Below are positions 1 to 64,000 of a stretch of 64,000 nucleotides of DNA, piece by piece. The notes beneath the pieces were generated by a model. That model was not told the origin of the DNA. It ran no database searches and saw only the letters and a list, made by a program, of their open reading frames with translations. The position numbers and the translations under genes were made by a program. Numbering within the stretch: the stretch's first letter is position 1; the number at the start of each line of letters is the position of its first letter. This stretch comes from Eledone cirrhosa (Eukaryota), in contig OZ024742.1 of assembly GCA_964016885.1 (NCBI GenBank), positions 103,106,001-103,170,000 of the forward strand. Reading direction: 5' to 3'.

Positions 1-369
1 ATAAAAGAAAAAAACAACACAAAATACAATTACCCAACAAAAGCAAAAGTAAAATTCAGTCACTATACTGGTACGAAGAGGTCAAACTTAATCAGGTCAC
101 AATTGCTTTCAGTTCCTGGTTTCCGTCGAGTTATGGCTATTCGTGGTGGTTTGGAGACCGGGAAGATCAAATATCAAGGTAGTACACAATACATGTTTAG
201 TACAGTGTAAATAAATAACATTACAAATTGTTCACAATTCTTTCGGAATGAAAATATAAACATATATAATAAATACGATTAATTATTGCTAGGAACTTTA
301 CAAATACGACGCACCAAAATATATGTTCAAAGCGAGAGAAAGAAAAAAAAAATGACCATCAATTCAACA

Positions 370-930
370 CAAGGGGTCAATGGTATTTTTTTAGGCAAGC
401 CAACACGCTTGCAGCATTACCGTGGATAATGGCGAGGCTAAGACGCTGAAACAACCAGGCACCCTTATGGGCATCACTTGACACCTCGGTAAAACGAGCC
501 GCCAATAATGACAATAACTTCGTTGTCAGCGGCCCAACTCCACCAAACGTCTCGAACGAACGTCACAAGCTGGAAAAAATAATTGCTTGATAGTTTCCGG
601 TAATTTCGGATTTTATTCTGTTTGGCAATGGAATCTGTGACCCTCACATTTACCGCGGCATCCATGATGTCGGAGGGAACAAAAGTGTCATTGACTGTGG
701 CGTCCCAGATGAGACGTCTGCCTCTTACACAAGGACAAAGGGTAAGACTATATGGTCTCTTCCCATCAATTCTGGATAGTCCAGCCGGCTCCAGAACTGA
801 GGGGATAATTATCCGAGCCCTCTTAATGATCAGGTTTAGCTCGGTGTGACGAGCGAAGAGACCCTCACTCAGGTGGCAGGACAAACCATGAAGGCCTGTG
901 ACGTTGAGGGACCTACCAAAGCAACATCTC
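370..930 (-). mobile_element. CRE-clade non-LTR retrotransposon relic, C-terminal restriction-like endonuclease (RLE) region
   Basis: ORF 474..884 contains RHTELN...IPSVLEPAGLSRIDGKRP...RRLIWDATVNDT, matching the CRE-type RH..LN / DGKRPDG / WD.T RLE segment; degenerate. Confidence 0.7.
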
Positions 931-1987
931 AGACATAATGATTTCTTTTATTTTTTTATAGACATAATGCATCTCTTTTATATCTTTTTTCCACGTTTGT
1001 CCTCCAACTGAAATTATTTCTTTATTTAAGCAAGCTTCATACCGAACTCACCACTAATGTTTCCTAAACAGCTCGTCATTTTCAAACACCTCACTCTGTT
1101 CTTCTTCATAATCTCTCTCTTCTCTTCTCACTCTTCTCTTTCTCTCTCTTCCTCCTGGTTTCGCTTCTCTTCCTTCTCTCTTTTTCCCTCGCACACTCTT
1201 TCTTGTTCTCTCTTTCTTTTAACCCTTCTTTCTCAGTCTTTCTCTTTCTCCCTTGCCCCTGCTCCGTGTTTTCTCTCTCTCTCTCCTGCCCTCTCTCTCT
1301 GTTTTTCTCTATCCCTTCTTAACCCCCCCCTCCTCTCTCTCCCTCTCTGTTTTTCATTCCTGTAATCCAGAAGTTTTTGCCCTGTTTATTTAGATTTAGT
1401 GATCCTTTAACATAAGATCTATTTGAAAGCGCTATGTCTACAGAAGCCTTATAATCAAAGCTTTAGCATTAATATTAGGGTTAGGTTAAGGTTAGAGTTA
1501 GGATTACACAGATCTATCTGTAATCATAAAGAAACACAGATTCGGAAAGGTCGGTGCTCAAATGAGAAGGAAATTTTCAACTATTTTATAATCACAGCCT
1601 TTGTTCCTGATTCCGCGGCGCATGTAACAGCGATGGAACCTTTAAGTGGTTGCTCAACCTGCTAGAAATGGCAGCCAAATCACCCTCACCTCACAGACTT
1701 AAAAAGCTAAATACATATATTCAAGGTAATGTAGTACTGGATTAATTATACCTTAAACAAAGACAAGATGGTTCCGGCTGGCGCACCTTTCATCGTGGGT
1801 ATGGTCGATCAGAGCTAACCTAACATTAAGGCCATCTAGACAGCCGCCCAAGGTGATGACCTAAGGCAGGCACCTTACTGGACCTTAAAGGATCACAGTT
1901 TTATATGGCGCATAAGTGGGAGAAGGGCAGGCACATTGTAGAGCAGACCAAGGGCGCTAAATACCCAGGTCCCGGGTATATATATAT

Positions 1988-2029
1988 ATGATTATGCTGC
2001 TACTACTACTGCTGTTGATGATAATGATA

Positions 2030-2082
<53 letters not shown>

Positions 2083-2283
2083 AACGGTGATAATGGTAAT
2101 GGTGATGATGAAGGTGATGATGGCGATGATGATGATGATGATGATGATGATAATGATAATGATAACGGTGATGATGATCGTGATGGTGATGATGATCGTG
2201 ATGGTGATGATGAAGATGATGACGATGATGAAGATGATGATAACGTTGATGACGGTGATAGTGATGATGATGACAATGATGGC

Positions 2284-2332
<49 letters not shown>
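1988..2332. repeat. (GAT)n compound microsatellite
   Basis: Direct reading; source of the poly-M/H/I/S pseudo-ORFs. Confidence 0.95.
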
Positions 2333-2333
<1 letters not shown>

Positions 2334-2521
2334 CGCAAGAGAATAATAAAGGAAACTGTATCACCATCATCAACATTATAAACATCATCAACAACAATAA
2401 CAACAACAACAGCTGTGATTTCTTACAGACAAGGTCAAATATACGACAACAATAAACAAATGATTTTGTTTATCTTGATACAAGGTCACGGTACACAGCC
2501 ATGTGTGTGTGTGTGTGTGAG

Positions 2522-2597
<76 letters not shown>

Positions 2598-2810
2598 TTT
2601 GCTGCTGTTGTTTAGCCCCAGGTCGTCCTTGAAAGAACCTACAACTCAGTCATTTCAGCAACGATTATTCCATTTAGAGGAGGGCCGGGTATAATGTACC
2701 CCAACTTATATTATCTAAAGTGTTCCTAAGGTTTTTTGTTTTTTTTTATATAAGGATATGGTGCTGAAAATTTGGTTGTTATTTCTAGCAGATGTGGCCA
2801 CAATATAGAG

Positions 2811-3333
2811 CAGCGTTTCTCAACCTTTTTACCCTTGTGGAACCCTTGAAATAGGTTCATTTCTCAGGGAACCCCTACATAAAAATTATTATATACCATT
2901 ATTGCGGTGGATTGGCTGTATTGGTAGAGGGTCGGACGCCATGCTTTGACGTATAGAGTTACGGCCCTTGCCTTTCTGAGTTCAAATCCCGCCAAGGTTA
3001 ACTTTGCCTTTCATCCTTACGGGGTCGATAAAATAAAGTACCAGTAATGCACTGGGTAATTGCTGGCCGTGTGCCTAACGTAGAAACAATTATTAATATC
3101 TATCTCTTATATTGACCTAGTTTTAAATAATATAAGAGGTTGAAGCCTTTCTTAAAATAAACAAGGATTTTCCGACAATATGCCGTAAATGCATAGTAAA
3201 ATTACGAATATAAAATTAAACAAAAATTACTTTTAAGAAATACATTAGTTTATTTATCACTGGTTCTCGCGGAACCCCTAGCGCACTCTTGCGGAATCCT
3301 AGGGTTCCGGGGAACACCGGTTGAGAAACGCTG
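2811..3333. mobile_element. hAT (Charlie-like) MITE with a nested SINE
   Basis: 15-bp TIRs CAGCGTTTCTCAACC / GGTTGAGAAACGCTG; 8-bp TSD ATATAGAG (2803-2810) / ACATAGAG (3334-3341). Confidence 0.85.
2904..3093 (+). mobile_element. tRNA-derived SINE with Nin/Deu-like central domain (the dominant SINE family in the window)
   Basis: A-box-like TGGC.GTAT.GG, B-box GAGTTCAAATCC, core GCCTTTCATCCTTACGGGGTCGATAAAATAAAGTACCAG, tail GTAGAAACAATTATT; more than 20 full or partial copies in the window. Confidence 0.85.
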
Positions 3334-4000
3334 ACATAGAGACTCAGCCATAAGCTGGTGTGGATTTGAAGACTCGTTAGAGCACTAGACAAAACACATA
3401 ACAGTATTTAGTCTCTGCACTTTATGTTTCGAGTTCAAATCTTGCCTCGGACAATTTTGCTGTTCAGCTTTCTAGGTTAAAAAAATAAAGTACCAATCAA
3501 ATACTGGCGTAGATTTATCGAATATTCCTTTCCCTGAAACTCATCAATGGAAACTCATTATTCTGTGTTCAGAGTTACGAAGTTACGGCTCCACACACAC
3601 ACACACATACACACTTACACATACACACATGGGTGGGGGTCATATATTTTTCTCCCCAATCTACCAAAACACATCTATTTGTATATGCGCTACAATTTAT
3701 CGCATATCGAATTTTTTTTTAATATCTTACTTGATATTTGATAATAGCTAAACTAATCACTAAATTGACCAAATTTGTCCCCCCACCCAATTCAGAAATG
3801 CTTCCATCGCCCCTGTACATACATACTTTTATTGAGTTACCCTTCTCTCCCTTTTCCATTTTACTAGCAGCTGTTTAGACAAAGTTAGATCCCTTTTTAG
3901 GCGTCACGGGAGGCATCCTATATTAATGCTTGAAGCGTATAAATTCCTTTAGTGACTATTTTGAAAATAATTTTCATACAACCAACTGTATCACGCGATA

Positions 4001-4433
4001 TAATAATTGTTTCTACTTTAGGCACAAGGCTAGCAATTACCCAGTACATTACTGGTACTTTATTTTTATCGACCCCGTAAGGATGAAAGGCAAAGTCAAC
4101 CTCGGCTGGATTTGAACTCAGATCGTAAAGGGACGTAACTATGCTGGAAAGCATGGCGTCCGACCCTCTACCGATACTGCCAATCCACTATAATAATTGT
4201 TTCTGACTCTCTATCGATACTGCCAATCCACCGCCCTTACCCTATAATAATTGTTTCTACATTTGGCACAAGGCCAGCAATTACCCAGTACATTACTGGT
4301 ACTTTATTTTATCGACCCCGTAAGGATGAAAGGCAAAGTTAACCTCGGCGGGATTTGAACACAGACCATAAAGAGACATAACTATGCTGGAAAGCATGGC
4401 GTCCGACTTTCTACCGATACTGCCAATTCACAC
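4001..4433 (-). mobile_element. Two tandem copies of the Nin-domain SINE
   Basis: Reverse complement of the SINE consensus at 4001-4190 and 4245-4433, with a duplicated head fragment between them. Confidence 0.85.
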
Positions 4434-5279
4434 CCTATAATAATGTACGGGAGACAGACCCATCATTTATTTTACTTTCGTTATTGAATACTTTCATTTA
4501 TTCAATTTAGACTTTAACAAAACACACAACCATATGTATAGGGAGGAATGTAAGCAACTACTATTATATAACTTCAGATTAGTCACAGAGTGAAGCATGC
4601 CCACAACTTCATTTATATTGTCACCAGAGAACGTTCAAATAATCTAAATTAAAATATCAGGAAGAATTATGATAAAATCTCTATGTAAATTTATATTTAA
4701 TATTACAGCGAACACGTGTTATTTTTAATTTATTGAGTTTAATTAAGACTTATTATTTATGTTGGTGTTGTTGAATTGGTTTGTGCTCTACTACAATATA
4801 AAAATATTTTGTTTTCTTGACAGGGCTGGAGCTTTGGCTAAAAATGTTCTTCATTTGTATAAAATAATTTTAGCCAAAACATTATTGTTATTATTATTCA
4901 TTAATTGAATAATTTCTATTATCTCACTTCTCATTAAAGGGCGGTGGATTGGCAGTATCAGTAGAGCGTTGGACAACATGATTTACAGCTTGAACTCCGA
5001 ATGTAAAGGACTAAAAGTAATGCCACAAAGCTCTAACAATTCTGGCAATCCACTGCCCTCCGTGGGAGACAGAAGTTCTGCTCTCAAACAAATTGAGCGC
5101 AATTGGCGAAATTGATGCACAAAGAGGTTCGATTCTTGAATTTTTAAAATGAAGAAAAACCTTTAAAACACGAGAAATACTAAAACACACTACTAAAGGT
5201 AACAGAAAAGGAAGAAAAGAAAAGAAATGAAAAGGAGAAAAAGAAAGAAGGATCAAGCGACGAAAGAAAGGAAGGGGGC

Positions 5280-5602
5280 GGGAGTCACTACATCCCAGTC
5301 AGAGGGGTGCCTCCGCCGTGCTCCGGGGACAAAACGGCAAAAGCATTACCGCGGACAATGACCAGAGACACCGGGGCTCCCTCCTCAAGTGAGCCGCCGT
5401 ATTTCCCACTTTACGGAGGAAATCAGCAGTGCAGGGACGAAGAACGCCAGAGGTCTTGGCAGTGACCGGTGCAAAGAGGAATTGGTCGGTTAGGTCCCAG
5501 TATTTGACTATCTTCCTCTCCTCCGCATTGTGGGCAGTGGGGCCCATGTTTATGGTAGAAGTGACAAGGTTGGAGACGGAGAACGAGACGCTGCACATCG
5601 CG
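5280..5602 (-). mobile_element. CRE-clade retrotransposon 3' relic
   Basis: AEERKIVKYWDLTDQFLFAPVTAKTSGVL matches the CRE C-terminal AE..K..KY..L...F.F.P.A.ET.G motif. Confidence 0.65.
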
Positions 5603-6200
5603 CTTCTTCTTCTTCTTCTTCTTCTTCTTCTTCTTCTTCTTCTTCTTCTTCTTCTTCTTCTTCTTCTTCTTCTTCTTCTTCTTCTTCTTCTTCTTCTTCT
5701 TCTTCTTCGTGGATGTTTCCCAACCATCTTACTCGATGTCTACCCTTGGGTCTCCTGCCGGTTGGTTTTGACCATAAAATCTGTCCAATGATTCTTTCCT
5801 GAGACATTCTAATCACATGTCCAGAATATCGGAGCTGTGATCTCTCAATTCGGAGAAGTAGTTGCTCTACCAGGAGTGACTCTCTGATCTCTGAGCTCCG
5901 CCCTCTATCAAGTAACTTACTCCAAAGACCCTTCGGAGGAACCCCATTTCGGCCGCTTGTATTTACGATCGTATTATTTCGGTTATTACCCATGTCAATT
6001 TTTTTAATGAAAATAATGAACAGGAGAGGTGATAGACCCACACCCGCATTGAATGGTTTCGATTTAACACTACTTATCCGAACACAAATATTTGGGCATT
6101 TGTATAGAGACATCAGGGCAACAAGAAGCTAACCATCGATCCAAAACTCCCGCAGAACCTTCCGCAGCAGGTCCCTTGGAACGCGGTCATATGTCTTTTC
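5603..6200 (-). mobile_element. Internally deleted RTE-clade LINE with a (GAA)n tail
   Basis: LSPLLFIIF, RIERSQLRYSGHVIRM, PTGRRPKGRHRVRW; (CTT)n at 5603-5708 on the plus strand is the tail. Confidence 0.75.
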
Positions 6201-7129
6201 GAGGTCTACAAAACAAAAATATACCTCTTTGTAATACTCGCACGATTTCTCCAAGGTGGGTGGGGGTAATTATATCAACCCTACCCCGGAAGGCAAAGTT
6301 GATCTTAGCGGGATTTAAACACAGAACGTTAAAGGGCCATAACTTGATGCTGAAAAGCATTTTGTCTGACGTTTTACCAGCAAGGTAATTCAACAAACTA
6401 GAAATAGCAGCCTATTCTTTCTCAAATCACACTTTAGAAAAGGGAACGTTAGAAAATGTTGTTCTGAGCTCCTTGTACACAGGAAAAATATGGAATAGTC
6501 GTAGTTTAAAAGCTAACCTGGGGTTACACAGTAGAAAAAGCCAGCCGCACAAAAACCTGGACACACTCTAGTATAAAACAATTAGACCCTGAATTATCTG
6601 AGTACTTAAATCTGCTAGAAACCTGGCTACACGAATTACAACCTACCAAATACAATCAGCCATCAGAGACTCGCACGCACACACACACTTACACTCAGAA
6701 AACACAAATACTAGGAGTTAGATATAACTCCTCTACACCATTCACAACAGAGAAGACATCTTATAAAATAATTTATTAAACAAAATATTTAAAAAGGAAA
6801 TGTAAACAAAGTTTATATCACAAAGTTTGTATCTTGGAAAACATAAGTTTATTTATATACCAAGGCCTCGCTTGCTGATGAAAATCAGAAGTAAAAGATG
6901 TGTAATTCCATATTCTGAGCTATAGGTGTTTATTTGTATATATTACACATACAGATGCATATATCCATCTGTGTGTCTGTGTGTAGGAATATAATAATTG
7001 ATTCAAGCCTTGGTGAACATATCAATGATTAGACTTGTAGTACATAAAGCAAAACAATCCACAAGCGCACTGATAGCAATCTGAGATATCATATATCGAC
7101 AGTCGATCGACTTTCGTCAAATCGGACCG

Positions 7130-7315
7130 AGGAAACAATGTTTCCGTTGGTCTTTCCAATTGCTAATACTCTCTATCGGCCGCAACTCCAGGTAGAAGGA
7201 GGACCGTGAAATAAAGTGTCTTGCTCAAGGACATAACGCACTGCCGGTCCGGGAATCGAAGTCACAACCTCACGATTGCGAATCCAATTCTCTTACCACT
7301 CAGCCATGCGCCTTC
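7130..7315 (-). mobile_element. tRNA-derived SINE, CORE/V-like family
   Basis: Minus strand reads GGCGCATGGCTGAGTGGTAAG...TTCGATTCCC...GTCCTTGAGCAAGACACTTT. Confidence 0.6.
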
Positions 7316-7424
7316 ACATATTATACATAGTCAGCATTAAAATAAGAAAACAGCAACAATGGCGAGCAAACAAGATATTAGGTAGATTGATACTTCTTCT
7401 ATGTGTACTTCCAATCTTTCCAAA

Positions 7425-7735
7425 CCTGGATATTGCCGCCCGTAACGAGGAGGAGCGGAAGAATTCCAAATACCGGGACATGACGAACCGTTTCCTTATC
7501 GTGCCGGTTGCCATCGAGACCGCTGGTGTCTTCGGTCAACGAACTTCCGTTCCCTCCATATGAGTGCATTCTATCTGAAAAAAGAGCCTCGTGGAGAGGA
7601 GTGGCTCTTGCGGGGGCTTTCGCTGGTTGTTCTTCTGTGGAAATGCCTTCAACATTTTCTCCGTAAGGCGCAGCTCAGACATACTGCATTGGCTGGGATG
7701 TAGTTTCTGCCGTTCGCTTCCTCCATTCGTTGACT
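7425..7735 (+). mobile_element. CRE-clade retrotransposon 3' relic
   Basis: AARNEEERKNSKYRDMTNRFLIVPVAIETAGVFG. Confidence 0.65.
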
Positions 7736-7755
7736 TTCATTATTTCATTTGTTTA

Positions 7756-7944
7756 GTGGTGGATTGGCAGTATCGGTAGAGAGTCGGACGCTATGCTCTC
7801 CAGCATAGTTACGTCCCTCTACGGTCTGAGTTCAAATCCCGCCGAGGTTCACTTTGCCTTTCATCCTTACGGGGTCGATAAAATAAAGTACCAGTAATGC
7901 ACTGGATAATTGATGGCCTTGTGCCAAAAGTAGAAACAATTATT
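7756..7944 (+). mobile_element. Nin-domain SINE with a ~20-bp TSD
   Basis: Full consensus; ATTATTTCATTTGTTTAGTG duplicated at 7739 and 7939. Confidence 0.9.
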
Positions 7945-8741
7945 TCATTTGTTTAGTGCAAACACATAATTTAATGGAAATTTGTTGAATAAAAAATTGT
8001 TTACCTATACAATTATCACAAACCAAAATATTCTGTAAAGAACACAAAACAGCACACTACACATCATAACAGATTCTACACAGACCACACCCAGATACCA
8101 CAAACACTACGAAACTAAATGACTAAAAATGAAAGCCCAGGTGGGTGGCTAAACGAAAGATAGCTTGTTGTAGTAGCAAAGTTCAACATACACACATCTT
8201 GTCACTACATGAACAACCACCTCTAAACACCCAGCCAAATACTCCGGAGCATTACCTCATCCTGAAAATACTATCTCTTCCACCCGGTCTTGATAAGCTA
8301 AACCAAACATATCATTGCGTTAATATTTTAACTAAACCCAAACATTGTGCTGGGAGCACACCACAATTAATGGCTTCTAATTTTGACACAAGGCCAAACT
8401 TTTTATTTTGTTAGGGGTCTATTATGTCGATGCCAGTACTTAACTGGTACTTTATTTTATCAACATAGGAAGTATCAAAGGCAAAGTCGACCTCGGTCAG
8501 ATTCGAACTGAGAAAGTAAATACTGAGAAAGAAAAATACTACTAAGCATTTGTCCGTCACTCTAACAACTGTGCCAACCTACAATTAACAACCTTTAGGA
8601 AAATAGTAGTTGATACTTTGATTTTGTCAATCTTGCTCACCTTTGCTGTGGTTACCGCCAGAATATACGGCTGTATAAGATTAGACCAGACAATGTAAAG
8701 AGTATAATACATCCAGAGTGCCACACTGGTGGTGGCGGTGA

Positions 8742-8776
<35 letters not shown>

Positions 8777-9248
8777 GTTAGTATCAGTTTTATTCTTCCT
8801 AGTGTACGTTAATACAATAGAGTGTAGACTTAGAGTTGAGATTAAAGTTGTTTCTAAACTTTGCTTTTGAATCGATTTAACACCTGCAATAAATAGATAG
8901 TATACAAACTGTATGTACAAGGTCAGAAAAAGGGGGTTAGTCTATTATACCGGCCCTAGTATCTAAACTATAATAAAGTAAGAAGCGCGGGACTGCGTAC
9001 GGTTTATAATTTGTTATCCCCTTAGTAAAATAAGGTGGATCATAATTTCTAATTTACACACAAGGCTAACAGTTTTGGGGAGCAGAGAAACGTTAATTGA
9101 ATCGACCTAAGTACGTAACTGGTACTTTAATTTATCGACCCCCAAAATATAAACAGTAAAGTTGGCCTCGACGGAATTTTCACTCAGAATGTAAGGAGCT
9201 GGAACAAATACTGCTAGGTACAAGTTAGCCAATCCACCGGCTTCACTA

Positions 9249-9468
9249 TACGAGGGTCGGCTAAAAAGTTAATAGGCTGACTATGACGGGTTGATGCTGG
9301 CGCTGTAAAATCTTGTATGCATTAATTTAAACTCTTCTTATTAATAACTGCATCGTTTCTTTCCAGGTACTGTGTTGAAAAATAAACCTCATTTGGTCAT
9401 TCCATGAGAGTATCGTAGTCAGCCTATGAACTTTTCAACCTATAAAGTTTTCAGCCGACACCTCGTGT
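9249..9468. mobile_element. Mariner/Tc1-type MITE
   Basis: Starts TACGAGGGTCGGCTAAAAAGTTAATAGGCTGAC and ends with inverted copies (GTCAGCCTATGAACTTTT...TTTTCAGCCGACACCTCGT); a related copy lies at 60343-60630. Confidence 0.7.
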
Positions 9469-9711
9469 AATATAATAACTTCAATATAGTTGTGCTGTAG
9501 GAACAGAGTCTTCACCGGTTCTGCAAGTTGTGTCGTCTATCGTATGTCGTCTGTCCCTGTACAACATGGAAGCTTAAGAAACATTCACACGCTGATACGA
9601 CAGGTCGTTAATATTTTTCTAAAAATATTTGTTCAGGCAATGGTATGTGAATTATGTCATTCTCTTTCTATTCCGACTGTTTTCCTGTAATCATTACTCA
9701 GCAAAGTTGAC

Positions 9712-10090
9712 GCAGTATGGCTGAATGGTTAAGAGGTTTGATTCGCAATCATTAGTTTCCGGATTCAATCCTATTGAGTAGCATCTTGAGCAAGTGTAAT
9801 TTTCCATTGCCTCGGATCGACTCATGTCTTGTGAGTGTAACTGGATTGATGGAAACTGTTCGGAAGCCTGTTGGATGGACTATATCTGTAAATGAACAGT
9901 CTTGTTACACACTGTGTCACGCTGAATATCCCTGAGTATTATGTCACGCAGAATATCCCTGAGTATTATGTTAAAGGTACACGTGTCTATGGAATATTCA
10001 GCCACTTGCACGTTAAATTCACGAGAAGGCTGTTTCGATAACTGAACACTTGGAGCACTCATCGCTGCAACCGATGGAGATGCATTCCAT
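9712..10090 (+). mobile_element. Long tRNA-derived SINE; second copy at 39363-39850 is interrupted by a Nin-SINE at 39452-39638
   Basis: tRNA-like head TGGCTGAATGGTTAAG...GGATTCAATCC; body shared with 39640-39850 (GGAAACTGTT.GGAAGCC, GCTGAAT.TCCCTGAG, CACTCATCG). Confidence 0.65.
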
Positions 10091-11131
10091 TCGCAGTAAA
10101 ACATTATCTATACAAATTTATTTATACAAAATATTGGTTTCTCATTTAGGCACAAGACCAACAATTTGGGGGAAGGATAAAGTCGATTAAATCTACCTAG
10201 TGTATTACTGGTACTTTATTTTATCGACCCCGTAAGGATGACAGGCAAAGTTAACCTTGGCAGGAGTTGAACTCAGAACATAAAGGGTCATAACTCTATG
10301 TTGCAAAGCATGGTGTCTGACGCTCTACCAATACTGCCAATTCACCACCCTTATCTATACAAATTATTGATGGAAAATTATTAGAGCACCAAACATCAGC
10401 CTTTGTAGTATCTAGTTAATTCTGTACATTTTAATTTCAAACTGCGAGCGAGGACAATAGCAGCTTTCATCTTACCGAGGTCGTTAAAATAAAGAACCAG
10501 TCATATACAATAGTGAAGATTAGCAACTGCCCGAAGACGGTGGATTGGTAGAGTCGCTAGATCGTCGGATGGAATGCATAGTAGTATTCATTACGGCCCT
10601 TTAAGATATTAGTTAAAATCCCATCCCACCGGGGTCAACTTTTTCTTTTCATCCTTCAGGGGTTGTAAAATAAAGTACTTGTTAAGTACTGGAGTTGATA
10701 TAAGCGACTTTGGCCTCCCCGCAAAAAATTGCTAGTCTTGTACCTAAATTAGAAATAATAAAAGACTAGTGGGTGGGTAGAGCGTCAGATAAAACACCAC
10801 TGCGGTATTTATTCTGGCTTTTTACATTCTGAGTTCAAATCACTCCAAGGTCGACTTTGCCCTACTCCCAGGCCAAAAGTAAAAATCAACATTATCTTCT
10901 GTCCACCCCATCCCAGCACCAAATTTCTTGTTTTGTACTACCAATTTTCAGGTAATTTGTTATGACGGGTCTAGAAACATCTGACTGATAAAATGACAAG
11001 TCAGTCAGTCATAGCTTTGCCTTTCATCCTTAGGGGGTTGGTAAAATAAAGAACCAGTAACGCAATGGGGTCGATTTAATTGACTTTCTCCTTCCCTTCA
11101 AATTGCTAGCCCAGTGTCAAAACTAGAAGCA

Positions 11132-11144
11132 ATTACTACTACTA

Positions 11145-11179
<35 letters not shown>

Positions 11180-11274
11180 ACTACTGCTGCTACTGCTGCT
11201 GCTGCTGCTGCTGCTACTACTACTGCTGCTGCTGCTACTGCTGCTATTACTGCTGCTACTACTGCTACTGCCAT

Positions 11275-11362
<88 letters not shown>

Positions 11363-11412
11363 ACTACTGCTACTGCTGCTGCCATTACTACTACTACTAC
11401 TACTACTACTAC
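11132..11412. repeat. (ACT)n/(GCT)n compound microsatellite at a SINE tail
   Basis: Direct reading; immediately follows the SINE 3' end CTAGAAGCAATT. Confidence 0.9.
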
Positions 11413-11697
11413 AGTTGCCAGCTGTCATCTACATGCTGGTCAGTGTTGTAAGACTATAGCTGGTGTGTCTGCAACACCCTACACCGTCCTCCTTCACTCT
11501 CTCTCTCTCCTTCACTCTCCCTCTCTCACTTGCAGTCATTCACGTTGCACACACAAACCCAACAGTACAATATACGTTAAGATCCGCATTGCTTAACTAC
11601 TGATTGGGCAGTTACATAAGATGCATGTTTGTTAAGCTGACAGTAACGTAACACAAACAACAATGTTAAGTTATGGCTGCAACTAATGCTTATTAGA

Positions 11698-12497
11698 GTG
11701 GTGGTGGTGGTGGTGGTGGTGGTGGTGGTGATGGCATTGCTGGAGATAGTGGTGGTGGTGGTGGTGGTGGTGGTGGTGGTGGTGGTGGTGGTGGTGGTGG
11801 TGGTGGTGGTGGTGGTGATGGCATTGCTGGAGATAGTAGTGGTGGTGGTGGTGGTGGTGGCGGTGGTGGTGGTGGTGATGGCGGTGGTGATGGCATTGCT
11901 AGAGATAGTGGTAGTGGTGGTGGTGGTGGTGGTGGTGGTGATGGCATTGCTGGAGATAGTGGTGGTGGTGGTGGTGGTGGTGGCGGTGAGAGTGGCGGCG
12001 ACGTTAACATTTCTTGTGATGGTGATGGTGATGGGACGACATTCCTGGAAATAGTAGTGGTGGTGGTGGTGGTGGTGGTGGTGAGAGTGGCGGCGACGTT
12101 AACATTTGTTATGATGGTGATGGTGATTGTGGTGGTGTTGGTGGTGGTGGTGGTGGTGTTGGTGGTGGTGAAGGTAATGGTGACGACGTTGCTGGAGATA
12201 GTAGTAGTGGTGGTGGTGGTGCTGACATTGCTGGAGATAGTAGTGGCGGTGGCGGTGGTGGTGGTGGTGGTGGTGGTGGTAGTGATGGCATTGCTGGAGA
12301 TGGTGGTGGTGATGGTGGTGGTGGTGGCAGCAGCTGCATTGGTGACGATGACATTTCTGGTGGCGGGGACGTTGACGACATTCACATTTCTGGTGGTGGT
12401 GGCGGAGGTGACGTTGACTTTTGGTGGTAGTGGTAGTGGTGGTGGTAGCTACGACGTTGACATTTCTTGTAGTGGGGATGGTGGTAGTGGCGGTGTT
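11698..12497. repeat. (GGT)n minisatellite with a repeated ATGGCATTGCTGGAGATA spacer
   Basis: Direct reading; the spacer recurs about 6 times. Confidence 0.9.
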
Positions 12498-14280
12498 TGA
12501 TGTCGTTTAACTCAAGGTCAGCTCAGATCATTCAGGCCTTCGACAAGTTTATGGCATTCTAGCCATGACCATCCTTTATTTTCCTGTGTAATTGGAAATC
12601 AGAACCAGATTATCCAACATGTCCTTTTAGAAGATTGTATGGTATGATTTGAGTGAGATTTGGCTGTTATTTCTAGCAGCTTTATGTATTTTGGCTAGTA
12701 GTAGTAGTAGTAGTAGTAGTAGTAGCAGTAGTAGTAGTAGTAGTAGTAAAAAATACCAGACGATGCAAATAAAGAATGCAAACAGTGCGTGCATGGTGTG
12801 GAATTTCAATGAGAAAGTACGACAAAAATATTCAGATTTGTAAAAATAAAATATTTACACGGATATTGGTAATACTTTTAGTAATACTATCTTGTATAAA
12901 CCAGTCATAGGCAAGTTGCGGCTCGTTTGACTCTCCGAATGTCATGCTTAACGAAAAATTTGCTTGAATTTATGGGATCCACCGCTCGAGTAAGGTTACT
13001 CATGCCTGGTAATTTGGATATTCAGAGTTGACACTGCACTCAATGGTCCAATGGGAGCCCCTACACAGACGCACTGGAAGAAGGAGACCGAGGATGACAT
13101 GTTGATGTCCTAAGTTCTCTGGGAGACGCGAGACAGAGACCGCTGGAGAAGGACAGAGACCACTGGAAATAAGTCGTCCATGGATATCGGGAATTTTACC
13201 CGCTCTAGATGATAAATGATGCCTGCTAACTCCTGCAAGAACTGACAGTCCATTAAAGATCGTTCTAGGAAAGTAGATTAAGACGACTGCTGCGATATAC
13301 ATAACGACCTGGCATAATGGTTAGGGTGTCGGGTTTAAAAATGATTTGGTATTTGATCCGTCGAAGGCAATTCTGCCTTTCATTCTTTCAGGGTCGATAA
13401 ATAAAGCACCAGTCCAGAACTTGTGTCGGTTCTCCCTCATTCTCATCTCTCTGGGAGAAATCGGCTGGGTTCAGATCTTGAAAGGGATTGCGTCTCTCCC
13501 CACTCTCTCTGGGAGAAATCGGTTCAGACATTGAAAAGGATGGGCTCCACCAAGTGTAAAGTGCACATGAGACACCGTGAGTCGCGACGGTGCCCCCCCC
13601 CCCCCCCCGACTATATCAGGAGTTAAGAGCTAAGAAAGGAGGTAGATATTTAACATAAAGTAAAAAGCTGACATTTTGGCACAGAAAATGCACTGAATAT
13701 ATTAAAATACCACCACCCCCCAAAACCTCCCCCAAAAACAAGAAAAATAATCCATGTGACAATGAATAAATAAATACATAAATAAAAAGAAAGAAAGAAA
13801 GAAAAGAATAAAAAATGATATTGGATATTATAAGAAATTATTCCTGTGATAGTACAGGTAGACATTCTGGTGGCTATGCCGTGGGCTCGTGACTTCTGAT
13901 GGAGTCGTAGGAACGCCGGTGTGGCTGACATATATTGGGCATTTTAAAACCTAGAGGAGCCCATCTCTCTCCAGGTCTAATCACACCCGATTTCTTTCTT
14001 GCACACAGAGAGAGAAAGAGAGAGGGGGAGGTGGGGGTCAAGAAAGAGATATAGAGGCAGAACCTACCCCAGTACGGAACTGATAGTTTTATTATCACCC
14101 TCGGGAGGATGAAAGGCAAAGTTGACATCGGCCAGATTTGAACTCAGATTGCAAAGAACTGGAACAAATACTGCAAAGTATTCTAACTCTATTTCAGTCT
14201 TTCTCTCTCATATTTTCTCACACATACACTCTCTCTCACCCATACAAATACTCTCCCTCTCAGTCTCTCTCGCTCTCTGA

Positions 14281-15050
14281 CGCGAATACAAGCATCTGAA
14301 ATAGGATTCTTCCAAAAGCCTAAAGTTACCGCGTTCCACGGGACCTGCTGGAGAAGGTTCTGCGGGAGTATGGGATCAATGGACAGCCTCCTGTTGCCAT
14401 GAAGTCTCTATACGAATGGGGCTAAGTCTAAACCATTCAATATGAGTATCGAACTCCGTCAAGGCTGCGTATTGTCACCTCTCCTGTTCATAATCTTCAT
14501 GAATAGGATTGACATGTGCAGCCAAGTTAGAAGTGGTATCATGACTGGCAGGTGTTGGAACATTCAGCTGGAATTTGCCGACATCATGGTACTACTTAAC
14601 TTGATGATACTACTTAAGGTGATTTCCGACATGTACTTGATAGGCCTGTGCCGAGTGCTGCGATGACTGAGAGACTCATTCTTTCAAGGAAGCCTGCGCA
14701 GTGCACTACATATGAGTGAAATTCCACTGAAGCAAGTGGAAAAGTTCAAGTATCTCGGGGCCGTTTTCACGAGTGATGACAGGCAGAAGGCTGAATTAAG
14801 TGCAATAATATCAGGAGCTGGTGCAGTAATGCGACAGATTCAGCACTCGTTCATCAGAAGAAGGGGTGAAGATGTAAATGCCAAACTCGCTATCTTCAAT
14901 TTGGCATTGGTGCCAACCCTTACTTATGGTTATGAATCTTGGGTAATGACTGAAAGAATACGATCGCGAATACAAGCATCTGAAATAGGATTCTTCCAAA
15001 AGGTCTTTGGAGTAACGTCACGTAGCATGGAGATTAGGGAGCCGCTTTAA
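14281..15050 (+). mobile_element. Degenerate RTE-clade LINE RT fragment, same family as 5603-6200
   Basis: LRQGCVLSPLLFIIFM, LEFAD, QVEKFKYLG, PTLTYGYESW; frameshifted. Confidence 0.8.
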
Positions 15051-15874
15051 TTTTTGGTGGCGGGGAAAGCGGATTAAATCGACTCCAGTGCATTACTGGT
15101 GCTTTATTTTATCGACCCCTTAAGGATGAAAAGCAAAGCTAACCTTGGCAGAACTTGAACTTAAGACGTAAAGGACCGTAATGATACGCCACAAATCCTG
15201 TTGTTTGACGCTCTACCGATACTGCCAACCCACCGCCCTCGAATCCACTAAATAATAATAAGCATATAAAGTCTCGCTGTGAGTATTTTATTCTGAACCA
15301 CGCTGTGTTCGTGAGACTGCTAATTAATACCAACCCGTCAAGCATGCACTATATACAAATAAGTATCTCCATAAATGCATTGTTTGCAAATTTCTATCTA
15401 TAAGAAGCTATAGTTTTCTTGCCTCAGTACCAACTAAGTAAATGTCACAATGATCTTGAAATGCTAATATTTAAACTCACACGGTTACTAAGGTAGCTGT
15501 GATATGATCACTGCTTAAAATACTTACAGCGAGACTTTGTATGTTTATTATACATAAATGCGTTAGTGCTACTGCCAACTGTAAAGAGAACAGTTAAGTT
15601 GATTTTTTTCTTTCCAATGAAAAGTTCTGCTCCCAAACATCTTATCGTCTTCCTCACGTCATAACATTTATTCTGCTATTTGAATTATTATTATTTGCCG
15701 ATGTCGACTGTCACTAGTTTTCCCGGCTTCTTCTGCTTCACTGAGATTAGATTGTATTACTTAATGAAGTCTAACTGGATTGCATCTAAAGAGAATATGA
15801 GATTAACCTTTAATGGTGTGTGTGATTGACTTACACATTGTAATAAAATCGCTCACATCTATCTATCTATCTAT

Positions 15875-16013
15875 AAACTGTCTCCCTCTATTGGGGAAAA
15901 TCGACTAACTTTTAAATTCCATCTGTGATAACATTTTACACGTTTTTATTGTATGTAAACTTCCCCCTTTGTATTTGTCCCCTTCTTTTGTGCCCCTGTG
16001 GCTAATAAAGAAA
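15875..16013 (+). mobile_element. 5'-truncated 3'-UTR copy of the Tx1-like LINE family, flanked by (ATCT)n on both sides
   Basis: TGTAAACTTCCCCCTTTGTATTTGTCCCCTTCTTTT...AATAAAGAAA matches 21820-21877; (ATCT)n at 15858-15873 and 16017-16057. Confidence 0.85.
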
Positions 16014-16015
16014 TA

Positions 16016-16058
<43 letters not shown>

Positions 16059-16290
16059 TAAATCTAGCTGTCGTCTGTTCTACAGTGTGGATGTCATTCA
16101 CTTCGCACAGAAGTTTTGTTCAACTTTATTGACGAAATTTTGTGAGTTCAAACTTAATTTTGATACAATTGTGTAGCTTGACCCTCCGTCTGAACTGTCA
16201 GGCGGTGGGTCAGTTCATCTTTACCCCTCCTAGAGGTGAAAAACCTGTTTTAAAAAATTTTGTGTAAAAAATTTCAATCGTCTAACAGAA

Positions 16291-18192
16291 ATGTTAAACG
16301 CAGCGAACGAAAATAGTGGTGGGGGGACAGCGGTAAGAGTTGTAAGCTCGCACGCTTTAGTCCTCCCTTCCTTCCCAACTAACGTCATAGAGAAGGAAGG
16401 AAAAATGAAAATAAAAACGGACGAATCTGCGGAGAAAAAATTAAATGACGAAAACATAAATCTGGACTTGGATTCCAACAACGAAAAAAAAAAATTGGAA
16501 AAATTGCATGACAATACTAATAACACAAACAAAGACACAACAAACAAAAAAATAACAGTTGAAAATAACACCATATCAGAAAACAAAGCAGACGACAAGA
16601 TTTCATTTGCACAGAAAACAAAGAAATCTTTGACTTATATAGCGGAAAACATTTCAGATGTGGTACGAAGGATCACGGACGCCAAACAATACATAAGTGA
16701 AAGTGAGAATGGTATTTTATTGGTAAAAATGCCTCAAGAATTCACGAAAGACATTGAAAGCCGAACGGTCAAGTTTCGGACCATCAACAACAGTACAAAA
16801 AAACCTGAACAGCCTTCTCAAGCAGATATCAAAACAGTACTCACAGAAGTACTGAATGAAACAACTTTCATAAGAAAAGACAGACTGTATGGAAGCCTAG
16901 CAATTATCATGAAGAACGAATCGGCGGCAAAAAAATGTGCTTTGTCACCGATTCGTTCGAAAAATTTCACCTTTTATCCATCTTATATGGGGAAAAAAAC
17001 TCAACGCATATGGCTGGATGCAAGGATGCCAGATGTGGACTACTGCTGGCTCATAGCTGGCTTCATCGATCCAGTGAATGACAACGTGATTTCCATTGGG
17101 AAAACCACAGGCAATGCGTTCAGTGGAACAGGTATAGAGCTGGTAGTACAAATGAAGCCTGAACGCATCGCCCAAATACCCGACAGAATCCTATTAGAGG
17201 ACCACAGGTATATAAACATTAGCGTGGAGGGGAGAAGGCTGTCCTGCCATATCTGTGCAGGCAGAGGGCACCTGAAGGCCGCTTGTCCCCAACTCAACAA
17301 AAAGAAAACCCTGCTACCAACACCAGCTCCACCACCACCACCACAACAGATAAACAAACAACAAAACTCAGTCCCACCCAACCCGTCCCTCAGTAAAACC
17401 ACAACACCACCACAACACAAACAGTCACAACACATTACCCCAAAACAAAATACAGGCCCACCCAACCTCTCACTCAATAAAACAACACAACCACCGCAGA
17501 CACAACACACAACACAGTCTAACATAGTGACATCCATCTCCCCCACAAAGAAAACCAACACGGAAACATTACCAGCAAACATACCTCTTCCCTCCAACAC
17601 TGAAGATAACCCAACGAATTCGGAGGAAGAAACGGAGTCCTTCAGACAGATTAAAAGGAAAAAAAGAAAACATGTGCAAAACACACAAGGACAAACAACC
17701 CCCACCCAAATCGCAACACAATCCAACAAAACAGAAAACACCCCTGCAGCAACAAACAAAACCAAACCTGCCCCTCCCCTCTTCGAAACACTCACACCAT
17801 CGGAAAAAAAGACATTACACTATACTTACATCAACAGAAACAATAATAAATTAAATGAACTCATATACAATAATCCTTCGGTACAAACCGAAGGTGTAAA
17901 CTTTGTTTCGTCAGAAAACCACCCACATTTAAAACTAATAAAAATCCCAATGAACCTCTACCAAAAACTAAAAAAGGATTTTAAGGAGGACGTAGGACCA
18001 CCCTCTGTCAAACCCATAAACCGCGTCCTACTAAAAAGCTTTCCCCCTCCCCTTCCCCTCCCCAACACAACTCCAAACACCCCAACCCCACCACACACTG
18101 ACGACCCCACACCACCACAAGACACCCCTTCACCCAACACCCCCGACCCCATGGAAGTCGTGCAACCCGAACCCCGGGAAGCGGAAAGGTAG
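16291..18192 (+). CDS. LINE ORF1p, gag-like nucleic-acid-binding protein (633 aa)
   Basis: CCHC zinc knuckle CHICAGRGHLKAAC, basic NLS-like KRKKRK, P/T/Q-rich tail; ends 33 nt before ORF2. Confidence 0.85.
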   Translation: MLNAANENSGGGTAVRVVSSHALVLPSFPTNVIEKEGKMKIKTDESAEKKLNDENINLDLDSNNEKKKLEKLHDNTNNTNKDTTNKKITVENNTISENKADDKISFAQKTKKSLTYIAENISDVVRRITDAKQYISESENGILLVKMPQEFTKDIESRTVKFRTINNSTKKPEQPSQADIKTVLTEVLNETTFIRKDRLYGSLAIIMKNESAAKKCALSPIRSKNFTFYPSYMGKKTQRIWLDARMPDVDYCWLIAGFIDPVNDNVISIGKTTGNAFSGTGIELVVQMKPERIAQIPDRILLEDHRYINISVEGRRLSCHICAGRGHLKAACPQLNKKKTLLPTPAPPPPPQQINKQQNSVPPNPSLSKTTTPPQHKQSQHITPKQNTGPPNLSLNKTTQPPQTQHTTQSNIVTSISPTKKTNTETLPANIPLPSNTEDNPTNSEEETESFRQIKRKKRKHVQNTQGQTTPTQIATQSNKTENTPAATNKTKPAPPLFETLTPSEKKTLHYTYINRNNNKLNELIYNNPSVQTEGVNFVSSENHPHLKLIKIPMNLYQKLKKDFKEDVGPPSVKPINRVLLKSFPPPLPLPNTTPNTPTPPHTDDPTPPQDTPSPNTPDPMEVVQPEPREAER

Positions 18193-18225
18193 GTCTCTAC
18201 ACTCTCCTTTGGCTCTGCCGCCCAC

Positions 18226-21200
18226 ATGGATGTGTTAAGAGTAGGATGTTTGAATGCACGTGGCCTGGGCTCAACTTGGAAGCAAGCAAAGCTTCTAAAT
18301 GACCTCAGGTCATGTAGTATAAATGTAATGGTTATCTGTGAGACTCGAATCAGCGTCATGCGGCAGCTGGCCCCCACCTTCGATGACTTTGAGGTGCATG
18401 CATCTCTCTGTCAACCTGGAGGTGGGGGTGGGGTTGTCGTACTGCTGCAAAAACACCTGGGTCTTGCCGTACAGGTTGTGCACTCGGACCCGGAGGGTCG
18501 TTTGTTGGTGCTAGACGTTGGCAGTAGTGAAAGTGCGGCCTTGAGACTGGTCGCCGTCTACTCCCCTTTCGGAGCTGAACGGCCCGACTTCTTCCAGCGT
18601 TTGGAGACTTTTCTGGGAACGTCGCGTTCCCTGCTTCTAGCGGGGGATTGGAATGACATCCTGGATGCACGTTGGGACTATGCAGGAGCATGTCCTAATA
18701 GAGGGGGGTGTAACAGCCTCAAGGGGTTACTCGACCGTTTTAACTTGATCGATAGATATCGACTAGATTTTCCAACTGTGCCTACCTGGACTTGGAGAAA
18801 CCACAGTGGTCAATCTAGATCGTACTTAGATAGATTCTTAGTTAGAAGTAAGGATAGGGACATATTAAGCTGTCCAGAAATGCGCACGGTTGGCTACACG
18901 GATCACAAATTAGTGACCTGCGTGGTCAATCTCGAGAAAACACATAGACAGGGTCCCGGTTACTGGAAACTTAATTTGTCTTTACCGGCAAAAGAGACTT
19001 ACAGAAACCGGATTAGCAGATTAGTTAAGGAGAGGTTGACGGGTGCAATCGTCAACAACCGATGGTGGGCATCTCTCAAAAGAGAGATTAGAACAGAATC
19101 AATAAGTTATAGCAAGATGTTAGCTGCCGATAGGAATAGAAACGAGAAAGAATTAACAGGTAAATTAGAAGAGGCAATCAAGAGCGAAGATGTGGCCAGA
19201 GTGCTGGCATCGAGGACGGCCTTGAACCAGTTTTTCGATGCAAAGCATGAAGGCTGCGTCATTCGAAGTAAAATACGTGCTCTAGGTAATGAGGGGGCCA
19301 AAACCGTTGGATGGGCCCGCGTGACAGAAGCTAAGAGTGGAAATCGATCCACCATCCGGTCGTTGCAAGACGAAGATGGACGAGTGATCCGGGAGCCTAA
19401 GCAGATGTGCGAGGCCTTTCAAAAGCACTTTGCCCGATTGTTCGGGGGAGGCGAGGGTCCGGGCCGGGGCGTGGATTTCGGTCCATACCTCGACGGCCTG
19501 CCGCGTCTCTCGAACAAAGAGGCAGAGTCCTGCGAGGGACCAATCTCGGCTGATGAGATCGGAGATGCGCTGAGCCAATGCAGCAGACGCAAATCTCCAG
19601 GTCTCGATGGTATACCTTACGAACTTTATTTAGCAATGCCGGTCTTCTTCTCCGAACTCCTCGAAGCGGTCTACTGCAATTGGCAGCAGAACGGGAGAAT
19701 TCCTTGTTCTGTAGCCAAGGGCGTAGTCACGCTGGTGAGGAAGGACGAGAACAAGGGGGATAGTATAAATAATTTTCGGCCCATAACCCTGCTAAACACA
19801 GAGTTAAAGATTTTGGCCAAGGTGTTAGCAAAGAGGTTGGCGCTTGTCGTGGGTGGCCTGGTGGGAGATGCGCAGACATGTGCTATCCCATCCAGGTCCA
19901 TTCACGATAACCTCCACCTCATGCGATACATCGTAGAGAGGGTTGGCAACAAACCCGGCTTCGGTGGGGCCCTGATCAACTTGGATCAGTCTAAGGCCTT
20001 CGATAGGGTCGACCATGGTTACCTGGATGCGGTGCTAGCGGCGGCTGGGTTCGGTCCTGTTTTCAGAGGCTGGATCACTGCCCTACATAGCAACCACATC
20101 TGTTCTAGGATCAAGGTGAACGGCTACCTTTCGAAGCCGTTCGAAATCACACGATCCATTCGACAGGGGTGCCCTCTCTCCTCCCTTCTGTACGTATTGA
20201 CTCTCGAGCCTTTACTGAGGAAGTTGGAGTTGTTGCAGAGTATCCCCCTGGAACCAGGATTGAGCAAAGCGGTGTCGGCCTACGCCGATGACGTAACAGT
20301 AATGGTATCAACCGACTCGGAGATCGAGGCGATCGGTACCTTACTGGAGGAGTACGAAAGGTTGTCAGGAGCGAAACTGAACCGGGAAAAATCCATCGGG
20401 CTGCAACTCGGAACGTGGAGAGGCAAACCGATGCCTCCTGACGGTGTCGTCGGACACTGGACGGAGGGCCCGGTAAAGTTGCTTGGGGTCTGGTTTGGAC
20501 CGGACCTCCAGGTGGAAAAGAACTGGAACGAGGTTACGAACAAGGTGTTTGCACTAACCCAGAAATGGGCCAAGTGTAAGCTGTCCCTAAAAGGCCGGGC
20601 GGAGGTGGCGAACATTTACATAGCGTCCGTCACTTACTACCGCCTGACTGTCGTGCCTTGCCCTAAGGAAACACTCACCACCATGGAACGCATGCTCTTC
20701 CAATTTCTTTGGAAGAAGCGTCCTCCTATGGTGAGAAGATCCATCTGCTGCCAACAACCTTCGAAAGGAGGGCTGGGGATGCCGTGGTTGATGATGCGTA
20801 GGCACGCATTAAGGCTACGGCACCTACAGGTATTCCTCACTGGTCAACCGGTGTGGGCTCCGTTCGTGAAACGAGCCTTTCCGAGACTCGTCTCACTCAC
20901 CGAGCTACAGTCCTGGGTCAAGCAAAGATCCGGAAAAATGGGAGACTGGCACACTGAGTGTGCTCAAGCGCTCAGGGCTCTCTGGCAAGCGGGCCAGGCC
21001 ATCGGTGGAGAATCCACCTCATCATTCTATAGAGGGCTGGTGGCTAGCAGGGGCGATGACACCCTTGGAGAGTCGCTGGACATGGAAGAAGACGAACTGG
21101 CCAGCCTGTTCGGTAGGACTTTCGGCCCAGGACCAATGGACAACTTCCAGAAGTCACTGGCCTGGCAGTGCTACCGAGGGGCTCTACCCGTTCGAGAGAG

Positions 21201-21663
21201 GCTCTACAGACACGGGCGCCCGGGCAGGGATCCCTCAAAAAAGATTTGCCCTAGATGCGTGCGTCACGAAGAAACCGTAGCGCACGCATTGGTGCAATGT
21301 CCGGGCGTGGCTGATCTGTGGGGCTACGCCGAACAACTGCTGTCGCGGGTGGCGCCGATTAAATTGACCGCCGAGTCCGTGATGACAATCAAACCGCCTC
21401 CCCTCTTCACAAAGGAAGCAAAGGCGGTTTTTCTGTGCGTAATAGCCATGTTGAAAGAGGTTGTTTGGTGGACACGATTGAAAGGTCTGAGGTCAGGCAA
21501 CTTCCTCTCTGGCCATAGTCTGGTCTACTTCTTCCGATATCACTTCGGAAGAAGGATAAGGATGGAGAGAGAGGTGCTTGGCCACAGGCAGTTTTATGAA
21601 AGGTGGGTGATAGTGGCGAGAATGGCTCGTGTAAATGGGCCTTCTCTGTATACCATCCTGTAG
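18226..21663 (+). CDS. LINE ORF2p: APE endonuclease + reverse transcriptase + C-terminal zinc finger (1145 aa)
   Basis: APE motifs LNARGL, CETR, GDWN, YLDRFL, TDHK; RT motifs KSPGLDG, FRPITLLN, DQSKAFDRVDH, RQGCPLS, YADD; C-terminal CPRC...ETVAHALVQC. Confidence 0.95.
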   Translation: MDVLRVGCLNARGLGSTWKQAKLLNDLRSCSINVMVICETRISVMRQLAPTFDDFEVHASLCQPGGGGGVVVLLQKHLGLAVQVVHSDPEGRLLVLDVGSSESAALRLVAVYSPFGAERPDFFQRLETFLGTSRSLLLAGDWNDILDARWDYAGACPNRGGCNSLKGLLDRFNLIDRYRLDFPTVPTWTWRNHSGQSRSYLDRFLVRSKDRDILSCPEMRTVGYTDHKLVTCVVNLEKTHRQGPGYWKLNLSLPAKETYRNRISRLVKERLTGAIVNNRWWASLKREIRTESISYSKMLAADRNRNEKELTGKLEEAIKSEDVARVLASRTALNQFFDAKHEGCVIRSKIRALGNEGAKTVGWARVTEAKSGNRSTIRSLQDEDGRVIREPKQMCEAFQKHFARLFGGGEGPGRGVDFGPYLDGLPRLSNKEAESCEGPISADEIGDALSQCSRRKSPGLDGIPYELYLAMPVFFSELLEAVYCNWQQNGRIPCSVAKGVVTLVRKDENKGDSINNFRPITLLNTELKILAKVLAKRLALVVGGLVGDAQTCAIPSRSIHDNLHLMRYIVERVGNKPGFGGALINLDQSKAFDRVDHGYLDAVLAAAGFGPVFRGWITALHSNHICSRIKVNGYLSKPFEITRSIRQGCPLSSLLYVLTLEPLLRKLELLQSIPLEPGLSKAVSAYADDVTVMVSTDSEIEAIGTLLEEYERLSGAKLNREKSIGLQLGTWRGKPMPPDGVVGHWTEGPVKLLGVWFGPDLQVEKNWNEVTNKVFALTQKWAKCKLSLKGRAEVANIYIASVTYYRLTVVPCPKETLTTMERMLFQFLWKKRPPMVRRSICCQQPSKGGLGMPWLMMRRHALRLRHLQVFLTGQPVWAPFVKRAFPRLVSLTELQSWVKQRSGKMGDWHTECAQALRALWQAGQAIGGESTSSFYRGLVASRGDDTLGESLDMEEDELASLFGRTFGPGPMDNFQKSLAWQCYRGALPVRERLYRHGRPGRDPSKKICPRCVRHEETVAHALVQCPGVADLWGYAEQLLSRVAPIKLTAESVMTIKPPPLFTKEAKAVFLCVIAMLKEVVWWTRLKGLRSGNFLSGHSLVYFFRYHFGRRIRMEREVLGHRQFYERWVIVARMARVNGPSLYTIL

Positions 21664-21877
21664 GTAAAGAAGTAAAGGAGAGGGGAGCACCTTCTCCATG
21701 TGCTCCCCGGGCAAAGGATTGCACACTTTTTCGGGGGTGTGTGCAACCCCCATCACGTCCCCTCCCTTTTGAGGTTATTTTCGATTATTTTCATGTTACA
21801 CCCTTTTTACTCGATTATATGTAAACTCCCCCTTTGTATTTGTCCCTTCTTTTTATGCCTTTATGGTAAATAAAGAA

Positions 21878-21941
<64 letters not shown>

Positions 21942-21994
21942 GTCTATCTGTCTGTCTGTTTATCTGTTTATCTCTCTATCTATCTATTTATCAA

Positions 21995-22070
<76 letters not shown>
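21878..22070. repeat. (TATC)n grading into (TC)n
   Basis: Direct reading. Confidence 0.95.
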
Positions 22071-22071
<1 letters not shown>

Positions 22072-22080
22072 ATATATATA

Positions 22081-23598
22081 TGGTTTTGTGAAGCCCAGCT
22101 TTTCAAGATTTGTACTGAGGTAGTCACTAATATATCCCAGTGCCCCAATAATCACAGGTATAAATCTGAAGGTCAAGGTGGAGTATCTGCAGATTTCTCT
22201 TTAGTTCTGCATAGATATTCTCCTTTTCGCTTATCTTTAATATTATATTGGCCTCTGCTTGGCAGCTAACTTCCACTACTGTGCATGCCTTCTTTTCCCT
22301 GTCCCATATCATTATATCTCGTCTGTTATGCCTGCATTTTATTGGGCGATTGACTGGAACATTCCACCAGTACTCGTTCATATTATGTATATGTCTTCCA
22401 CATAGCTTTAACTTTTAACGTGTTTATTTTCTACAGATTGCATTGTACAGTGTTTTGGACACTACATCATGCCTCATAGGTAGATAGTACCGCGATGACA
22501 TCTTTGGACAGCTGCTTATGACATGGGTGATATCTTCGATCTTAATCTTGCAGAGTCTGAATTTGTTGTCACATCTAGGTGTTTTGCTTGCATCCCTATC
22601 TCTTTTGTGAATCAAGTATTTTGTATTGATTTCCTGTTCTTGGATTGTAAAAGCCTATCCTTCAAAGTGAGAGACAATATAGCGGTTGTTGGTCCAAGAT
22701 AGACTACTTTGTTTATCTATATTACTCTCACTCTGGAGCTTCCTGGCAACATATCCATGAATGATTTTTTGCTGATAACCATGCAGTTTTTCATAAATGG
22801 TTTCACTGCGGTATTGCTGGACAATTTCCCTAGGTGTGAGTTTTTGATTATCATGCAGGGAGTATCTTTCAAGGAGTTCCTTCCCAACTTTCATGATCTT
22901 TTCAAGTGTAGGAACCCATCTCAACAGATGGGTTCCTACACTTGGAAGTTAGATGTTGTCGGAGGGACATGATGCGACACTCAAATTCTGTCTGGACTGA
23001 TGTTAGGCCTCTGCCTTCCTGCTTACGTTTCAAGTAAAGGTGGTCTATGTCACCGTTGATGTGAAAGTTTCCAGTGTTGTTTAGGATGTTTTGGCTTTTA
23101 ACATCAATAGCTCGGATTTCGTCTATCGTCCAATCGAGTATTCCAAACGTTGGTGTTAGAACAGGCACAGCAAACACATTGTGAACCACTGTTTTATTGT
23201 GCTCAGAGATTTCAGATGACCATATTTTTCTTAATCAGGTGTAATATTTACTGGTTAAGCGTTCCTTATTACAGATATCATCATAGGATATATTCTCATC
23301 CATCTCTAGTTATCTGTTGCAGTCCTCGTCAGATGTCGGCTATTGATAAAACTGATGCTAGATTGGCTTGTAGTTTTTCCTCGCTTTACAATCATATATA
23401 AACATTTGTCCTGGCCAAACTCCATTCCTATATCTTCTGAGAACGTCGTAACCAGGTCAAGATTTTTCTTCATCCCATTTATGTTTCAGGTCATCCACAA
23501 AGAAATTATGGGTTAGGTTCGTATTTCTGTCCTCATGTGGGCTAATTATGTATCCTTCACATTTCTGGAGCAGAAAGGACAAGGGATTTAATGACAGA
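22081..23598 (-). pseudogene. Decayed R4/Dong-type RLE retrotransposon (RT 3' half, zinc knuckle, RLE)
   Basis: LSLNPLSFLL, HNFFVDDLK, PVLTPTFGILDW, SHFEG, RLCKIKIEDITHVISSC, LPMRHD, DIMIWDREKKACTVVEVSC spread over frameshifted ORFs; homologous to 33575-36556. Confidence 0.88.
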
Positions 23599-23691
23599 AT
23601 ACATACATACATACATACATACATACATACATACATACATACATACATACATACATACATACATACATACATACATACATACATACATACA

Positions 23692-24023
23692 TGGCTACGT
23701 TTCCATTTTCAGAATTTCCATTACTTGATCCCCCCTTCCTCTAACAGATGGGTAGCACGAAAAAAGAGCCATTTTAGGTTATGGCCAGCCATGCTCATGC
23801 AACACGTGTGAAAGATATTGAGAGTAAGTGATGCCTGTGGTTGAAGCTTTTTTTTTAAGTGAAGGAAGGCCTTGTACTGGACTAATCTCATCCGCTGAAC
23901 AACGGTCACGTGGAAATATTCGGTTTGGTGCCTGGGCGCGCGGCTAGGACATTATCCTAGGAGAAGGATAAATGTGATGTAAAACCATGGCAACCAATGA
24001 TATTGACCTGTTATTCTTTTTGG
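23692..24023 (+). mobile_element. Probable 3' end (ORF tail + UTR) of another RLE element, between two (CATA)n arrays
   Basis: (CATA)n at 23599-23691 and 24024-24109; broken peptide KRAILG...HV.KILRV resembles the R4/Dong C-terminal KA.LLGT..ILRK.L motif. Confidence 0.4.
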
Positions 24024-24080
24024 ATACATACATACATACATACATACATACATACATACATACATACATACATACATACA

Positions 24081-24112
<32 letters not shown>

Positions 24113-24214
24113 CACTAAACATATATAAATGTATTGTCAAATCTTTATCTGAATTAATGAGGGAAAAAAATATAAAAGAACACACTTGTAGGTTATTTAT
24201 AGAGATATAGCTAC

Positions 24215-24720
24215 TGTCATGTCTGGAATGATCAAAAGCTTAAAGCCGAAATTCCTTCCATTATTTTAATTAGATGTACATGTTTCTTCAATTAACAGTG
24301 TTTCATGCTTCTGTTGACGTTTACCAAGTACTTAGAAAGTTTTTATATCAAAAACACCCAAATAATTTTCTCACTCATTAAAAATATAGCAATAAAAATA
24401 CATGCACCAAGCAATTAATGAGGGAAAAAACTCGCTAAATGTTCCCACGAACAACAAACTTAGGTGGTTATCAATTGAACCGACTGAGGAAAGAATAATA
24501 AGCCAACAGCTTCAATTTCCTGTAAATAAATTGAGTCGAAGATTTGATGAAACCAAATTTGATATTACTAATTTAACAAATGGGAATAAATACACCAACC
24601 TCTGACGCTGATGTATTCACTTGAAATTTAGAAAAAAATATTCAGATCCTAAATCCTATTCAAGTTACATGTTTGAAAATATAATCTTTGCTTCATCTGA
24701 TTGAATAAGCATAAAAGAAA
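24215..24720 (+). pseudogene. hAT transposase relic
   Basis: Manual translation gives QKLKAEIPSIILIRCTC... (hAT CxxH region), FSHS, LRWLSIEP.EERIISQ (TRW motif) and YSDP; frameshifted. Confidence 0.6.
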
Positions 24721-24780
24721 TTAAAGAAAGGATGTCTTTAATTTCTTTTATGCTTATTCAATCAGATGAAGCAAAGATTA
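24682..24780. repeat. Perfect 46-bp inverted repeat with a 7-nt loop
   Basis: 24682-24727 is the exact reverse complement of 24735-24780. Confidence 0.95.
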
Positions 24781-25074
24781 CCAAAAAGTTTTGGAATTCT
24801 AAGAAGTGTGCCGTTATTTTTTCTGCTAGAAATGGTCTCCAAACAATTAGAGAATACAGTTCTTGCAATTCTTTCATTTAATTCAGCCTCATGCTTTCCA
24901 TCCATCATTCGTGAACACGGTCCTGAGATACTTGAACTTCTCCACCTGCTTCAGTGGAACTCTATTCACATGTAGAGTGAACTACGCAGACTACCACGAG
25001 AGGACGAGTTATTTCATAAGTTAAAAAACATTGATTTAAATATAAACGTCAATATCATTTGAAGTGATTTTTGT

Positions 25075-25500
25075 GCAACACTTTTTGTCTGATGAGTGGT
25101 TTATGTTGCAGGTAAAGCAATAAATTATATTTCGCTGGTTTAATTTCATTCAGCTGTGAAGAACTCAAGGATGTGATCTCTCAAACAATCTATTCATGAC
25201 ACCGAAAATCTGTTCATCTGGAGATGTCTTACGTGCATGTGATTCTAAATACAATAGTTGTTGACTGCTTTCAAGCTTTCTTCATTCAGTGAACCATGTC
25301 CATGTCTATCATTCAGACATAGGAGTTATGTGACATGGTGAATAACGCAATGGAGTGTATGATTTATTTTCACCCACTCAAATCAATAAACTAACATCTA
25401 AATAGTTTTCGAAGACTGCAACGTTTAATTCAATGTTGCTATGAAACTACTCAAAGGTAACACTCAGAAGGAAGTGAAGTCGAAGCAACGATGAATGGTA
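25075..25500 (-). pseudogene. Transib / RAG1-like DDE transposase C-terminal relic
   Basis: Manual translation: EWVKINHTLHCVIHHVT*LLCLNDRHGHGSLNEESLKAVNNY / YLESHARKTSPDEQIFGVMNRLFERSHP...YCFTCNINH. Confidence 0.65.
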
Positions 25501-27081
25501 TTAGTCCTTTGTGCACTCCTTAATTAAGAGAATAAGCCCGACACTGAGGAAATTATGTCCTGCATTGCCGTCAATTGATGTACCTCAATGTTTACCTGAC
25601 AGGTTCACTACATCCAAAGCTATGTCGATATTTCGAAAAATTAGGGCCGGTATTTCATAAAGTTTCAGTCTACCCAATTTCACCGACAGGACATAGGTAG
25701 ATCTGAAGCTATGGTAAATGGTACTTGTCCACAGTGGGATCGAACCCAGGGCCTAATGATTGGAAAGCGAACTTTTAATCATTCGGCTATGCTGCGTCCA
25801 CTTACTTTTTATTATTAGCGAGGTTGACTTTGCCTTTCATCCTTACGGGGTCGATAAAATAAAGTACCAGTAATGCACTGGGTAATTGCTGGCCTTGTGC
25901 CTAAAGTAGAAACAATTATTAGCACAATGAACATGATGAAGCTGCACACACGCACGCACGCACACACACACACACACGCGCACACACACACTCACAAACA
26001 CATACACACACAGCACGCAAGCATGCACACGTAACATGCACACGTTCATACACATACACGCATACAAATAGCAAGCATGCACCCACATATACACACACAG
26101 CCTGTACGCATGCACGCACACATATATACACGCTTGCATGCAGGTGCGCGCACTTATGCACATAAATCGGTTTCGGCACATACATAGCATGTATAAGCAG
26201 ATAGATAGATGACATGGTAGGTTTAAATAGATAGATAGCATTATGGGTAGATATATATATACATACGCTACTATATAAACTTTGTCATAAACTTATCCTC
26301 AATTACTGAATCTTTATTCGTAATTCACTCTTATTTTTACCTTGAATGTTTATATTTTGCAAACAACCTACTAATCCAGAATTCAGACACTTACTGACGA
26401 TTACGATAAATTTGTTAATCTGTGTCTTAATTTTTGTCTTAACCTTTCTTTACTTAATCTAATTTCTGTCCTACTTCATAAAGTTTTGAGTCTTTCCATC
26501 TATCTTCTAAATGTCTAAAGACAAGCCGTTCTGCATGTTATATTAGATTTGATTGTAAGTACAATATGCCACACATTTCGATGGACATTAATTTAAATAC
26601 ACTTAATAAGTAAGTAACGTGTAAACTGTCAAATTATGCTGCTTTAGTTGTTTTTAATACACTTAATCAGTAACGTGTAAATAGTAAAGCTATGCTGCTT
26701 TATAACTAGATAAACAGCTTCGTGTCTCACACCGTGACACTGTCTTTGTCTATCAAGGCGTCATCTTCAGCAAGCCTTCCCAAAGTTGTTCTCGGCAGGA
26801 TTTAAACTTGGAGTGCAGTGAACCGGAATAAATAATTCAAGGCATTTCTTCCGACACTTTAGTAAGTCTGTTAATCCGCCACCCATATTAAAATATATGA
26901 CAACGAATTTCTTCTACCAAACTGAGGAGGTGAGGCGACAAATAACTTTAAAAAAAAAAAAAAGTGGATATAGATTTAAAAAAGTTGGGAAGACTTGAAC
27001 TACAGAACTTATTTGTTTAATCTTTCTTCGTGTCTTATGTATTGACACTAACTATCAAGGCATTATCTAAAGTGGGTCTAA

Positions 27082-27306
27082 GGGCGGTGGATTGGCAGAA
27101 TCGGTAAAGCGTCGGACAGCCTGCTTTGCAGCAGAGAGTTACGTCCCTTTAAGTTCTGATTTCAAATCCCGCCGAGGGAACTTCACCTTTCATCCTTACG
27201 GGGTCGATAAAATAAAGTACCAGTCATATACTGGTATCGATTTAATCAACTTTAACCCCACCCACCCCCCAAATTGCTGGCTTTGTGTCTATCGTAGAAA
27301 TCATTA
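27082..27306 (+). mobile_element. Nin-domain SINE with TSD
   Basis: SINE consensus; ATTATCTAAAG(T)GGGTCT duplicated at about 27062 and 27303. Confidence 0.8.
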
Positions 27307-27744
27307 TCTAAAGGGGTCTGATGTAAAAATGCGAGGGATGAGGGTTGACAATGGAGTTGGGAACATTTTAATTTAATTTTCTAACTTTAGAATCATTCTT
27401 TACTGGTTATTGAAATTTTTGCTGCAAAAGATAAAACTTTGCGATTGGACAAAATTAAGATCTATTAATAACCGTGTCGAAAAATTCCATCATACTAAAA
27501 TAATGATACAATGAATGTTTTTTTTATCAAACGGGTGACAAATTTCTCTTAAAAAATGGCGTTTGAGTAAGACTTATCTATAGAACGTTTTAGTTTAATC
27601 TTTGAGTATTGATTAGGTGCTGTTTCGAAACAGGATGAAAAAACAAACTGTAGAATCTAAATCGAGAGCCAGAATTTGTAAATATTGAGTGGAGAGAGTT
27701 AATTTACAGATGTTGACCAATTATTAAGTCTGTCGGACCTGTCA

Positions 27745-27885
27745 ACTCTCCCCGTCGGACGGGGAGATCTTCCACCCACTTTGGGTGTGGGTGAGAGGTG
27801 TCTTCTCTTGTAAAAATGAGTATAGTTTCATTATGTAAAATTTCCCCGTTTTCATGGTACTCCCCATTTGGGTTTTAATAAGTTG
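27745..27885 (+). repeat. Dispersed repeat starting with twin hairpins, probably a LINE 3' UTR; second copy at 40262-40435
   Basis: CTCTCCCCGTC(G/C)GACGGGGAGA followed by CAC.CACTTTGGG.TGGGTG in both copies. Confidence 0.6.
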
Positions 27886-28479
27886 ACTGGTCTTGGCTGT
27901 TGATTAGGAAGACACGGTTAATAAAAAGACAGTGGTAGGTAGGAGAGTTCATAGAAAAGGTCCATAATTAGAAATATCGTAAGGAATGAAAAAAAAACTG
28001 ACGTTTGAAGACATTGTACTTCGTTCGAGAGGAAGAAAGGAGAAGGAAAAAAGGGTAGCTTTCTGTTTTCCTCGCTGTCAGACTTGATCGCAAGCATGGT
28101 TGTATGATTAGGAGATTCGTATCGCAACGACGCGGCTTAAGATTCGATCCTATCGCGCGGTACTGTGTGCCTGTGTCTCTACTTTAGCAGACATGTCGTC
28201 AGGCTTTGGTACTCATAACTGCTCTTTCAGAGGAAATATATTTCAGGAATAAAATAGTGTAGTTAATACGAAGCAATGTGAGATATGAAATAAAAGACCA
28301 ATAGGTTTTAAAAAAAACAGTACAAAGGGCATATGATAACAAATAAAACAAAACAAAGTAATATTTTATCCAGTGTATTTCAACATATTTCAAGTCTATA
28401 ACCCTCTTTTCAAATGTGAAGCTGAAACAGTTCAAAAGAAAACGAAAGATCGATGTGTTCTCCCTTAACTGGCCTACGT

Positions 28480-29340
28480 GCTGAGGTCATTATAGTAACC
28501 AATCACACATATGTGAGGTCATTATATTAACCAATCAGCTACGTACATTTCCAATCTATTATTCATGTTTTTTTTTTGTTTTTTTTGTTTTGTTTCGGTT
28601 GATGATAATGGCCTCTTTGATTCTTAGATTGCCTATATTCCTTTCTGTTGCCTCTATGGTGACGTCATGTCTCGGCTGCGGTATCTGTCAAGATGTTTTG
28701 TTTTTTTTAACAGAAGAAACTCTTGTCAGCATGGGCTCTTTGATCCGTATGTGCAGCATCCGGACGGTACTTCCGATGTACAAGGAGATACATTTTTTAC
28801 ATGTGACCGCGTAGACCACATTTGCTCTCATGCACACTTCTGCCTTGTTTAAGGGACGATTAGGAAGTGTGCACATATGTCTGTATGTGGGTTGATGTCT
28901 GTGCAGCCGTCGTCACAATGAGGGTCTCGAGTGCGCCAGTTGTATATTTAGTCCCTCCCTACGGATGGCTTGTCTGATGGCAGCGATCGTCTTTTTATTG
29001 AGATGCAGTTCTAGGTAGCATATGTTACCTCTAGGGGCGCGTGTCCTCCTTGTTCGGTGTTTGGTGAGAGAAGTAAGGTAGCCGTTTTCGGATGCTGCAC
29101 ATACAGATCAAGGAGCACATGACGATGAGAGCTTCTTCTGTTAAAAAACATATTTATGATGTCACAGCCAAGACATTGATGCCACCATCGAGGTGGCGGA
29201 AAGGAATAAAGTCAATTTAAGAATAAAAAAGGCCATTATCATCAACCGGAAACATATACAGATAAATAATAGATTAGAAATGCATGCGGTAGACTGGTTA
29301 CTATAACGACTTCACACATGCGTAGATAAGTTAAAATATC
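28480..29340 (-). mobile_element. Penelope-like element relic: GIY-YIG endonuclease with an inverted 3' duplicate
   Basis: NVVYAVTCKKCISLYIGSTVRMLHIRIKE then NLRIKEAIIINRN on the minus strand; diverged inverted copy on the plus strand at about 29100-29340. Confidence 0.75.
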
Positions 29341-29485
29341 GAGCGCACAGGACAAAAACAATGGAAAAAAAACAACAACAGAAAGGTCAATAACCGTTTA
29401 TTCCAGTGCACATTGGGACACAACAAAACAGGTGGAGACAAGTTATACCTTTAGACAAATTACAGAAATATAGAGTGCGCAAGGA

Positions 29486-29551
<66 letters not shown>

Positions 29552-29560
29552 ACTTATATA

Positions 29561-30152
29561 TATATATAAGTATGTATACGTACATACATATATGTATACA
29601 GACGTACAGTAGTATGTATATACATACATACACACATATATATATGTCCGTATGGGTTTACCGAACATTTATTATAATGTTCGGTTTGTTTGTAAACAAA
29701 CAGCCCGAATTAAGCCGTACAGTGTTCGGCAACCGTCGTTGCCCTTTTGTTCAACACTGACAAAGGAACGATGAACTAGTTTCTAGCTTATTAGCTGTCA
29801 TCAGCACTATATACCTTCCTGTCAGTCGATTGAACATTTGAAAGTATATACTTTCCTTATGCTTATTAACGGCTGAGCAGCCTAATTTGCATATCGAGTG
29901 AGTTAGTCGGCCGGGCGTACCGAAAACGATAAATGGAAAAAATGAAATTTCATTTCTCACTCATAGTACGGCTGATACTTAAATATAAGTATGTATACGT
30001 ACATACATATATGTATACAGACGTACAGTAGTATGTATATACATACATACATGCACATATATATATATATATGTGTGCATGTATGTATACATACTTATAT
30101 TTAAGTATCAGCCGTACTATGAGTGAGAAATGAAATTTCATTTTTTCCATTT
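29561..30152 (-). mobile_element. Hammerhead-containing repeat (Penelope pLTR / retrozyme-like), 419-bp period plus an inverted end
   Basis: Direct repeat at 29568 and 29987; 29931-29998 inverted at 30085-30152; hammerhead core at 29769-29809 (minus); (TA)n on both sides. Confidence 0.7.
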
Positions 30153-32002
30153 ATATATATATATATATATATAAATGAAAATATAGAAATTATTGCAGCA
30201 AGAAGCCAACAGTATTCCATAATATATAAGTGACTATAGCGTCAACATGGGAAAAAGAATCAGGATATAGATTCATCCAACAGAATTTAGTGAAATCCAG
30301 GGAAAAATCAATAGAGCCTTAACTCATGATAAAATAAAGTTTAAAATACTCATCCTTCAATTTGGAAAAACTACAAATGCTCTGTATAGTAAGCCCTTGC
30401 GGTTCACAACTTTTGTTAGTGTTGTCTTTGACTAGAGGACACTTTAGATACTGTGTCCATAGATATGTCGAGAACAAACAAATGGGATTTTTCATGACTG
30501 GTATGCCTTTGATCATAGAGTTGACCTGGCGCTAAATAACAACAATGGCCATCACCTCTTCAAAGTTGGATTAGCAACAATCTGAATGACACTTCGGTCA
30601 TAGTCTTTAACCACAAAAGGTTAAACCGACTTTATTAAAGTTTGAAGGCGATGAACTTACACAGTTGTTGGAACGTCGGCATGTAATACTTTGTGGTATT
30701 ATTTCTGGCAGTGGATTGGCAGTATCGGTAGAGGGTCGGACGCCATGCTTTGCAGCAAAGAGTTACGGCCCTTTATGGTCTGAGTTCAAATCCCGCCGAG
30801 GTTAACTTTGCCTTTCATCCTTCCGGGGTCGATAAAATAAAAGTAGCAGTAATGCACTGGGATAATTGCTGGCCTTGTGCCCAAAATAGAAACATTTATT
30901 GCCGGCTCTCTGTGCTCTCTGAGTTCGAACCCCGCCGAGATCAACTTTACTTTCATTCTTTTGAAGTCGATAAAAACGTACTAGTCTAGTACTGAAGTGA
31001 ATTCTTCCCTCATAGTCTCTTTATCTGGAAGAAATTGACTGTGTTCAGACCTGGAGAAGGGAGGGGCTCCGTTAGATTTAAAACACTCAATACATGACGT
31101 TTGACTCCATCAGGAGTTAAAGGTCTAAACATACATGCACATACAGACAGAAATACACCTGCATACATACACACATATACACATAGACACATATGCATAC
31201 ATACATGCCAGCATACATACATACATGCATGCAAACATACACATGCATGCATGCATGCATACATACATACCAGCATACATACATGCAAACATACACATGC
31301 ATGCATACATACCAGCATGATGATGACTGCCCCCTCGTTATCGAGTATGGCCATTGCACGATATACCATTATTAATAATTATTAATTAATTCTATCGTGC
31401 AATGCCTGTGCGTGAAGATATTTTTTAAAGTGAGGAAAGACTGTGCACTGAGCCAATCCCACTCTCTGAGCGACAGTAGCTATAACCCGAAAAGAAGAAA
31501 AGATCAACATCATCGGTAACTACTGAGCCGCAGGTTTTATATCGGAGTTATCTCAGTTTCCTGAGTTGCCTTCTCCTAGAAGAATGCCCTGACAAAAGCT
31601 AGGGGTCCTTCACTCCCAGTGGTTTAACCACGCGATCGGTTTGTCCAGCCCGACTATTTCTATGTCCCCGCGCATGTACATACACATGCACCCATGTATA
31701 TACACATATACATATACATATATATGTACATGTGTATATACATATTTACATACATTTGGATGGCCATTGACTCTTATGAGATCTTCCGCCCTTTGTCAGG
31801 TTTTGTTTTTTTGTCCTGCAGGGTGTCCAAAATCACCCTCCTCACTCAGTACACTTGGTGGGGTTACCGGTTTAGTCGCCGACGACCATGCGACAAGTTG
31901 TACTGGGCTACAGGTTACCAGTAGCACTCAAGAGTGACCCGACATAACATACCAGCATACATGCAAACATACACATGCATGCATATATTCACACATACAT
32001 AC

Positions 32003-32515
32003 AAGGAACACCTTGAAAGATATTCCCTGCCAGATAATCAACAACTCACACCCAGGGAAGTCGCCCAGCAGTACCGCAGTGAATCCATGGATGAAAAGCT
32101 GCATGCTTATCAGCAAAAAATCATGCATAGATATGTTGCCAGGAAGCTCCAGAGTGAGAGTAAGATAGATAAGAAAAGTAGTCTATCTTGGACCAACAAC
32201 CGCTATATTGGCTCCCACTTTGAAGGATATGCTTTTGCAATCCAAGAATAGGAAATCAACACGAAATACCTGATTCACAAAAGAGATAGAGATGCAGGAA
32301 AAACACCTAGATGTGACAACAAGTGCACACTCTGCAGAATTAACATCGAAGATGTTACCCATGTGATAAGCAGCTGTCCAAAGATGTCATCACGGTACTA
32401 TCTACCTATGAGGAATGGTGTAGTGGTCAAAACACTGTACAATGCAATCCGTAGAAAAGATAGCCCCGATAATAAACACATCAAAAGCTACAGCAATGTG
32501 GAAGACATACATATA
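32003..32515 (+). pseudogene. R4/Dong-type relic, same family as 22081-23598
   Basis: KEHLERYSLPDNQQLTPRE...SHFEGYAFAIQE, SSCPKMSSRYYLPMRN; preceded by degenerate (CATA)n. Confidence 0.85.
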
Positions 32516-33232
32516 CATCCCAAAAAGAAGAACAAGTCAACATCATTGGATACCATCAGAGTTGCAGGTGTTATATCAGAGTTTTCCTTCTCCTAGAATT
32601 CTGCCTTGACAAAGGTTAAGGGGTCATCTCTCCCGGTGATTTTGGATGGCCATTGACTCTTAAGAGCTCCTTTGCCCTTTGACAGGTTTTGTTTTTAGTC
32701 CTGCAGGATGTCCAAAGTCACCCTCCTCACCAAGAAACATACATACATACATACATACATACATACATGCATACATAAATACATGCATACATACATACAT
32801 GCATACATACATGCATACATACACAAATACATACATACATGCAAACATACATACATTCATACATACATACATACATACATACACTCACAAATACATACAT
32901 GCATGCATACATACATACACTCATAAATACATACATACATACATGCATACATACATAAATACATACATACATGCAAACATACATACGCATATACATACAT
33001 ACATACATGCAAACATACATACGCATATACATACATACATGCAAACATACATACGCATATACATACATACATACATGCAAACATACATACGCATATACAT
33101 ACATACATACGCATATACATACATACATACATACATATGCGTACACTAAAGTTTGAACTTTGAACAGCTGTAAAGAAAATATCGCATTCATGTTTCTGAA
33201 AAAGCCGACCTCAGAGAATTTAGTCTCTCTTC

Positions 33233-33337
<105 letters not shown>

Positions 33338-33493
33338 CTGTGCCCCAGCATGACCGCAGTTTAATGAGTGAAACCCATAAAAGAATATGTATGTATGTAT
33401 ATTTGCATGCACGCATGTATGTATGTATCTGTGTATGTGTGTATGTATGTATGTATGTATGTATGTATGTATGTATGTATGTATGTATGTATG

Positions 33494-36400
33494 TTTTCTC
33501 TTTCTCTTAATTTCGAGTATATTTTTTTGACCGGCCACCTTCCTGGTGGCAAGGTTGTAAAAGAAAAGAAATTGTCATCCCTTGAATCGCAAGAATGTTT
33601 TGCAAATTTTGAAGGTGCCAGCTATCGCAGCCATTTGTAGACTATGAATTAGGGAGCTGCGCTTTTTGTCCGCAAATCCAAGTTCAGTCATACTTTGGTC
33701 CAGGCGGGTTGGTATATAACCCGTAGCACCAATAATGATGGGTATGAAGCTAAAGGTGTATCTTGGATACTGGATTTGTAAACTCCTCATCAATGGTCCG
33801 TAGATGTCCTCTTTTTCCTGTATTTTTCTGACAACGTTTACATCAAGTGGGCAGCTGATCTCCACAACAGAACACGTTTTCAATGTGTGGTCCCAAACTA
33901 CAATATCAGGCCGGTTGTGCTTTAATTTGGTGGCAGTTTTTATTTTCAGGTTCCACCAGTATTCCTTAGTGCCATCTGTCTCAATATATTCTTCCTCGTT
34001 TGTTGTTAATTTTGTTTTCCGAAGTGCGTTCCAGATGGTTCTAGCTATCCCATCGTGTCTCATGGGGAGGTAGTAGCGAGATGACATTCTTTCGCAGCTG
34101 GCAACAATGTGGCTTACATCCTCGATCTTTGTTTTACATAGCCTACATTTATTGTCAGCTGCTGGCCCTCCTATTTTGTGCAGCAGATATTTGGTAGGGA
34201 GTTCTTGTTCCTGTATTGCATAGAGGTATCCCTCAAGGTGTGATGTCATAAACTTGTCGGAACTCCATACCAGGCTTTTTGAGTGGTTTATCCCCTCTAT
34301 GGTCTGTGTTTTACGCCTCAAGTATCCATGCACAACTTTTTCTGTAAATTGGTCAATTTTTTTATCTTGTTTGAACATTGAATAGGATCTTCCGATTTCT
34401 CTGGGTGAGAGATTTATATCAGGCTTTATTCCATATCTCTCCTCCAGATCAGTCGTTATTCTAATGATATTTCTTTTTTCATGGTCATAAACCTGGGCAA
34501 GATGGTTGCCAACCTTTTTCCTCTGTTGAAGGTGTTGCTTCAGTGTTACTATCCGGGTCTCATATGTTGTTAATATTGATTTTAGACCCCGACCACCTTC
34601 CTTGCGTGAGAAGTATAGCCTATCCACATCACCATTGATGTTAAAGTTCCCAGTAACACTGAGAAGTTTTCGAGTTCTAACATCCATCTCACTTAGTTCT
34701 TGCAATGGCCAGTTCAGTAGGCCAAATGTTGGCGTTAGAATTGGCACAGCATAAGTATTGTGGGCAATGTATTTGTTGTATGCTGACAGTTCTGATGACC
34801 ATATTTTCTTTACCCTTCTGAGGTATTCAGTTCTGGTTCTCTCCTTATTTATGGGTCCATCATATCTGACATTCTCATCCTGTCCAAGATATCTGTAGTT
34901 GTCACCTGACTGCAGAGGTTGTATTGTCAGGCCGTTCATCTCTAGATTTCTAGAGGAGGGCACAGCTCTTCCACGTTTTACTGCCAAATATGCACACTTG
35001 GACTCACCAAATTTCATTTTGATGTCGGTTGAAAATTGTGTAATGAGGTCCAATTGTTTCTTGATGTCATTGATATTTGGCCCATACAACTTCAGGTCAT
35101 CAACAAAGAAAAGATGGGAGATACTTCTGGGCCCACTTCTTTGTCCACCTTGTTTCCTGAGTAGGTAAGATAGTGGATTCAGTGAGAGAACGAAGAGTAG
35201 CACTGACAAGCTATCACCCTGAAAGATGCCCTTCTGGTAATGTATCTTATCAGTCTTAACCTGCTCCTTCTCACCTCTAAGGATCAAACTGGTGTACCAG
35301 TTCTTGGTCAGGCGTTCAACAGCAGCTACCAATGGTTGTGGGACTTTAGCTAACTGTAAAGCCTTAACAATCCACCCATGAGGTACACTATCAAATGCTT
35401 TTTGATAGTCCAGCCACACGACAGTCATGTTTCTGCGATTCTTTGTTGTTTTTTCCTGAATCATTTTGTTAGTTAGTAGGTGATCTATGCAACCCCACAC
35501 CTCCCTCTTTCCACCAGCTTGCTCAGGTGTTATGATGTTGTTGGTAGCACAGTGATCCTGTAAGAACAGGTTAAGGCACCCAGTATATAATTTATACATG
35601 ATGTTTTGGCAGGCAATTGGGCGGTAATTTTTAGCAAGGGTGGTTTGGCTATTTTTGGGAATGAGGAGAGTAGTGGCAGTTGATAACCATCTGGGCAGTT
35701 CTTGTGTGCCCTTAATGATTTCTGTAAACAGCCGTATGAGATCTTGCCGATAGAAAGTGAAATTCTTCAACCAGTATCCTGTAATGAGGTCTGGGCCTGG
35801 CGATTTCCTATTCGACATTTTCTGTAGAGCTGTTTCCAGTATTGACCCATCTATGTCATATTGTTTTGTCTGGACATGTTGGCAGTAGTCCTGTTCCAGT
35901 TCTTTTAGCCAATTAGCTTGTCTGTTGAATCCGTCATCCGTTTCCCATACAGATCTCCAGTAGCTCTCAACCTGTTCTTTTGAAGGGGTGTCATTTACAG
36001 AGATTGAGCTTTTGCCACCGAAGCTGCGATAAACTGATTTAGGATCTCTGGCAAACAATCTATTTAGCACTTGTCGTTTATGTGCTGTTGACTTATATTT
36101 CAGTCTTTCTGTTGTAGCTGTGAGTTGTTGTTTCAACTGGTGTAATTTGGAGTTCAAAGTTTTAAATTTTGTATCTCCAAATCGTCTCTCTAACTTTTTC
36201 TTTAGGTCTTCCTGGTGTCGTGTGAAGCTGCTCTCTATGTTGCATTTCATAACGACTGCGATGTGTGAGATACTTCGTCTCAGGGACAAAATTTTGGATT
36301 TTAAATTTCGCATCCACGCTGGTTCAGGCTTCCCGCTTGTATCTTGATTGCGTGGTTTTAGATGTGTGTTATATGATAGCAATGTGACAGCTGAAACATA

Positions 36401-36556
36401 TAACAAAACATTAAGCGTTTCAAATGTCGTTTCTACACCTTTAGATCGTATAGCCTTCAGATAACTGCCAGCTATTTCGTTCACCGCTTCCAATTCCAAT
36501 TTAGTGGGTTCTTTACTGACTCTAGTGTTGTATGGTCTGTCACTCACATTAAGGCT
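33494..36556 (-). mobile_element. 5'-truncated R4/Dong-type RLE non-LTR retrotransposon inserted in (CATA)n
   Basis: Uninterrupted ORF plus an 81-nt 3' UTR with hairpin GCCACC/GGTGGC (33534-33550); (CATA)n on the element strand at both ends (36557-37163 and 33387-33493). Confidence 0.92.
33575..36556 (-). CDS. RT + CCHC knuckle + PD-(D/E)xK-type RLE polyprotein, about 990 aa, N-terminus missing
   Basis: PAWMRNL, KSPGPDLITGYWLK, YRPIAC, LDYQKAFDSVPH, GIFQGDSLS, FVDDLK, CRLC...EDVSHIVASC, RHD, RPDIVVWD...VVEISCP. Confidence 0.9.
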   Translation of the reverse strand, partial: SLNVSDRPYNTRVSKEPTKLELEAVNEIAGSYLKAIRSKGVETTFETLNVLLYVSAVTLLSYNTHLKPRNQDTSGKPEPAWMRNLKSKILSLRRSISHIAVVMKCNIESSFTRHQEDLKKKLERRFGDTKFKTLNSKLHQLKQQLTATTERLKYKSTAHKRQVLNRLFARDPKSVYRSFGGKSSISVNDTPSKEQVESYWRSVWETDDGFNRQANWLKELEQDYCQHVQTKQYDIDGSILETALQKMSNRKSPGPDLITGYWLKNFTFYRQDLIRLFTEIIKGTQELPRWLSTATTLLIPKNSQTTLAKNYRPIACQNIMYKLYTGCLNLFLQDHCATNNIITPEQAGGKREVWGCIDHLLTNKMIQEKTTKNRRNMTVVWLDYQKAFDSVPHGWIVKALQLAKVPQPLVAAVERLTKNWYTSLILRGEKEQVKTDKIHYQKGIFQGDSLSVLLFVLSLNPLSYLLRKQGGQRSGPRSISHLFFVDDLKLYGPNINDIKKQLDLITQFSTDIKMKFGESKCAYLAVKRGRAVPSSRNLEMNGLTIQPLQSGDNYRYLGQDENVRYDGPINKERTRTEYLRRVKKIWSSELSAYNKYIAHNTYAVPILTPTFGLLNWPLQELSEMDVRTRKLLSVTGNFNINGDVDRLYFSRKEGGRGLKSILTTYETRIVTLKQHLQQRKKVGNHLAQVYDHEKRNIIRITTDLEERYGIKPDINLSPREIGRSYSMFKQDKKIDQFTEKVVHGYLRRKTQTIEGINHSKSLVWSSDKFMTSHLEGYLYAIQEQELPTKYLLHKIGGPAADNKCRLCKTKIEDVSHIVASCERMSSRYYLPMRHDGIARTIWNALRKTKLTTNEEEYIETDGTKEYWWNLKIKTATKLKHNRPDIVVWDHTLKTCSVVEISCPLDVNVVRKIQEKEDIYGPLMRSLQIQYPRYTFSFIPIIIGATGYIPTRLDQSMTELGFADKKRSSLIHSLQMAAIAGTFKICKTFLRFKG

Positions 36557-37057
36557 GTGTATGTATGTATGTATGTATGTATGTATGTATGTATGTATGT
36601 ATGTATGTATGTATGTATGTATGTATGCATGCAGGTATGTATGTATGTATGTATGCATGCAGGTATGTATGTATGTATGCAGGTATGAATGTATGTATGT
36701 ATGTATGTATGTATGTATGTATGTATGTATGTATGTATGTATGTATGCAGGTATGTATGTATGAATGTATGCGTGTATGTATGTAGGTATGTATATGTGT
36801 GTATGTATGTATGCATGTGTATGCATGTATGTATGTATGCAGGTATGTATGCATGTATGTATGTATGTGTATGTATGTATGTATGTATGTATGTATGTAT
36901 GTATGTATGTATGTATATATATATGTATGTATGTATGTATGTATATATGTATATATCTGTATGTATGAATGTATATATGTATGTATATATTTATGTGTGC
37001 ATGTATGTATGTATATATGTGTATGTATATGTATGTATGTATGTATATATGTGTATG

Positions 37058-37089
<32 letters not shown>

Positions 37090-37559
37090 TGTATGTATGT
37101 ATGTATGTATGTATGTATGTATGTGTATGTATGTATGTGTATGTATGTATATATGTATATATGTCTATGCATTTTTGTACGTTCATGAGTAAAAAGATAA
37201 ATAACCTTTGCCTTCCCTTTATATAAAACATTTCGGCAAAACTTAAAAAGTTACAAAACTAAAACATGAAACAAAACAAAAGAGAACCCCCTCCTCCCTG
37301 TTTGTTATTGATGATTCTACACTACAGCTGTGATAAATACGACGTTGATAAATGGTTTGACCATATGTATATATGTGTAGGTATATATATGTATATGTAT
37401 GTGTTTGTGTGATTGACCTCCGTACATACCTCATGAGATAAATAACAACCAGCTTTCCCAGGGAAAACAGTTTCCGCCCTTTACTACTTCTAGTAACAAC
37501 AACAACAACAACAAACTAAAGACAAAACAAGAATAAATAAATAAATAATACAGCATCAA

Positions 37560-38765
37560 CACTACCGCCACCATCCAACACCACCACCACCACCATGAAA
37601 CCACCACGACCATCACCACCATCATCACCACTACCACCATCACCACCACCAACATCCAACACCATCATGACCACCACCAAGGCCACCACCACCAGCACGA
37701 CCATAACCACGATCCAACACCACGACGACGACGACGACCACCACCACCACCACTATCACCACCACCACCACCACCACCACCATCATCACCACCACAGCCA
37801 CGGCCACCACCACCACCACCACCACCGCCGCCACTACCACCACCACGACCACTATCACCACCACTACCACCATCCAACACCACCATCATCACCACCACCA
37901 TCATCATCACCACCATCATCATCATCATCACCACCACCACCACAGCCACGGCCACCACCACCACCACCACCACCACCACCACCACCACCACCACCACCAC
38001 CACTATCACCATTACCACCGCCACAAATACCATCATCATCATCATCGTTGTTACCATTATCATTAACGTCGTCATTGTAGTCATCATCTCTCATAACGAT
38101 AACTAACTATTGTCTGTCGCTATGCGATCACTTGACATGCTAGAAATAGCAACCAAATCTCGCTCAAATCACCCACCTAGTGTTGCATAGGATAATGTGG
38201 TCATGTGTACCCTCTACGATGAAAGAAAATAGAATAAAAGACGAGGTGGTTACGGTTGGAATACTTTTGATCATCCGCATAGTTTCGGTTGGAATGCACA
38301 AACAAGATCGACCTGGGGTGAAACAACAACAACAAACACTGCCACAAAAGCAACACCACCACCACCACTATCACCATCACCACTACCACTATCACCACCG
38401 CCACCACTATCACCTCCACCGCCACCACTATCACCATCACTACCACCACCACTACCACTATCACCCCCCTTCCACTCTCACCGCCACCACTATGACCCCC
38501 CACCACACACAGACACCACCACCACTCTCACCGCCACGACTATCACCACCACCACCACCACCACCATCACTACATTATCACCACCACCACTCTCACCGCC
38601 ACGACTATCACCACTACCACCACCACTATCACCACCACCATCACCACCACTATCACCACCACCACTATCACCGCCACCACCACCACCACTATCACTATCA
38701 CCACCACCACCACTATTACCACCACCACCACCATCACTACCACTATCACCACCACCACCACCATT
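37560..38765. repeat. (CAC/CAT)n compound microsatellites around a SINE at 38120-38340
   Basis: Direct reading; the SINE segment GCTAGAAATAGCAACCAAATCT...GACCTGGGGTGAAACAACAAC leads into the second array. Confidence 0.85.
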
Positions 38766-40954
38766 TTCGACCTATACATTTCTGTGTTCTGTTATATATC
38801 GCCATTGACACTTCCTTCAACTTCAACGGAAATAGACAGACAAACCCCAGATACTACACAAATCTCCTATCACTCTAGTAAACCACTTTACATGAGACAA
38901 CTCAGTACAACTTATCGGACAAGCCTCTACATGTATTTTTCTGTATGCGAGTGTATGTATGTGCGCATGTGTGTGTATGTGTATGTGTCAGTGTAACCCA
39001 CACACTCTCTGTCGCGTGTATGTGTGCGTGTGAAATCAAAACTGCTTATCACATTCATAAAGATTTGTGTCTCTTCCTCATTCTTCTCTTTCACTCAATT
39101 ATCTCTCTCTGTCTCTCTCTCTCTCTTTATATATACATATATATTCATTTTACTCTGGAGTTTCGCCTGTTTATCAGAGGTCATACTTAAATATAGACAT
39201 TATTCCTGCTCTGAGAATTTCCCTCCCATTCTTTTTCCTTAAACTCAGTAAAGTGAAAACTTCCTATAATATTTCCCAAGGAAGTATTCGGGATAACCCC
39301 ACCGCTCATTTTTGTTGCTGATGTTGGTATTATTTTTTATATTCTATTGATGATAAGGAGACACCATAGTGGAATGGTTAAGAGGTTCGTTTCGTAATCT
39401 TTAGGACACGGGTTCGGAGCCGCTGCGTGGTATCTTAGGTAAGTATTATTTGGTGGATTGGCAGTATCGGTAGAGGGTCGGACGCCATGCTTTCCAGCAT
39501 AGTTACGTCCCTTTACGATCTGAGTTCAAATCCCGCCGAGGTTGACTTTGCCTTTCATCCTTACGGGGTCGATAAAATAAAGTACCAGTAATGAACTGGG
39601 TATTTGCTGGCCTTGTGCCTAAAGTAGAAACAATTATTTACCCATGCTTTGTAAGTGAAATTGGGTAGACAGAAACTGTTTGGAAGCCCATCGGATAAAC
39701 TGTATTTGTAATTCAAAGTACGAGCCTGTAACATACAGTGTCATGCTGAATCTCCCTGAGAATTACATTAAGAGCATATGCGCTAATTTCATGAGAGGCT
39801 GTTGATTGAACAACTAGGACACTCATCGTCTAAACCGACGGGGGTCCATCGATTGCTAACTGTGAGATTATTGTATTAACATGCGTTCAATAGATCAAAA
39901 TCTACCCCAAGGGTTTGTTACTCTTTTAAGAGAGGTGAAATATCAGTAGTCAGCTAGACAGCTCCCACACAATGGTCTTCTTTCTCGTTCACAATATCTG
40001 CTCTATCTATCGCATTACGGGTGACTGAATTGAGGAAACCGCTACACCTCAGTCACTCAACCTACTATAAATAGTAGACAATCCTTCCTCAAATTACAGC
40101 CTATGTTCTTAGAAGAGAAGCGCCCAGTGGATAATATGATCCTGAATGCAGGCTACGTGTCGATGGAATTATTTGGATAATAAGTCTGCGTGAATATCAA
40201 AGCCATTAGAGCGGATAAAAAGCCATCGTGCGTTACATTCTGGTTTCAAATACAGAGATCAACTCTCCCCGTCCGACGGGGAGATCTCCCACTCACTTTG
40301 GGGTGGGTGAGAGATGTCTTCTCCTTTGAAAAAGGATAAAGCTTTCATTATGTAAAATCTTCCCATTTTGCCTCATTTCTGCCCGTTTTGGGGCACTTTT
40401 TTTCATGTTATCCCCATTTGGGGTTTTAAAGGTTGGCAGGTCCGTTCAAATATCACCGGCCAACAACGATAAAAATAAACAACCAGGCAATACTGAGGCC
40501 AATATGTTAAAACATATCTGAGGAGCTTCCGATTCCAGAGTCAGGTTCGATCATTAATAGATATATATATCATACATAGACGCACATAATATATTTTTAT
40601 AATAAATAAGCGTATATATATTTCAGCTTCAAATATGTATGCAAGATGTGGATTGTGTCTGTTCATGTTCAAAAAGTATATAACTGGGGATGATGGTGTA
40701 GGAAAGGAAAGCCTGGGTATTGAGGGAAAATGTAGTTAATATGACAAAGCTTGTCATGGGGCTTGCATGGTCTTAATCCAGCTCTGGCGAGGAGGTTGAC
40801 AAACTTGGGCCCAAAACTCTCATACATAGACCTTATTAGAGACGAGCAGGTCCCCAAAATAATCCAATATCACATTGCACCCTCCACCTCTATGATTACA
40901 TTCTCACAACAGTAAAGGAAAGAAAACAGTGAAGATATTGCCATTTAATACGAT

Positions 40955-41300
40955 ACAGTGGCCTTGCAAGGACCATTCAACATAGAACTGTGGATAGGAG
41001 AGAGGAAGAGATGGACTAATGGTTTGCATGTTAACTCTGTAATATTGTTTGTGATGTGTGCCACCGCCCTGTGTCACCTTCTAATAATATATCTGAGATA
41101 GTATAACCATGTAACAAAATCCAGTGGCCGCCTTGCAAAGACCATTCTACTATGAACTGAGGAAGCGAAGTGAAAGTGAAAATGATGGTTTGATGTTTTG
41201 CACGTCCACTCTTTAATGTTGTTTTTCCTATGAAGAGCTTATCACAAGTAACACTATCTAGTGGCCTTACAAAGATCATTCTACCAGGAACTGAGGAGGA
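40955..41300 (+). repeat. Degenerate 3-copy tandem repeat, period about 140-165 bp
   Basis: AGTGGCC..TTGCAA.GACCATTC.AC...GAACTG.GGA at about 40957, 41124 and 41261. Confidence 0.6.
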
Positions 41301-42130
41301 GCAAGATAAAGAACCGTGGACAAAGGAAAAATATTGCCAGATAACATTAAAGTGTAGATAGGTGAATCATTACTAGAAACACGAGATCTGACATCCAAAT
41401 ATTACTTCCCTTTCTTTTGCCGTTTACTTTTACCTTTTTAGTACACTAAAATAAGATTTAACCCTGCATCCTAGATGTGAATAGAATTAGAATATGAGAA
41501 GCGACCGGGGAAGGGGGTGAATAACAGCCACCTAATCCTTTTGATATCTTGTTCATTCACCTGTATTGTCGACTTAACTTTTGGCATCTTGAAAAGAAAA
41601 GAAAAATGGATTCTGATAAGTCTGGAATACAATGAAACTAGTCAGTTTCATCACATTTCTGAGCCACTGAAAACTCTGTGGTTTAAATCATGATGATGAA
41701 TTCTCCCGTTGATAACGACCTATGAACGCTCGATAACAAGGATCGCCTGTGTGCAAAGTCTAGACTAAGGACCTTTTCTACTCGCCATGGCTTGACCCAG
41801 GGCTGGATTAAATTCTTTTGAGGTCCAATCTACATATAAAGTCTGCAAACATTAATTTATTTTGGAATGCTGGAGATAGTGGTGGTGGTGGTGGTGGCAG
41901 CAGCTGCATTGGTGACGATGACATTTCTGGTGGCGGGGACGTTGACGACATTCACATTTCTGGTGGTGGTGGCGGAGGTGACGTTGACTTTTTGGTGGTA
42001 GTGGTAGTGGTGGTGGTAGTTACGACGTTGACATTTCTTGTAGTGGGGATGGTGGTAGTGGCGGTGTTTGATGTCGTTTAACTCAAGGTCAGCTCAGATC
42101 ATTCAGGCCTTCGACAAGTTTATGGCATTC

Positions 42131-43737
42131 TCGTCTCGGCCGCAGTCAGAGTTGTTGCCTCAGAGGACACTGTCCTCCAAACCACCGAGGAGATCCTGGC
42201 TGCTCTGCGGCTCAAACACCCTGATACACCCACTGATCTCAGACCCATACCCCCACCCGACCCCCACCCGCTCCTTGTGGCTACTGATGCAGATATCATG
42301 TCCGCCATCAGGTCCTTCCCAGCTAGCAGCTGTGGAGGTGTTGATGGTCTCTGACGAGGCCACCTCAAAGAGTTGACATCCCCCTCTCCGCTGAGGCCGG
42401 GCGCCGCCTTCTGAGTGCAATTGTAGCGCTCACCAATAGGCTCATTCATGGTGCCCTCGACCCTTACGCCCGAGGCCTCTTTTTTTTGGCTAGCCTCACC
42501 GCTCTCAGGAAGAAAGAGGATAGCATACGCCCCATTGCTGTGGGCAATGTCTTCCGGAGGCTGGCTGCCAAGGTGATCTGCAAATCCGTCACACACGAAC
42601 TGGGTGAGGAGTTTTGTCCAGTGCAACTGGGTGTCGGCGTGTCCGGTGGCTGTGAGGGAGCCTCTCATGCAATCAGGAAGTTCTTCAGCAGTTGCCCATC
42701 GGTACCGGCATCCAGGGACTCCAGGCACCTCATTGTCAAGCTTGACATGAGGAATGCCTTTAACTCTTTACGACGGGATCATCTGCTCGAGGCCTGCCCC
42801 AGCCGAGCCCCCTCTGCCTACCCGCTGGCCTACCTGTCATATGGAGCCCCGAGAATGTTCCTAGCTGCTGATACGGTCATACCCTCGGCTACTGGCGTCC
42901 AACAGGACGGCCCTTTGGGAGCCCTCCTGTTCGACCTTGGTATTGACCACATCACCCGGAGTATCACGGCCCCTCTCAACGTTTAGTATCTGGATGATGC
43001 TACGTTGGGCGGGCCCGTACAGACGGTCTGCCAAGACCTTCAATCGGTGATTCCTGCCCTGGCGGGAATCGGCCTCCGGGTTCACTCGGCCAAGTCGGAG
43101 GTGGTGAACGTCAGCCTCGCTGCTGTGAGCTTTGCAGCCTCCCTCTTGGATGTGCGGTCCATTCTCCGCCAGATTCAGGTGACCCCCAAAGAGGATGTCC
43201 TCATCCTCGGGTCACCGAGCAGCAGCCGAGGGGATATGCAACGTCAAGTTTGACGACATAGGGTGGCAACAGGCCACTTTACCGGTCAGGTATGGTGGCC
43301 TAGGCCTCCGGTCCCCGATCTCACTAGCTTTGCCGGCGTATCTTTCGTCGGTAACCTCGTGTCGCGTCCTCGTCTGCAGGGTTCTTCAAAACACAACAGA
43401 ACCCTCTGTGTTCAGAGAACGTGAGGCCGCCTGTGAGACGTGAGGACCAGCTGGGATTAGCCCAGTAGACGTCCCCCCAACGCACTTGGGATGTCACCCA
43501 GTGCAGCCTGGCCTCAGACAGGCTCACGCACCAGCTCGACCAGCACCGCCTTGCTTGTTTTCGTGCGGCCTCCAAACCCCACAGTGGTGCCTGGCTCCAT
43601 GCTCTGCCCTCCTTCTTCACTGGCACGCAGCAAGACAACCATAGCATGCGAATCGGCGTTTCCCTGAGGCTCGGCCTCCGGATCTGCGAGCCACACCAAT
43701 GTCGCTGCGGTTCCACCATGGACTCTTTCGGCCTCAG
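42131..43737 (+). pseudogene. Decayed CRE-clade non-LTR retrotransposon (RT region)
   Basis: LTALRKKEDSIRPIAVGNVFRRLAAK, QLGVGVSGGCE, KLDMRNAFNSL, GVQQDGPLG, YLDD, QATLPVRYGGLGLR, HSGAWLHALP; stops and deletions. Confidence 0.88.
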
Positions 43738-43848
43738 AGTGGTGAAACCTTATAATAACAGGGACAAATTGCAAAAACAAAAGAATTTGCGGAAAATAGT
43801 GAATCATGAATTTTGTTGATTTATAGGTATTTTTGGTCGATTTATATA

Positions 43849-43920
<72 letters not shown>

Positions 43921-44100
43921 GATATTAAATAAATGGAAACTATATTTATAAAACCATATTTATTTCATTATATATATTTCAGGGATATCATATTAACAAT
44001 ATGTTATGCCTTCCTCAGACAAAATACAATATAGACAGTTTTATAGATAGAGTTATAAATATTTACTAGTTGTAACCCAACAATTTAAATATAACTTTCC

Positions 44101-44185
<85 letters not shown>

Positions 44186-44599
44186 CATACATGCATATAT
44201 ATGTGTGTGTGTATGTGCAAGATATCCTTAGATAAAAAGCCAAGGAAAACAATGCTTAATCTATTGCAAGAAACCTTATTTAGTATAATTAAAATTGCAT
44301 ACATGTTATGTGTATGCATTTCATAAAGCATTTTATATCCAAAATTGGCAGAGCACTCCCACACATATCTGTATGTGGGGGTGTATATTCTTGTGTGTAT
44401 TTAACATTAAACTAATCTCAGCTAATTTATTTATTTTCGTTTGATTAACTGGAAAAAGGAATTGTGTGTTTGGCCGTCGCAAATACTTTTAAACCGGTGA
44501 AATCGACGGGGTTAATGACCATCATGCATAGCTGTAAGTTGAGGTTAATATATTTTGAGTACTTACATGGGTGATATTACAGACACATTAACACTTAAG

Positions 44600-44649
<50 letters not shown>

Positions 44650-44740
44650 GTAATAATAATAAAATTGAAGACTAAAATCCAGAGAGGGCTCGATAAGGAA
44701 AATATATATCAAATATATAAGAACCGAAGAGCAAATATTT

Positions 44741-45035
<295 letters not shown>

Positions 45036-46797
45036 ACTAACAAAGTCAATCTGTAAACGCAGAACTGGATATTTCAAAAAACGTTGCAACCGGAGGAAGA
45101 CAGGAAGACGATACTTTGGTTCGTGGAAATGTTCGCTGGCGAAGAACGGGAAAAAACGAATAAGACGTCATTAATAGGAACGGTGGATTGGCAGTATCGG
45201 TAGAGAGTCGGACGCCATGCTTTACGATCTGAGTTCAAATCCCGCCGAGGTTAACTTTGCCTTTCATCCTTACGGGGTCGATAAAATAAAGTACCAGTAA
45301 TGTACTGGCCTTGTGCCTAACGTAGAAACAATTAATAGGAGCGGTGAAAAACAATTACGCGCAAAGACAGAACCACGTTTATGGTATAAAAGAAGTCGTA
45401 GACTAATGTTCTCTTAGGTGGTGCATAGAGACGTTCTCATATGTGTGTATGTGTGCGTGCGTGTGTACTTCCTCAAAAACCTTAAAATACACCGTTAATC
45501 CCAAGGAATAGACAAAGAAGTATTTTCACACGCACACGCATCGTTTACTTGAACAGTACACAGTCCAACCCATTTCACTCAATGTGTATTTTATATTCTT
45601 TTCAAACCAGCTAAACATTCCATTGAAATATCTTTGTTTCCGGTTATATTTTTGTTTGTTATTTTTTTAAGTTAAAAACCTCCCAAGTCGAACTAATATG
45701 AGTTGAAGTGTCAACATTTTTTCTTTTGTTTCCTCGTTAAATATTTTTGGAGTGCAGAGATAAATACTCCCTCTCTCTCTCACTTTCTCTCTTTATCCTC
45801 TATTGTATATCACTGGACTCCCACTCCTAGTATTATTATCTCTTTCTCTCTCCACACATACACCTACACATGTCATTCTAAAGATAACTAGCCACCACGA
45901 CCTTTCCAGGTCAACAAAGAAGACGAAGAAAAGAACTATGTAACTGTAGGTGTAAATGTAACTCCCACTTAACATCGTTATTCTATTTAATTATCTGTGC
46001 CCTTCTTCGCTGTGATATTACAACTATTCAGTCGGATCAACACCAGAACGTTTGAATCAGCTCCACATCAAAGCGGCCGGTATGCCGTACATGTCTAACG
46101 CAGGAAACCAATTTATATGCCGAATCAGCTACATCTAACACTAGATAGATTAGACATCACTCGTGCATATCATATCCAGTTGCGAGCTCGTCTCAGTTTA
46201 ATAGTTCCCGCCGAGGTCACATTTACCTTTCATCCTTCCAAGGGCGATAAAATAAAGTATTAGGGATTAATTGAATCAACTTGTCTATTCCTTGCAACAA
46301 CAAACAAAAAAGGTATGTATTCGATGATGATCTCAAGGGAAATTAGTTACATAAGAATTTATTCTAACTAGACTGAACACATCTAACCATACATAGGAGG
46401 GGAAATGTTGAACTCAATACTTCAAGCGAATGAAACAGTCGACAGTTTTATAATGCTCCCACTATTTATGGCAGCGAAATTATTCCACTGTATGGCGGCT
46501 GCTCACAGCCAGTGGTATTTGCTTCCAAATGGGATATTGGGAGTTAAACATCCGGGCCAGACATGTCATGTTGTTAAAAGGGGTACGCGGTCACCCATCA
46601 ACTTAGCTATATACCCTCGGAATTTAAACCCAGTGCAATTTGTGTTCAAACTTTCAATTACTCCACATTCTATCAACATTAATTTACACTAAGGTTTAGT
46701 TAAGTCTCACACCAAAAACACACCCTTGGTCGTAACTAAATTTCCGCAAAGCTTTCTGTCCAACGCTGTAACTCTTCTGACAATCCACCGCCCTCTG

Positions 46798-47510
46798 AAG
46801 CTGTTTTAATAATTGTTTCTACTTTTGGCATAGGGCCAGCAATTACGCCAGTGCATTACTGGTCTTTATTTCATTGACCCCGTAAGGATGAAAGGCAAAG
46901 CTAACCTCTGCGGAATTTGAACTCAGAACATAAAAGGCCATAACTCTATGCTGCAAAGCATAGTGTCTGACGCTCAACCGGTACTGCCAATCCACCGCCA
47001 ATCCAAGCTGTTCTAATAATGATTTCTAGTATAGGCACAAGGCCAGTAATTTGGGGGAGGGGAAAGTCGATTAAATCGACCCAGTACATTACTGGTGCTT
47101 TATTTTATCGACCCCGTAAGGATGAAAGGCAAAGTTAACCTCGGCGGGATTTGAACTCTGATCAAGCTGTTCTAATAATTGTTTCTACTTTTGGCACAAG
47201 GCCAGCAATTACCCAGTATATTACTGGTACTTTATTTTATCTACCCCGTAAGGATGGAAGGCAAAGTTAGCCTTGGCGGGATTTGAACTCAGACCGTAAA
47301 GGGACGTAACTATGCTGGAAAGCATGGCGTCCGACCTTCTACTGATACTGCCAATAATGATTTCTAATATAGGCACAAGACCAAAAGTTTGTGGGGAGGC
47401 AAAAGTCAGTTGCATCGACCCCAGTACGAGATTGGTAGTTTATTGTATGTACAAAAGGCAAAATTACCTTTGGTACGGTTTGAACTCAGAATTGAGGCTG
47501 TTTTAATAAT
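46798..47510 (-). mobile_element. Stack of four head-to-tail Nin-domain SINEs
   Basis: Copies at about 46806-47000, 47012-47160, 47173-47355 and 47356-47490, with the linker (A/G)GCTGTT(C/T)TAATAAT recurring four times. Confidence 0.85.
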
Positions 47511-47889
47511 TTTAGAATAGAAACAGTACGGAGACCGAACTTGTAGCGTGTTGGTGAATGAGTCTTTTGTCGGTCATATATGTGTGTGTGTGTGTGGCGG
47601 AGAAATGTTTGTGTGTGTGTGCTATGTGTTTGTTTCTATGTGTGTAGTTGTTGCACTGTCCCAGATATTGGAGTATCATTTGAACTTTGTTGGGAGTTAG
47701 TAATTACTCAAAGCTGAAATATTTTTCTGACCTGAAATAACAATGATAATGATAAAGGTTATGTTTTAGCTATGGTATGTCTGTGTACTTGCCACGAGAG
47801 AACATCAAGGATGATGGTGTATTAATTCCATGTTGTCGAAGATTATAGAATGTGGAGTACAAGATAGTTTCCTTGAAGCGACCGGTTTT

Positions 47890-48290
47890 TATTAATAACT
47901 TGACAGTAGTGGTGGCAAGCTCCCAGACGAGCTAATCCTGATTCCGTTCGAGAGGGGCTAATATCGTATTTGGGACGACGCAACAAATTGCCACTCGTAA
48001 TGTTAAGGAGCTGAAGTTATACAAATGCCGGGACTATATCGACCGCCATCAAGATCTCCAATGTCCTCGGTTCCCGAACTGCCGTTTTATCGTGCAGAAT
48101 TTGAAGGAAGGCATCCCGCCTGAGGTAAGAGCCGGTTATGTGGAGTGGCTGATGTGACGGGAGTCACTGGCTGTTCTCCGTGGCAACCTTTCACCATCTT
48201 GTCCACGGGACGCAGCTGAGATATACTGCTTACTCAGAGGTGTAGTGTCGGTTCCCCCACGCCGTCTCCTTATTTTCATTCCTTATTAAA
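47890..48290 (+). mobile_element. CRE-clade RLE / 3' relic; similar shorter piece at 58115-58290
   Basis: GGKLPDELILIPFERG*YRIWD resembles DGKRPDGLTL.PW..G..LIWD; 3' sequence shared with 7590-7700. Confidence 0.55.
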
Positions 48291-48824
48291 AAAAATATAT
48301 ATATTGCAAACATTATATAAATACTTTCCTCGATATGAGAATCTGTGGTATATTTATGCTGTTGCAAAAGAGAAAGCCGTTAACATCCTTATAATACGTA
48401 GATATCCTCAGATTCGAGCACCTATCATAGTGTGCAATAAGGTCTCTGCTGTAAACAATGACAGCATTGCGAAACCAAAATAGTTGTGTTTGATGAATGA
48501 ACTGAGTGTGTATCTGTGAAACACACATACACCAGGTCCGAACACAAAGGAAAAAAACTCCCACTTGTCACTGCCTCCATCTCCCCCGCTCTCTCCATAT
48601 TTCCCTATTATGAGCAAATGGGGGCCCACGCACTGGCCGCCCCGCGGCTCCCGGCTACACACATCCTAGACTAGGTGATTGACACAGATTCACTTATCAA
48701 CGTAATGCAGCCATTTACTATGTAGAGAGACTGTTTCTTTACACTTCAAAAGATTTTCTCTCTGAAATTCCACCTTACTCCCGTTGTTAGCTGCCGGTCA
48801 GCGTTGATCAATTAGACCTATACT

Positions 48825-48919
48825 CAATCAGATTTATAATCAATCAGATTTATAATCAATCAGATTTATAATCAATCAGATTTATAATCAATCAGATTTA
48901 TAATCAATCAGATTTATAA
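48825..48919. repeat. 16-bp minisatellite (CAATCAGATTTATAAT) x about 6
   Basis: Direct reading. Confidence 0.95.
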
Positions 48920-50413
48920 ACAAAAGCCATTTCGTTTTTTTTTTGCTGACAATATATCGAGAACATCATCCAATGTATTTTCCTCTTCTATTTTTTAAAA
49001 GGTGGTGTGTAATTCGAAGATTGGCTGCTATTTCTAGCATACCCAGCAACCATATAGACTCCCTTTTTATGGTTTTGTCAGAGAGGAAGGATTGTACCCA
49101 TCATGAGAGAAGGAGACAAAGAAAGGAGGAGGGAAGAAAGGAGGGAAGAGAGAGAGAGGGGGGGGGGTGAGAAAGAATCAAACCTCAGTACTGGACTTGT
49201 ACTTATTTTATCGACCTCAAATGGATGAAAGGCAAATTTGACCTCGGCGGGATTTGAACCCAGAGCTCAGACAGCCGAAACCACAAATCATTATATCTGA
49301 CGTTCTAACTACGTCACCTACAAGGGTATTTGTATGTATGTATGGTCCCGTAACTCCTGATAGAGTCGTAGGACCGCCGTATTGACATACAGCGCTTGGG
49401 GGCATTTTAAGCCTGGCGGAGCCCATCCTTCTCCAGGCCTGAGTACAGCAGATTTCTTCCAGAGAAAGATAGAAAGTGAGAGAGAATGGGAATAAGAAAG
49501 AGATATAGAGGAAGAATCGACCTCAGTACTAAACTGGTACTTTTTTTTATCGAGCTCGAAAGGTTGAAATGCAAAGTTGACCTCGGCGTGATTTGAACTC
49601 AGAGCTCAGAAAGCCGAAACGAACACTACAAATCATTCTATCTCACATTCTAACAACTTTACCAATTGGCCAACTACAAGGATATTTACACGTCTAAAAA
49701 CTCTTGCTGAATAAGCCAAGTAGTTAAGTATCTTTTAACATGGGTCCTGAGTCGAATTTCCTCAAATCATGTCCTACTCTCTCTTCACCTTCTGCCAGAA
49801 AATTGAGCATACAATTATTGTGGCCCCCTTTCACCATTTAAAACTTTTCTCACTTCCTGTTTGTTATTTAAATCCTGTTTTATCTATTCTTTTAAATACT
49901 TCTTTTTGTTCGTCCAAACATTAAAATTGATATTTTATCCACCCACAAACATTATTACTGTTGTTGTTGTTGGTGGTGGTGGTGGTGTCAGCGGCGGCGG
50001 TGGTGGTGGTTGTTGTTGTTCGTGTAGTGGTGGTGGTGGTGGCGACGGTGGTTGTTGTTGTTGTTGTTCTTCTTCTTCTTCTTCTTGCTGCTGCTGCTGC
50101 TACTACTACTACTACTGCTGCTGCTGCTCCTACTACTACTACTACTACTGCTACTACTACTGCTACTACTACTACCACCACCACCACTGCTGCTGCTCCT
50201 GGTGATGGTGGAGCAGGAAAAACAAGATAGCCGGTCAGAAAAGATTGTGGGGTTGGTGGTGAAATTAGTGGTAGTAGTGGTGATGATGATGATGATGACT
50301 GTGCAAATCTGTTAGTTCCTGGTTCTGTATTAAGATTCAAGTGTTTTTTATTCAGCTGAATTTGTATTCTTAAATTACTGCTGATAAGCCGTCAGCTGAC
50401 TGTGTTTGTTTAA

Positions 50414-50486
<73 letters not shown>

Positions 50487-50711
50487 TATACAGCGCCTGT
50501 CACTTTTTAATTTATTAATACATGCATACGTATAATCAGCGCGGGCGCGTACACAAAGATATACTGACCCTGTGACCACGCAGTCAAAGTTTCAGGGTAA
50601 CATGACCTTAATAAAGAATATATTTCTAGTTAAAACATATGATCAAAGCGAGAAAAACCTCCCCATTAATTCAACACTAAGCGCGTCAATATATATATAT
50701 ATATATATATA

Positions 50712-51305
50712 TAAATGTAAGTATGCATGTATACGTACATACATATATGTATACAGACGTACAGTAGCATGCACATATATATATATATATACATATATAC
50801 ATACATATGCATACAGGTACACATACATATATGCACGTATCAGTTTAGCGGCGCTAACGTCGCTTTGTTCGTTTGTAAACAAACTGAACAGCCTGAATTT
50901 ATGCCATACGGTGTTAAGGCAACCACGTCACCTTTTTGTTCAACACTGACACAGGAACGATGTACTAGTTTCAAGCTTGTTAGCTATCATCAGCACCGTT
51001 TACCCATCTGCCAGATAGTTGAACGTTCGAAAGTATATACTTTCCTTATGAAAATTAACGGCTGAGCAGCCTAATTTGCATATTGAGTGAGTTAAATCGG
51101 TCAGGCATACCGAAAACGATAAATTGAAACAAAATGAAAACGAAATTTCATTTCTCACTCTTAGTATGGCACTTACTTAAATGTAAGTATGCATGTATAC
51201 GTACATACATATATGTATACAGACGTACAGTAGCATGCACATATATATATATATATACATATATACATACATATGCATACAGGTACACATACATATATGC
51301 ACGTA

Positions 51306-51312
<7 letters not shown>
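50712..51312 (-). mobile_element. Second copy of the hammerhead-containing repeat, 466-bp period
   Basis: Homologous to 29561-30060; direct repeat at 50713 and 51179; (TA)n on both sides. Confidence 0.75.
50956..51000 (-). ncRNA. Minimal type I hammerhead ribozyme motif
   Basis: AACGGTG-CTGATGA-TAGCT-AACA-AGCTT-GAAA-CTAG-TA^CATCGTT: 7-bp stem I, intact core, palindromic ACTAGT stem III; U.U mismatch at the base of stem II. Confidence 0.7.
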
Positions 51313-51383
<71 letters not shown>

Positions 51384-51451
51384 AAGAGTGAGTAAAGAAT
51401 AATATGGTCGGCTGTACAAAAACAATAACTTGTTATCCCATATATATATAA

Positions 51452-51528
<77 letters not shown>

Positions 51529-51589
51529 AAAACAAGATGGTGTAGGACAGAACAAAGGAGAGGCACAAAAACAAAGAAAAGAATCCCCA

Positions 51590-51632
51590 GTCACTGAAGA
51601 GGTCACAGAATGTGTGACGAAAGAACTTTGAC
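51590..51632 (+). ncRNA. Minimal hammerhead ribozyme motif
   Basis: GTCA-CTGAAGA-G-GTCACA-GAATG-TGTGAC-GAAA-GAAC-TT^TGAC. Confidence 0.6.
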
Positions 51633-51865
51633 AATATATAAACAATCATCTGGTTGTGGAACCAACCGGAAATTTATAAATTCCTAAATTTATAAATTTA
51701 TTATAATAAATTGAAGTGAAAGCAACTGGTGGGTGTGTTTCTTATTGGCAACATGACCCTCCCAAAGTATATATATATATATATATAACGAAGGAAATGT
51801 GGTACGGAACCAGATGGACCATAACGCACCAAAGTACTCAATACTTAGGGTAGTAGAGTGGGTAA

Positions 51866-51990
51866 TAGGAACGAGTAGGACCCCGACGGCTGAACTCAAG
51901 CCGTTTCGACGGCTAATTTTGGACTAAAAATTTTAGTCCAGAATTAGCCGTCGAAACGGCTTGAGCTCAGCTGTCGGGTTCCTACTCGTT

Positions 51991-51995
<5 letters not shown>
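51866..51995. repeat. 64-bp-arm palindrome (4 mismatches) containing the 3' half of a hammerhead
   Basis: Arms compared by hand; contains GAAA-CGGC-TTGAGCTCA-GCTG-TC-GGG. Confidence 0.9.
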
Positions 51996-52060
<65 letters not shown>

Positions 52061-52061
<1 letters not shown>

Positions 52062-55055
52062 TGATGCTCGCTACCTCCCAAATAACCGACAGTGACTATA
52101 TAATTATTGCAGGCGACCTAAATGGTCATGTTGGACAACATTGTGACGGCTATGACGGAATCCATGGAGGCTATGGGTTCGGTACTAGAAATGAGGAAGG
52201 CTCCAGAATCCTGGAATTCTGTGACGCAAATAACCTAACTATCTGTAACACTAACTTCAAAAAACGAGACAATCACTTGATCACCTATAGATCGGGGGAA
52301 CACACAAGCCAGGTAGATTATATCCTTACCAGAAGACGTGACAGAGTGTCTGTTGTAAACACTAAATCCCTCCCCCATGAAGAATGCACCGCCCAACATA
52401 GACTGATAATTAGCGACCTCATAGTCAGAACGAGACGTACTAGACAGCAGAAGAGGACTATCCTCAGGAGAAAAATATGGAAGCTAAAGGACCCCAGAGC
52501 CAGAAATAAATTTCAAAGCATATTACTTGATGCTTTCGACAGTAAGGAAGAGCAATTAGAGTCGTATAATATAGAGGAACAGTGGGGATTCCTGAAAGCA
52601 AACCTGCTGACGGCGGCAGACGAAGTCTGTGGCTGGAACAGGCCTGTAGGTAGGAGGAGAGTAACATCGTGGTGGAACAGTAAGGTGGAGGAGTCAATTA
52701 AGGCCAAAAAGCAGGCTTGGAAAGTATGGCGGGATGGGGGAAGTAGAGAAGACTATCAAGTGGCCAGGAGGGAAGCTAGGACACAAGTGTACTTCGCAAG
52801 AAGGGAAGCAGAGGAAAGAAAGTTCAAGCATGTTCTACAGCGTGAGGACCAAAAATGTGAGGTGTTCAGGATGGCTAGGCAATGTGTCAAGGAAAACCGT
52901 GATATTGTCGGGGAGAAGTGTGTCCTTAATGATGATGGCGTACTTGCCATCACTGACGCTGATAAGAAGGTAGCTTGGAAGTGTCACTACGAAAGGCTTC
53001 TAAATGAGGAGAATAAATGGGAGAAAGACAGTCTCCCCCACATCGTCCCAATAGAGGGATCAGCAGTGTTAGTCGGAAATAGTTGCTGAGATGCTGAAAG
53101 CCTCTGGAACGGTGGGACACACCATGTCACCCGGATAGTAAACCAAGTCATACAGAATGGGGTTGTTCCGAAGGACTGGCGTAGCAGCATCATCATTAAC
53201 TGTTACAAGGGTAAAGGAGATGCCCTAGATAGGAGTAACTATAGAGGCATTAAATTAATCGACCATGTCATGAAGGTCACGGAAAAAGTAATAGCGCAAC
53301 TAATCAGAGAGAGAATTGATCTAGATGAAATGCAGTTCGGGTTTGTGTCAGGCAAAAGTACCACAGACGCTCTTTTCATTGTACGACAACTACAGGAGAA
53401 GTACCTAGCTAAAAGTAAACCCCTATACTTAGCTTTTGTTGACTTGGAGAAAGCCTTCGACAGAGTCCCCCGTTCCATTATCTGGTGGGCTCTTAGAAAA
53501 CAAGGTGTTGACGAATGGCTTGTGAGAGCTAGACAAGCCATGTATAAAGAAACAGTCAGCAAGGTTAGAATTAACAACGAATATAGTGAAGAGTTTAGTG
53601 TAAAAGTTGGTGTTCATCAGGGCTCTGTTCTTAGCCCCCTACTATTTATTATTGCCCTTCAGGCTATAACAGTGGAGTTCAAGACCGGCTGCCCATGGGA
53701 ACTCCTATACGCAGATGATCTAACGCTCATAGCTGAATCAATGGCCGAGCTAGAGAAGAAATTCCAAACATGGAAGCACGGCCTAGAATCAAAAGGCCTT
53801 AAAATTAACCTGGCTAAGACTAAAGTTCTAGTTTGTAGGAAAGAAAATATGGCGCCGGTCCCTTCCGGGAAATGGCCATGCTCAGTGTGTAGGAAAGGCG
53901 TAGGTAGAAACTCCATTTTATGTCCCAAATGCAAAGTATGGGTGCATAAAAGATGTAGTGGGATCACAGGTAAGCTAACTAAGAACAGATTTTACATGTG
54001 GCCGGTGCTCTGGTGCAATAAGTAGCAGCAAGTGCCCACAGAATACTAGCTCTTTCAATTGCGCAGAGGGTTCTATAGAAATAGTGGACAGCTTCCGTTA
54101 CCTGGGTGACAAAATCAGCAGTGGGGGAGGGTGCTCTGAAAGTACAGTAGCTAGAGTCAGAACTGGATGGAAAAAAGTTCAGAGAGCTTATACCACTATT
54201 AGCCGCTAAAGGGTTCTCCCTAAAAATGAAAGGCAGGCTGTATGATGCCTGCATACGAACAGCAATGTTGCATGGCAGTGAGACCTGGGCATTGCGTGCA
54301 GAGGATATACGCAAACTAGAGAGGAACGAAGCTTGCATGCTCCGCTGGATGTGTAATAGTAATATACGTGAACGGCAAAGCATAAACGAACTAAGGGAAA
54401 AATTAGAAATAAGAGGGATCAGATGTTGTTTACTCGAGAGAAGGCTACGTTGGTATGGTCACGTGATGCGCATGAAAGACGACAGCTGTATAAAAAAGTG
54501 CAGGGCAATAAAGATAGACGGTAGCCACGGAGTAGGCAGACCCAGAAAAACCTGGGACGAGCTGATAAATTCCGACCTCACACACTTACACCTCTCCAAG
54601 ACAATGTCACTGGACCGAGATCTTTGGCGGTACTCAGTAATAGAGAAGACCTGCCTTGCCTAAATACAAAGTAAACCTACTACAGTCAGTAGGCATCTCT
54701 AACAAAATACGCCCCCGTCCCACCACCCCCACCCCATCCACACCGCCCCCTTCTATGTAAAGTTATGTTGGTGCCATACCATCCAGGCCGAAACAAATGA
54801 GATCGTGTAGGTGTCACGACAAAAAAACACACAGTCCACGCTGTAATGTGGCCGTGTAGGCAACACGGTAAAAACCTCCCAGACCCACACTGTAAATGTG
54901 GTTGGTGTTAGGAAGGGCATCCAGCTGTAGAAAACCCGCCAGACAGTCCTATGCGAGCAAGACAATCACTCTTGCCTCAAGTGGGAAAACCCCCGTCCAA
55001 ACCCATGCAAGCGTGGAACATGGACGTTAAACGTTGATGATGATGGTGATGATGA

Positions 55056-55058
<3 letters not shown>
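52061..55058 (+). mobile_element. 5'-truncated, decayed RTE-clade LINE (APE, RT, PHD finger) with (GAT)n tail, inside (TA)n
   Basis: GDLNGHVG, SQVDYIL, DLEKAFDRVPR, GVHQGSVLSPLLF, YADD, RLRWYGHV, GRPRKTW; 3' UTR TGGTTGGTGTTAGGAAGGGCATCCAGC; (TA)n at 51993-52060 and 55058-55092. Confidence 0.9.
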
Positions 55059-55095
<37 letters not shown>

Positions 55096-55915
55096 GATAA
55101 CAGTTATCGTTTTTGTACAGCCGACCATGATATTCTTCATTTGGATGTGCATGGTCCTATGTAGGAGCATGGGCGCAGGCAATTCCCCACCTCTCCATAG
55201 AGACATGCATGAGTCTGTGTGAGCGCAAGTGTGACGGTGTACGGATGTGCATGTGTAGTTATATGTTTACATATATATGTATGTTTATATGTATATGTAT
55301 GTTTCTGCACACGACTGTGCATGCATGTGCACTTAAGTGCTCGATTTACGATTGTGTTTAGGTGTGCTTAAGGACAGGGCCCCATTGGCCAGTGGGGAAC
55401 CACCTTCCTGCCCCCACAAAAAATGTTTACCTCCTTCAAGGCCCAAGTAAGGGATCTCATAACTTAACTAGCACAGGGCCTCATTTGTCCTAAATCCGGC
55501 ACTGTCCCCAGTATACTGATGTGTGCAGTATGCATACACATATATACCTCACCTTTGGTTACCGAACCTTATAATACACTTTCCTTATTTTAAAACCCTT
55601 ATATTTTACCTGATCTTATTTGATCCTATTTACTAATTTATTTAATCTGCTAATTTACTTCTATATAACTCACTATTAACTCATCACTTAAAAATACCCT
55701 TTCAGGCTTTCAGTCTTTAAATAACCCTCCCCACTAACCACTCATACCTCCACCCACTCTATTTCCTTCCCCTGACTCCCTTGTCTGTCAGGATAAATTT
55801 ACCACTGTCAGTCCCTCCACGTCCTGCACCTGATCAGTTCACTACTTTGATAAACTCAACCAAAGCACTGCCAAGGCCAGTGACCTGTTCTTTATACCCT
55901 ACAAATATTACTACA

Positions 55916-55971
55916 CCTCCGGCGAGGCTTGCTGAACACACAAGCCGAAACCGCTTGGCGCCGCGGTCGGG
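55916..55971 (+). ncRNA. Degenerate hammerhead motif
   Basis: CCGGCGA (mutated CTGANGA)-GGCTTG/CAAGCC-GAAA-CCGC/GCGG-TC^GGG. Confidence 0.5.
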
Positions 55972-56304
55972 ATTTTACATCTCTCTCTCTCTAATATATA
56001 TATATAGGTTTAGATTGATATCCAGTAATTTCGATCTTGTTTACAATTTGGTCAACAAATTCGTTTAGAGCATACGCGAAGGAGTAATTGTAATACAACA
56101 TCCCAACCAGTAGCCTAAAACTATGAAAACAATGTAATTATTGCATCGAGGGATTAACATATAAAAACGTTAAAATACTCACAATTTCATCTGCTAAATA
56201 GTGTGTCTTGTTAAGTTGGAGTTTCGCTTGTTTATCACAGGGTCATCAGACAAATTCTTAAAAACTGTACCTTCGGTATTGAGTACTCTTTTCTCTTAGC
56301 CGTC

Positions 56305-56360
<56 letters not shown>

Positions 56361-56382
56361 CGCACACGCACACGCACACACG

Positions 56383-56415
<33 letters not shown>

Positions 56416-56629
56416 GACATTGAAATATGAGAGCGGTTAGTTGCAATGGGTGGTAGGATGGAGGATCTGTGGGAGAGGTTTTGCAAAATTCAAGTGGTAA
56501 CGAATGTGTGGTGCTTTATCTTATGGCAGGCAATAACCATTTCGTTTAGTTTTTGTAAGAATCAAGTATAAACTCCCGAGGTTATGGTGCTTTTTTATTG
56601 TGGTAGTTTGAACTTTTATAGGTTAATGA

Positions 56630-57492
56630 ATTGGGCTCATTGTCCCCGAGGGGGTCTCCTTGCTGAATTGAAATGAAAGTAAATGTGCCTCACTGTATCT
56701 TCATCTGTACTACATGAATAACAACTAACTCGAAATTCATTTTATTGGACTACCAATTATTGAAGCTATGACGCTTTGCTGCATTACAATAGCCAAATTC
56801 AATACATGACTCGTCGGGGCTTACTGTCCCCTGGGAGTCCCCTTGCTTGTTCCGGGTATAGACAGTGTCTTCAACACCATCTTTAGGCAATGGGTAACCA
56901 ATGTGTCCGGTAAAGTTAAAATCGAACCTAAACTTCAAAAGTTATCAGGTTAATGTGAACTTCAATAGATAAGACGAAGGGGTTTACTCCCCCCCCCCCG
57001 GGGGTACCCTCGATAAGTTCAAGTAAAAGTTCATGTGTTCACCTTCCTTTATAAGCCATGGGTAACCAATACGTCTCGCTTCGTGAAAACCAAACACCAA
57101 CTCAAGCAGTTATGACGTTTTGTTGCATTGATATCAACTTCAACATTTATCAAGTCGGTTTACTGCCCCCCAAGGGGTCCCCTACCTGAATTTCTGCGCA
57201 AGTGCATGCCTGCAAATTTATTTGTAGGCTATAAGCAAACAAAAGATTAATTTTGGTGAAGATGGGAGGCAAACAGCAGGAATTATGGGGCCTTTATGCA
57301 GTAGTACTGCTGACTCCAAGCGAGAGGCTTAAGGGGGTTATCTACCCCCCCCCCCCGGGGGGGGGGGGGCATAATCGATGTACGGAAAAATAAAATAGCT
57401 TACGACGCTATGAAATTTGGTGCAAATCGGTTGTAAAATGTAGAAATGCATGCGGTTACACAGACAGACAGACATTTATATATATAGATAGA
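56630..57492 (-). mobile_element. Probable non-autonomous Helitron-like element with an internal ~170-bp repeat
   Basis: Minus strand starts TCTATCTATATATATAAATGTCTGTCTGTCTG...CCGATTTGCACCAAATTT; internal repeats TTACT..CCCC..GGG.GT.CCCT and TGGGTAACCAAT. Confidence 0.45.
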
Positions 57493-58447
57493 AATAAATC
57501 AGATACATACATATAAACAATTAATAGACAGATAGGGAATGTTGTTCAATAAAATGTACAGAAAAAGAAAGCAGTATTAGAAAGGACCATAAATGCCATA
57601 AATGAGAGGAAAAGGTGCGACTATTAGGCAACAGAATGAAGAAAGGAGGAAAGGGAGAGGGTGAAAGACTTTACACCGAGGTCAGAGTGGTGTTTCGGTT
57701 GCGCTCCGCGGATAAAACTGCAAAGGCATTTCCGTGGACAATGGCCAGCATCACCCATCTCAGCAGTCACCCACTTCGTGGGGCTCCTTCCTCAGACGGG
57801 TTGCTGCCATTTAAATTTTATGGAGGAGATCAGCTGTACATGTATTTATATGTATTTGTATATGCACGCGTGTATGGAGAGTAACTTCTTATCCAAAATT
57901 ACTTTCATTTACAACTTCCTACAATTCTATATTCTATATAGAAACCATCGCTCTTAAATTAAAGAATACAACCCGAAATTCTCAGTTGAATAATCAACTA
58001 GCTCCATTAGAATAAATACAAAACTCGTTACTATTTAGTTTCAAAATTCAGTTTCTCTCCTTCTAGTCATAGGTCTTAACCAATTGTAAATACAATGTTC
58101 ATTCCGACTAAGGAAAGAGCTCTCTGAGTTGGAGTGGCTGATGCAGCGGGTGTCGCTGGCTGTTCTCTATGGCAGTGTCTTCGCCATTTTGTTCGCAGGG
58201 TGAAGCTAAGATATACTGTCCAGGTTGAGATGCATTGTCTACCGCTCCCCCATCTCTTTACTTTCGTTATTTCTATTTTTTATTTCAAAAGTTATATTGA
58301 AATTTGTTGAATAAATATGAGACCAATGCAGAAAACATCCACATATCTCTCACATAAACATATGTTTAACTGTCAACACACCGTACTGCATGACACCACA
58401 TTAGCAAGACTTTCTGGAACAGTACAAAACAGCACTATGACTACATC

Positions 58448-58856
58448 CAGGGCTGGATTAAACATTAAGCAAAATAAGCGCATACATAGGGCATCAAGTA
58501 AAAAAATTAAATGTATTTGTCATTCTAGCAGTAGAGAAGTTGTCACATCCTTGACAAAATGAAAGTGTCTTCTCAGCCCAACGTTGTCTCTGTGCACCAA
58601 CCACTTTATAGACTGCAGGGTGCATTTTAGTGTGGCGCCAGTATTTGAAGGATTGCCTTGTTCCCTACAGTTTGATAAACCGTTAAACAAGATAAACACA
58701 TGTTTAGGGCATCAAAGGAAGAGAGGTACCATTTTATTCAAATCACATGTATTTGTCACCCCAATTTTTGTTGTAGGTTTTTATATATGTTGCGGGGTGG
58801 GTAAAGACTGTAATCTTTACGTGCTAAGGGCCAAAAGAAAACTTATTCCGGTCCTG
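58448..58856. mobile_element. hAT-type MITE
   Basis: Imperfect TIRs CAGGGCTGGATTA / TATTCCGGTCCTG; 8-bp TSD ACTACATC / ACTGCATC. Confidence 0.75.
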
Positions 58857-60342
58857 ACTGCATCACATTAAAAATTAAAATATATTCTCTAATTCTGCAA
58901 ATTTCCACAACGATAATGTATATATTTATAAACAAAGTTACTATAAATCAAATTTTAAGTACTTTCATCATTTCAGGTTAAACAAGACACAAGCCAAAGT
59001 ACTCACGTTTGTACTGCTATAAAGTTTCAAATAATATTATGAACAGAACAATGAAATACACCTCCATATGAATAACAACCCACACCTACTTATAACTAAG
59101 AAAACCACACATAACAAGAAAATCACATCCCAATACCAGAACTGAAACATATATACAGATAGAAAAATAGAGCGGTCCATCGTAAATAGAAGAGAAAATT
59201 TCTGAAACTTCGAAGTCACTGACACGCTCTTCTCAATAAAATAAATTTTACACTTTGGTTACATATATTGAGTGTTCATTCCGATACTCTTTGAAACTTT
59301 TATGTATACAAATATTTAAAAAACTCACTTTAATACAATAGAGGCATATATGAAAGCTTATATAATATGTTTATGTATAATAAACATATAAATGTCTTGC
59401 TGTGTGTATTTTAAACTGTGATCATGTCATAGCTACCTCAGTGACTGTGAGAACGCAAACATTAGTGTTTCAAGGTTTTTATCCATCTTTAGTGATGTTT
59501 ATTCACTCGGTACTGTGGCAAAATTAGCTGATTGTATATATAGATTTTGCAAATAAAAATGTATTTGTCATTCCCTCAAAACATTTTTTCGCAGACTTTA
59601 TATATAGATGGGGTGGAGGGTACCCATAATCTTCAAGTGCTTGGGGTCTCAACAGGACATAATCCTGTCTTGACCTCATATCTCAACACCATTCGACTAG
59701 AACAGCATAAAATATTGTAGTTCGATATATTCGTTTGTTTACTATATACAAAGGTATTTTAGAAATGTACCTAATGCCCTGTAAAGTGTTCAGCTGCGCT
59801 TTACAGTGACACCTTCACAATTACATGCAGCTGGTTGTCTCCACTATTGTTGAAACCTCCGGACAAAGCACTGTACTGGGATCCCCTAAGCCTCTCACCC
59901 GCGGCACAGAAATAATACATTTTTCTAATATTGACACAAGGCCAACAATTTGCAGGAAGTTCCTGTTATTCAATTAACAGACCTATCTATTCATGAAATT
60001 AACATGCAAGTGTCTGAGCATTCCATAGACACGTGTACTCTTAACTGGTAATATATGTTATCGACAACAGAAGGTTGAAAGGCAAAGTTGATATCGGCGT
60101 GATTTGAACTCAAAACATAGAAAATTGTAACTAAATGCCACGAAGCATTTTGTTCGACGCTCTACCGATACTGCCAATTCACCGCCCTCAACACCCAGCA
60201 ATAATAATATGAATATTGGGTCCCGAGTAAGGCGGGACCCCAGGCAACTGCCCAGTGTACCCATGCGATAAGACGGTCCTGGTTATAGAATGGGAGTAGC
60301 GCCCCCCTACAGTTAGTATGTGTTTATAGTGATAATGTTGCG

Positions 60343-60630
60343 TATGAGGGTCGACTGAAAAGTTCATAGACTGACCAAGATACTCTTATGAAATGACTAA
60401 ATAAGGTTTATTTTTCAACATAGTCCCTGGAAACAAACAATGCAGTTATGAATAAGGAAGAGTTGAAATTAATGCATGCAAGATTTCACAGCTTTAGCAT
60501 CTCTCCTTCATAGTCAGCCGGCTTAAAAGTTCATAGGCTGAAAAGTTCATAGGCTAACCAAGATACTCTCATGAAATGACTAAATGAGGTTTATTTTTCA
60601 ACATAGTTCCTGGAAAGAAACAATGCAGTT
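60343..60630 (+). mobile_element. Mariner-type MITE with a partial tandem duplication
   Basis: TATGAGGGTCGACTGAAAAGTTCATAGACTGAC; homologous to 9249-9468; 60356-60448 repeated at 60538-60630. Confidence 0.65.
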
Positions 60631-61033
60631 GAAATCCATCTAGACTCGAGGTGTCTCTTGATAAGTTCCAAGCCTCGTGGATAAATCCAGGATCAGATAT
60701 ATCCGCATAAAAGGAACGAAACTGTCGGCAGTCGAGGCTTGAGGAATTTTGGTAAAGTTTATATGCATTTTTTCTTCTAACTTCTATTTTAAACCTAACT
60801 CCGTTTAGTTGATTATTTGTCTAGTCATTTTCTACTGGCTAAAAGGAATGACTAGATAAATTTTATCTGGCTGTCCTTCGCGGAAGATAGTCTGTATCAT
60901 TTGTCTATTATTTCTTCATAGTGACATTTTAAACTTATAGGCCTCGTTTAAATGATTATTTATGTGGTTGATTTCAACGGACTAGGGAGAGGAAAGACTG
61001 TATATATTATATCTAATAATTCTTCAAATTTTC

Positions 61034-61108
<75 letters not shown>

Positions 61109-61190
61109 ATAAATAAACAGAGAACAAAAAACAGAGAGGCAGTACAAATGATATTAGTATTAGTTTCACATTTGAGAGTGAGGGGGGGCA

Positions 61191-61220
61191 CGACGTTTCG
61201 GGCATAAGCCCTTCACCAGG
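61191..61220 (-). ncRNA. Penelope-type minimal hammerhead motif
   Basis: CTGGTGA-A-GGGC-TTAT-GCCC-GAAA-CG-TC (one core mismatch). Confidence 0.6.
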
Positions 61221-61328
61221 AGAAAGGTGGGTAGGAAGAGAGTTCCGAGGGTGTGTGTGGGAGTGGTGGAAAGACATTAAAAATGGGGGGGGGGGGGGCA
61301 ATATTTTTAGAGAGTAAAGGAAATTTCA

Positions 61329-61369
<41 letters not shown>

Positions 61370-61408
61370 TTCAAAATATTAACAAAATAGATATTCTTGT
61401 GATCAAGT

Positions 61409-61476
61409 ATATTTTATTATACATATTTCAGAGATACTGAGTTAACTTCAACAGTACGTCCTCATCAGATAAAATA
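61409..61476 (-). ncRNA. Hammerhead motif downstream of a possible Penelope ORF relic (about 61480-62820, minus)
   Basis: TATTTTAT-CTGATGA-GGACGTACTG...CAGTATCTCT-GAAA-TATGTA-TA^ATAAAATA with an 8-bp stem I; upstream broken peptide GYIGYIDNCLKT resembles the YIG motif. Confidence 0.5.
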
Positions 61477-62836
61477 AGATGATGCATGACATACCCTGAC
61501 ATAGTAGATGGTTAAGATTCAGTCATGGTAGTGAGTAATATATGACAAAACTCAATATTTATATACCTTAATATTGAAACATGAAAAAAAGCTACATATA
61601 ATAGAGAGGGTGCGTGTGAGAAAGCTTAAAAAATACATAGCAGTAATATAACTGTTAGAGATTCAAATAATTTAAATTACTGAAGAAAGAGGAAAGAAAA
61701 GAAAGGCATAGAGAAAGAAACAGATGAGGGGATAATATAGCTAGTAAGAGCATAGAAAGCAAAAGAGAGTTGATTACAGAGAGAGAGATAAAGAGGTATA
61801 ATTTCTATAGTGTAATATATAGGGAGATATTAATTAGAACAACATTTGGGCTTAGCTTTAGGAAAAAGAAAAAACCTCAATTTATTGAATTATTGAATTA
61901 TCTAAAAGTATTCATCAATCGAAATTTTAAATATAATTGGGTGTATTCATATGAAGGTTAATACCAAGTCTTTAGACAATTATCTATATATCCAATATAT
62001 ATCCAAACATATCTGGCTGACCGTTAACATTCAAATCATTTAATTTAAGTTAGTTCAGAGTAATGAATAATATTTTAGGTTATAAAAGTTAATAAATATC
62101 TGTATTAATATTAAAGTATACTATCATATTTAATTTATAAAATCAAATTTTATGAAATCAAATTTAAAAGATGTACAAATACGAGAAAGAAAACATAATG
62201 TTTTTACATCCTCACGAAGGTAAACTTTACTAAATTTATTATATAATATTAAATTATTTATATTATATTGAAAATAGTTTACATTATATAATTTAGAAAA
62301 TAGTTACAGTTATAATTTTTAAAGAATTTTAAGATTAACAATTTGAATGCCTAAAGGATCAACAGGCCTTATAATTAAACATAAAAAAGTTTGATTATTA
62401 AATTATATATATGCGTTTATCAAAAAAATATACACAAAGATTATATTGTCTAAAGATTAAGATGATACCTCTCAATTATACATAACATAATACAATACAA
62501 TAAATAAGTTACTGATAATATTGTTAAAATTAATGTTTTAGATCAATTATTATAATAGGATCATTTAATAGATATATACTATAAATATACAAGTCAAAAC
62601 TTCATGAATCCTAAGGATAAGGACTAGATTCAAAATAAAAAGTGAAAAAGTAAAAACAATGAATTGTTTGCGATCATAAAAGTGCCCAATATAAAAAAAT
62701 ATAGTTTAAAAAGTGCAAGAGATTTTTTTTTAAAATTTATGTAGTAGACTAACAACACTTCTAAAGTGTCCACAAAGATGATAGAAAGAGGAGCTAAGGA
62801 TTTCAATGACCCGAAGGTAACCAGAATTTAATTAAA

Positions 62837-64000
62837 ACTAGCTGACGTACCCAGCTTCGCCCGGGTAAACAGATGATAGAGAAGACAGGTAAAAGAGAAA
62901 ATGACTGTATTGGATGTTTGTCTGGTTACAGTATGAGGCGAGTCCGTGTTGTCTGTGTGATACAAAAAAGAGTTAAAAAATCTTCCAGATATACCAGATT
63001 CTTCGTTGTACCGTTTGTGCATAGTGTATGAACAATTCTAGGTGCTCCCACCTAGAATAGTGACCTCTAGGAGAAGGTTCATCTTCTGCCTGACTGTAAA
63101 ACGTGTATCATTGCATAGATGTGGTTGTTCCACGTTTCTCAAAAGGATGATGGAAGTTCCAATCTTTTATATTATATGTAGATATAGATATAAATAATTA
63201 ATATAAAAGATGATGCTCAGCCAATTCGTCTTCAACCATCGCAGCATGCCGTCGCTGCTTGGCTCCAGTGTTTCGTTGGCGTTGTTCCGCCAGCTCCTCT
63301 TCATTCATGGCGGCTCGTCTTCGCCTCTGAAGTTCGGCGTTCCTATGGCGCTGTTTGGCCCGTTTTTCTTCATTCCTGGCTGCACGCCGTCGCCGCTGTA
63401 GTTCACTGTTTGATAAAGTCGAATTGCTTTTACTTTCTGTGGAACGCTGCACGCACGCACACATACATAAACATACGCGCACATACATACACACGCACAC
63501 ATGGCAATAGTTACAGCGTTCACTTTGCCTCTCTGTTTCTTACTCTCCCCTCTCACTCCCTCATTGGCATTATGCATATTAATTTAAATTTGGCGTCGTT
63601 GAGGTGGGCAGAGTCGTTTGAAACCTATGAACCAATGATAATCGAGAATTATGACACACGGAATACTGACATTGCTGAAATTAATATATAGACTAGCTTC
63701 GCCCGGGTAAACAGATGATAAGAGAAGACAGGTAAAAGAGAAAATGACTGTATTGGATGTTTGTCTGGTTACAGTATGAGACGAGTCTGTATTGTCTGTG
63801 TGATACAAAAAAGAGTTTAAAAAATCTTCCAGATTTACCAGATTCTTCGTTGTACCGTTTGTGCATAGTATATGAACAATTCTAGGTGCTCCCACCTAGA
63901 ATAGTGACCTCTAGGAAATGGTTCATCTTCTGCCTGACTGTAAAACGTGTATCATTGCATAGACGTGGTTGTTCCACGTTTCTCAAAAGGATGATGGAAG
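62837..64000 (-). mobile_element. Tandem, internally deleted Helitron copies, period about 840 bp
   Basis: Pif1-helicase peptide KIGTSIILLRNVEQPHLCNDTRFTV and NGTTKNLVY; 3' hairpin ACCCGGGCGAAGCTGGGT then CTAG|T; R/E-rich N-terminal-type repeats at 63198-63400; 62853-63160 repeated from 63695. Confidence 0.8.

What the first reader, a model, noticed from the sequence alone, without database searches (positions are those of the whole stretch)
15858..21940. Intact Tx1-like LINE in a tandem array within (ATCT)n
Seen: (ATCT)n - diverged 140-bp 3' fragment - (ATCT)n - full element with two intact ORFs - (ATCT)n. Even the truncated copy has ATCT repeats at its 5' junction. Known: Tx1-clade APE elements include microsatellite specialists (Kibi on (TC)n, Koshi on (TTC)n). 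Inference: this is a potentially active (GATA)n-specific family that repeatedly hits the same array.
Basis: partly seen in the sequence, partly recalled or inferred. Interest (0 to 1): 0.75.

Follow-up and report, generated by a model that had tools for sequence, protein, structure and literature searches.

The report
LINE that lands in GATA/ATCT repeats
An intact, young jumping gene (a LINE retrotransposon with more than a thousand near-identical copies in this genome) sits, like most of its copies, inside runs of the four-letter repeat ATCT (GATA on the other strand), always facing the same way, and it likely finds these runs by cutting the repeat and pairing its own ATCT-repeat RNA tail with the cut DNA.

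Summary
The window holds (ATCT)4.5, a 137-bp 3' fragment, ATAT(ATCT)10, a 5.8-kb LINE with two open ORFs, then (ATCT)16. The fragment belongs to a sister family, not to a diverged copy of the same family.

- The family's 3' end occurs 1404 times exactly and its 5' end 823 times.
- In an unselected census of 40 copies, 29 reach the 5' end. Of these, 24/29 have at least 2 ATCT units within 30 bp upstream, against 5/11 of the truncated copies and a 0.27% base rate. None of the 40 is in the opposite orientation.
- Target-site duplications start TATCT or TATAT and run into unique DNA.
- Empty paralogous sites show the ATCT run existed before insertion.

I infer a first nick at 5'-GATA^G-3', priming on the (AUCU)n RNA tail, and a second nick about 14-19 bp downstream.

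L1-group architecture is shown. Tx1-clade membership could not be tested against named references. I found no (GATA)n-specific LINE in the papers I could search. I rate it a new variant of a known kind (microsatellite-specialist LINEs); interest is moderate.

The parts
15858..15875 (+). (ATCT)4.5 at the 5' junction of the truncated sister-family copy. It is a remnant of the target, or the target-site duplication.
15876..16012 (+). 137-bp 5'-truncated 3' end of sister family B. It ends ...GGCTAATAAAGAA.
   Evidence: Its last 27 nt occur 5881 times exactly in the genome. 2670 of these are followed by ATATATCT or ATCTATCT.
16013..16058 (+). ATAT plus (ATCT)10. This is the tail or target array of the B fragment, and the array that the full element entered.
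16059..16061 (+). Three variable junction bases (taa) between the array and the conserved 5' end.
   Evidence: These 2-3 bases differ between copies, while ATCTAGCTGTCG... is constant.
16062..16290 (+). 5' UTR beginning ATCTAGCTGTCGTCTGTTC. These first 19 nt are shared with the sister subfamilies.
   Evidence: The 15-mer has 823 exact sites and the 29-mer has 498.
16291..18192 (+). ORF1, 633 aa. It has a CCHC knuckle (aa 319-332, nt 17245-17286), a P/T/Q-rich stretch with an 84-bp internal duplication (17342-17516), and a TAG stop in frame with ORF2.
   Evidence: No Pfam hit, no homologues by word search, and the fold was not obtained.
18226..21663 (+). ORF2, 1145 aa. APE-type endonuclease (about 18292-18906; GDWN at 18643, DH at 18901), reverse transcriptase (about 19759-20490; YADD at 20281), and a C-terminal Cys/His zinc-binding region (about 21151-21321).
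   Evidence: Aligns to human L1 ORF2p over residues 8-855, E = 3e-50.
21664..21877 (+). 3' UTR. The last ~65 nt are conserved in six sister families. AATAAA lies at 21869-21874, 3 nt before the repeat tail. There is no poly(A).
   Evidence: The exact terminal 28-mer is found 1404 times.
21878..21998 (+). (ATCT)n tail or target array: perfect to about 21941, then degenerate TCTG/ATCT units.
21999..22069 (+). (TC)35 next to the ATCT array. It is part of the original compound microsatellite, not of the element.

Best explanation
This is an intact copy of a young, abundant APE-type LINE that inserts, in one orientation, into (ATCT)n/(GATA)n microsatellites. It likely does so by target-primed reverse transcription, in which its endonuclease nicks the GATA strand and its own (AUCU)n RNA tail pairs with the nicked DNA.

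Shown directly:
- the anatomy of the element;
- the copy numbers;
- the ATCT flanks on both sides, and the fixed orientation;
- the target-site duplications;
- pre-existing ATCT runs at empty paralogous sites;
- stacking of copies of several sister families head to tail.

Inferred steps:
1. Transcripts likely end in the downstream ATCT run. AATAAA lies 3 nt before it, so the RNA carries (AUCU)n at or near its 3' end.
2. The endonuclease likely nicks the bottom strand at 5'-..GATA^G..-3', which on the top strand is ..ATC^TATC...
3. The freed ...AGATA-3' end likely pairs with UAUCU in the RNA tail and primes cDNA synthesis. This would explain the variable tail length and the absence of poly(A).
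4. The top strand is likely cut about 14-19 bp downstream, which gives duplications that begin TATCT or TATAT.
5. The cDNA end is likely joined with 2-3 extra bases. The element's own 5' ATCTA may help by pairing with the array, which would fit the unusually high share of full-length copies.

Each insertion carries new ATCT units with it, so later copies of this and sister families would land beside it. That produces stacks such as the B fragment plus the full element in this window.
For: Domains: Exo_endo_phos plus RVT_1, with zf-RVT near its threshold. ORF2 aligns to human L1 ORF2p across the endonuclease and RT, with GDWN/DH/YADD opposite L1's GDFN/DH/FADD.

Abundance and youth:
- The 3' 28-mer has 1404 exact hits and its reversed control has 0.
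- The 5' 15-mer has 823 hits and its control has 1.
- 40/40 scored 3' ends are 100% identical over 178 bp.
- 20 fetched copies are 98.0-99.6% identical to the window copy.

Flanks:
- 30/30 full-length copies have ATCT runs upstream.
- On the reverse strand, 187 of 402 5' ends have (ATCT)3 within 8 nt upstream. None of 823 has (AGAT)3 there.
- Census of the first 85 Mb of C1: 24/27 real 5' ends have at least 2 units within 30 bp.
- Census of 40 3' ends: 24/29 full-length, 5/11 truncated, 0/40 reversed. The base rate is 0.27%; binomial p is about 1e-57.
- 771 of 1404 3' ends are followed by ATCTATCT.

Target-site duplications running from ATCT units into unique DNA: L061, L064, L066, L069, L072; L102, L113, L120, L128, L131, L134. 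In the six copies with the ATAT tail variant where the boundary can be read (L102, L105, L113, L128, L134, L138), the duplication starts TAT and is preceded by C in the target.

Empty sites: an unrelated repeat ends in ...GTGTATATTTATCTATCT. Of the 14 copies other than the query, 3 carry a LINE of this group right after 3-17 ATCT units, at different offsets, and 11 are empty with about 1.5-5 units.

Stacking: 11/30 3' flanks and 9/30 5' flanks are other copies in the same orientation.

Full-length share: 29/40. Array targets are commoner among full-length copies than among truncated ones (24/29 against 5/11, Fisher p = 0.042).
Against: The preference is strong but not absolute.
- 5/29 full-length census copies lie in (TA)n or TC-rich repeats with at most one ATCT unit (L114, L120, L122, L129, L138).
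- 6/11 truncated census copies fail the criterion. Two of them (L112, L123) show neither ATCT upstream nor a readable duplication.
- Pooling all 18 distinct truncated copies I saw, 7 meet the criterion.
- Only 55% of exact 3' ends are followed by two perfect units.

Insertions at sites with a single TATCT or TATAT (L102, L134) show that a short motif can suffice. Array 'specificity' may therefore be partly a matter of site density. My estimate that a 6-mer alone would send only about 15-20% of insertions into arrays rests on extrapolating from one 58-kb sample.

The nick position, the pairing with the RNA tail and the role of the 5' ATCTA are read from junctions, not measured. Inside arrays the junctions are ambiguous.

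The samples were the best-scoring candidates, so they are biased towards young copies.
Confidence: 0.82

Rival explanations
1. Tail only. (ATCT)n is simply the element's own 3' microsatellite tail, as in many CR1/L2-type LINEs, and insertion is not targeted. On this view the upstream ATCT runs come from target-site duplications that later expanded, or from neighbouring copies' tails.
For: Every copy ends in ATCT or ATAT units (30/30). Tails are carried to non-array sites: L112 and L123 have ATCT units only downstream. 9/30 upstream runs are tails of other copies.
Against: Upstream runs are present in 24/29 full-length census copies against a 0.27% base rate, and are often longer than 70-130 bp in copies about 99% identical to the window copy. 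21/30 upstream runs are not tails of other copies. Empty paralogues of an unrelated repeat already carry the ATCT units. An insertion in a satellite whose neighbouring units show the uninterrupted TCTATCTAT site (L131).
Confidence: 0.06
2. Passive accumulation. Copies insert anywhere but survive preferentially in microsatellite-rich, gene-poor or low-recombination DNA. This was proposed for Waldo-A/B near CA repeats in Drosophila (PMC3812793, passage read).
For: The window and many flanks are very rich in simple repeats of several kinds.
Against: Junctions lie within a few bases of ATCT units specifically, not of the equally common TA, TC, TG or ACAT repeats. Orientation relative to the repeat strand is fixed (0/40 and 0/823 reversed). 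The duplications begin with TATCT. The copies are too young for much selective sorting.
Confidence: 0.03
3. RNA-guided only. The endonuclease has little sequence preference of its own, and the choice of ATCT sites comes almost wholly from pairing between the (AUCU)n RNA tail and breathing or nicked target DNA.
For: Secondary targets are (TA)n and TATAT sites, which pair with the AUAU tail variant (L114, L122, L134). Tail variants (ATAT against ATCT) travel with subfamilies.
Against: In the six readable cases the base before the duplication is always C, which suggests a defined cleavage context. In related target-specific LINEs the endonuclease is held to be the main determinant (PMC4494074, introduction passage). 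Nothing here separates the two contributions.
Confidence: 0.25
4. The head-to-tail stacks arise by unequal crossing-over or segmental duplication of one insertion, not by repeated hits on one array.
For: Three full copies spaced 5835 bp apart at C1:348917508/348923343/348929178 share an identical junction (ATCTATCTATCTATATgaa). L131 and L132 are duplicates with identical flanks.
Against: In the window the two pieces belong to different families, A and B. Many stacks join different families, or join a full copy to differently truncated ones.
Confidence: 0.1

Closest known systems
Kibi, target (TC)n, and Koshi, target (TTC)n: Tx1-clade LINEs of teleost fishes (Kojima & Fujiwara 2004, as cited in PMC4494074 and PMC3812793; passages read)
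   Same: APE-type LINE that inserts specifically into a microsatellite. Its repeat tail matches the target, and there is no poly(A).
   Different: The target is the tetranucleotide (ATCT)n/(GATA)n. The host is probably a cephalopod mollusc: the best named relative is an Argonauta hians protein, 67% identical over the RT. Sequence relationship to Kibi and Koshi was not tested because no reference sequences were available.
Crocodilian Tx1 families of the Tx1-1_Crp group, which prefer (TTCC)n/(TTTC)n (PMC4494074, section 15 passage)
   Same: A tetranucleotide-microsatellite preference in several related families. They were judged by flank frequency (criterion >20% of flanks), which this family passes easily.
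   Different: A different repeat (ATCT) and host phylum. Here the target-site duplications and the likely nick site could be read.
Recently active 'L1-Tx1' LINEs annotated in Octopus vulgaris: 13 families, 421 insertions, 2.29 Mb (PMC13282606, Table 1 passage)
   Same: Probably the same kind of element. That table's mean is about 5.4 kb per insertion, so mostly full-length, as here. The host group is cephalopods.
   Different: The passages returned by my term search of that paper ('Tx1', 'microsatellite', 'simple repeat', 'tetranucleotide', 'tandem') mention no target preference. I did not read the whole text or its supplements. Identity with those families was not tested.
Human LINE-1 ORF2p (PDB 8sxt, 8uw3, 8c8j)
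   Same: ORF2 is collinear with it across endonuclease, RT and thumb (E = 3e-50), with the catalytic motifs in place. Target-primed reverse transcription with duplications of similar length, and pairing of the RNA tail with the nicked target.
   Different: L1 uses TTTT/A sites and a poly(A) tail and is mostly 5'-truncated. This element uses GATA/ATCT sites and an (AUCU)n tail, and about 70% of copies reach the 5' end.
Waldo (ACAY)n and Mino (AC)n of the R1 clade; Dong (TAA)n of the R4 clade (PMC3812793, passage)
   Same: Microsatellite-specific LINEs.
   Different: They belong to other clades. No R1-clade endonuclease structure matched ORF2 at E <= 0.001, whereas L1 did. That R1Bm and TRAS1 endonuclease structures exist in the PDB is recalled, not checked.

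Membership tests
APE-type non-LTR retrotransposon (LINE) | N-terminal apurinic/apyrimidinic-like endonuclease followed by a reverse transcriptase in one ORF | tested here: met
   Exo_endo_phos 33.1 bits (cut-off 24.5) at aa 23-227. RVT_1 95.6 bits (cut-off 29.6) at aa 512-755.
APE-type non-LTR retrotransposon (LINE) | Signs of target-primed reverse transcription: target-site duplications, 5' truncations, no LTRs | tested here: met
   Duplications of about 14-19 bp. 11/40 copies are 5'-truncated.
L1 group (L1 and Tx1 clades) | ORF2 closest to L1-type ORF2p across the endonuclease and RT | tested here: met
   Human L1 ORF2p at E = 3e-50 over residues 8-855. R2 proteins match only over the RT, at 1e-20 or weaker.
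L1 group (L1 and Tx1 clades) | C-terminal Cys/His zinc-binding domain after the RT | tested here: inconclusive
   zf-RVT scores 26.9 bits, just under its 27.5 cut-off. CPRC...H...C is present at aa 1008-1025.
Tx1 clade | RT groups with Xenopus Tx1, Keno, Kibi and Koshi in a phylogeny | not testable with these tools
   No named Tx1 reference sequence was returned by any search.
Tx1 clade | Target-sequence preference, common in the clade (PMC4494074) | tested here: met
Tx1 clade | ORF1 with an RNA-binding fold plus a CCHC knuckle. That this defines the clade is recalled, not checked. | tested here: inconclusive
   A CX2CX4HX4C motif is present. There is no Pfam hit and no homologues. The single-sequence model has pLDDT 32.7 and is unusable.
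Microsatellite-specific LINE (criterion of PMC4494074: one kind of sequence in >20% of flanks) | The same repeat in more than 20% of flanks | tested here: met
   At least 2 ATCT units within 30 bp upstream in 29/40 census copies and 24/27 5' ends. 30/40 downstream.
Kibi / Koshi families | Target (TC)n or (TTC)n | tested here: not met
   The target is (ATCT)n. The (TC)n beside the window copy is not at the junction. It works like these families but is not a member of them.

The most novel reading that the evidence does not exclude
The lineage programmes its own landing site through its RNA and also manufactures that site. The (AUCU)n tail, rather than the protein alone, selects GATA/ATCT DNA by base pairing. 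Every insertion, including those at bare TATCT sites, deposits fresh ATCT units. More than 7000 copies of the A and B families alone could therefore have seeded and spread a good part of the genome's ATCT arrays (264,314 overlapping (ATCT)4 matches), in a self-reinforcing loop between a LINE and its microsatellite. If the tail alone sets the target, the target could in principle be changed by changing the tail.
Probability: 0.3. Interest if true: 0.75.

Novelty: new variant of a known kind. Interest (0 to 1): 0.55.

Why it matters
Microsatellite-specialist LINEs are few. The reviews I read list (TC)n, (TTC)n, (TTCC)n/(TTTC)n, (AC)n, (ACAY)n and (TAA)n as targets. A (GATA)n/(ATCT)n specialist adds a new target and probably a new host phylum.

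It comes with unusually good natural material:
- thousands of young copies in at least two sister families;
- about 70% of copies reaching the 5' end;
- readable target-site duplications that point to one nick site (GATA^G).

That makes the long-open question testable: how much of a LINE's target choice lies in the endonuclease, and how much in pairing between the RNA tail and the DNA. The same pairs of subfamilies differ in their tails (ATAT against ATCT).

It also bears on two other matters: how a transposon can create and spread the microsatellite it depends on, and the repeat-rich architecture of cephalopod genomes.

Site-specific LINEs are of practical interest as models for targeted DNA insertion.

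Tried and rejected
- Clade placement. Two homologue searches with ORF2, a cluster look-up and the protein atlas gave no named Tx1, Kibi or Koshi reference. The only informative names were an Argonauta hians protein, unnamed turtle and fish proteins, and plant L1-type proteins. No phylogeny was attempted.
- ORF1. No Pfam family. No homologue for residues 100-340. The single-sequence AlphaFold model has pLDDT 32.7 and is unusable, so no fold search was run.
- Expression. No RNA holder was listed among the sequencing runs. The contigs laid cannot show expression. The second read-laying run was not used.
- Insertion polymorphism at this locus. The contigs of run X2 barely cover the unique 5' flank (depth 0.43 in 15600-15826), and no contig bridges the site.
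- Conserved RNA structure in the 3' end. RNAalifold finds only a 4-bp hairpin with one compensatory pair. The whole 3' UTR folds only mildly better than shuffles (z = -1.8). Sequence conservation is clear; structure is not shown.
- Literature searches for a GATA/ATCT-specific LINE (and passages) found none. One search returned mostly forensic STR papers. Repbase entries and subscription papers could not be searched, among them the original Kojima & Fujiwara 2004 paper and Fujiwara's review of site-specific LINEs. Those two titles are recalled.
On the forward strand that count (315) is inflated by overlapping matches, so only the reverse-strand figure (187 of 402) is used.

Full report
**1. What is in the window.**

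- (ATCT)4.5 at 15858-15875.
- A 137-bp piece at 15876-16012. Its last ~65 nt align closely with the 3' end of the big element.
- ATAT plus (ATCT)10 at 16013-16058.
- Three bases 'taa'.
- The element body at 16062-21877.
- A perfect (ATCT)n to about 21941, degenerate TCTG/ATCT units to about 21998, and (TC)35 to 22069.

ORF1 (16291-18192, 633 aa) has a CX2CX4HX4C knuckle and no Pfam family. ORF2 (18226-21663, 1145 aa) has Exo_endo_phos and RVT_1 above threshold, and zf-RVT 0.6 bits under its cut-off.

ORF2 aligns with human L1 ORF2p over residues 8-855 (E = 3e-50). GDWN, DH and YADD lie opposite L1's GDFN, DH and FADD. R2 proteins match only over the RT.

AATAAA lies 3 nt before the ATCT tail, and there is no poly(A). 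TRF lists no other ATCT array in the 64-kb window.

**2. The family in its genome.**

The genome (G000) is 3.0 Gb.
- The last 28 nt of the element occur 1404 times exactly; the reversed control occurs 0 times.
- The first 15 nt occur 823 times (control 1), and the first 29 nt occur 498 times.
- The 40 scored matches to the last 178 nt are all 100% identical.
- Twenty fetched copies are 98.0-99.6% identical to the window copy. Eighteen of them are full length, at 5791-5823 bp.
- In an unselected census (the first 40 exact 3' ends along contig C1), identity ranges from about 90% to 99.7%, and 29 of 40 reach the 5' end. That share is very high for a LINE.
- Of those 29, ORF1 has the window's length class in 6, ORF2 has at least 1140 aa in 6, and both hold in 3. 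In the biased set of 20, both held in 7 and ORF2 in 13.

The window copy is therefore one of a minority of copies with both frames open, in a family that has been active until very recently.

The 137-bp fragment belongs to a sister family, B, about 81% identical in the ORF2 3' part (L038). Its terminal 27-mer occurs 5881 times exactly. Of these, 2670 are followed by ATATATCT or ATCTATCT, mostly the former. At least four further sister 3' ends were met in flanks. All six share the last ~65 nt, and the sister subfamilies share the first 19 nt, ATCTAGCTGTCGTCTGTTC.

**3. Flanks.**

3' side:
- All 30 of the best-matching copies are followed by ATCT (27) or ATAT (3) units. In 23/30 the flank begins ATCTATCT.
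- Genome-wide, 771 of 1404 are followed by ATCTATCT.

5' side:
- All 30 best-matching full-length copies have ATCT runs ending within about 12 nt of the conserved ATCTAGCTG. Nine of these runs are the tail of another copy of the same or a sister family.
- Genome-wide on the reverse strand, where matches are not double-counted, 187 of 402 5' ends have (ATCT)3 within 8 nt.
- None of 823 has (AGAT)3 there.

The strict pattern misses imperfect and slightly more distant runs. I therefore fetched all 20 sites in the first 85 Mb of C1 that failed it.
- One is spurious.
- By eye, 16 have at least 2 ATCT units within 30 bp.
- Three lie in (TA)n or TC-rich DNA.
- With the 8 strict sites, that makes 24 of 27.

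In the census of 40 3' ends, the scripted criterion (at least 2 units in any phase within 30 bp upstream) is met by 24/29 5'-complete copies and 5/11 truncated ones. The reversed repeat appears in 0/40, and the downstream criterion is met by 30/40. One truncated case, L118, is doubtful because its break lies in an internal CCA repeat.

The same criterion is met at 0.27% of positions in the rest of the window (315 of 115,280). The binomial p for 24/29 is about 1e-57.

Against the reading:
- Of the 18 distinct truncated copies seen, only 7 meet the criterion.
- Five full-length census copies sit in (TA)n or TC-rich repeats.
- L112 and L123 show no upstream ATCT and no duplication.

**4. Proof of insertion into pre-existing ATCT.**

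(a) Many copies at the edge of a run have duplications that start with ATCT units and continue into unique sequence. One example is ATCTATCTATCTATATGAAAGA in L061. Others are L064, L066, L069, L072 and L104, L115, L127, L133. A script found flank duplications running at least 5 nt beyond perfect ATCT periodicity in 28 of 60 copies, although some of these are only (TA)n.

(b) L131 lies in a ~36-bp satellite whose neighbouring units show the uninterrupted site ..GATTCTATCTATTAAATACTATAGAC... The LINE is flanked by a duplication of TCTATCTATTAAATACTATAGA.

(c) An unrelated repeat ends ...ACAATCATACACACCCGTGTATATTTATCTATCT.
- Of 15 copies found with a query that contains no LINE sequence, the query locus and three others carry a LINE of this group directly after 3-17 ATCT units.
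- Two of these four are full-length copies at different offsets. The other two are truncated at different points.
- The remaining 11 are empty, with about 1.5-5 units followed by (TA)n.
- Further hits on the same repeat were met by chance: L070, L074, L099/L137, and the flank of L028.

**5. Mechanism read from the junctions (inferred).**

Some copies carry the tail variant GAA-ATAT-ATCT, so the left end of the duplication can be read. L102 shows GTC^TATCTTTTAGTCTGTCA (17 bp). L134 shows TTC^TATATGTCTCTTGTGTTG (18 bp). L113 and L128 show 16 bp, and L105 and L138 behave alike. In all six the duplication starts TAT and the base before it in the target is C.

That places the first nick on the bottom strand at 5'-..(A)GATA^G..-3'. 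The freed ...AGATA-3' end can pair with UAUCU of the RNA tail. This reproduces the observed junction GAA-ATA-TATCT.

The second nick lies about 14-19 bp downstream, with no evident consensus. At the 5' junction, 2-3 variable bases precede (A)ATCTAGCTG.

The element's own 5' ATCTA could pair with the array during second-strand joining. Array targets are commoner among full-length copies than among truncated ones (24/29 against 5/11, p = 0.042; p = 0.087 without L118). This is suggestive only.

Is a short motif enough?
- (ATCT)4 gives 264,314 overlapping matches genome-wide.
- Isolated CTATCT occurs about 303 times per Mb and strand in the rest of the window, which extrapolates to about 1.8 million.
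- A bare 6-mer rule would then send roughly 15-20% of insertions into arrays. The observed share is about 72-89%.
- So at least two units are favoured, whether by the protein or by tail pairing. This estimate rests on one 58-kb sample.

**6. Stacks.**

In 11/30 copies the 3' flank runs into another copy within 130 bp: four full 5' ends, and seven truncated or sister pieces. In 9/30 and 8/40 (by eye) the 5' flank is another copy's tail. All second hits are in the same orientation.

Some stacks are plain duplications. Three copies 5835 bp apart share identical junctions, and L131 equals L132. The window's pair joins two families, so it records two separate insertions.

**7. Host and relatives.**

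- The best named relative of the RT is a hypothetical protein of the octopod Argonauta hians (67% identity). Unnamed turtle and fish proteins and a coral protein follow at 36-41%. The host is therefore probably a cephalopod; this is inferred.
- A 2026 repeat annotation of Octopus vulgaris lists 13 recently active 'L1-Tx1' families with 421 insertions in 2.29 Mb (PMC13282606, Table 1 passage). A 2022 paper lists L1-Tx1 among the LINEs expanded in coleoids (PMC8967140, passages). The passages returned for my search terms mention no target preference.
- Contigs of runs labelled with three other coded organisms hold pieces with 0-13 differences over 150-850 bp across ORF1 and ORF2. I cannot tell shared descent from transfer.
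- Four earlier notes of this scan, two from this genome and two from other genomes, reached the same reading. They are AI notes and not independent evidence. I tested the claim myself here.

**8. Comparison and novelty.**

Known microsatellite specialists, from the passages I read in PMC3812793 and PMC4494074, are:
- Kibi (TC)n, Koshi (TTC)n and the crocodilian Tx1 families (TTCC)n/(TTTC)n, in the Tx1 clade;
- Waldo (ACAY)n and Mino (AC)n, in the R1 clade;
- Dong (TAA)n, in the R4 clade.

This element works like them and passes the >20%-of-flanks criterion of PMC4494074. It is not a Kibi or Koshi, because its target differs. Its Tx1-clade membership could not be tested for lack of named references; only L1-group architecture is shown. 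Five literature searches found no (GATA)n/(ATCT)n-specific LINE. Repbase and subscription papers were out of reach.

**Verdict.** This is a new target variant of a known kind of element. It offers unusually rich natural material for asking how LINEs choose their targets.

Noticed in passing
window 33578-37258 (minus strand), with arrays at 32737-33137, 33386-33494 and 36558-37164: A second long open frame (1227 aa) with RVT_1 and near-threshold zf-RVT. It is only about 23% identical to ORF2 of the finding. It is bordered by (ACAT)n, (TATG)n and (TGTA)n arrays, and part of the frame runs through the (TGTA)n array. It may be another microsatellite-associated LINE, with an ACAT-type repeat.
   Followed up: partly
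window 51965-54022 (+): Two adjoining open frames with Exo_endo_phos_2, RVT_1 and a PHD finger. This is a third, different retrotransposon remnant.
   Followed up: no
window 18190-18228: The ORF1 TAG stop is in frame with ORF2, whose ATG follows 11 codons later. The same in-frame spacing is seen in the other copies with both ORFs open (for example L107, L116, L133). The arrangement would allow stop read-through or re-initiation.
   Followed up: partly
window 21813-21877 and 15948-16012; L083, L084, L092, L097: The last ~65 nt (..TGTAAAC..CCCC..TTGTA..TGTCCC..TGCC..GG..AATAAA..GAA) are conserved in six sister families, while the rest of the 3' UTR is not. Only a 4-bp hairpin, GCC(N5)GGC, is predicted, with one compensatory pair.
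   Followed up: partly
window 21683-21708; L085, L119, L005: Just after the ORF2 stop, three families can form the same hairpin: GGGGAGCAC-N9-GUGCUCCCC, GGGAGCAC-N9-GUGCUCC and GGAGUAC-N9-GUACUCC. There is one C-G to U-A change between them. MFE folds do not always choose it.
   Followed up: partly
element positions 4555-4568 (window about 20613-20626); L015, L028, L029/L135, L111: Four of 18 distinct 5'-truncated copies start within 14 nt of each other (..catttacaTAGCGTCCGTCAC..). Two truncated sister copies in the flanks (L009, L028) start at the same motif. This is a recurrent truncation point or an internal start.
   Followed up: no
L061:250-476, L141-L155: A repeat family with at least 268 candidate copies and inverted-repeat-like ends terminates in ..GTGTATATTTATCTATCT followed by (TA)n. 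Its short ATCT end has been hit repeatedly by these LINEs. Whether the repeat is a SINE or MITE that uses the same machinery is open.
   Followed up: partly
runs X5, X6, X8 laid on window 15600-22400: Contigs from runs labelled with three other coded organisms carry pieces about 97-100% identical to the element. In X6 and X8 a contig joins 21665 to 15872, that is, an A-like ORF2 end to a B-type 3' UTR.
   Followed up: partly
G000:C1:348917508, 348923343, 348929178: Three full-length copies are spaced exactly 5835 bp apart with identical junction sequences. This is a tandem duplication of an inserted copy rather than three separate insertions.
   Followed up: partly
window 17342-17516; copies L063, L064, L066, L076, L118: ORF1 carries an 84-bp internal tandem duplication in its P/T/Q-rich part. 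Copies differ by a 21-bp indel (626 against 633 aa). One copy has an expanded CCA repeat there.
   Followed up: no

Follow-up and report, generated by a model that had tools for sequence, protein, structure and literature searches.

The 64,000-nucleotide stretch of Eledone cirrhosa DNA analysed here (the window; contig OZ024742.1) carries a copy of a retrotransposon family that we consider, with good confidence, to be a recently active family of R4/Dong type. Its copies are embedded, always in one direction, in (CATA)n microsatellites that were likely present before insertion. The one protein that it encodes likely reads the tract and nicks it as a prelude to target-primed reverse transcription (TPRT).

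The window copy and its flanks

The copy at 36562-33495 (minus strand) is confirmed as a 5'-truncated member of a young retrotransposon family of R4/Dong type, with one RT-CCHC-RLE ORF and a full length of 4.2 kb. Its features are as follows.

36558..37164, minus strand: upstream half of the likely target microsatellite, reading (CATA)n in the orientation of the element
36557..36562, minus strand: junction at the truncated 5' end, near base 1158 when counted on the full-length element (4228 bp)
33575..36556, minus strand: remaining 993 codons of the single ORF, free of interruptions and corresponding to residues 177-1169 of L068, a full-length copy
34907..35662, minus strand: reverse transcriptase core (Pfam RVT_1, QGDSLS and FFVDD motifs)
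34094..34147, minus strand: CX2CX8HX4C zinc knuckle
33578..34063, minus strand: restriction-like endonuclease (RH, PD, E and K-x3-Y motifs)
33495..33574, minus strand: 3' UTR, 80 nt, ending GAGAAAGAGAAA, without poly(A)
33386..33494, minus strand: downstream half of the likely target microsatellite, starting ACATACAT on the element strand

The preliminary description of this DNA reported an uninterrupted RT-CCHC-RLE frame of about 990 codons, and the element part (36556-33578) indeed holds 993 codons with all three domains. On the minus strand this frame runs without a stop from the CATA tract as far as the stop codon at 33577-33575. The element part has no start of its own (its first Met is residue 82), and a 1227-aa stop-to-stop frame at this copy is merely repeat read-through. 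The same description called the RT-RLE intact; this holds for the frame but not for the protein, which begins at residue 177 of 1169 and differs from the corresponding part of L068 at 14 residues. The 5' UTR and the first 176 residues, including a putative N-terminal DNA-binding domain, are missing.

Both element ends join (CATA)n in one orientation (tracts 36558-37164 and 33386-33494), as originally noticed. The upstream tract is pure for about 50 bases beside the junction and degenerate farther out, and a few bases at the junction are compatible with both tract and element (microhomology). At the 3' end GAGAAAGAGAAA is followed directly by ACATACAT, which bears out the reported absence of poly(A).

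A young family and its relatives

The full-length element measures 4228 bp, with a 635-nt 5' UTR and a single ORF of about 1169 aa. The sampled long copies are 97-99% identical to the full-length reference copy and four sampled copies keep the whole ORF (1163-1169 aa), so the family is young, as had been proposed. The sampled copies were the best-scoring ones (40 of 265 and 40 of 1059 candidates were scored) and old copies are therefore under-represented. Placement with the R4/Dong type, likewise proposed at the outset, is upheld by the architecture and by relatives ending in (TAA)n.

Argonauta hians supplies the nearest named relatives of the protein, at 64% across the RT region and with an SH-aLRT of 99. 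A quick tree of 48 rows, containing neither R2 or NeSL outgroups nor sequences named R4, Dong or Rex6, nests the family among proteins that are unnamed or from Argonauta, with those of Lepidoptera and lice alongside. A second R4/Dong family (family 2) is older, has a protein about 50% identical and likewise targets CATA, which was found at 27 of 30 3' ends and 14 of 20 5' ends, the latter counted against long copies with 10 of the 30 running off the locus. Two fragments related to it occur in the window.

32003..32518, plus strand: family 2 fragment
22087..23596, minus strand: decayed family-2-like fragment

The decayed fragment adjoins a CATA/TATG-class tract at 23599-23692. A reading of the ...CCAGAAGAA(CATA)n ending as a SINE was rejected, since this ending is the 3' UTR of family 2.

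CATA tracts at element junctions

An end was scored as a CATA junction when at least three CATA lay within 30 nt, a density found at 0.6% of 398,800 background positions, taken from 20 arbitrary stretches of 10 kb. Against this background, family copies have CATA at 64 of 74 sampled 5' alignment ends and at 65 of 76 3' ends, so these flanks are not due to chance. Merging identical junctions and dropping three internal breaks left 55 5' ends, 48 of them with CATA upstream and none with the opposite-strand TATG. The 5' junctions of other truncated copies had been singled out beforehand as the place where random sequence would count against targeting; in the collapsed set, CATA rather than random sequence lies upstream of 36 of these 42 ends, at 41 break points. 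The junction listings of the family contain CATA or mixed CATA/TA tracts, not (TAA)n, and (TA)n-type windows are not the preferred site, yet they are about nine times commoner in the background than CATA (5.1% vs 0.6%). The evidence supports CATA tracts as targets and not as tails alone.

Random insertions might merely have survived, or been mis-joined by the assembly, in repeat tracts of a genome that is rich in microsatellites, and passive accumulation has been published for Drosophila Waldo-A/B (PMC3812793). The strict polarity (0/55 reverse), the base-level 3' register, an enrichment above 100-fold and the use of different repeats by different families all speak against such an origin; against an artefact, the same CATA 3' end recurs among contigs from two further public runs (X1, X3) and partly in a third (X7). 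This explanation is already largely refuted and we find it scarcely credible.

Alternatively, CATA could be an element-encoded tail amplified by RT slippage, with the 5' tracts derived from template jumps or from the tails of earlier copies. Upstream tracts are in fact often tails of other family 1 or family 2 copies (L061, L092, L078, L002, L023, L028), and at a few 5' ends short element pieces are interleaved with CATA (L072, L086, L087). However, TATA impurity in the left flank correlates with that in the right (rho 0.68, a value reached in 0 of 20,000 permutations), which indicates that both flanks come from one tract and which a uniform self-made tail would not yield. Some 3' tracts are just 5-8 nt long, and landing in earlier tails is targeting in itself. 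Repeats of the element's own making are thus a very improbable source of the flanks.

No constant target-site duplication is resolvable across the junctions. Five impure sites (L069, L071, L028, L099, L081) permit a perfect duplication of at most 3-5 nt, and others permit 9-13 nt (L064, L065, L086) or 37 nt (L100). An alignment of contigs from four runs to L064, with repeats skipped, contained no joint bypassing the element among the rows listed, a result that carries no weight on the existence of empty sites. Microhomology at truncated 5' ends averages 1.8 nt where 0.8 is expected (n=26, p=0.0003), a figure possibly inflated by BLAST end-extension. Exceptions to the CATA rule comprise two true-looking 5' ends without CATA (L011, L030), five 5' ends with just one or two CATA units, and one 3' end truncated into non-repeat DNA (L029).

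Protein- or RNA-set specificity

If copies are targeted to pre-existing tracts, the choice could be made mostly by the RNA: a weakly specific endonuclease would nick AT-rich T-A steps, and only nicks pairing with a read-through (ACAU)n tail would be extended. The 3' register is nearly fixed, with ACATA following after 0-4 linker bases in 46 of 55 cases, and three copies (L092, L008, L081) sit where TA and CATA repeats are mixed, or on the edge of a tract, with a downstream match of just 5-8 bases. Tail-influenced site choice has been proposed for RTE (PMC6007223). The same tracts are also occupied, on the other strand, by a non-coding RTE-derived element B (21 of 28 left flanks) whose enzyme source differs from that of the CATA family; RNA-tail pairing or plain accessibility can therefore also attract elements. 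Pairing, however, requires downstream bases only, yet upstream the tract extends far (median 77 nt) even at sites with a tiny downstream match, and site choice of R4/Dong and R2 elements has been ascribed to the N-terminal domain of the protein (PMC7998251). A target set mostly by the RNA thus appears unlikely, although RNA-tail annealing could contribute to the choice made by the protein.

Other families in the same genome use other repeats. More distant Dong-type families, about 30% identical in protein to the CATA family, end in TAA in 25 of 30 cases and have CATA at 0 of 15 5' ends. A Tx1-like family lies at TATC (8/9 and 22/25; CATA 0/25). An RTE-like family has CATA at one of 11 true 5' ends, after leaving out 8 of 19 5' rows that represent a break in its own copy in the window, and at 0 of 19 3' alignment ends. 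Of 43 metagenomic relatives whose 3' end could be seen, 20 end in (TAA)n, and one relative is located in (CTTA)n.

Protein domains and predicted fold

The single ORF combines RT, a CCHC knuckle and a C-terminal RLE, and Pfam matched RVT_1 (E 6e-25) and zf-RVT in the window protein. By the motif definitions of PMC5678591, the RLE of the window copy has I in place of the less conserved second K of KX2KY. No Exo_endo_phos (APE) match was obtained with Pfam for the full-length protein. The predicted fold matches R2 through the C-terminus, RLE region included, and the model is closest to R2 TPRT structures (Foldseek E 4e-36; VIA Z 32.8, rmsd 4.8, 790 aligned); no solved R4/Dong protein structure was among the PDB matches returned.

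The N-terminus is predicted to form three helices (22-35, 42-53 and 61-74; block pLDDT 85-92 over residues 21-70) and contains a conserved Trp motif common to the family and to B. mori and Pediculus proteins. Inspection of residues 1-176 of the four whole ORFs, and of the aligned N-termini of relatives shown, found no C2H2 pattern of N-terminal zinc fingers. Pfam (43 members), a PDB profile search and Foldseek gave no Myb match in this region, and a single-sequence model of residues 11-84 (pLDDT 75) had no Foldseek match at E <= 0.001. A divergent Myb/SANT-like domain, which is characteristic of the N-terminus in the R4/Dong clade, may nevertheless be present.

Proposed insertion mechanism

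We propose that the protein binds the CATA tract, probably through its N-terminal three-helix domain together with the RLE, either the endonuclease or the N-terminal domain being the presumed target setter. It would then nick the TATG strand at or beside a T-A step (ATGT^ATGT, plus or minus a base), and the freed 3' OH would prime on the RNA 3' end, probably aided by a few ACAU(A) base pairs. The cDNA end might anneal to upstream repeats, and the second strand would be cut at a variable repeat unit. On this view the lineage would have moved to four-base repeats from (TAA)n, the target in widespread use.

How microsatellites are targeted has been called not well understood (PMC3812793). Since the choice of repeat likely lies with the element's enzyme, the CATA and TAA families form a natural test of target change. 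Both are young whole-ORF families in one genome, and their N-terminal domain, endonuclease and RNA tail are therefore swappable and directly scorable. More tentatively, and with somewhat more doubt than conviction, we suggest that an unreported Dong-type subclade gave up an ancestral (TAA)n target and adopted four-base repeats, two octopod families using (CATA)n and one relative (CTTA)n, that the switch is protein-encoded, and that active retroelements divide the microsatellites among themselves according to sequence and strand. If so, one genome would hold intact enzymes specific for (TAA)n and for (CATA)n, alongside Tx1-like and RTE-derived elements that have repeats of their own, and swaps between the two Dong proteins would show how an RLE element changes target. 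The presence of these young families also means that many CATA tracts of this octopod-like genome are nests of active elements, a point of relevance to the annotation of repeats and to microsatellite markers. The value as an insertion tool is limited, since a four-base repeat dispersed through the genome offers many sites and no safe harbour.

Comparison with known elements

Dong of Bombyx mori, DongAg, DongBg and other R4/Dong elements likewise have a single ORF with RT and RLE and insert into microsatellites, and R4/Dong-clade elements lack N-terminal zinc fingers, as here (PMC7998251, PMC3812793). An unnamed B. mori RT protein is colinear with the family protein over its full length (30% identity, E 8e-159). 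Dong targets (TAA)n in most insects, molluscs and cnidarians (PMC7998251), in contrast to the (CATA)n of this family. Dong and R4 carry a 5' HDV-like ribozyme (PMC3774820), whereas none that is convincing was found in the CATA family with Rfam, which gave only microsatellite-driven and chance matches below the gathering score, or with a crude HDV-like descriptor, which matched only AT-rich sequence away from the element 5' end.

Dong-R4 elements are abundant in coleoids, and five recently active families with 1129 insertions are reported in O. vulgaris (PMC13282606; PMC8967140); the CATA family may well be one of these annotated octopus families. The text and one supplement of PMC13282606 name no insertion target for them (the word "target" does not occur there), nor does the available text of PMC8967140, where the word occurs once, in another sense.

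R4 of Ascaris and R2 share the RT-CCHC-RLE architecture and TPRT fold with the CATA family but target 28S rDNA, whereas the flanks here are microsatellite. R4 makes a 13-bp duplication (PMC6895275), in contrast to the 3-5 nt at most permitted at the five impure sites. R2 combines N-terminal zinc fingers, which the CATA family lacks, with a Myb domain, and it scores far lower (E 5e-28, RT only).

Waldo elements belong to the R1 clade and have two ORFs. WaldoAg1, WaldoAg2 and WaldoFs1 are specific to ACAY microsatellites, (ACAT)n included (PMC3812793). The target had been offered as previously undescribed; we found no paper with a CATA target for R4/Dong, and, as far as the literature found goes, it is new for R4/Dong but not for retrotransposons generally. 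Waldo elements are APE-type (PMC3812793) whereas the CATA family has a C-terminal RLE, and the CATA target common to both is therefore convergent.

Structure of the window copy

The R4/Dong-type element of the window lies on the minus strand between two (CATA)n tracts, both of which read CATA on the element strand:

about 36562 to 33495, minus strand, R4/Dong-type element
36558-37164, upstream (CATA)n tract, 607 bp
33386-33494, downstream (CATA)n tract, 109 bp

On the minus strand, 993 codons are open from 36556 to a stop at 33575. RVT_1 and zf-RVT were detected in this ORF, together with the restriction-like endonuclease (RLE) motifs CX2CX8HX4C, RH, PD, E and the first K and the Y of KX2KY, i.e., all those of the set described in the available text of PMC5678591. 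The 3' UTR is 80 nt long and terminates in GAGAAAGAGAAA without poly(A). These features bear out the preliminary description of an uninterrupted RT-CCHC-RLE ORF of about 990 codons joined at both ends to (CATA)n in one orientation, without poly(A). The RT-RLE was also described as intact, which holds for the frame but not for the protein: the ORF starts at residue 177, so that the first 176 residues, and with them the N-terminal domain, are missing. For this reason the window copy, judged from its sequence, appears to have been dead on arrival.

Copies, age and distribution of family 1

The family of this element (family 1) was searched for in the 3.0 Gb genome; a 3' probe yielded at least 265 candidates and a 5' probe at least 1059, the best 40 of each being scored. 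Full-length copies measure about 4228 bp, with a 5' terminus at AAATGGCG that varies by 0-3 bases, and their 5' UTR is 635 nt long. The first bases resemble what we take to be a YY1-type motif. Rfam and descriptor searches revealed no convincing 5' ribozyme. In the full-length reference copy L066, the 5' UTR carries a long predicted stem (L066:707-790) with ATTACATAC in its 3' arm, and about 140 nt of this UTR are duplicated internally. A complete ORF of 1163-1169 aa was found in 4 of the 40 fetched stretches (L064, L068, L092, L100), and long copies match L066 at 97-99% identity; both observations support the proposed youth of the element.

The closest named proteins belong to Argonauta hians, at 64% across the RT region, and form the sister group in a quick tree (SH-aLRT 99), which points to an octopod host. 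Six public sequencing runs under three organism labels contain at least half of the element's words; one of these runs may be the source. Contigs of runs X1 and X3, and in part those of X7, extend beyond the element's 3' end into CATACATAC; none of the X2 rows listed does so.

CATA tracts as insertion target

Copies were ranked by internal sequence alone, so their sampling was blind to the flanks. At least three CATA within the 30 nt adjoining the alignment end, an arrangement with a background of 0.6% in 200 kb of arbitrary sequence, precede 64 of 74 5' ends and adjoin 65 of 76 3' ends. The ten 5' misses comprise three internal breaks (L096, L089, L094), five ends with one or two units and two without CATA. 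After removal of these three loci and merging of identical junctions, which also fuses some independent full-length copies, CATA stands at 48 of 55 5' junctions and opposite-strand TATG at none of the 55. Among 5'-truncated copies, which have 41 different break points, 36/42 lie in CATA, and the (CATA)n targeting proposed earlier is thus upheld by the junctions of other copies.

TATA impurity correlates between the left and right 40 nt (rho 0.68, a value reached in 0 of 20,000 permutations), which argues that both flanks derive from one tract. ACATA opens the 3' flank in 46/55 cases, and truncated 5' ends share 1.8 nt of microhomology with the repeat vs 0.8 expected (n=26, p=0.0003). No constant target-site duplication is visible in the junction listing. 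A genomic pattern of targeting to CATA tracts is, in our judgment, very likely, and family 1 is real, target-specific and young.

At four loci (L072, L086, L087, L095), short element pieces are interleaved with CATA at the 5' junction, an arrangement that could have been produced by template jumping, several times over, between the RNA and its target.

Other families of the same genome

Four further features of the window belong to other families:

16059-21877, plus strand, full-length L1/Tx1-like element with 650-aa and 1156-aa ORFs, APE and RT, flanked by (TATC)n (Tx1 label assumed from architecture)
32520-32738, minus strand, fragment of element B (full copy, L089:716-1322)
42345-42986, plus strand, decayed RT fragment (RVT_1, E 8e-6), GC-rich stretch, presumably resembling the CRE group
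51965-55060, plus strand, RTE-like element with RT, PHD-type finger and (GAT)n tail, 2289 candidates

Family 2, with about 50% protein identity to family 1, 93-95% identity among copies and 2563 candidates, is the older of the two and has the same CATA with the same polarity at 27/30 3' ends and 14/20 5' ends. A TAA-type relative used as probe revealed further Dong-like families at roughly 24-40% protein identity; these (TAA)n-targeting families (L306-L335) include several copies with 1216-codon open frames. (TAA)n ends 25 of 30 such copies, and at their 5' ends at least four TAA were found in 9/15 and CATA in 0/15.

The Tx1-like family is very young (copies about 99% identical, 993 candidates) and has TATC at its 5' ends (8 of the 9 visible) as well as its 3' ends (22/25), making it a second candidate microsatellite-specific family. 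Many of the RTE-like copies adjoin (TA)n runs; among their 11 true 5' ends, CATA occurs at one.

Element B, a non-coding, RTE-derived element of 609 bp (copies about 98% identical, 1170 candidates) whose 3' part presumably encodes an RTE-like C-terminal zinc finger, counts against a simple reading of CATA specificity. Its copies lie in the CATA/TA tracts used by family 1, on the other strand (21/28 left and 20/28 right flanks; 28 of 30 loci scored), so CATA tracts attract more than one enzyme. Its duplications are about 10 bp at impure sites (L108, L120, L121). Older relatives of element B lie at 31399-31944, and the stretch adjoining the family-1 element (31100-33340) is a nest in which CATA tracts accompany element-B relatives and a piece of family 2; similar nests flank many family-1 copies.

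Proposed mechanism

The AlphaFold model of the family-1 protein (pLDDT 85.7) best matches R2 TPRT structures and contains a predicted three-helix N-terminal domain; at the corresponding place, a divergent Myb/SANT domain is reported for R4/Dong in the available text of PMC7998251. Searches of the family-1 protein with Pfam, a PDB profile and Foldseek gave no Myb match. The junction patterns, from which we infer every step, probably reflect tract recognition directed by this protein, while the main rival, in which the RNA tail would direct site choice, seems unlikely. Following protein-directed recognition, the TATG strand would be nicked at or beside a T-A step, a short ACAU(A) match would aid priming and the 5' end would be joined through annealing to upstream repeats, the latter as in the R2 model of PMC6895275 (available text).

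Comparison with known R4/Dong elements

A metagenomic survey gave 80 loci, and in 43 of them the sequence extended as far as the C-terminus. Downstream of the ORF, the first repeat is (TAA)n in 20, (GAT)n in 3 (L281, L285, L299) and another in 4, including (ACA)n in L294; 16/43 have no repeat within 700 nt of the ORF, and CATA comes first in none of the 43. The closest full-length relative (L227:1-4871, 43% identity) has a 3' UTR of 1.1 kb and (CTTA)n at both ends, as seen in one contig only. On these small numbers, a subclade may have moved to four-base repeats.

According to the available text of PMC7998251 and PMC3812793, R4/Dong elements insert in rDNA or microsatellites, (TAA)n being the target in most insects, molluscs and cnidarians. 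Active octopus Dong-R4 families were published without a target in the parts available of PMC13282606 (including its supplement) and PMC8967140. The CATA target was initially taken to be undescribed, which may hold for R4/Dong: the literature search, which covered listings and excerpts of papers, yielded no element of this group with a CATA/TACA target. Waldo elements are known to insert in ACAY repeats (PMC3812793, available text). Waldo elements are however of APE type, whereas the CATA-targeting family 1 encodes an RLE. Family 1 appears to have a new target within the known R4/Dong group, in which a target change is an expected kind of event. Since a single genome pairs intact CATA and TAA families, the determinant of targeting becomes directly testable.
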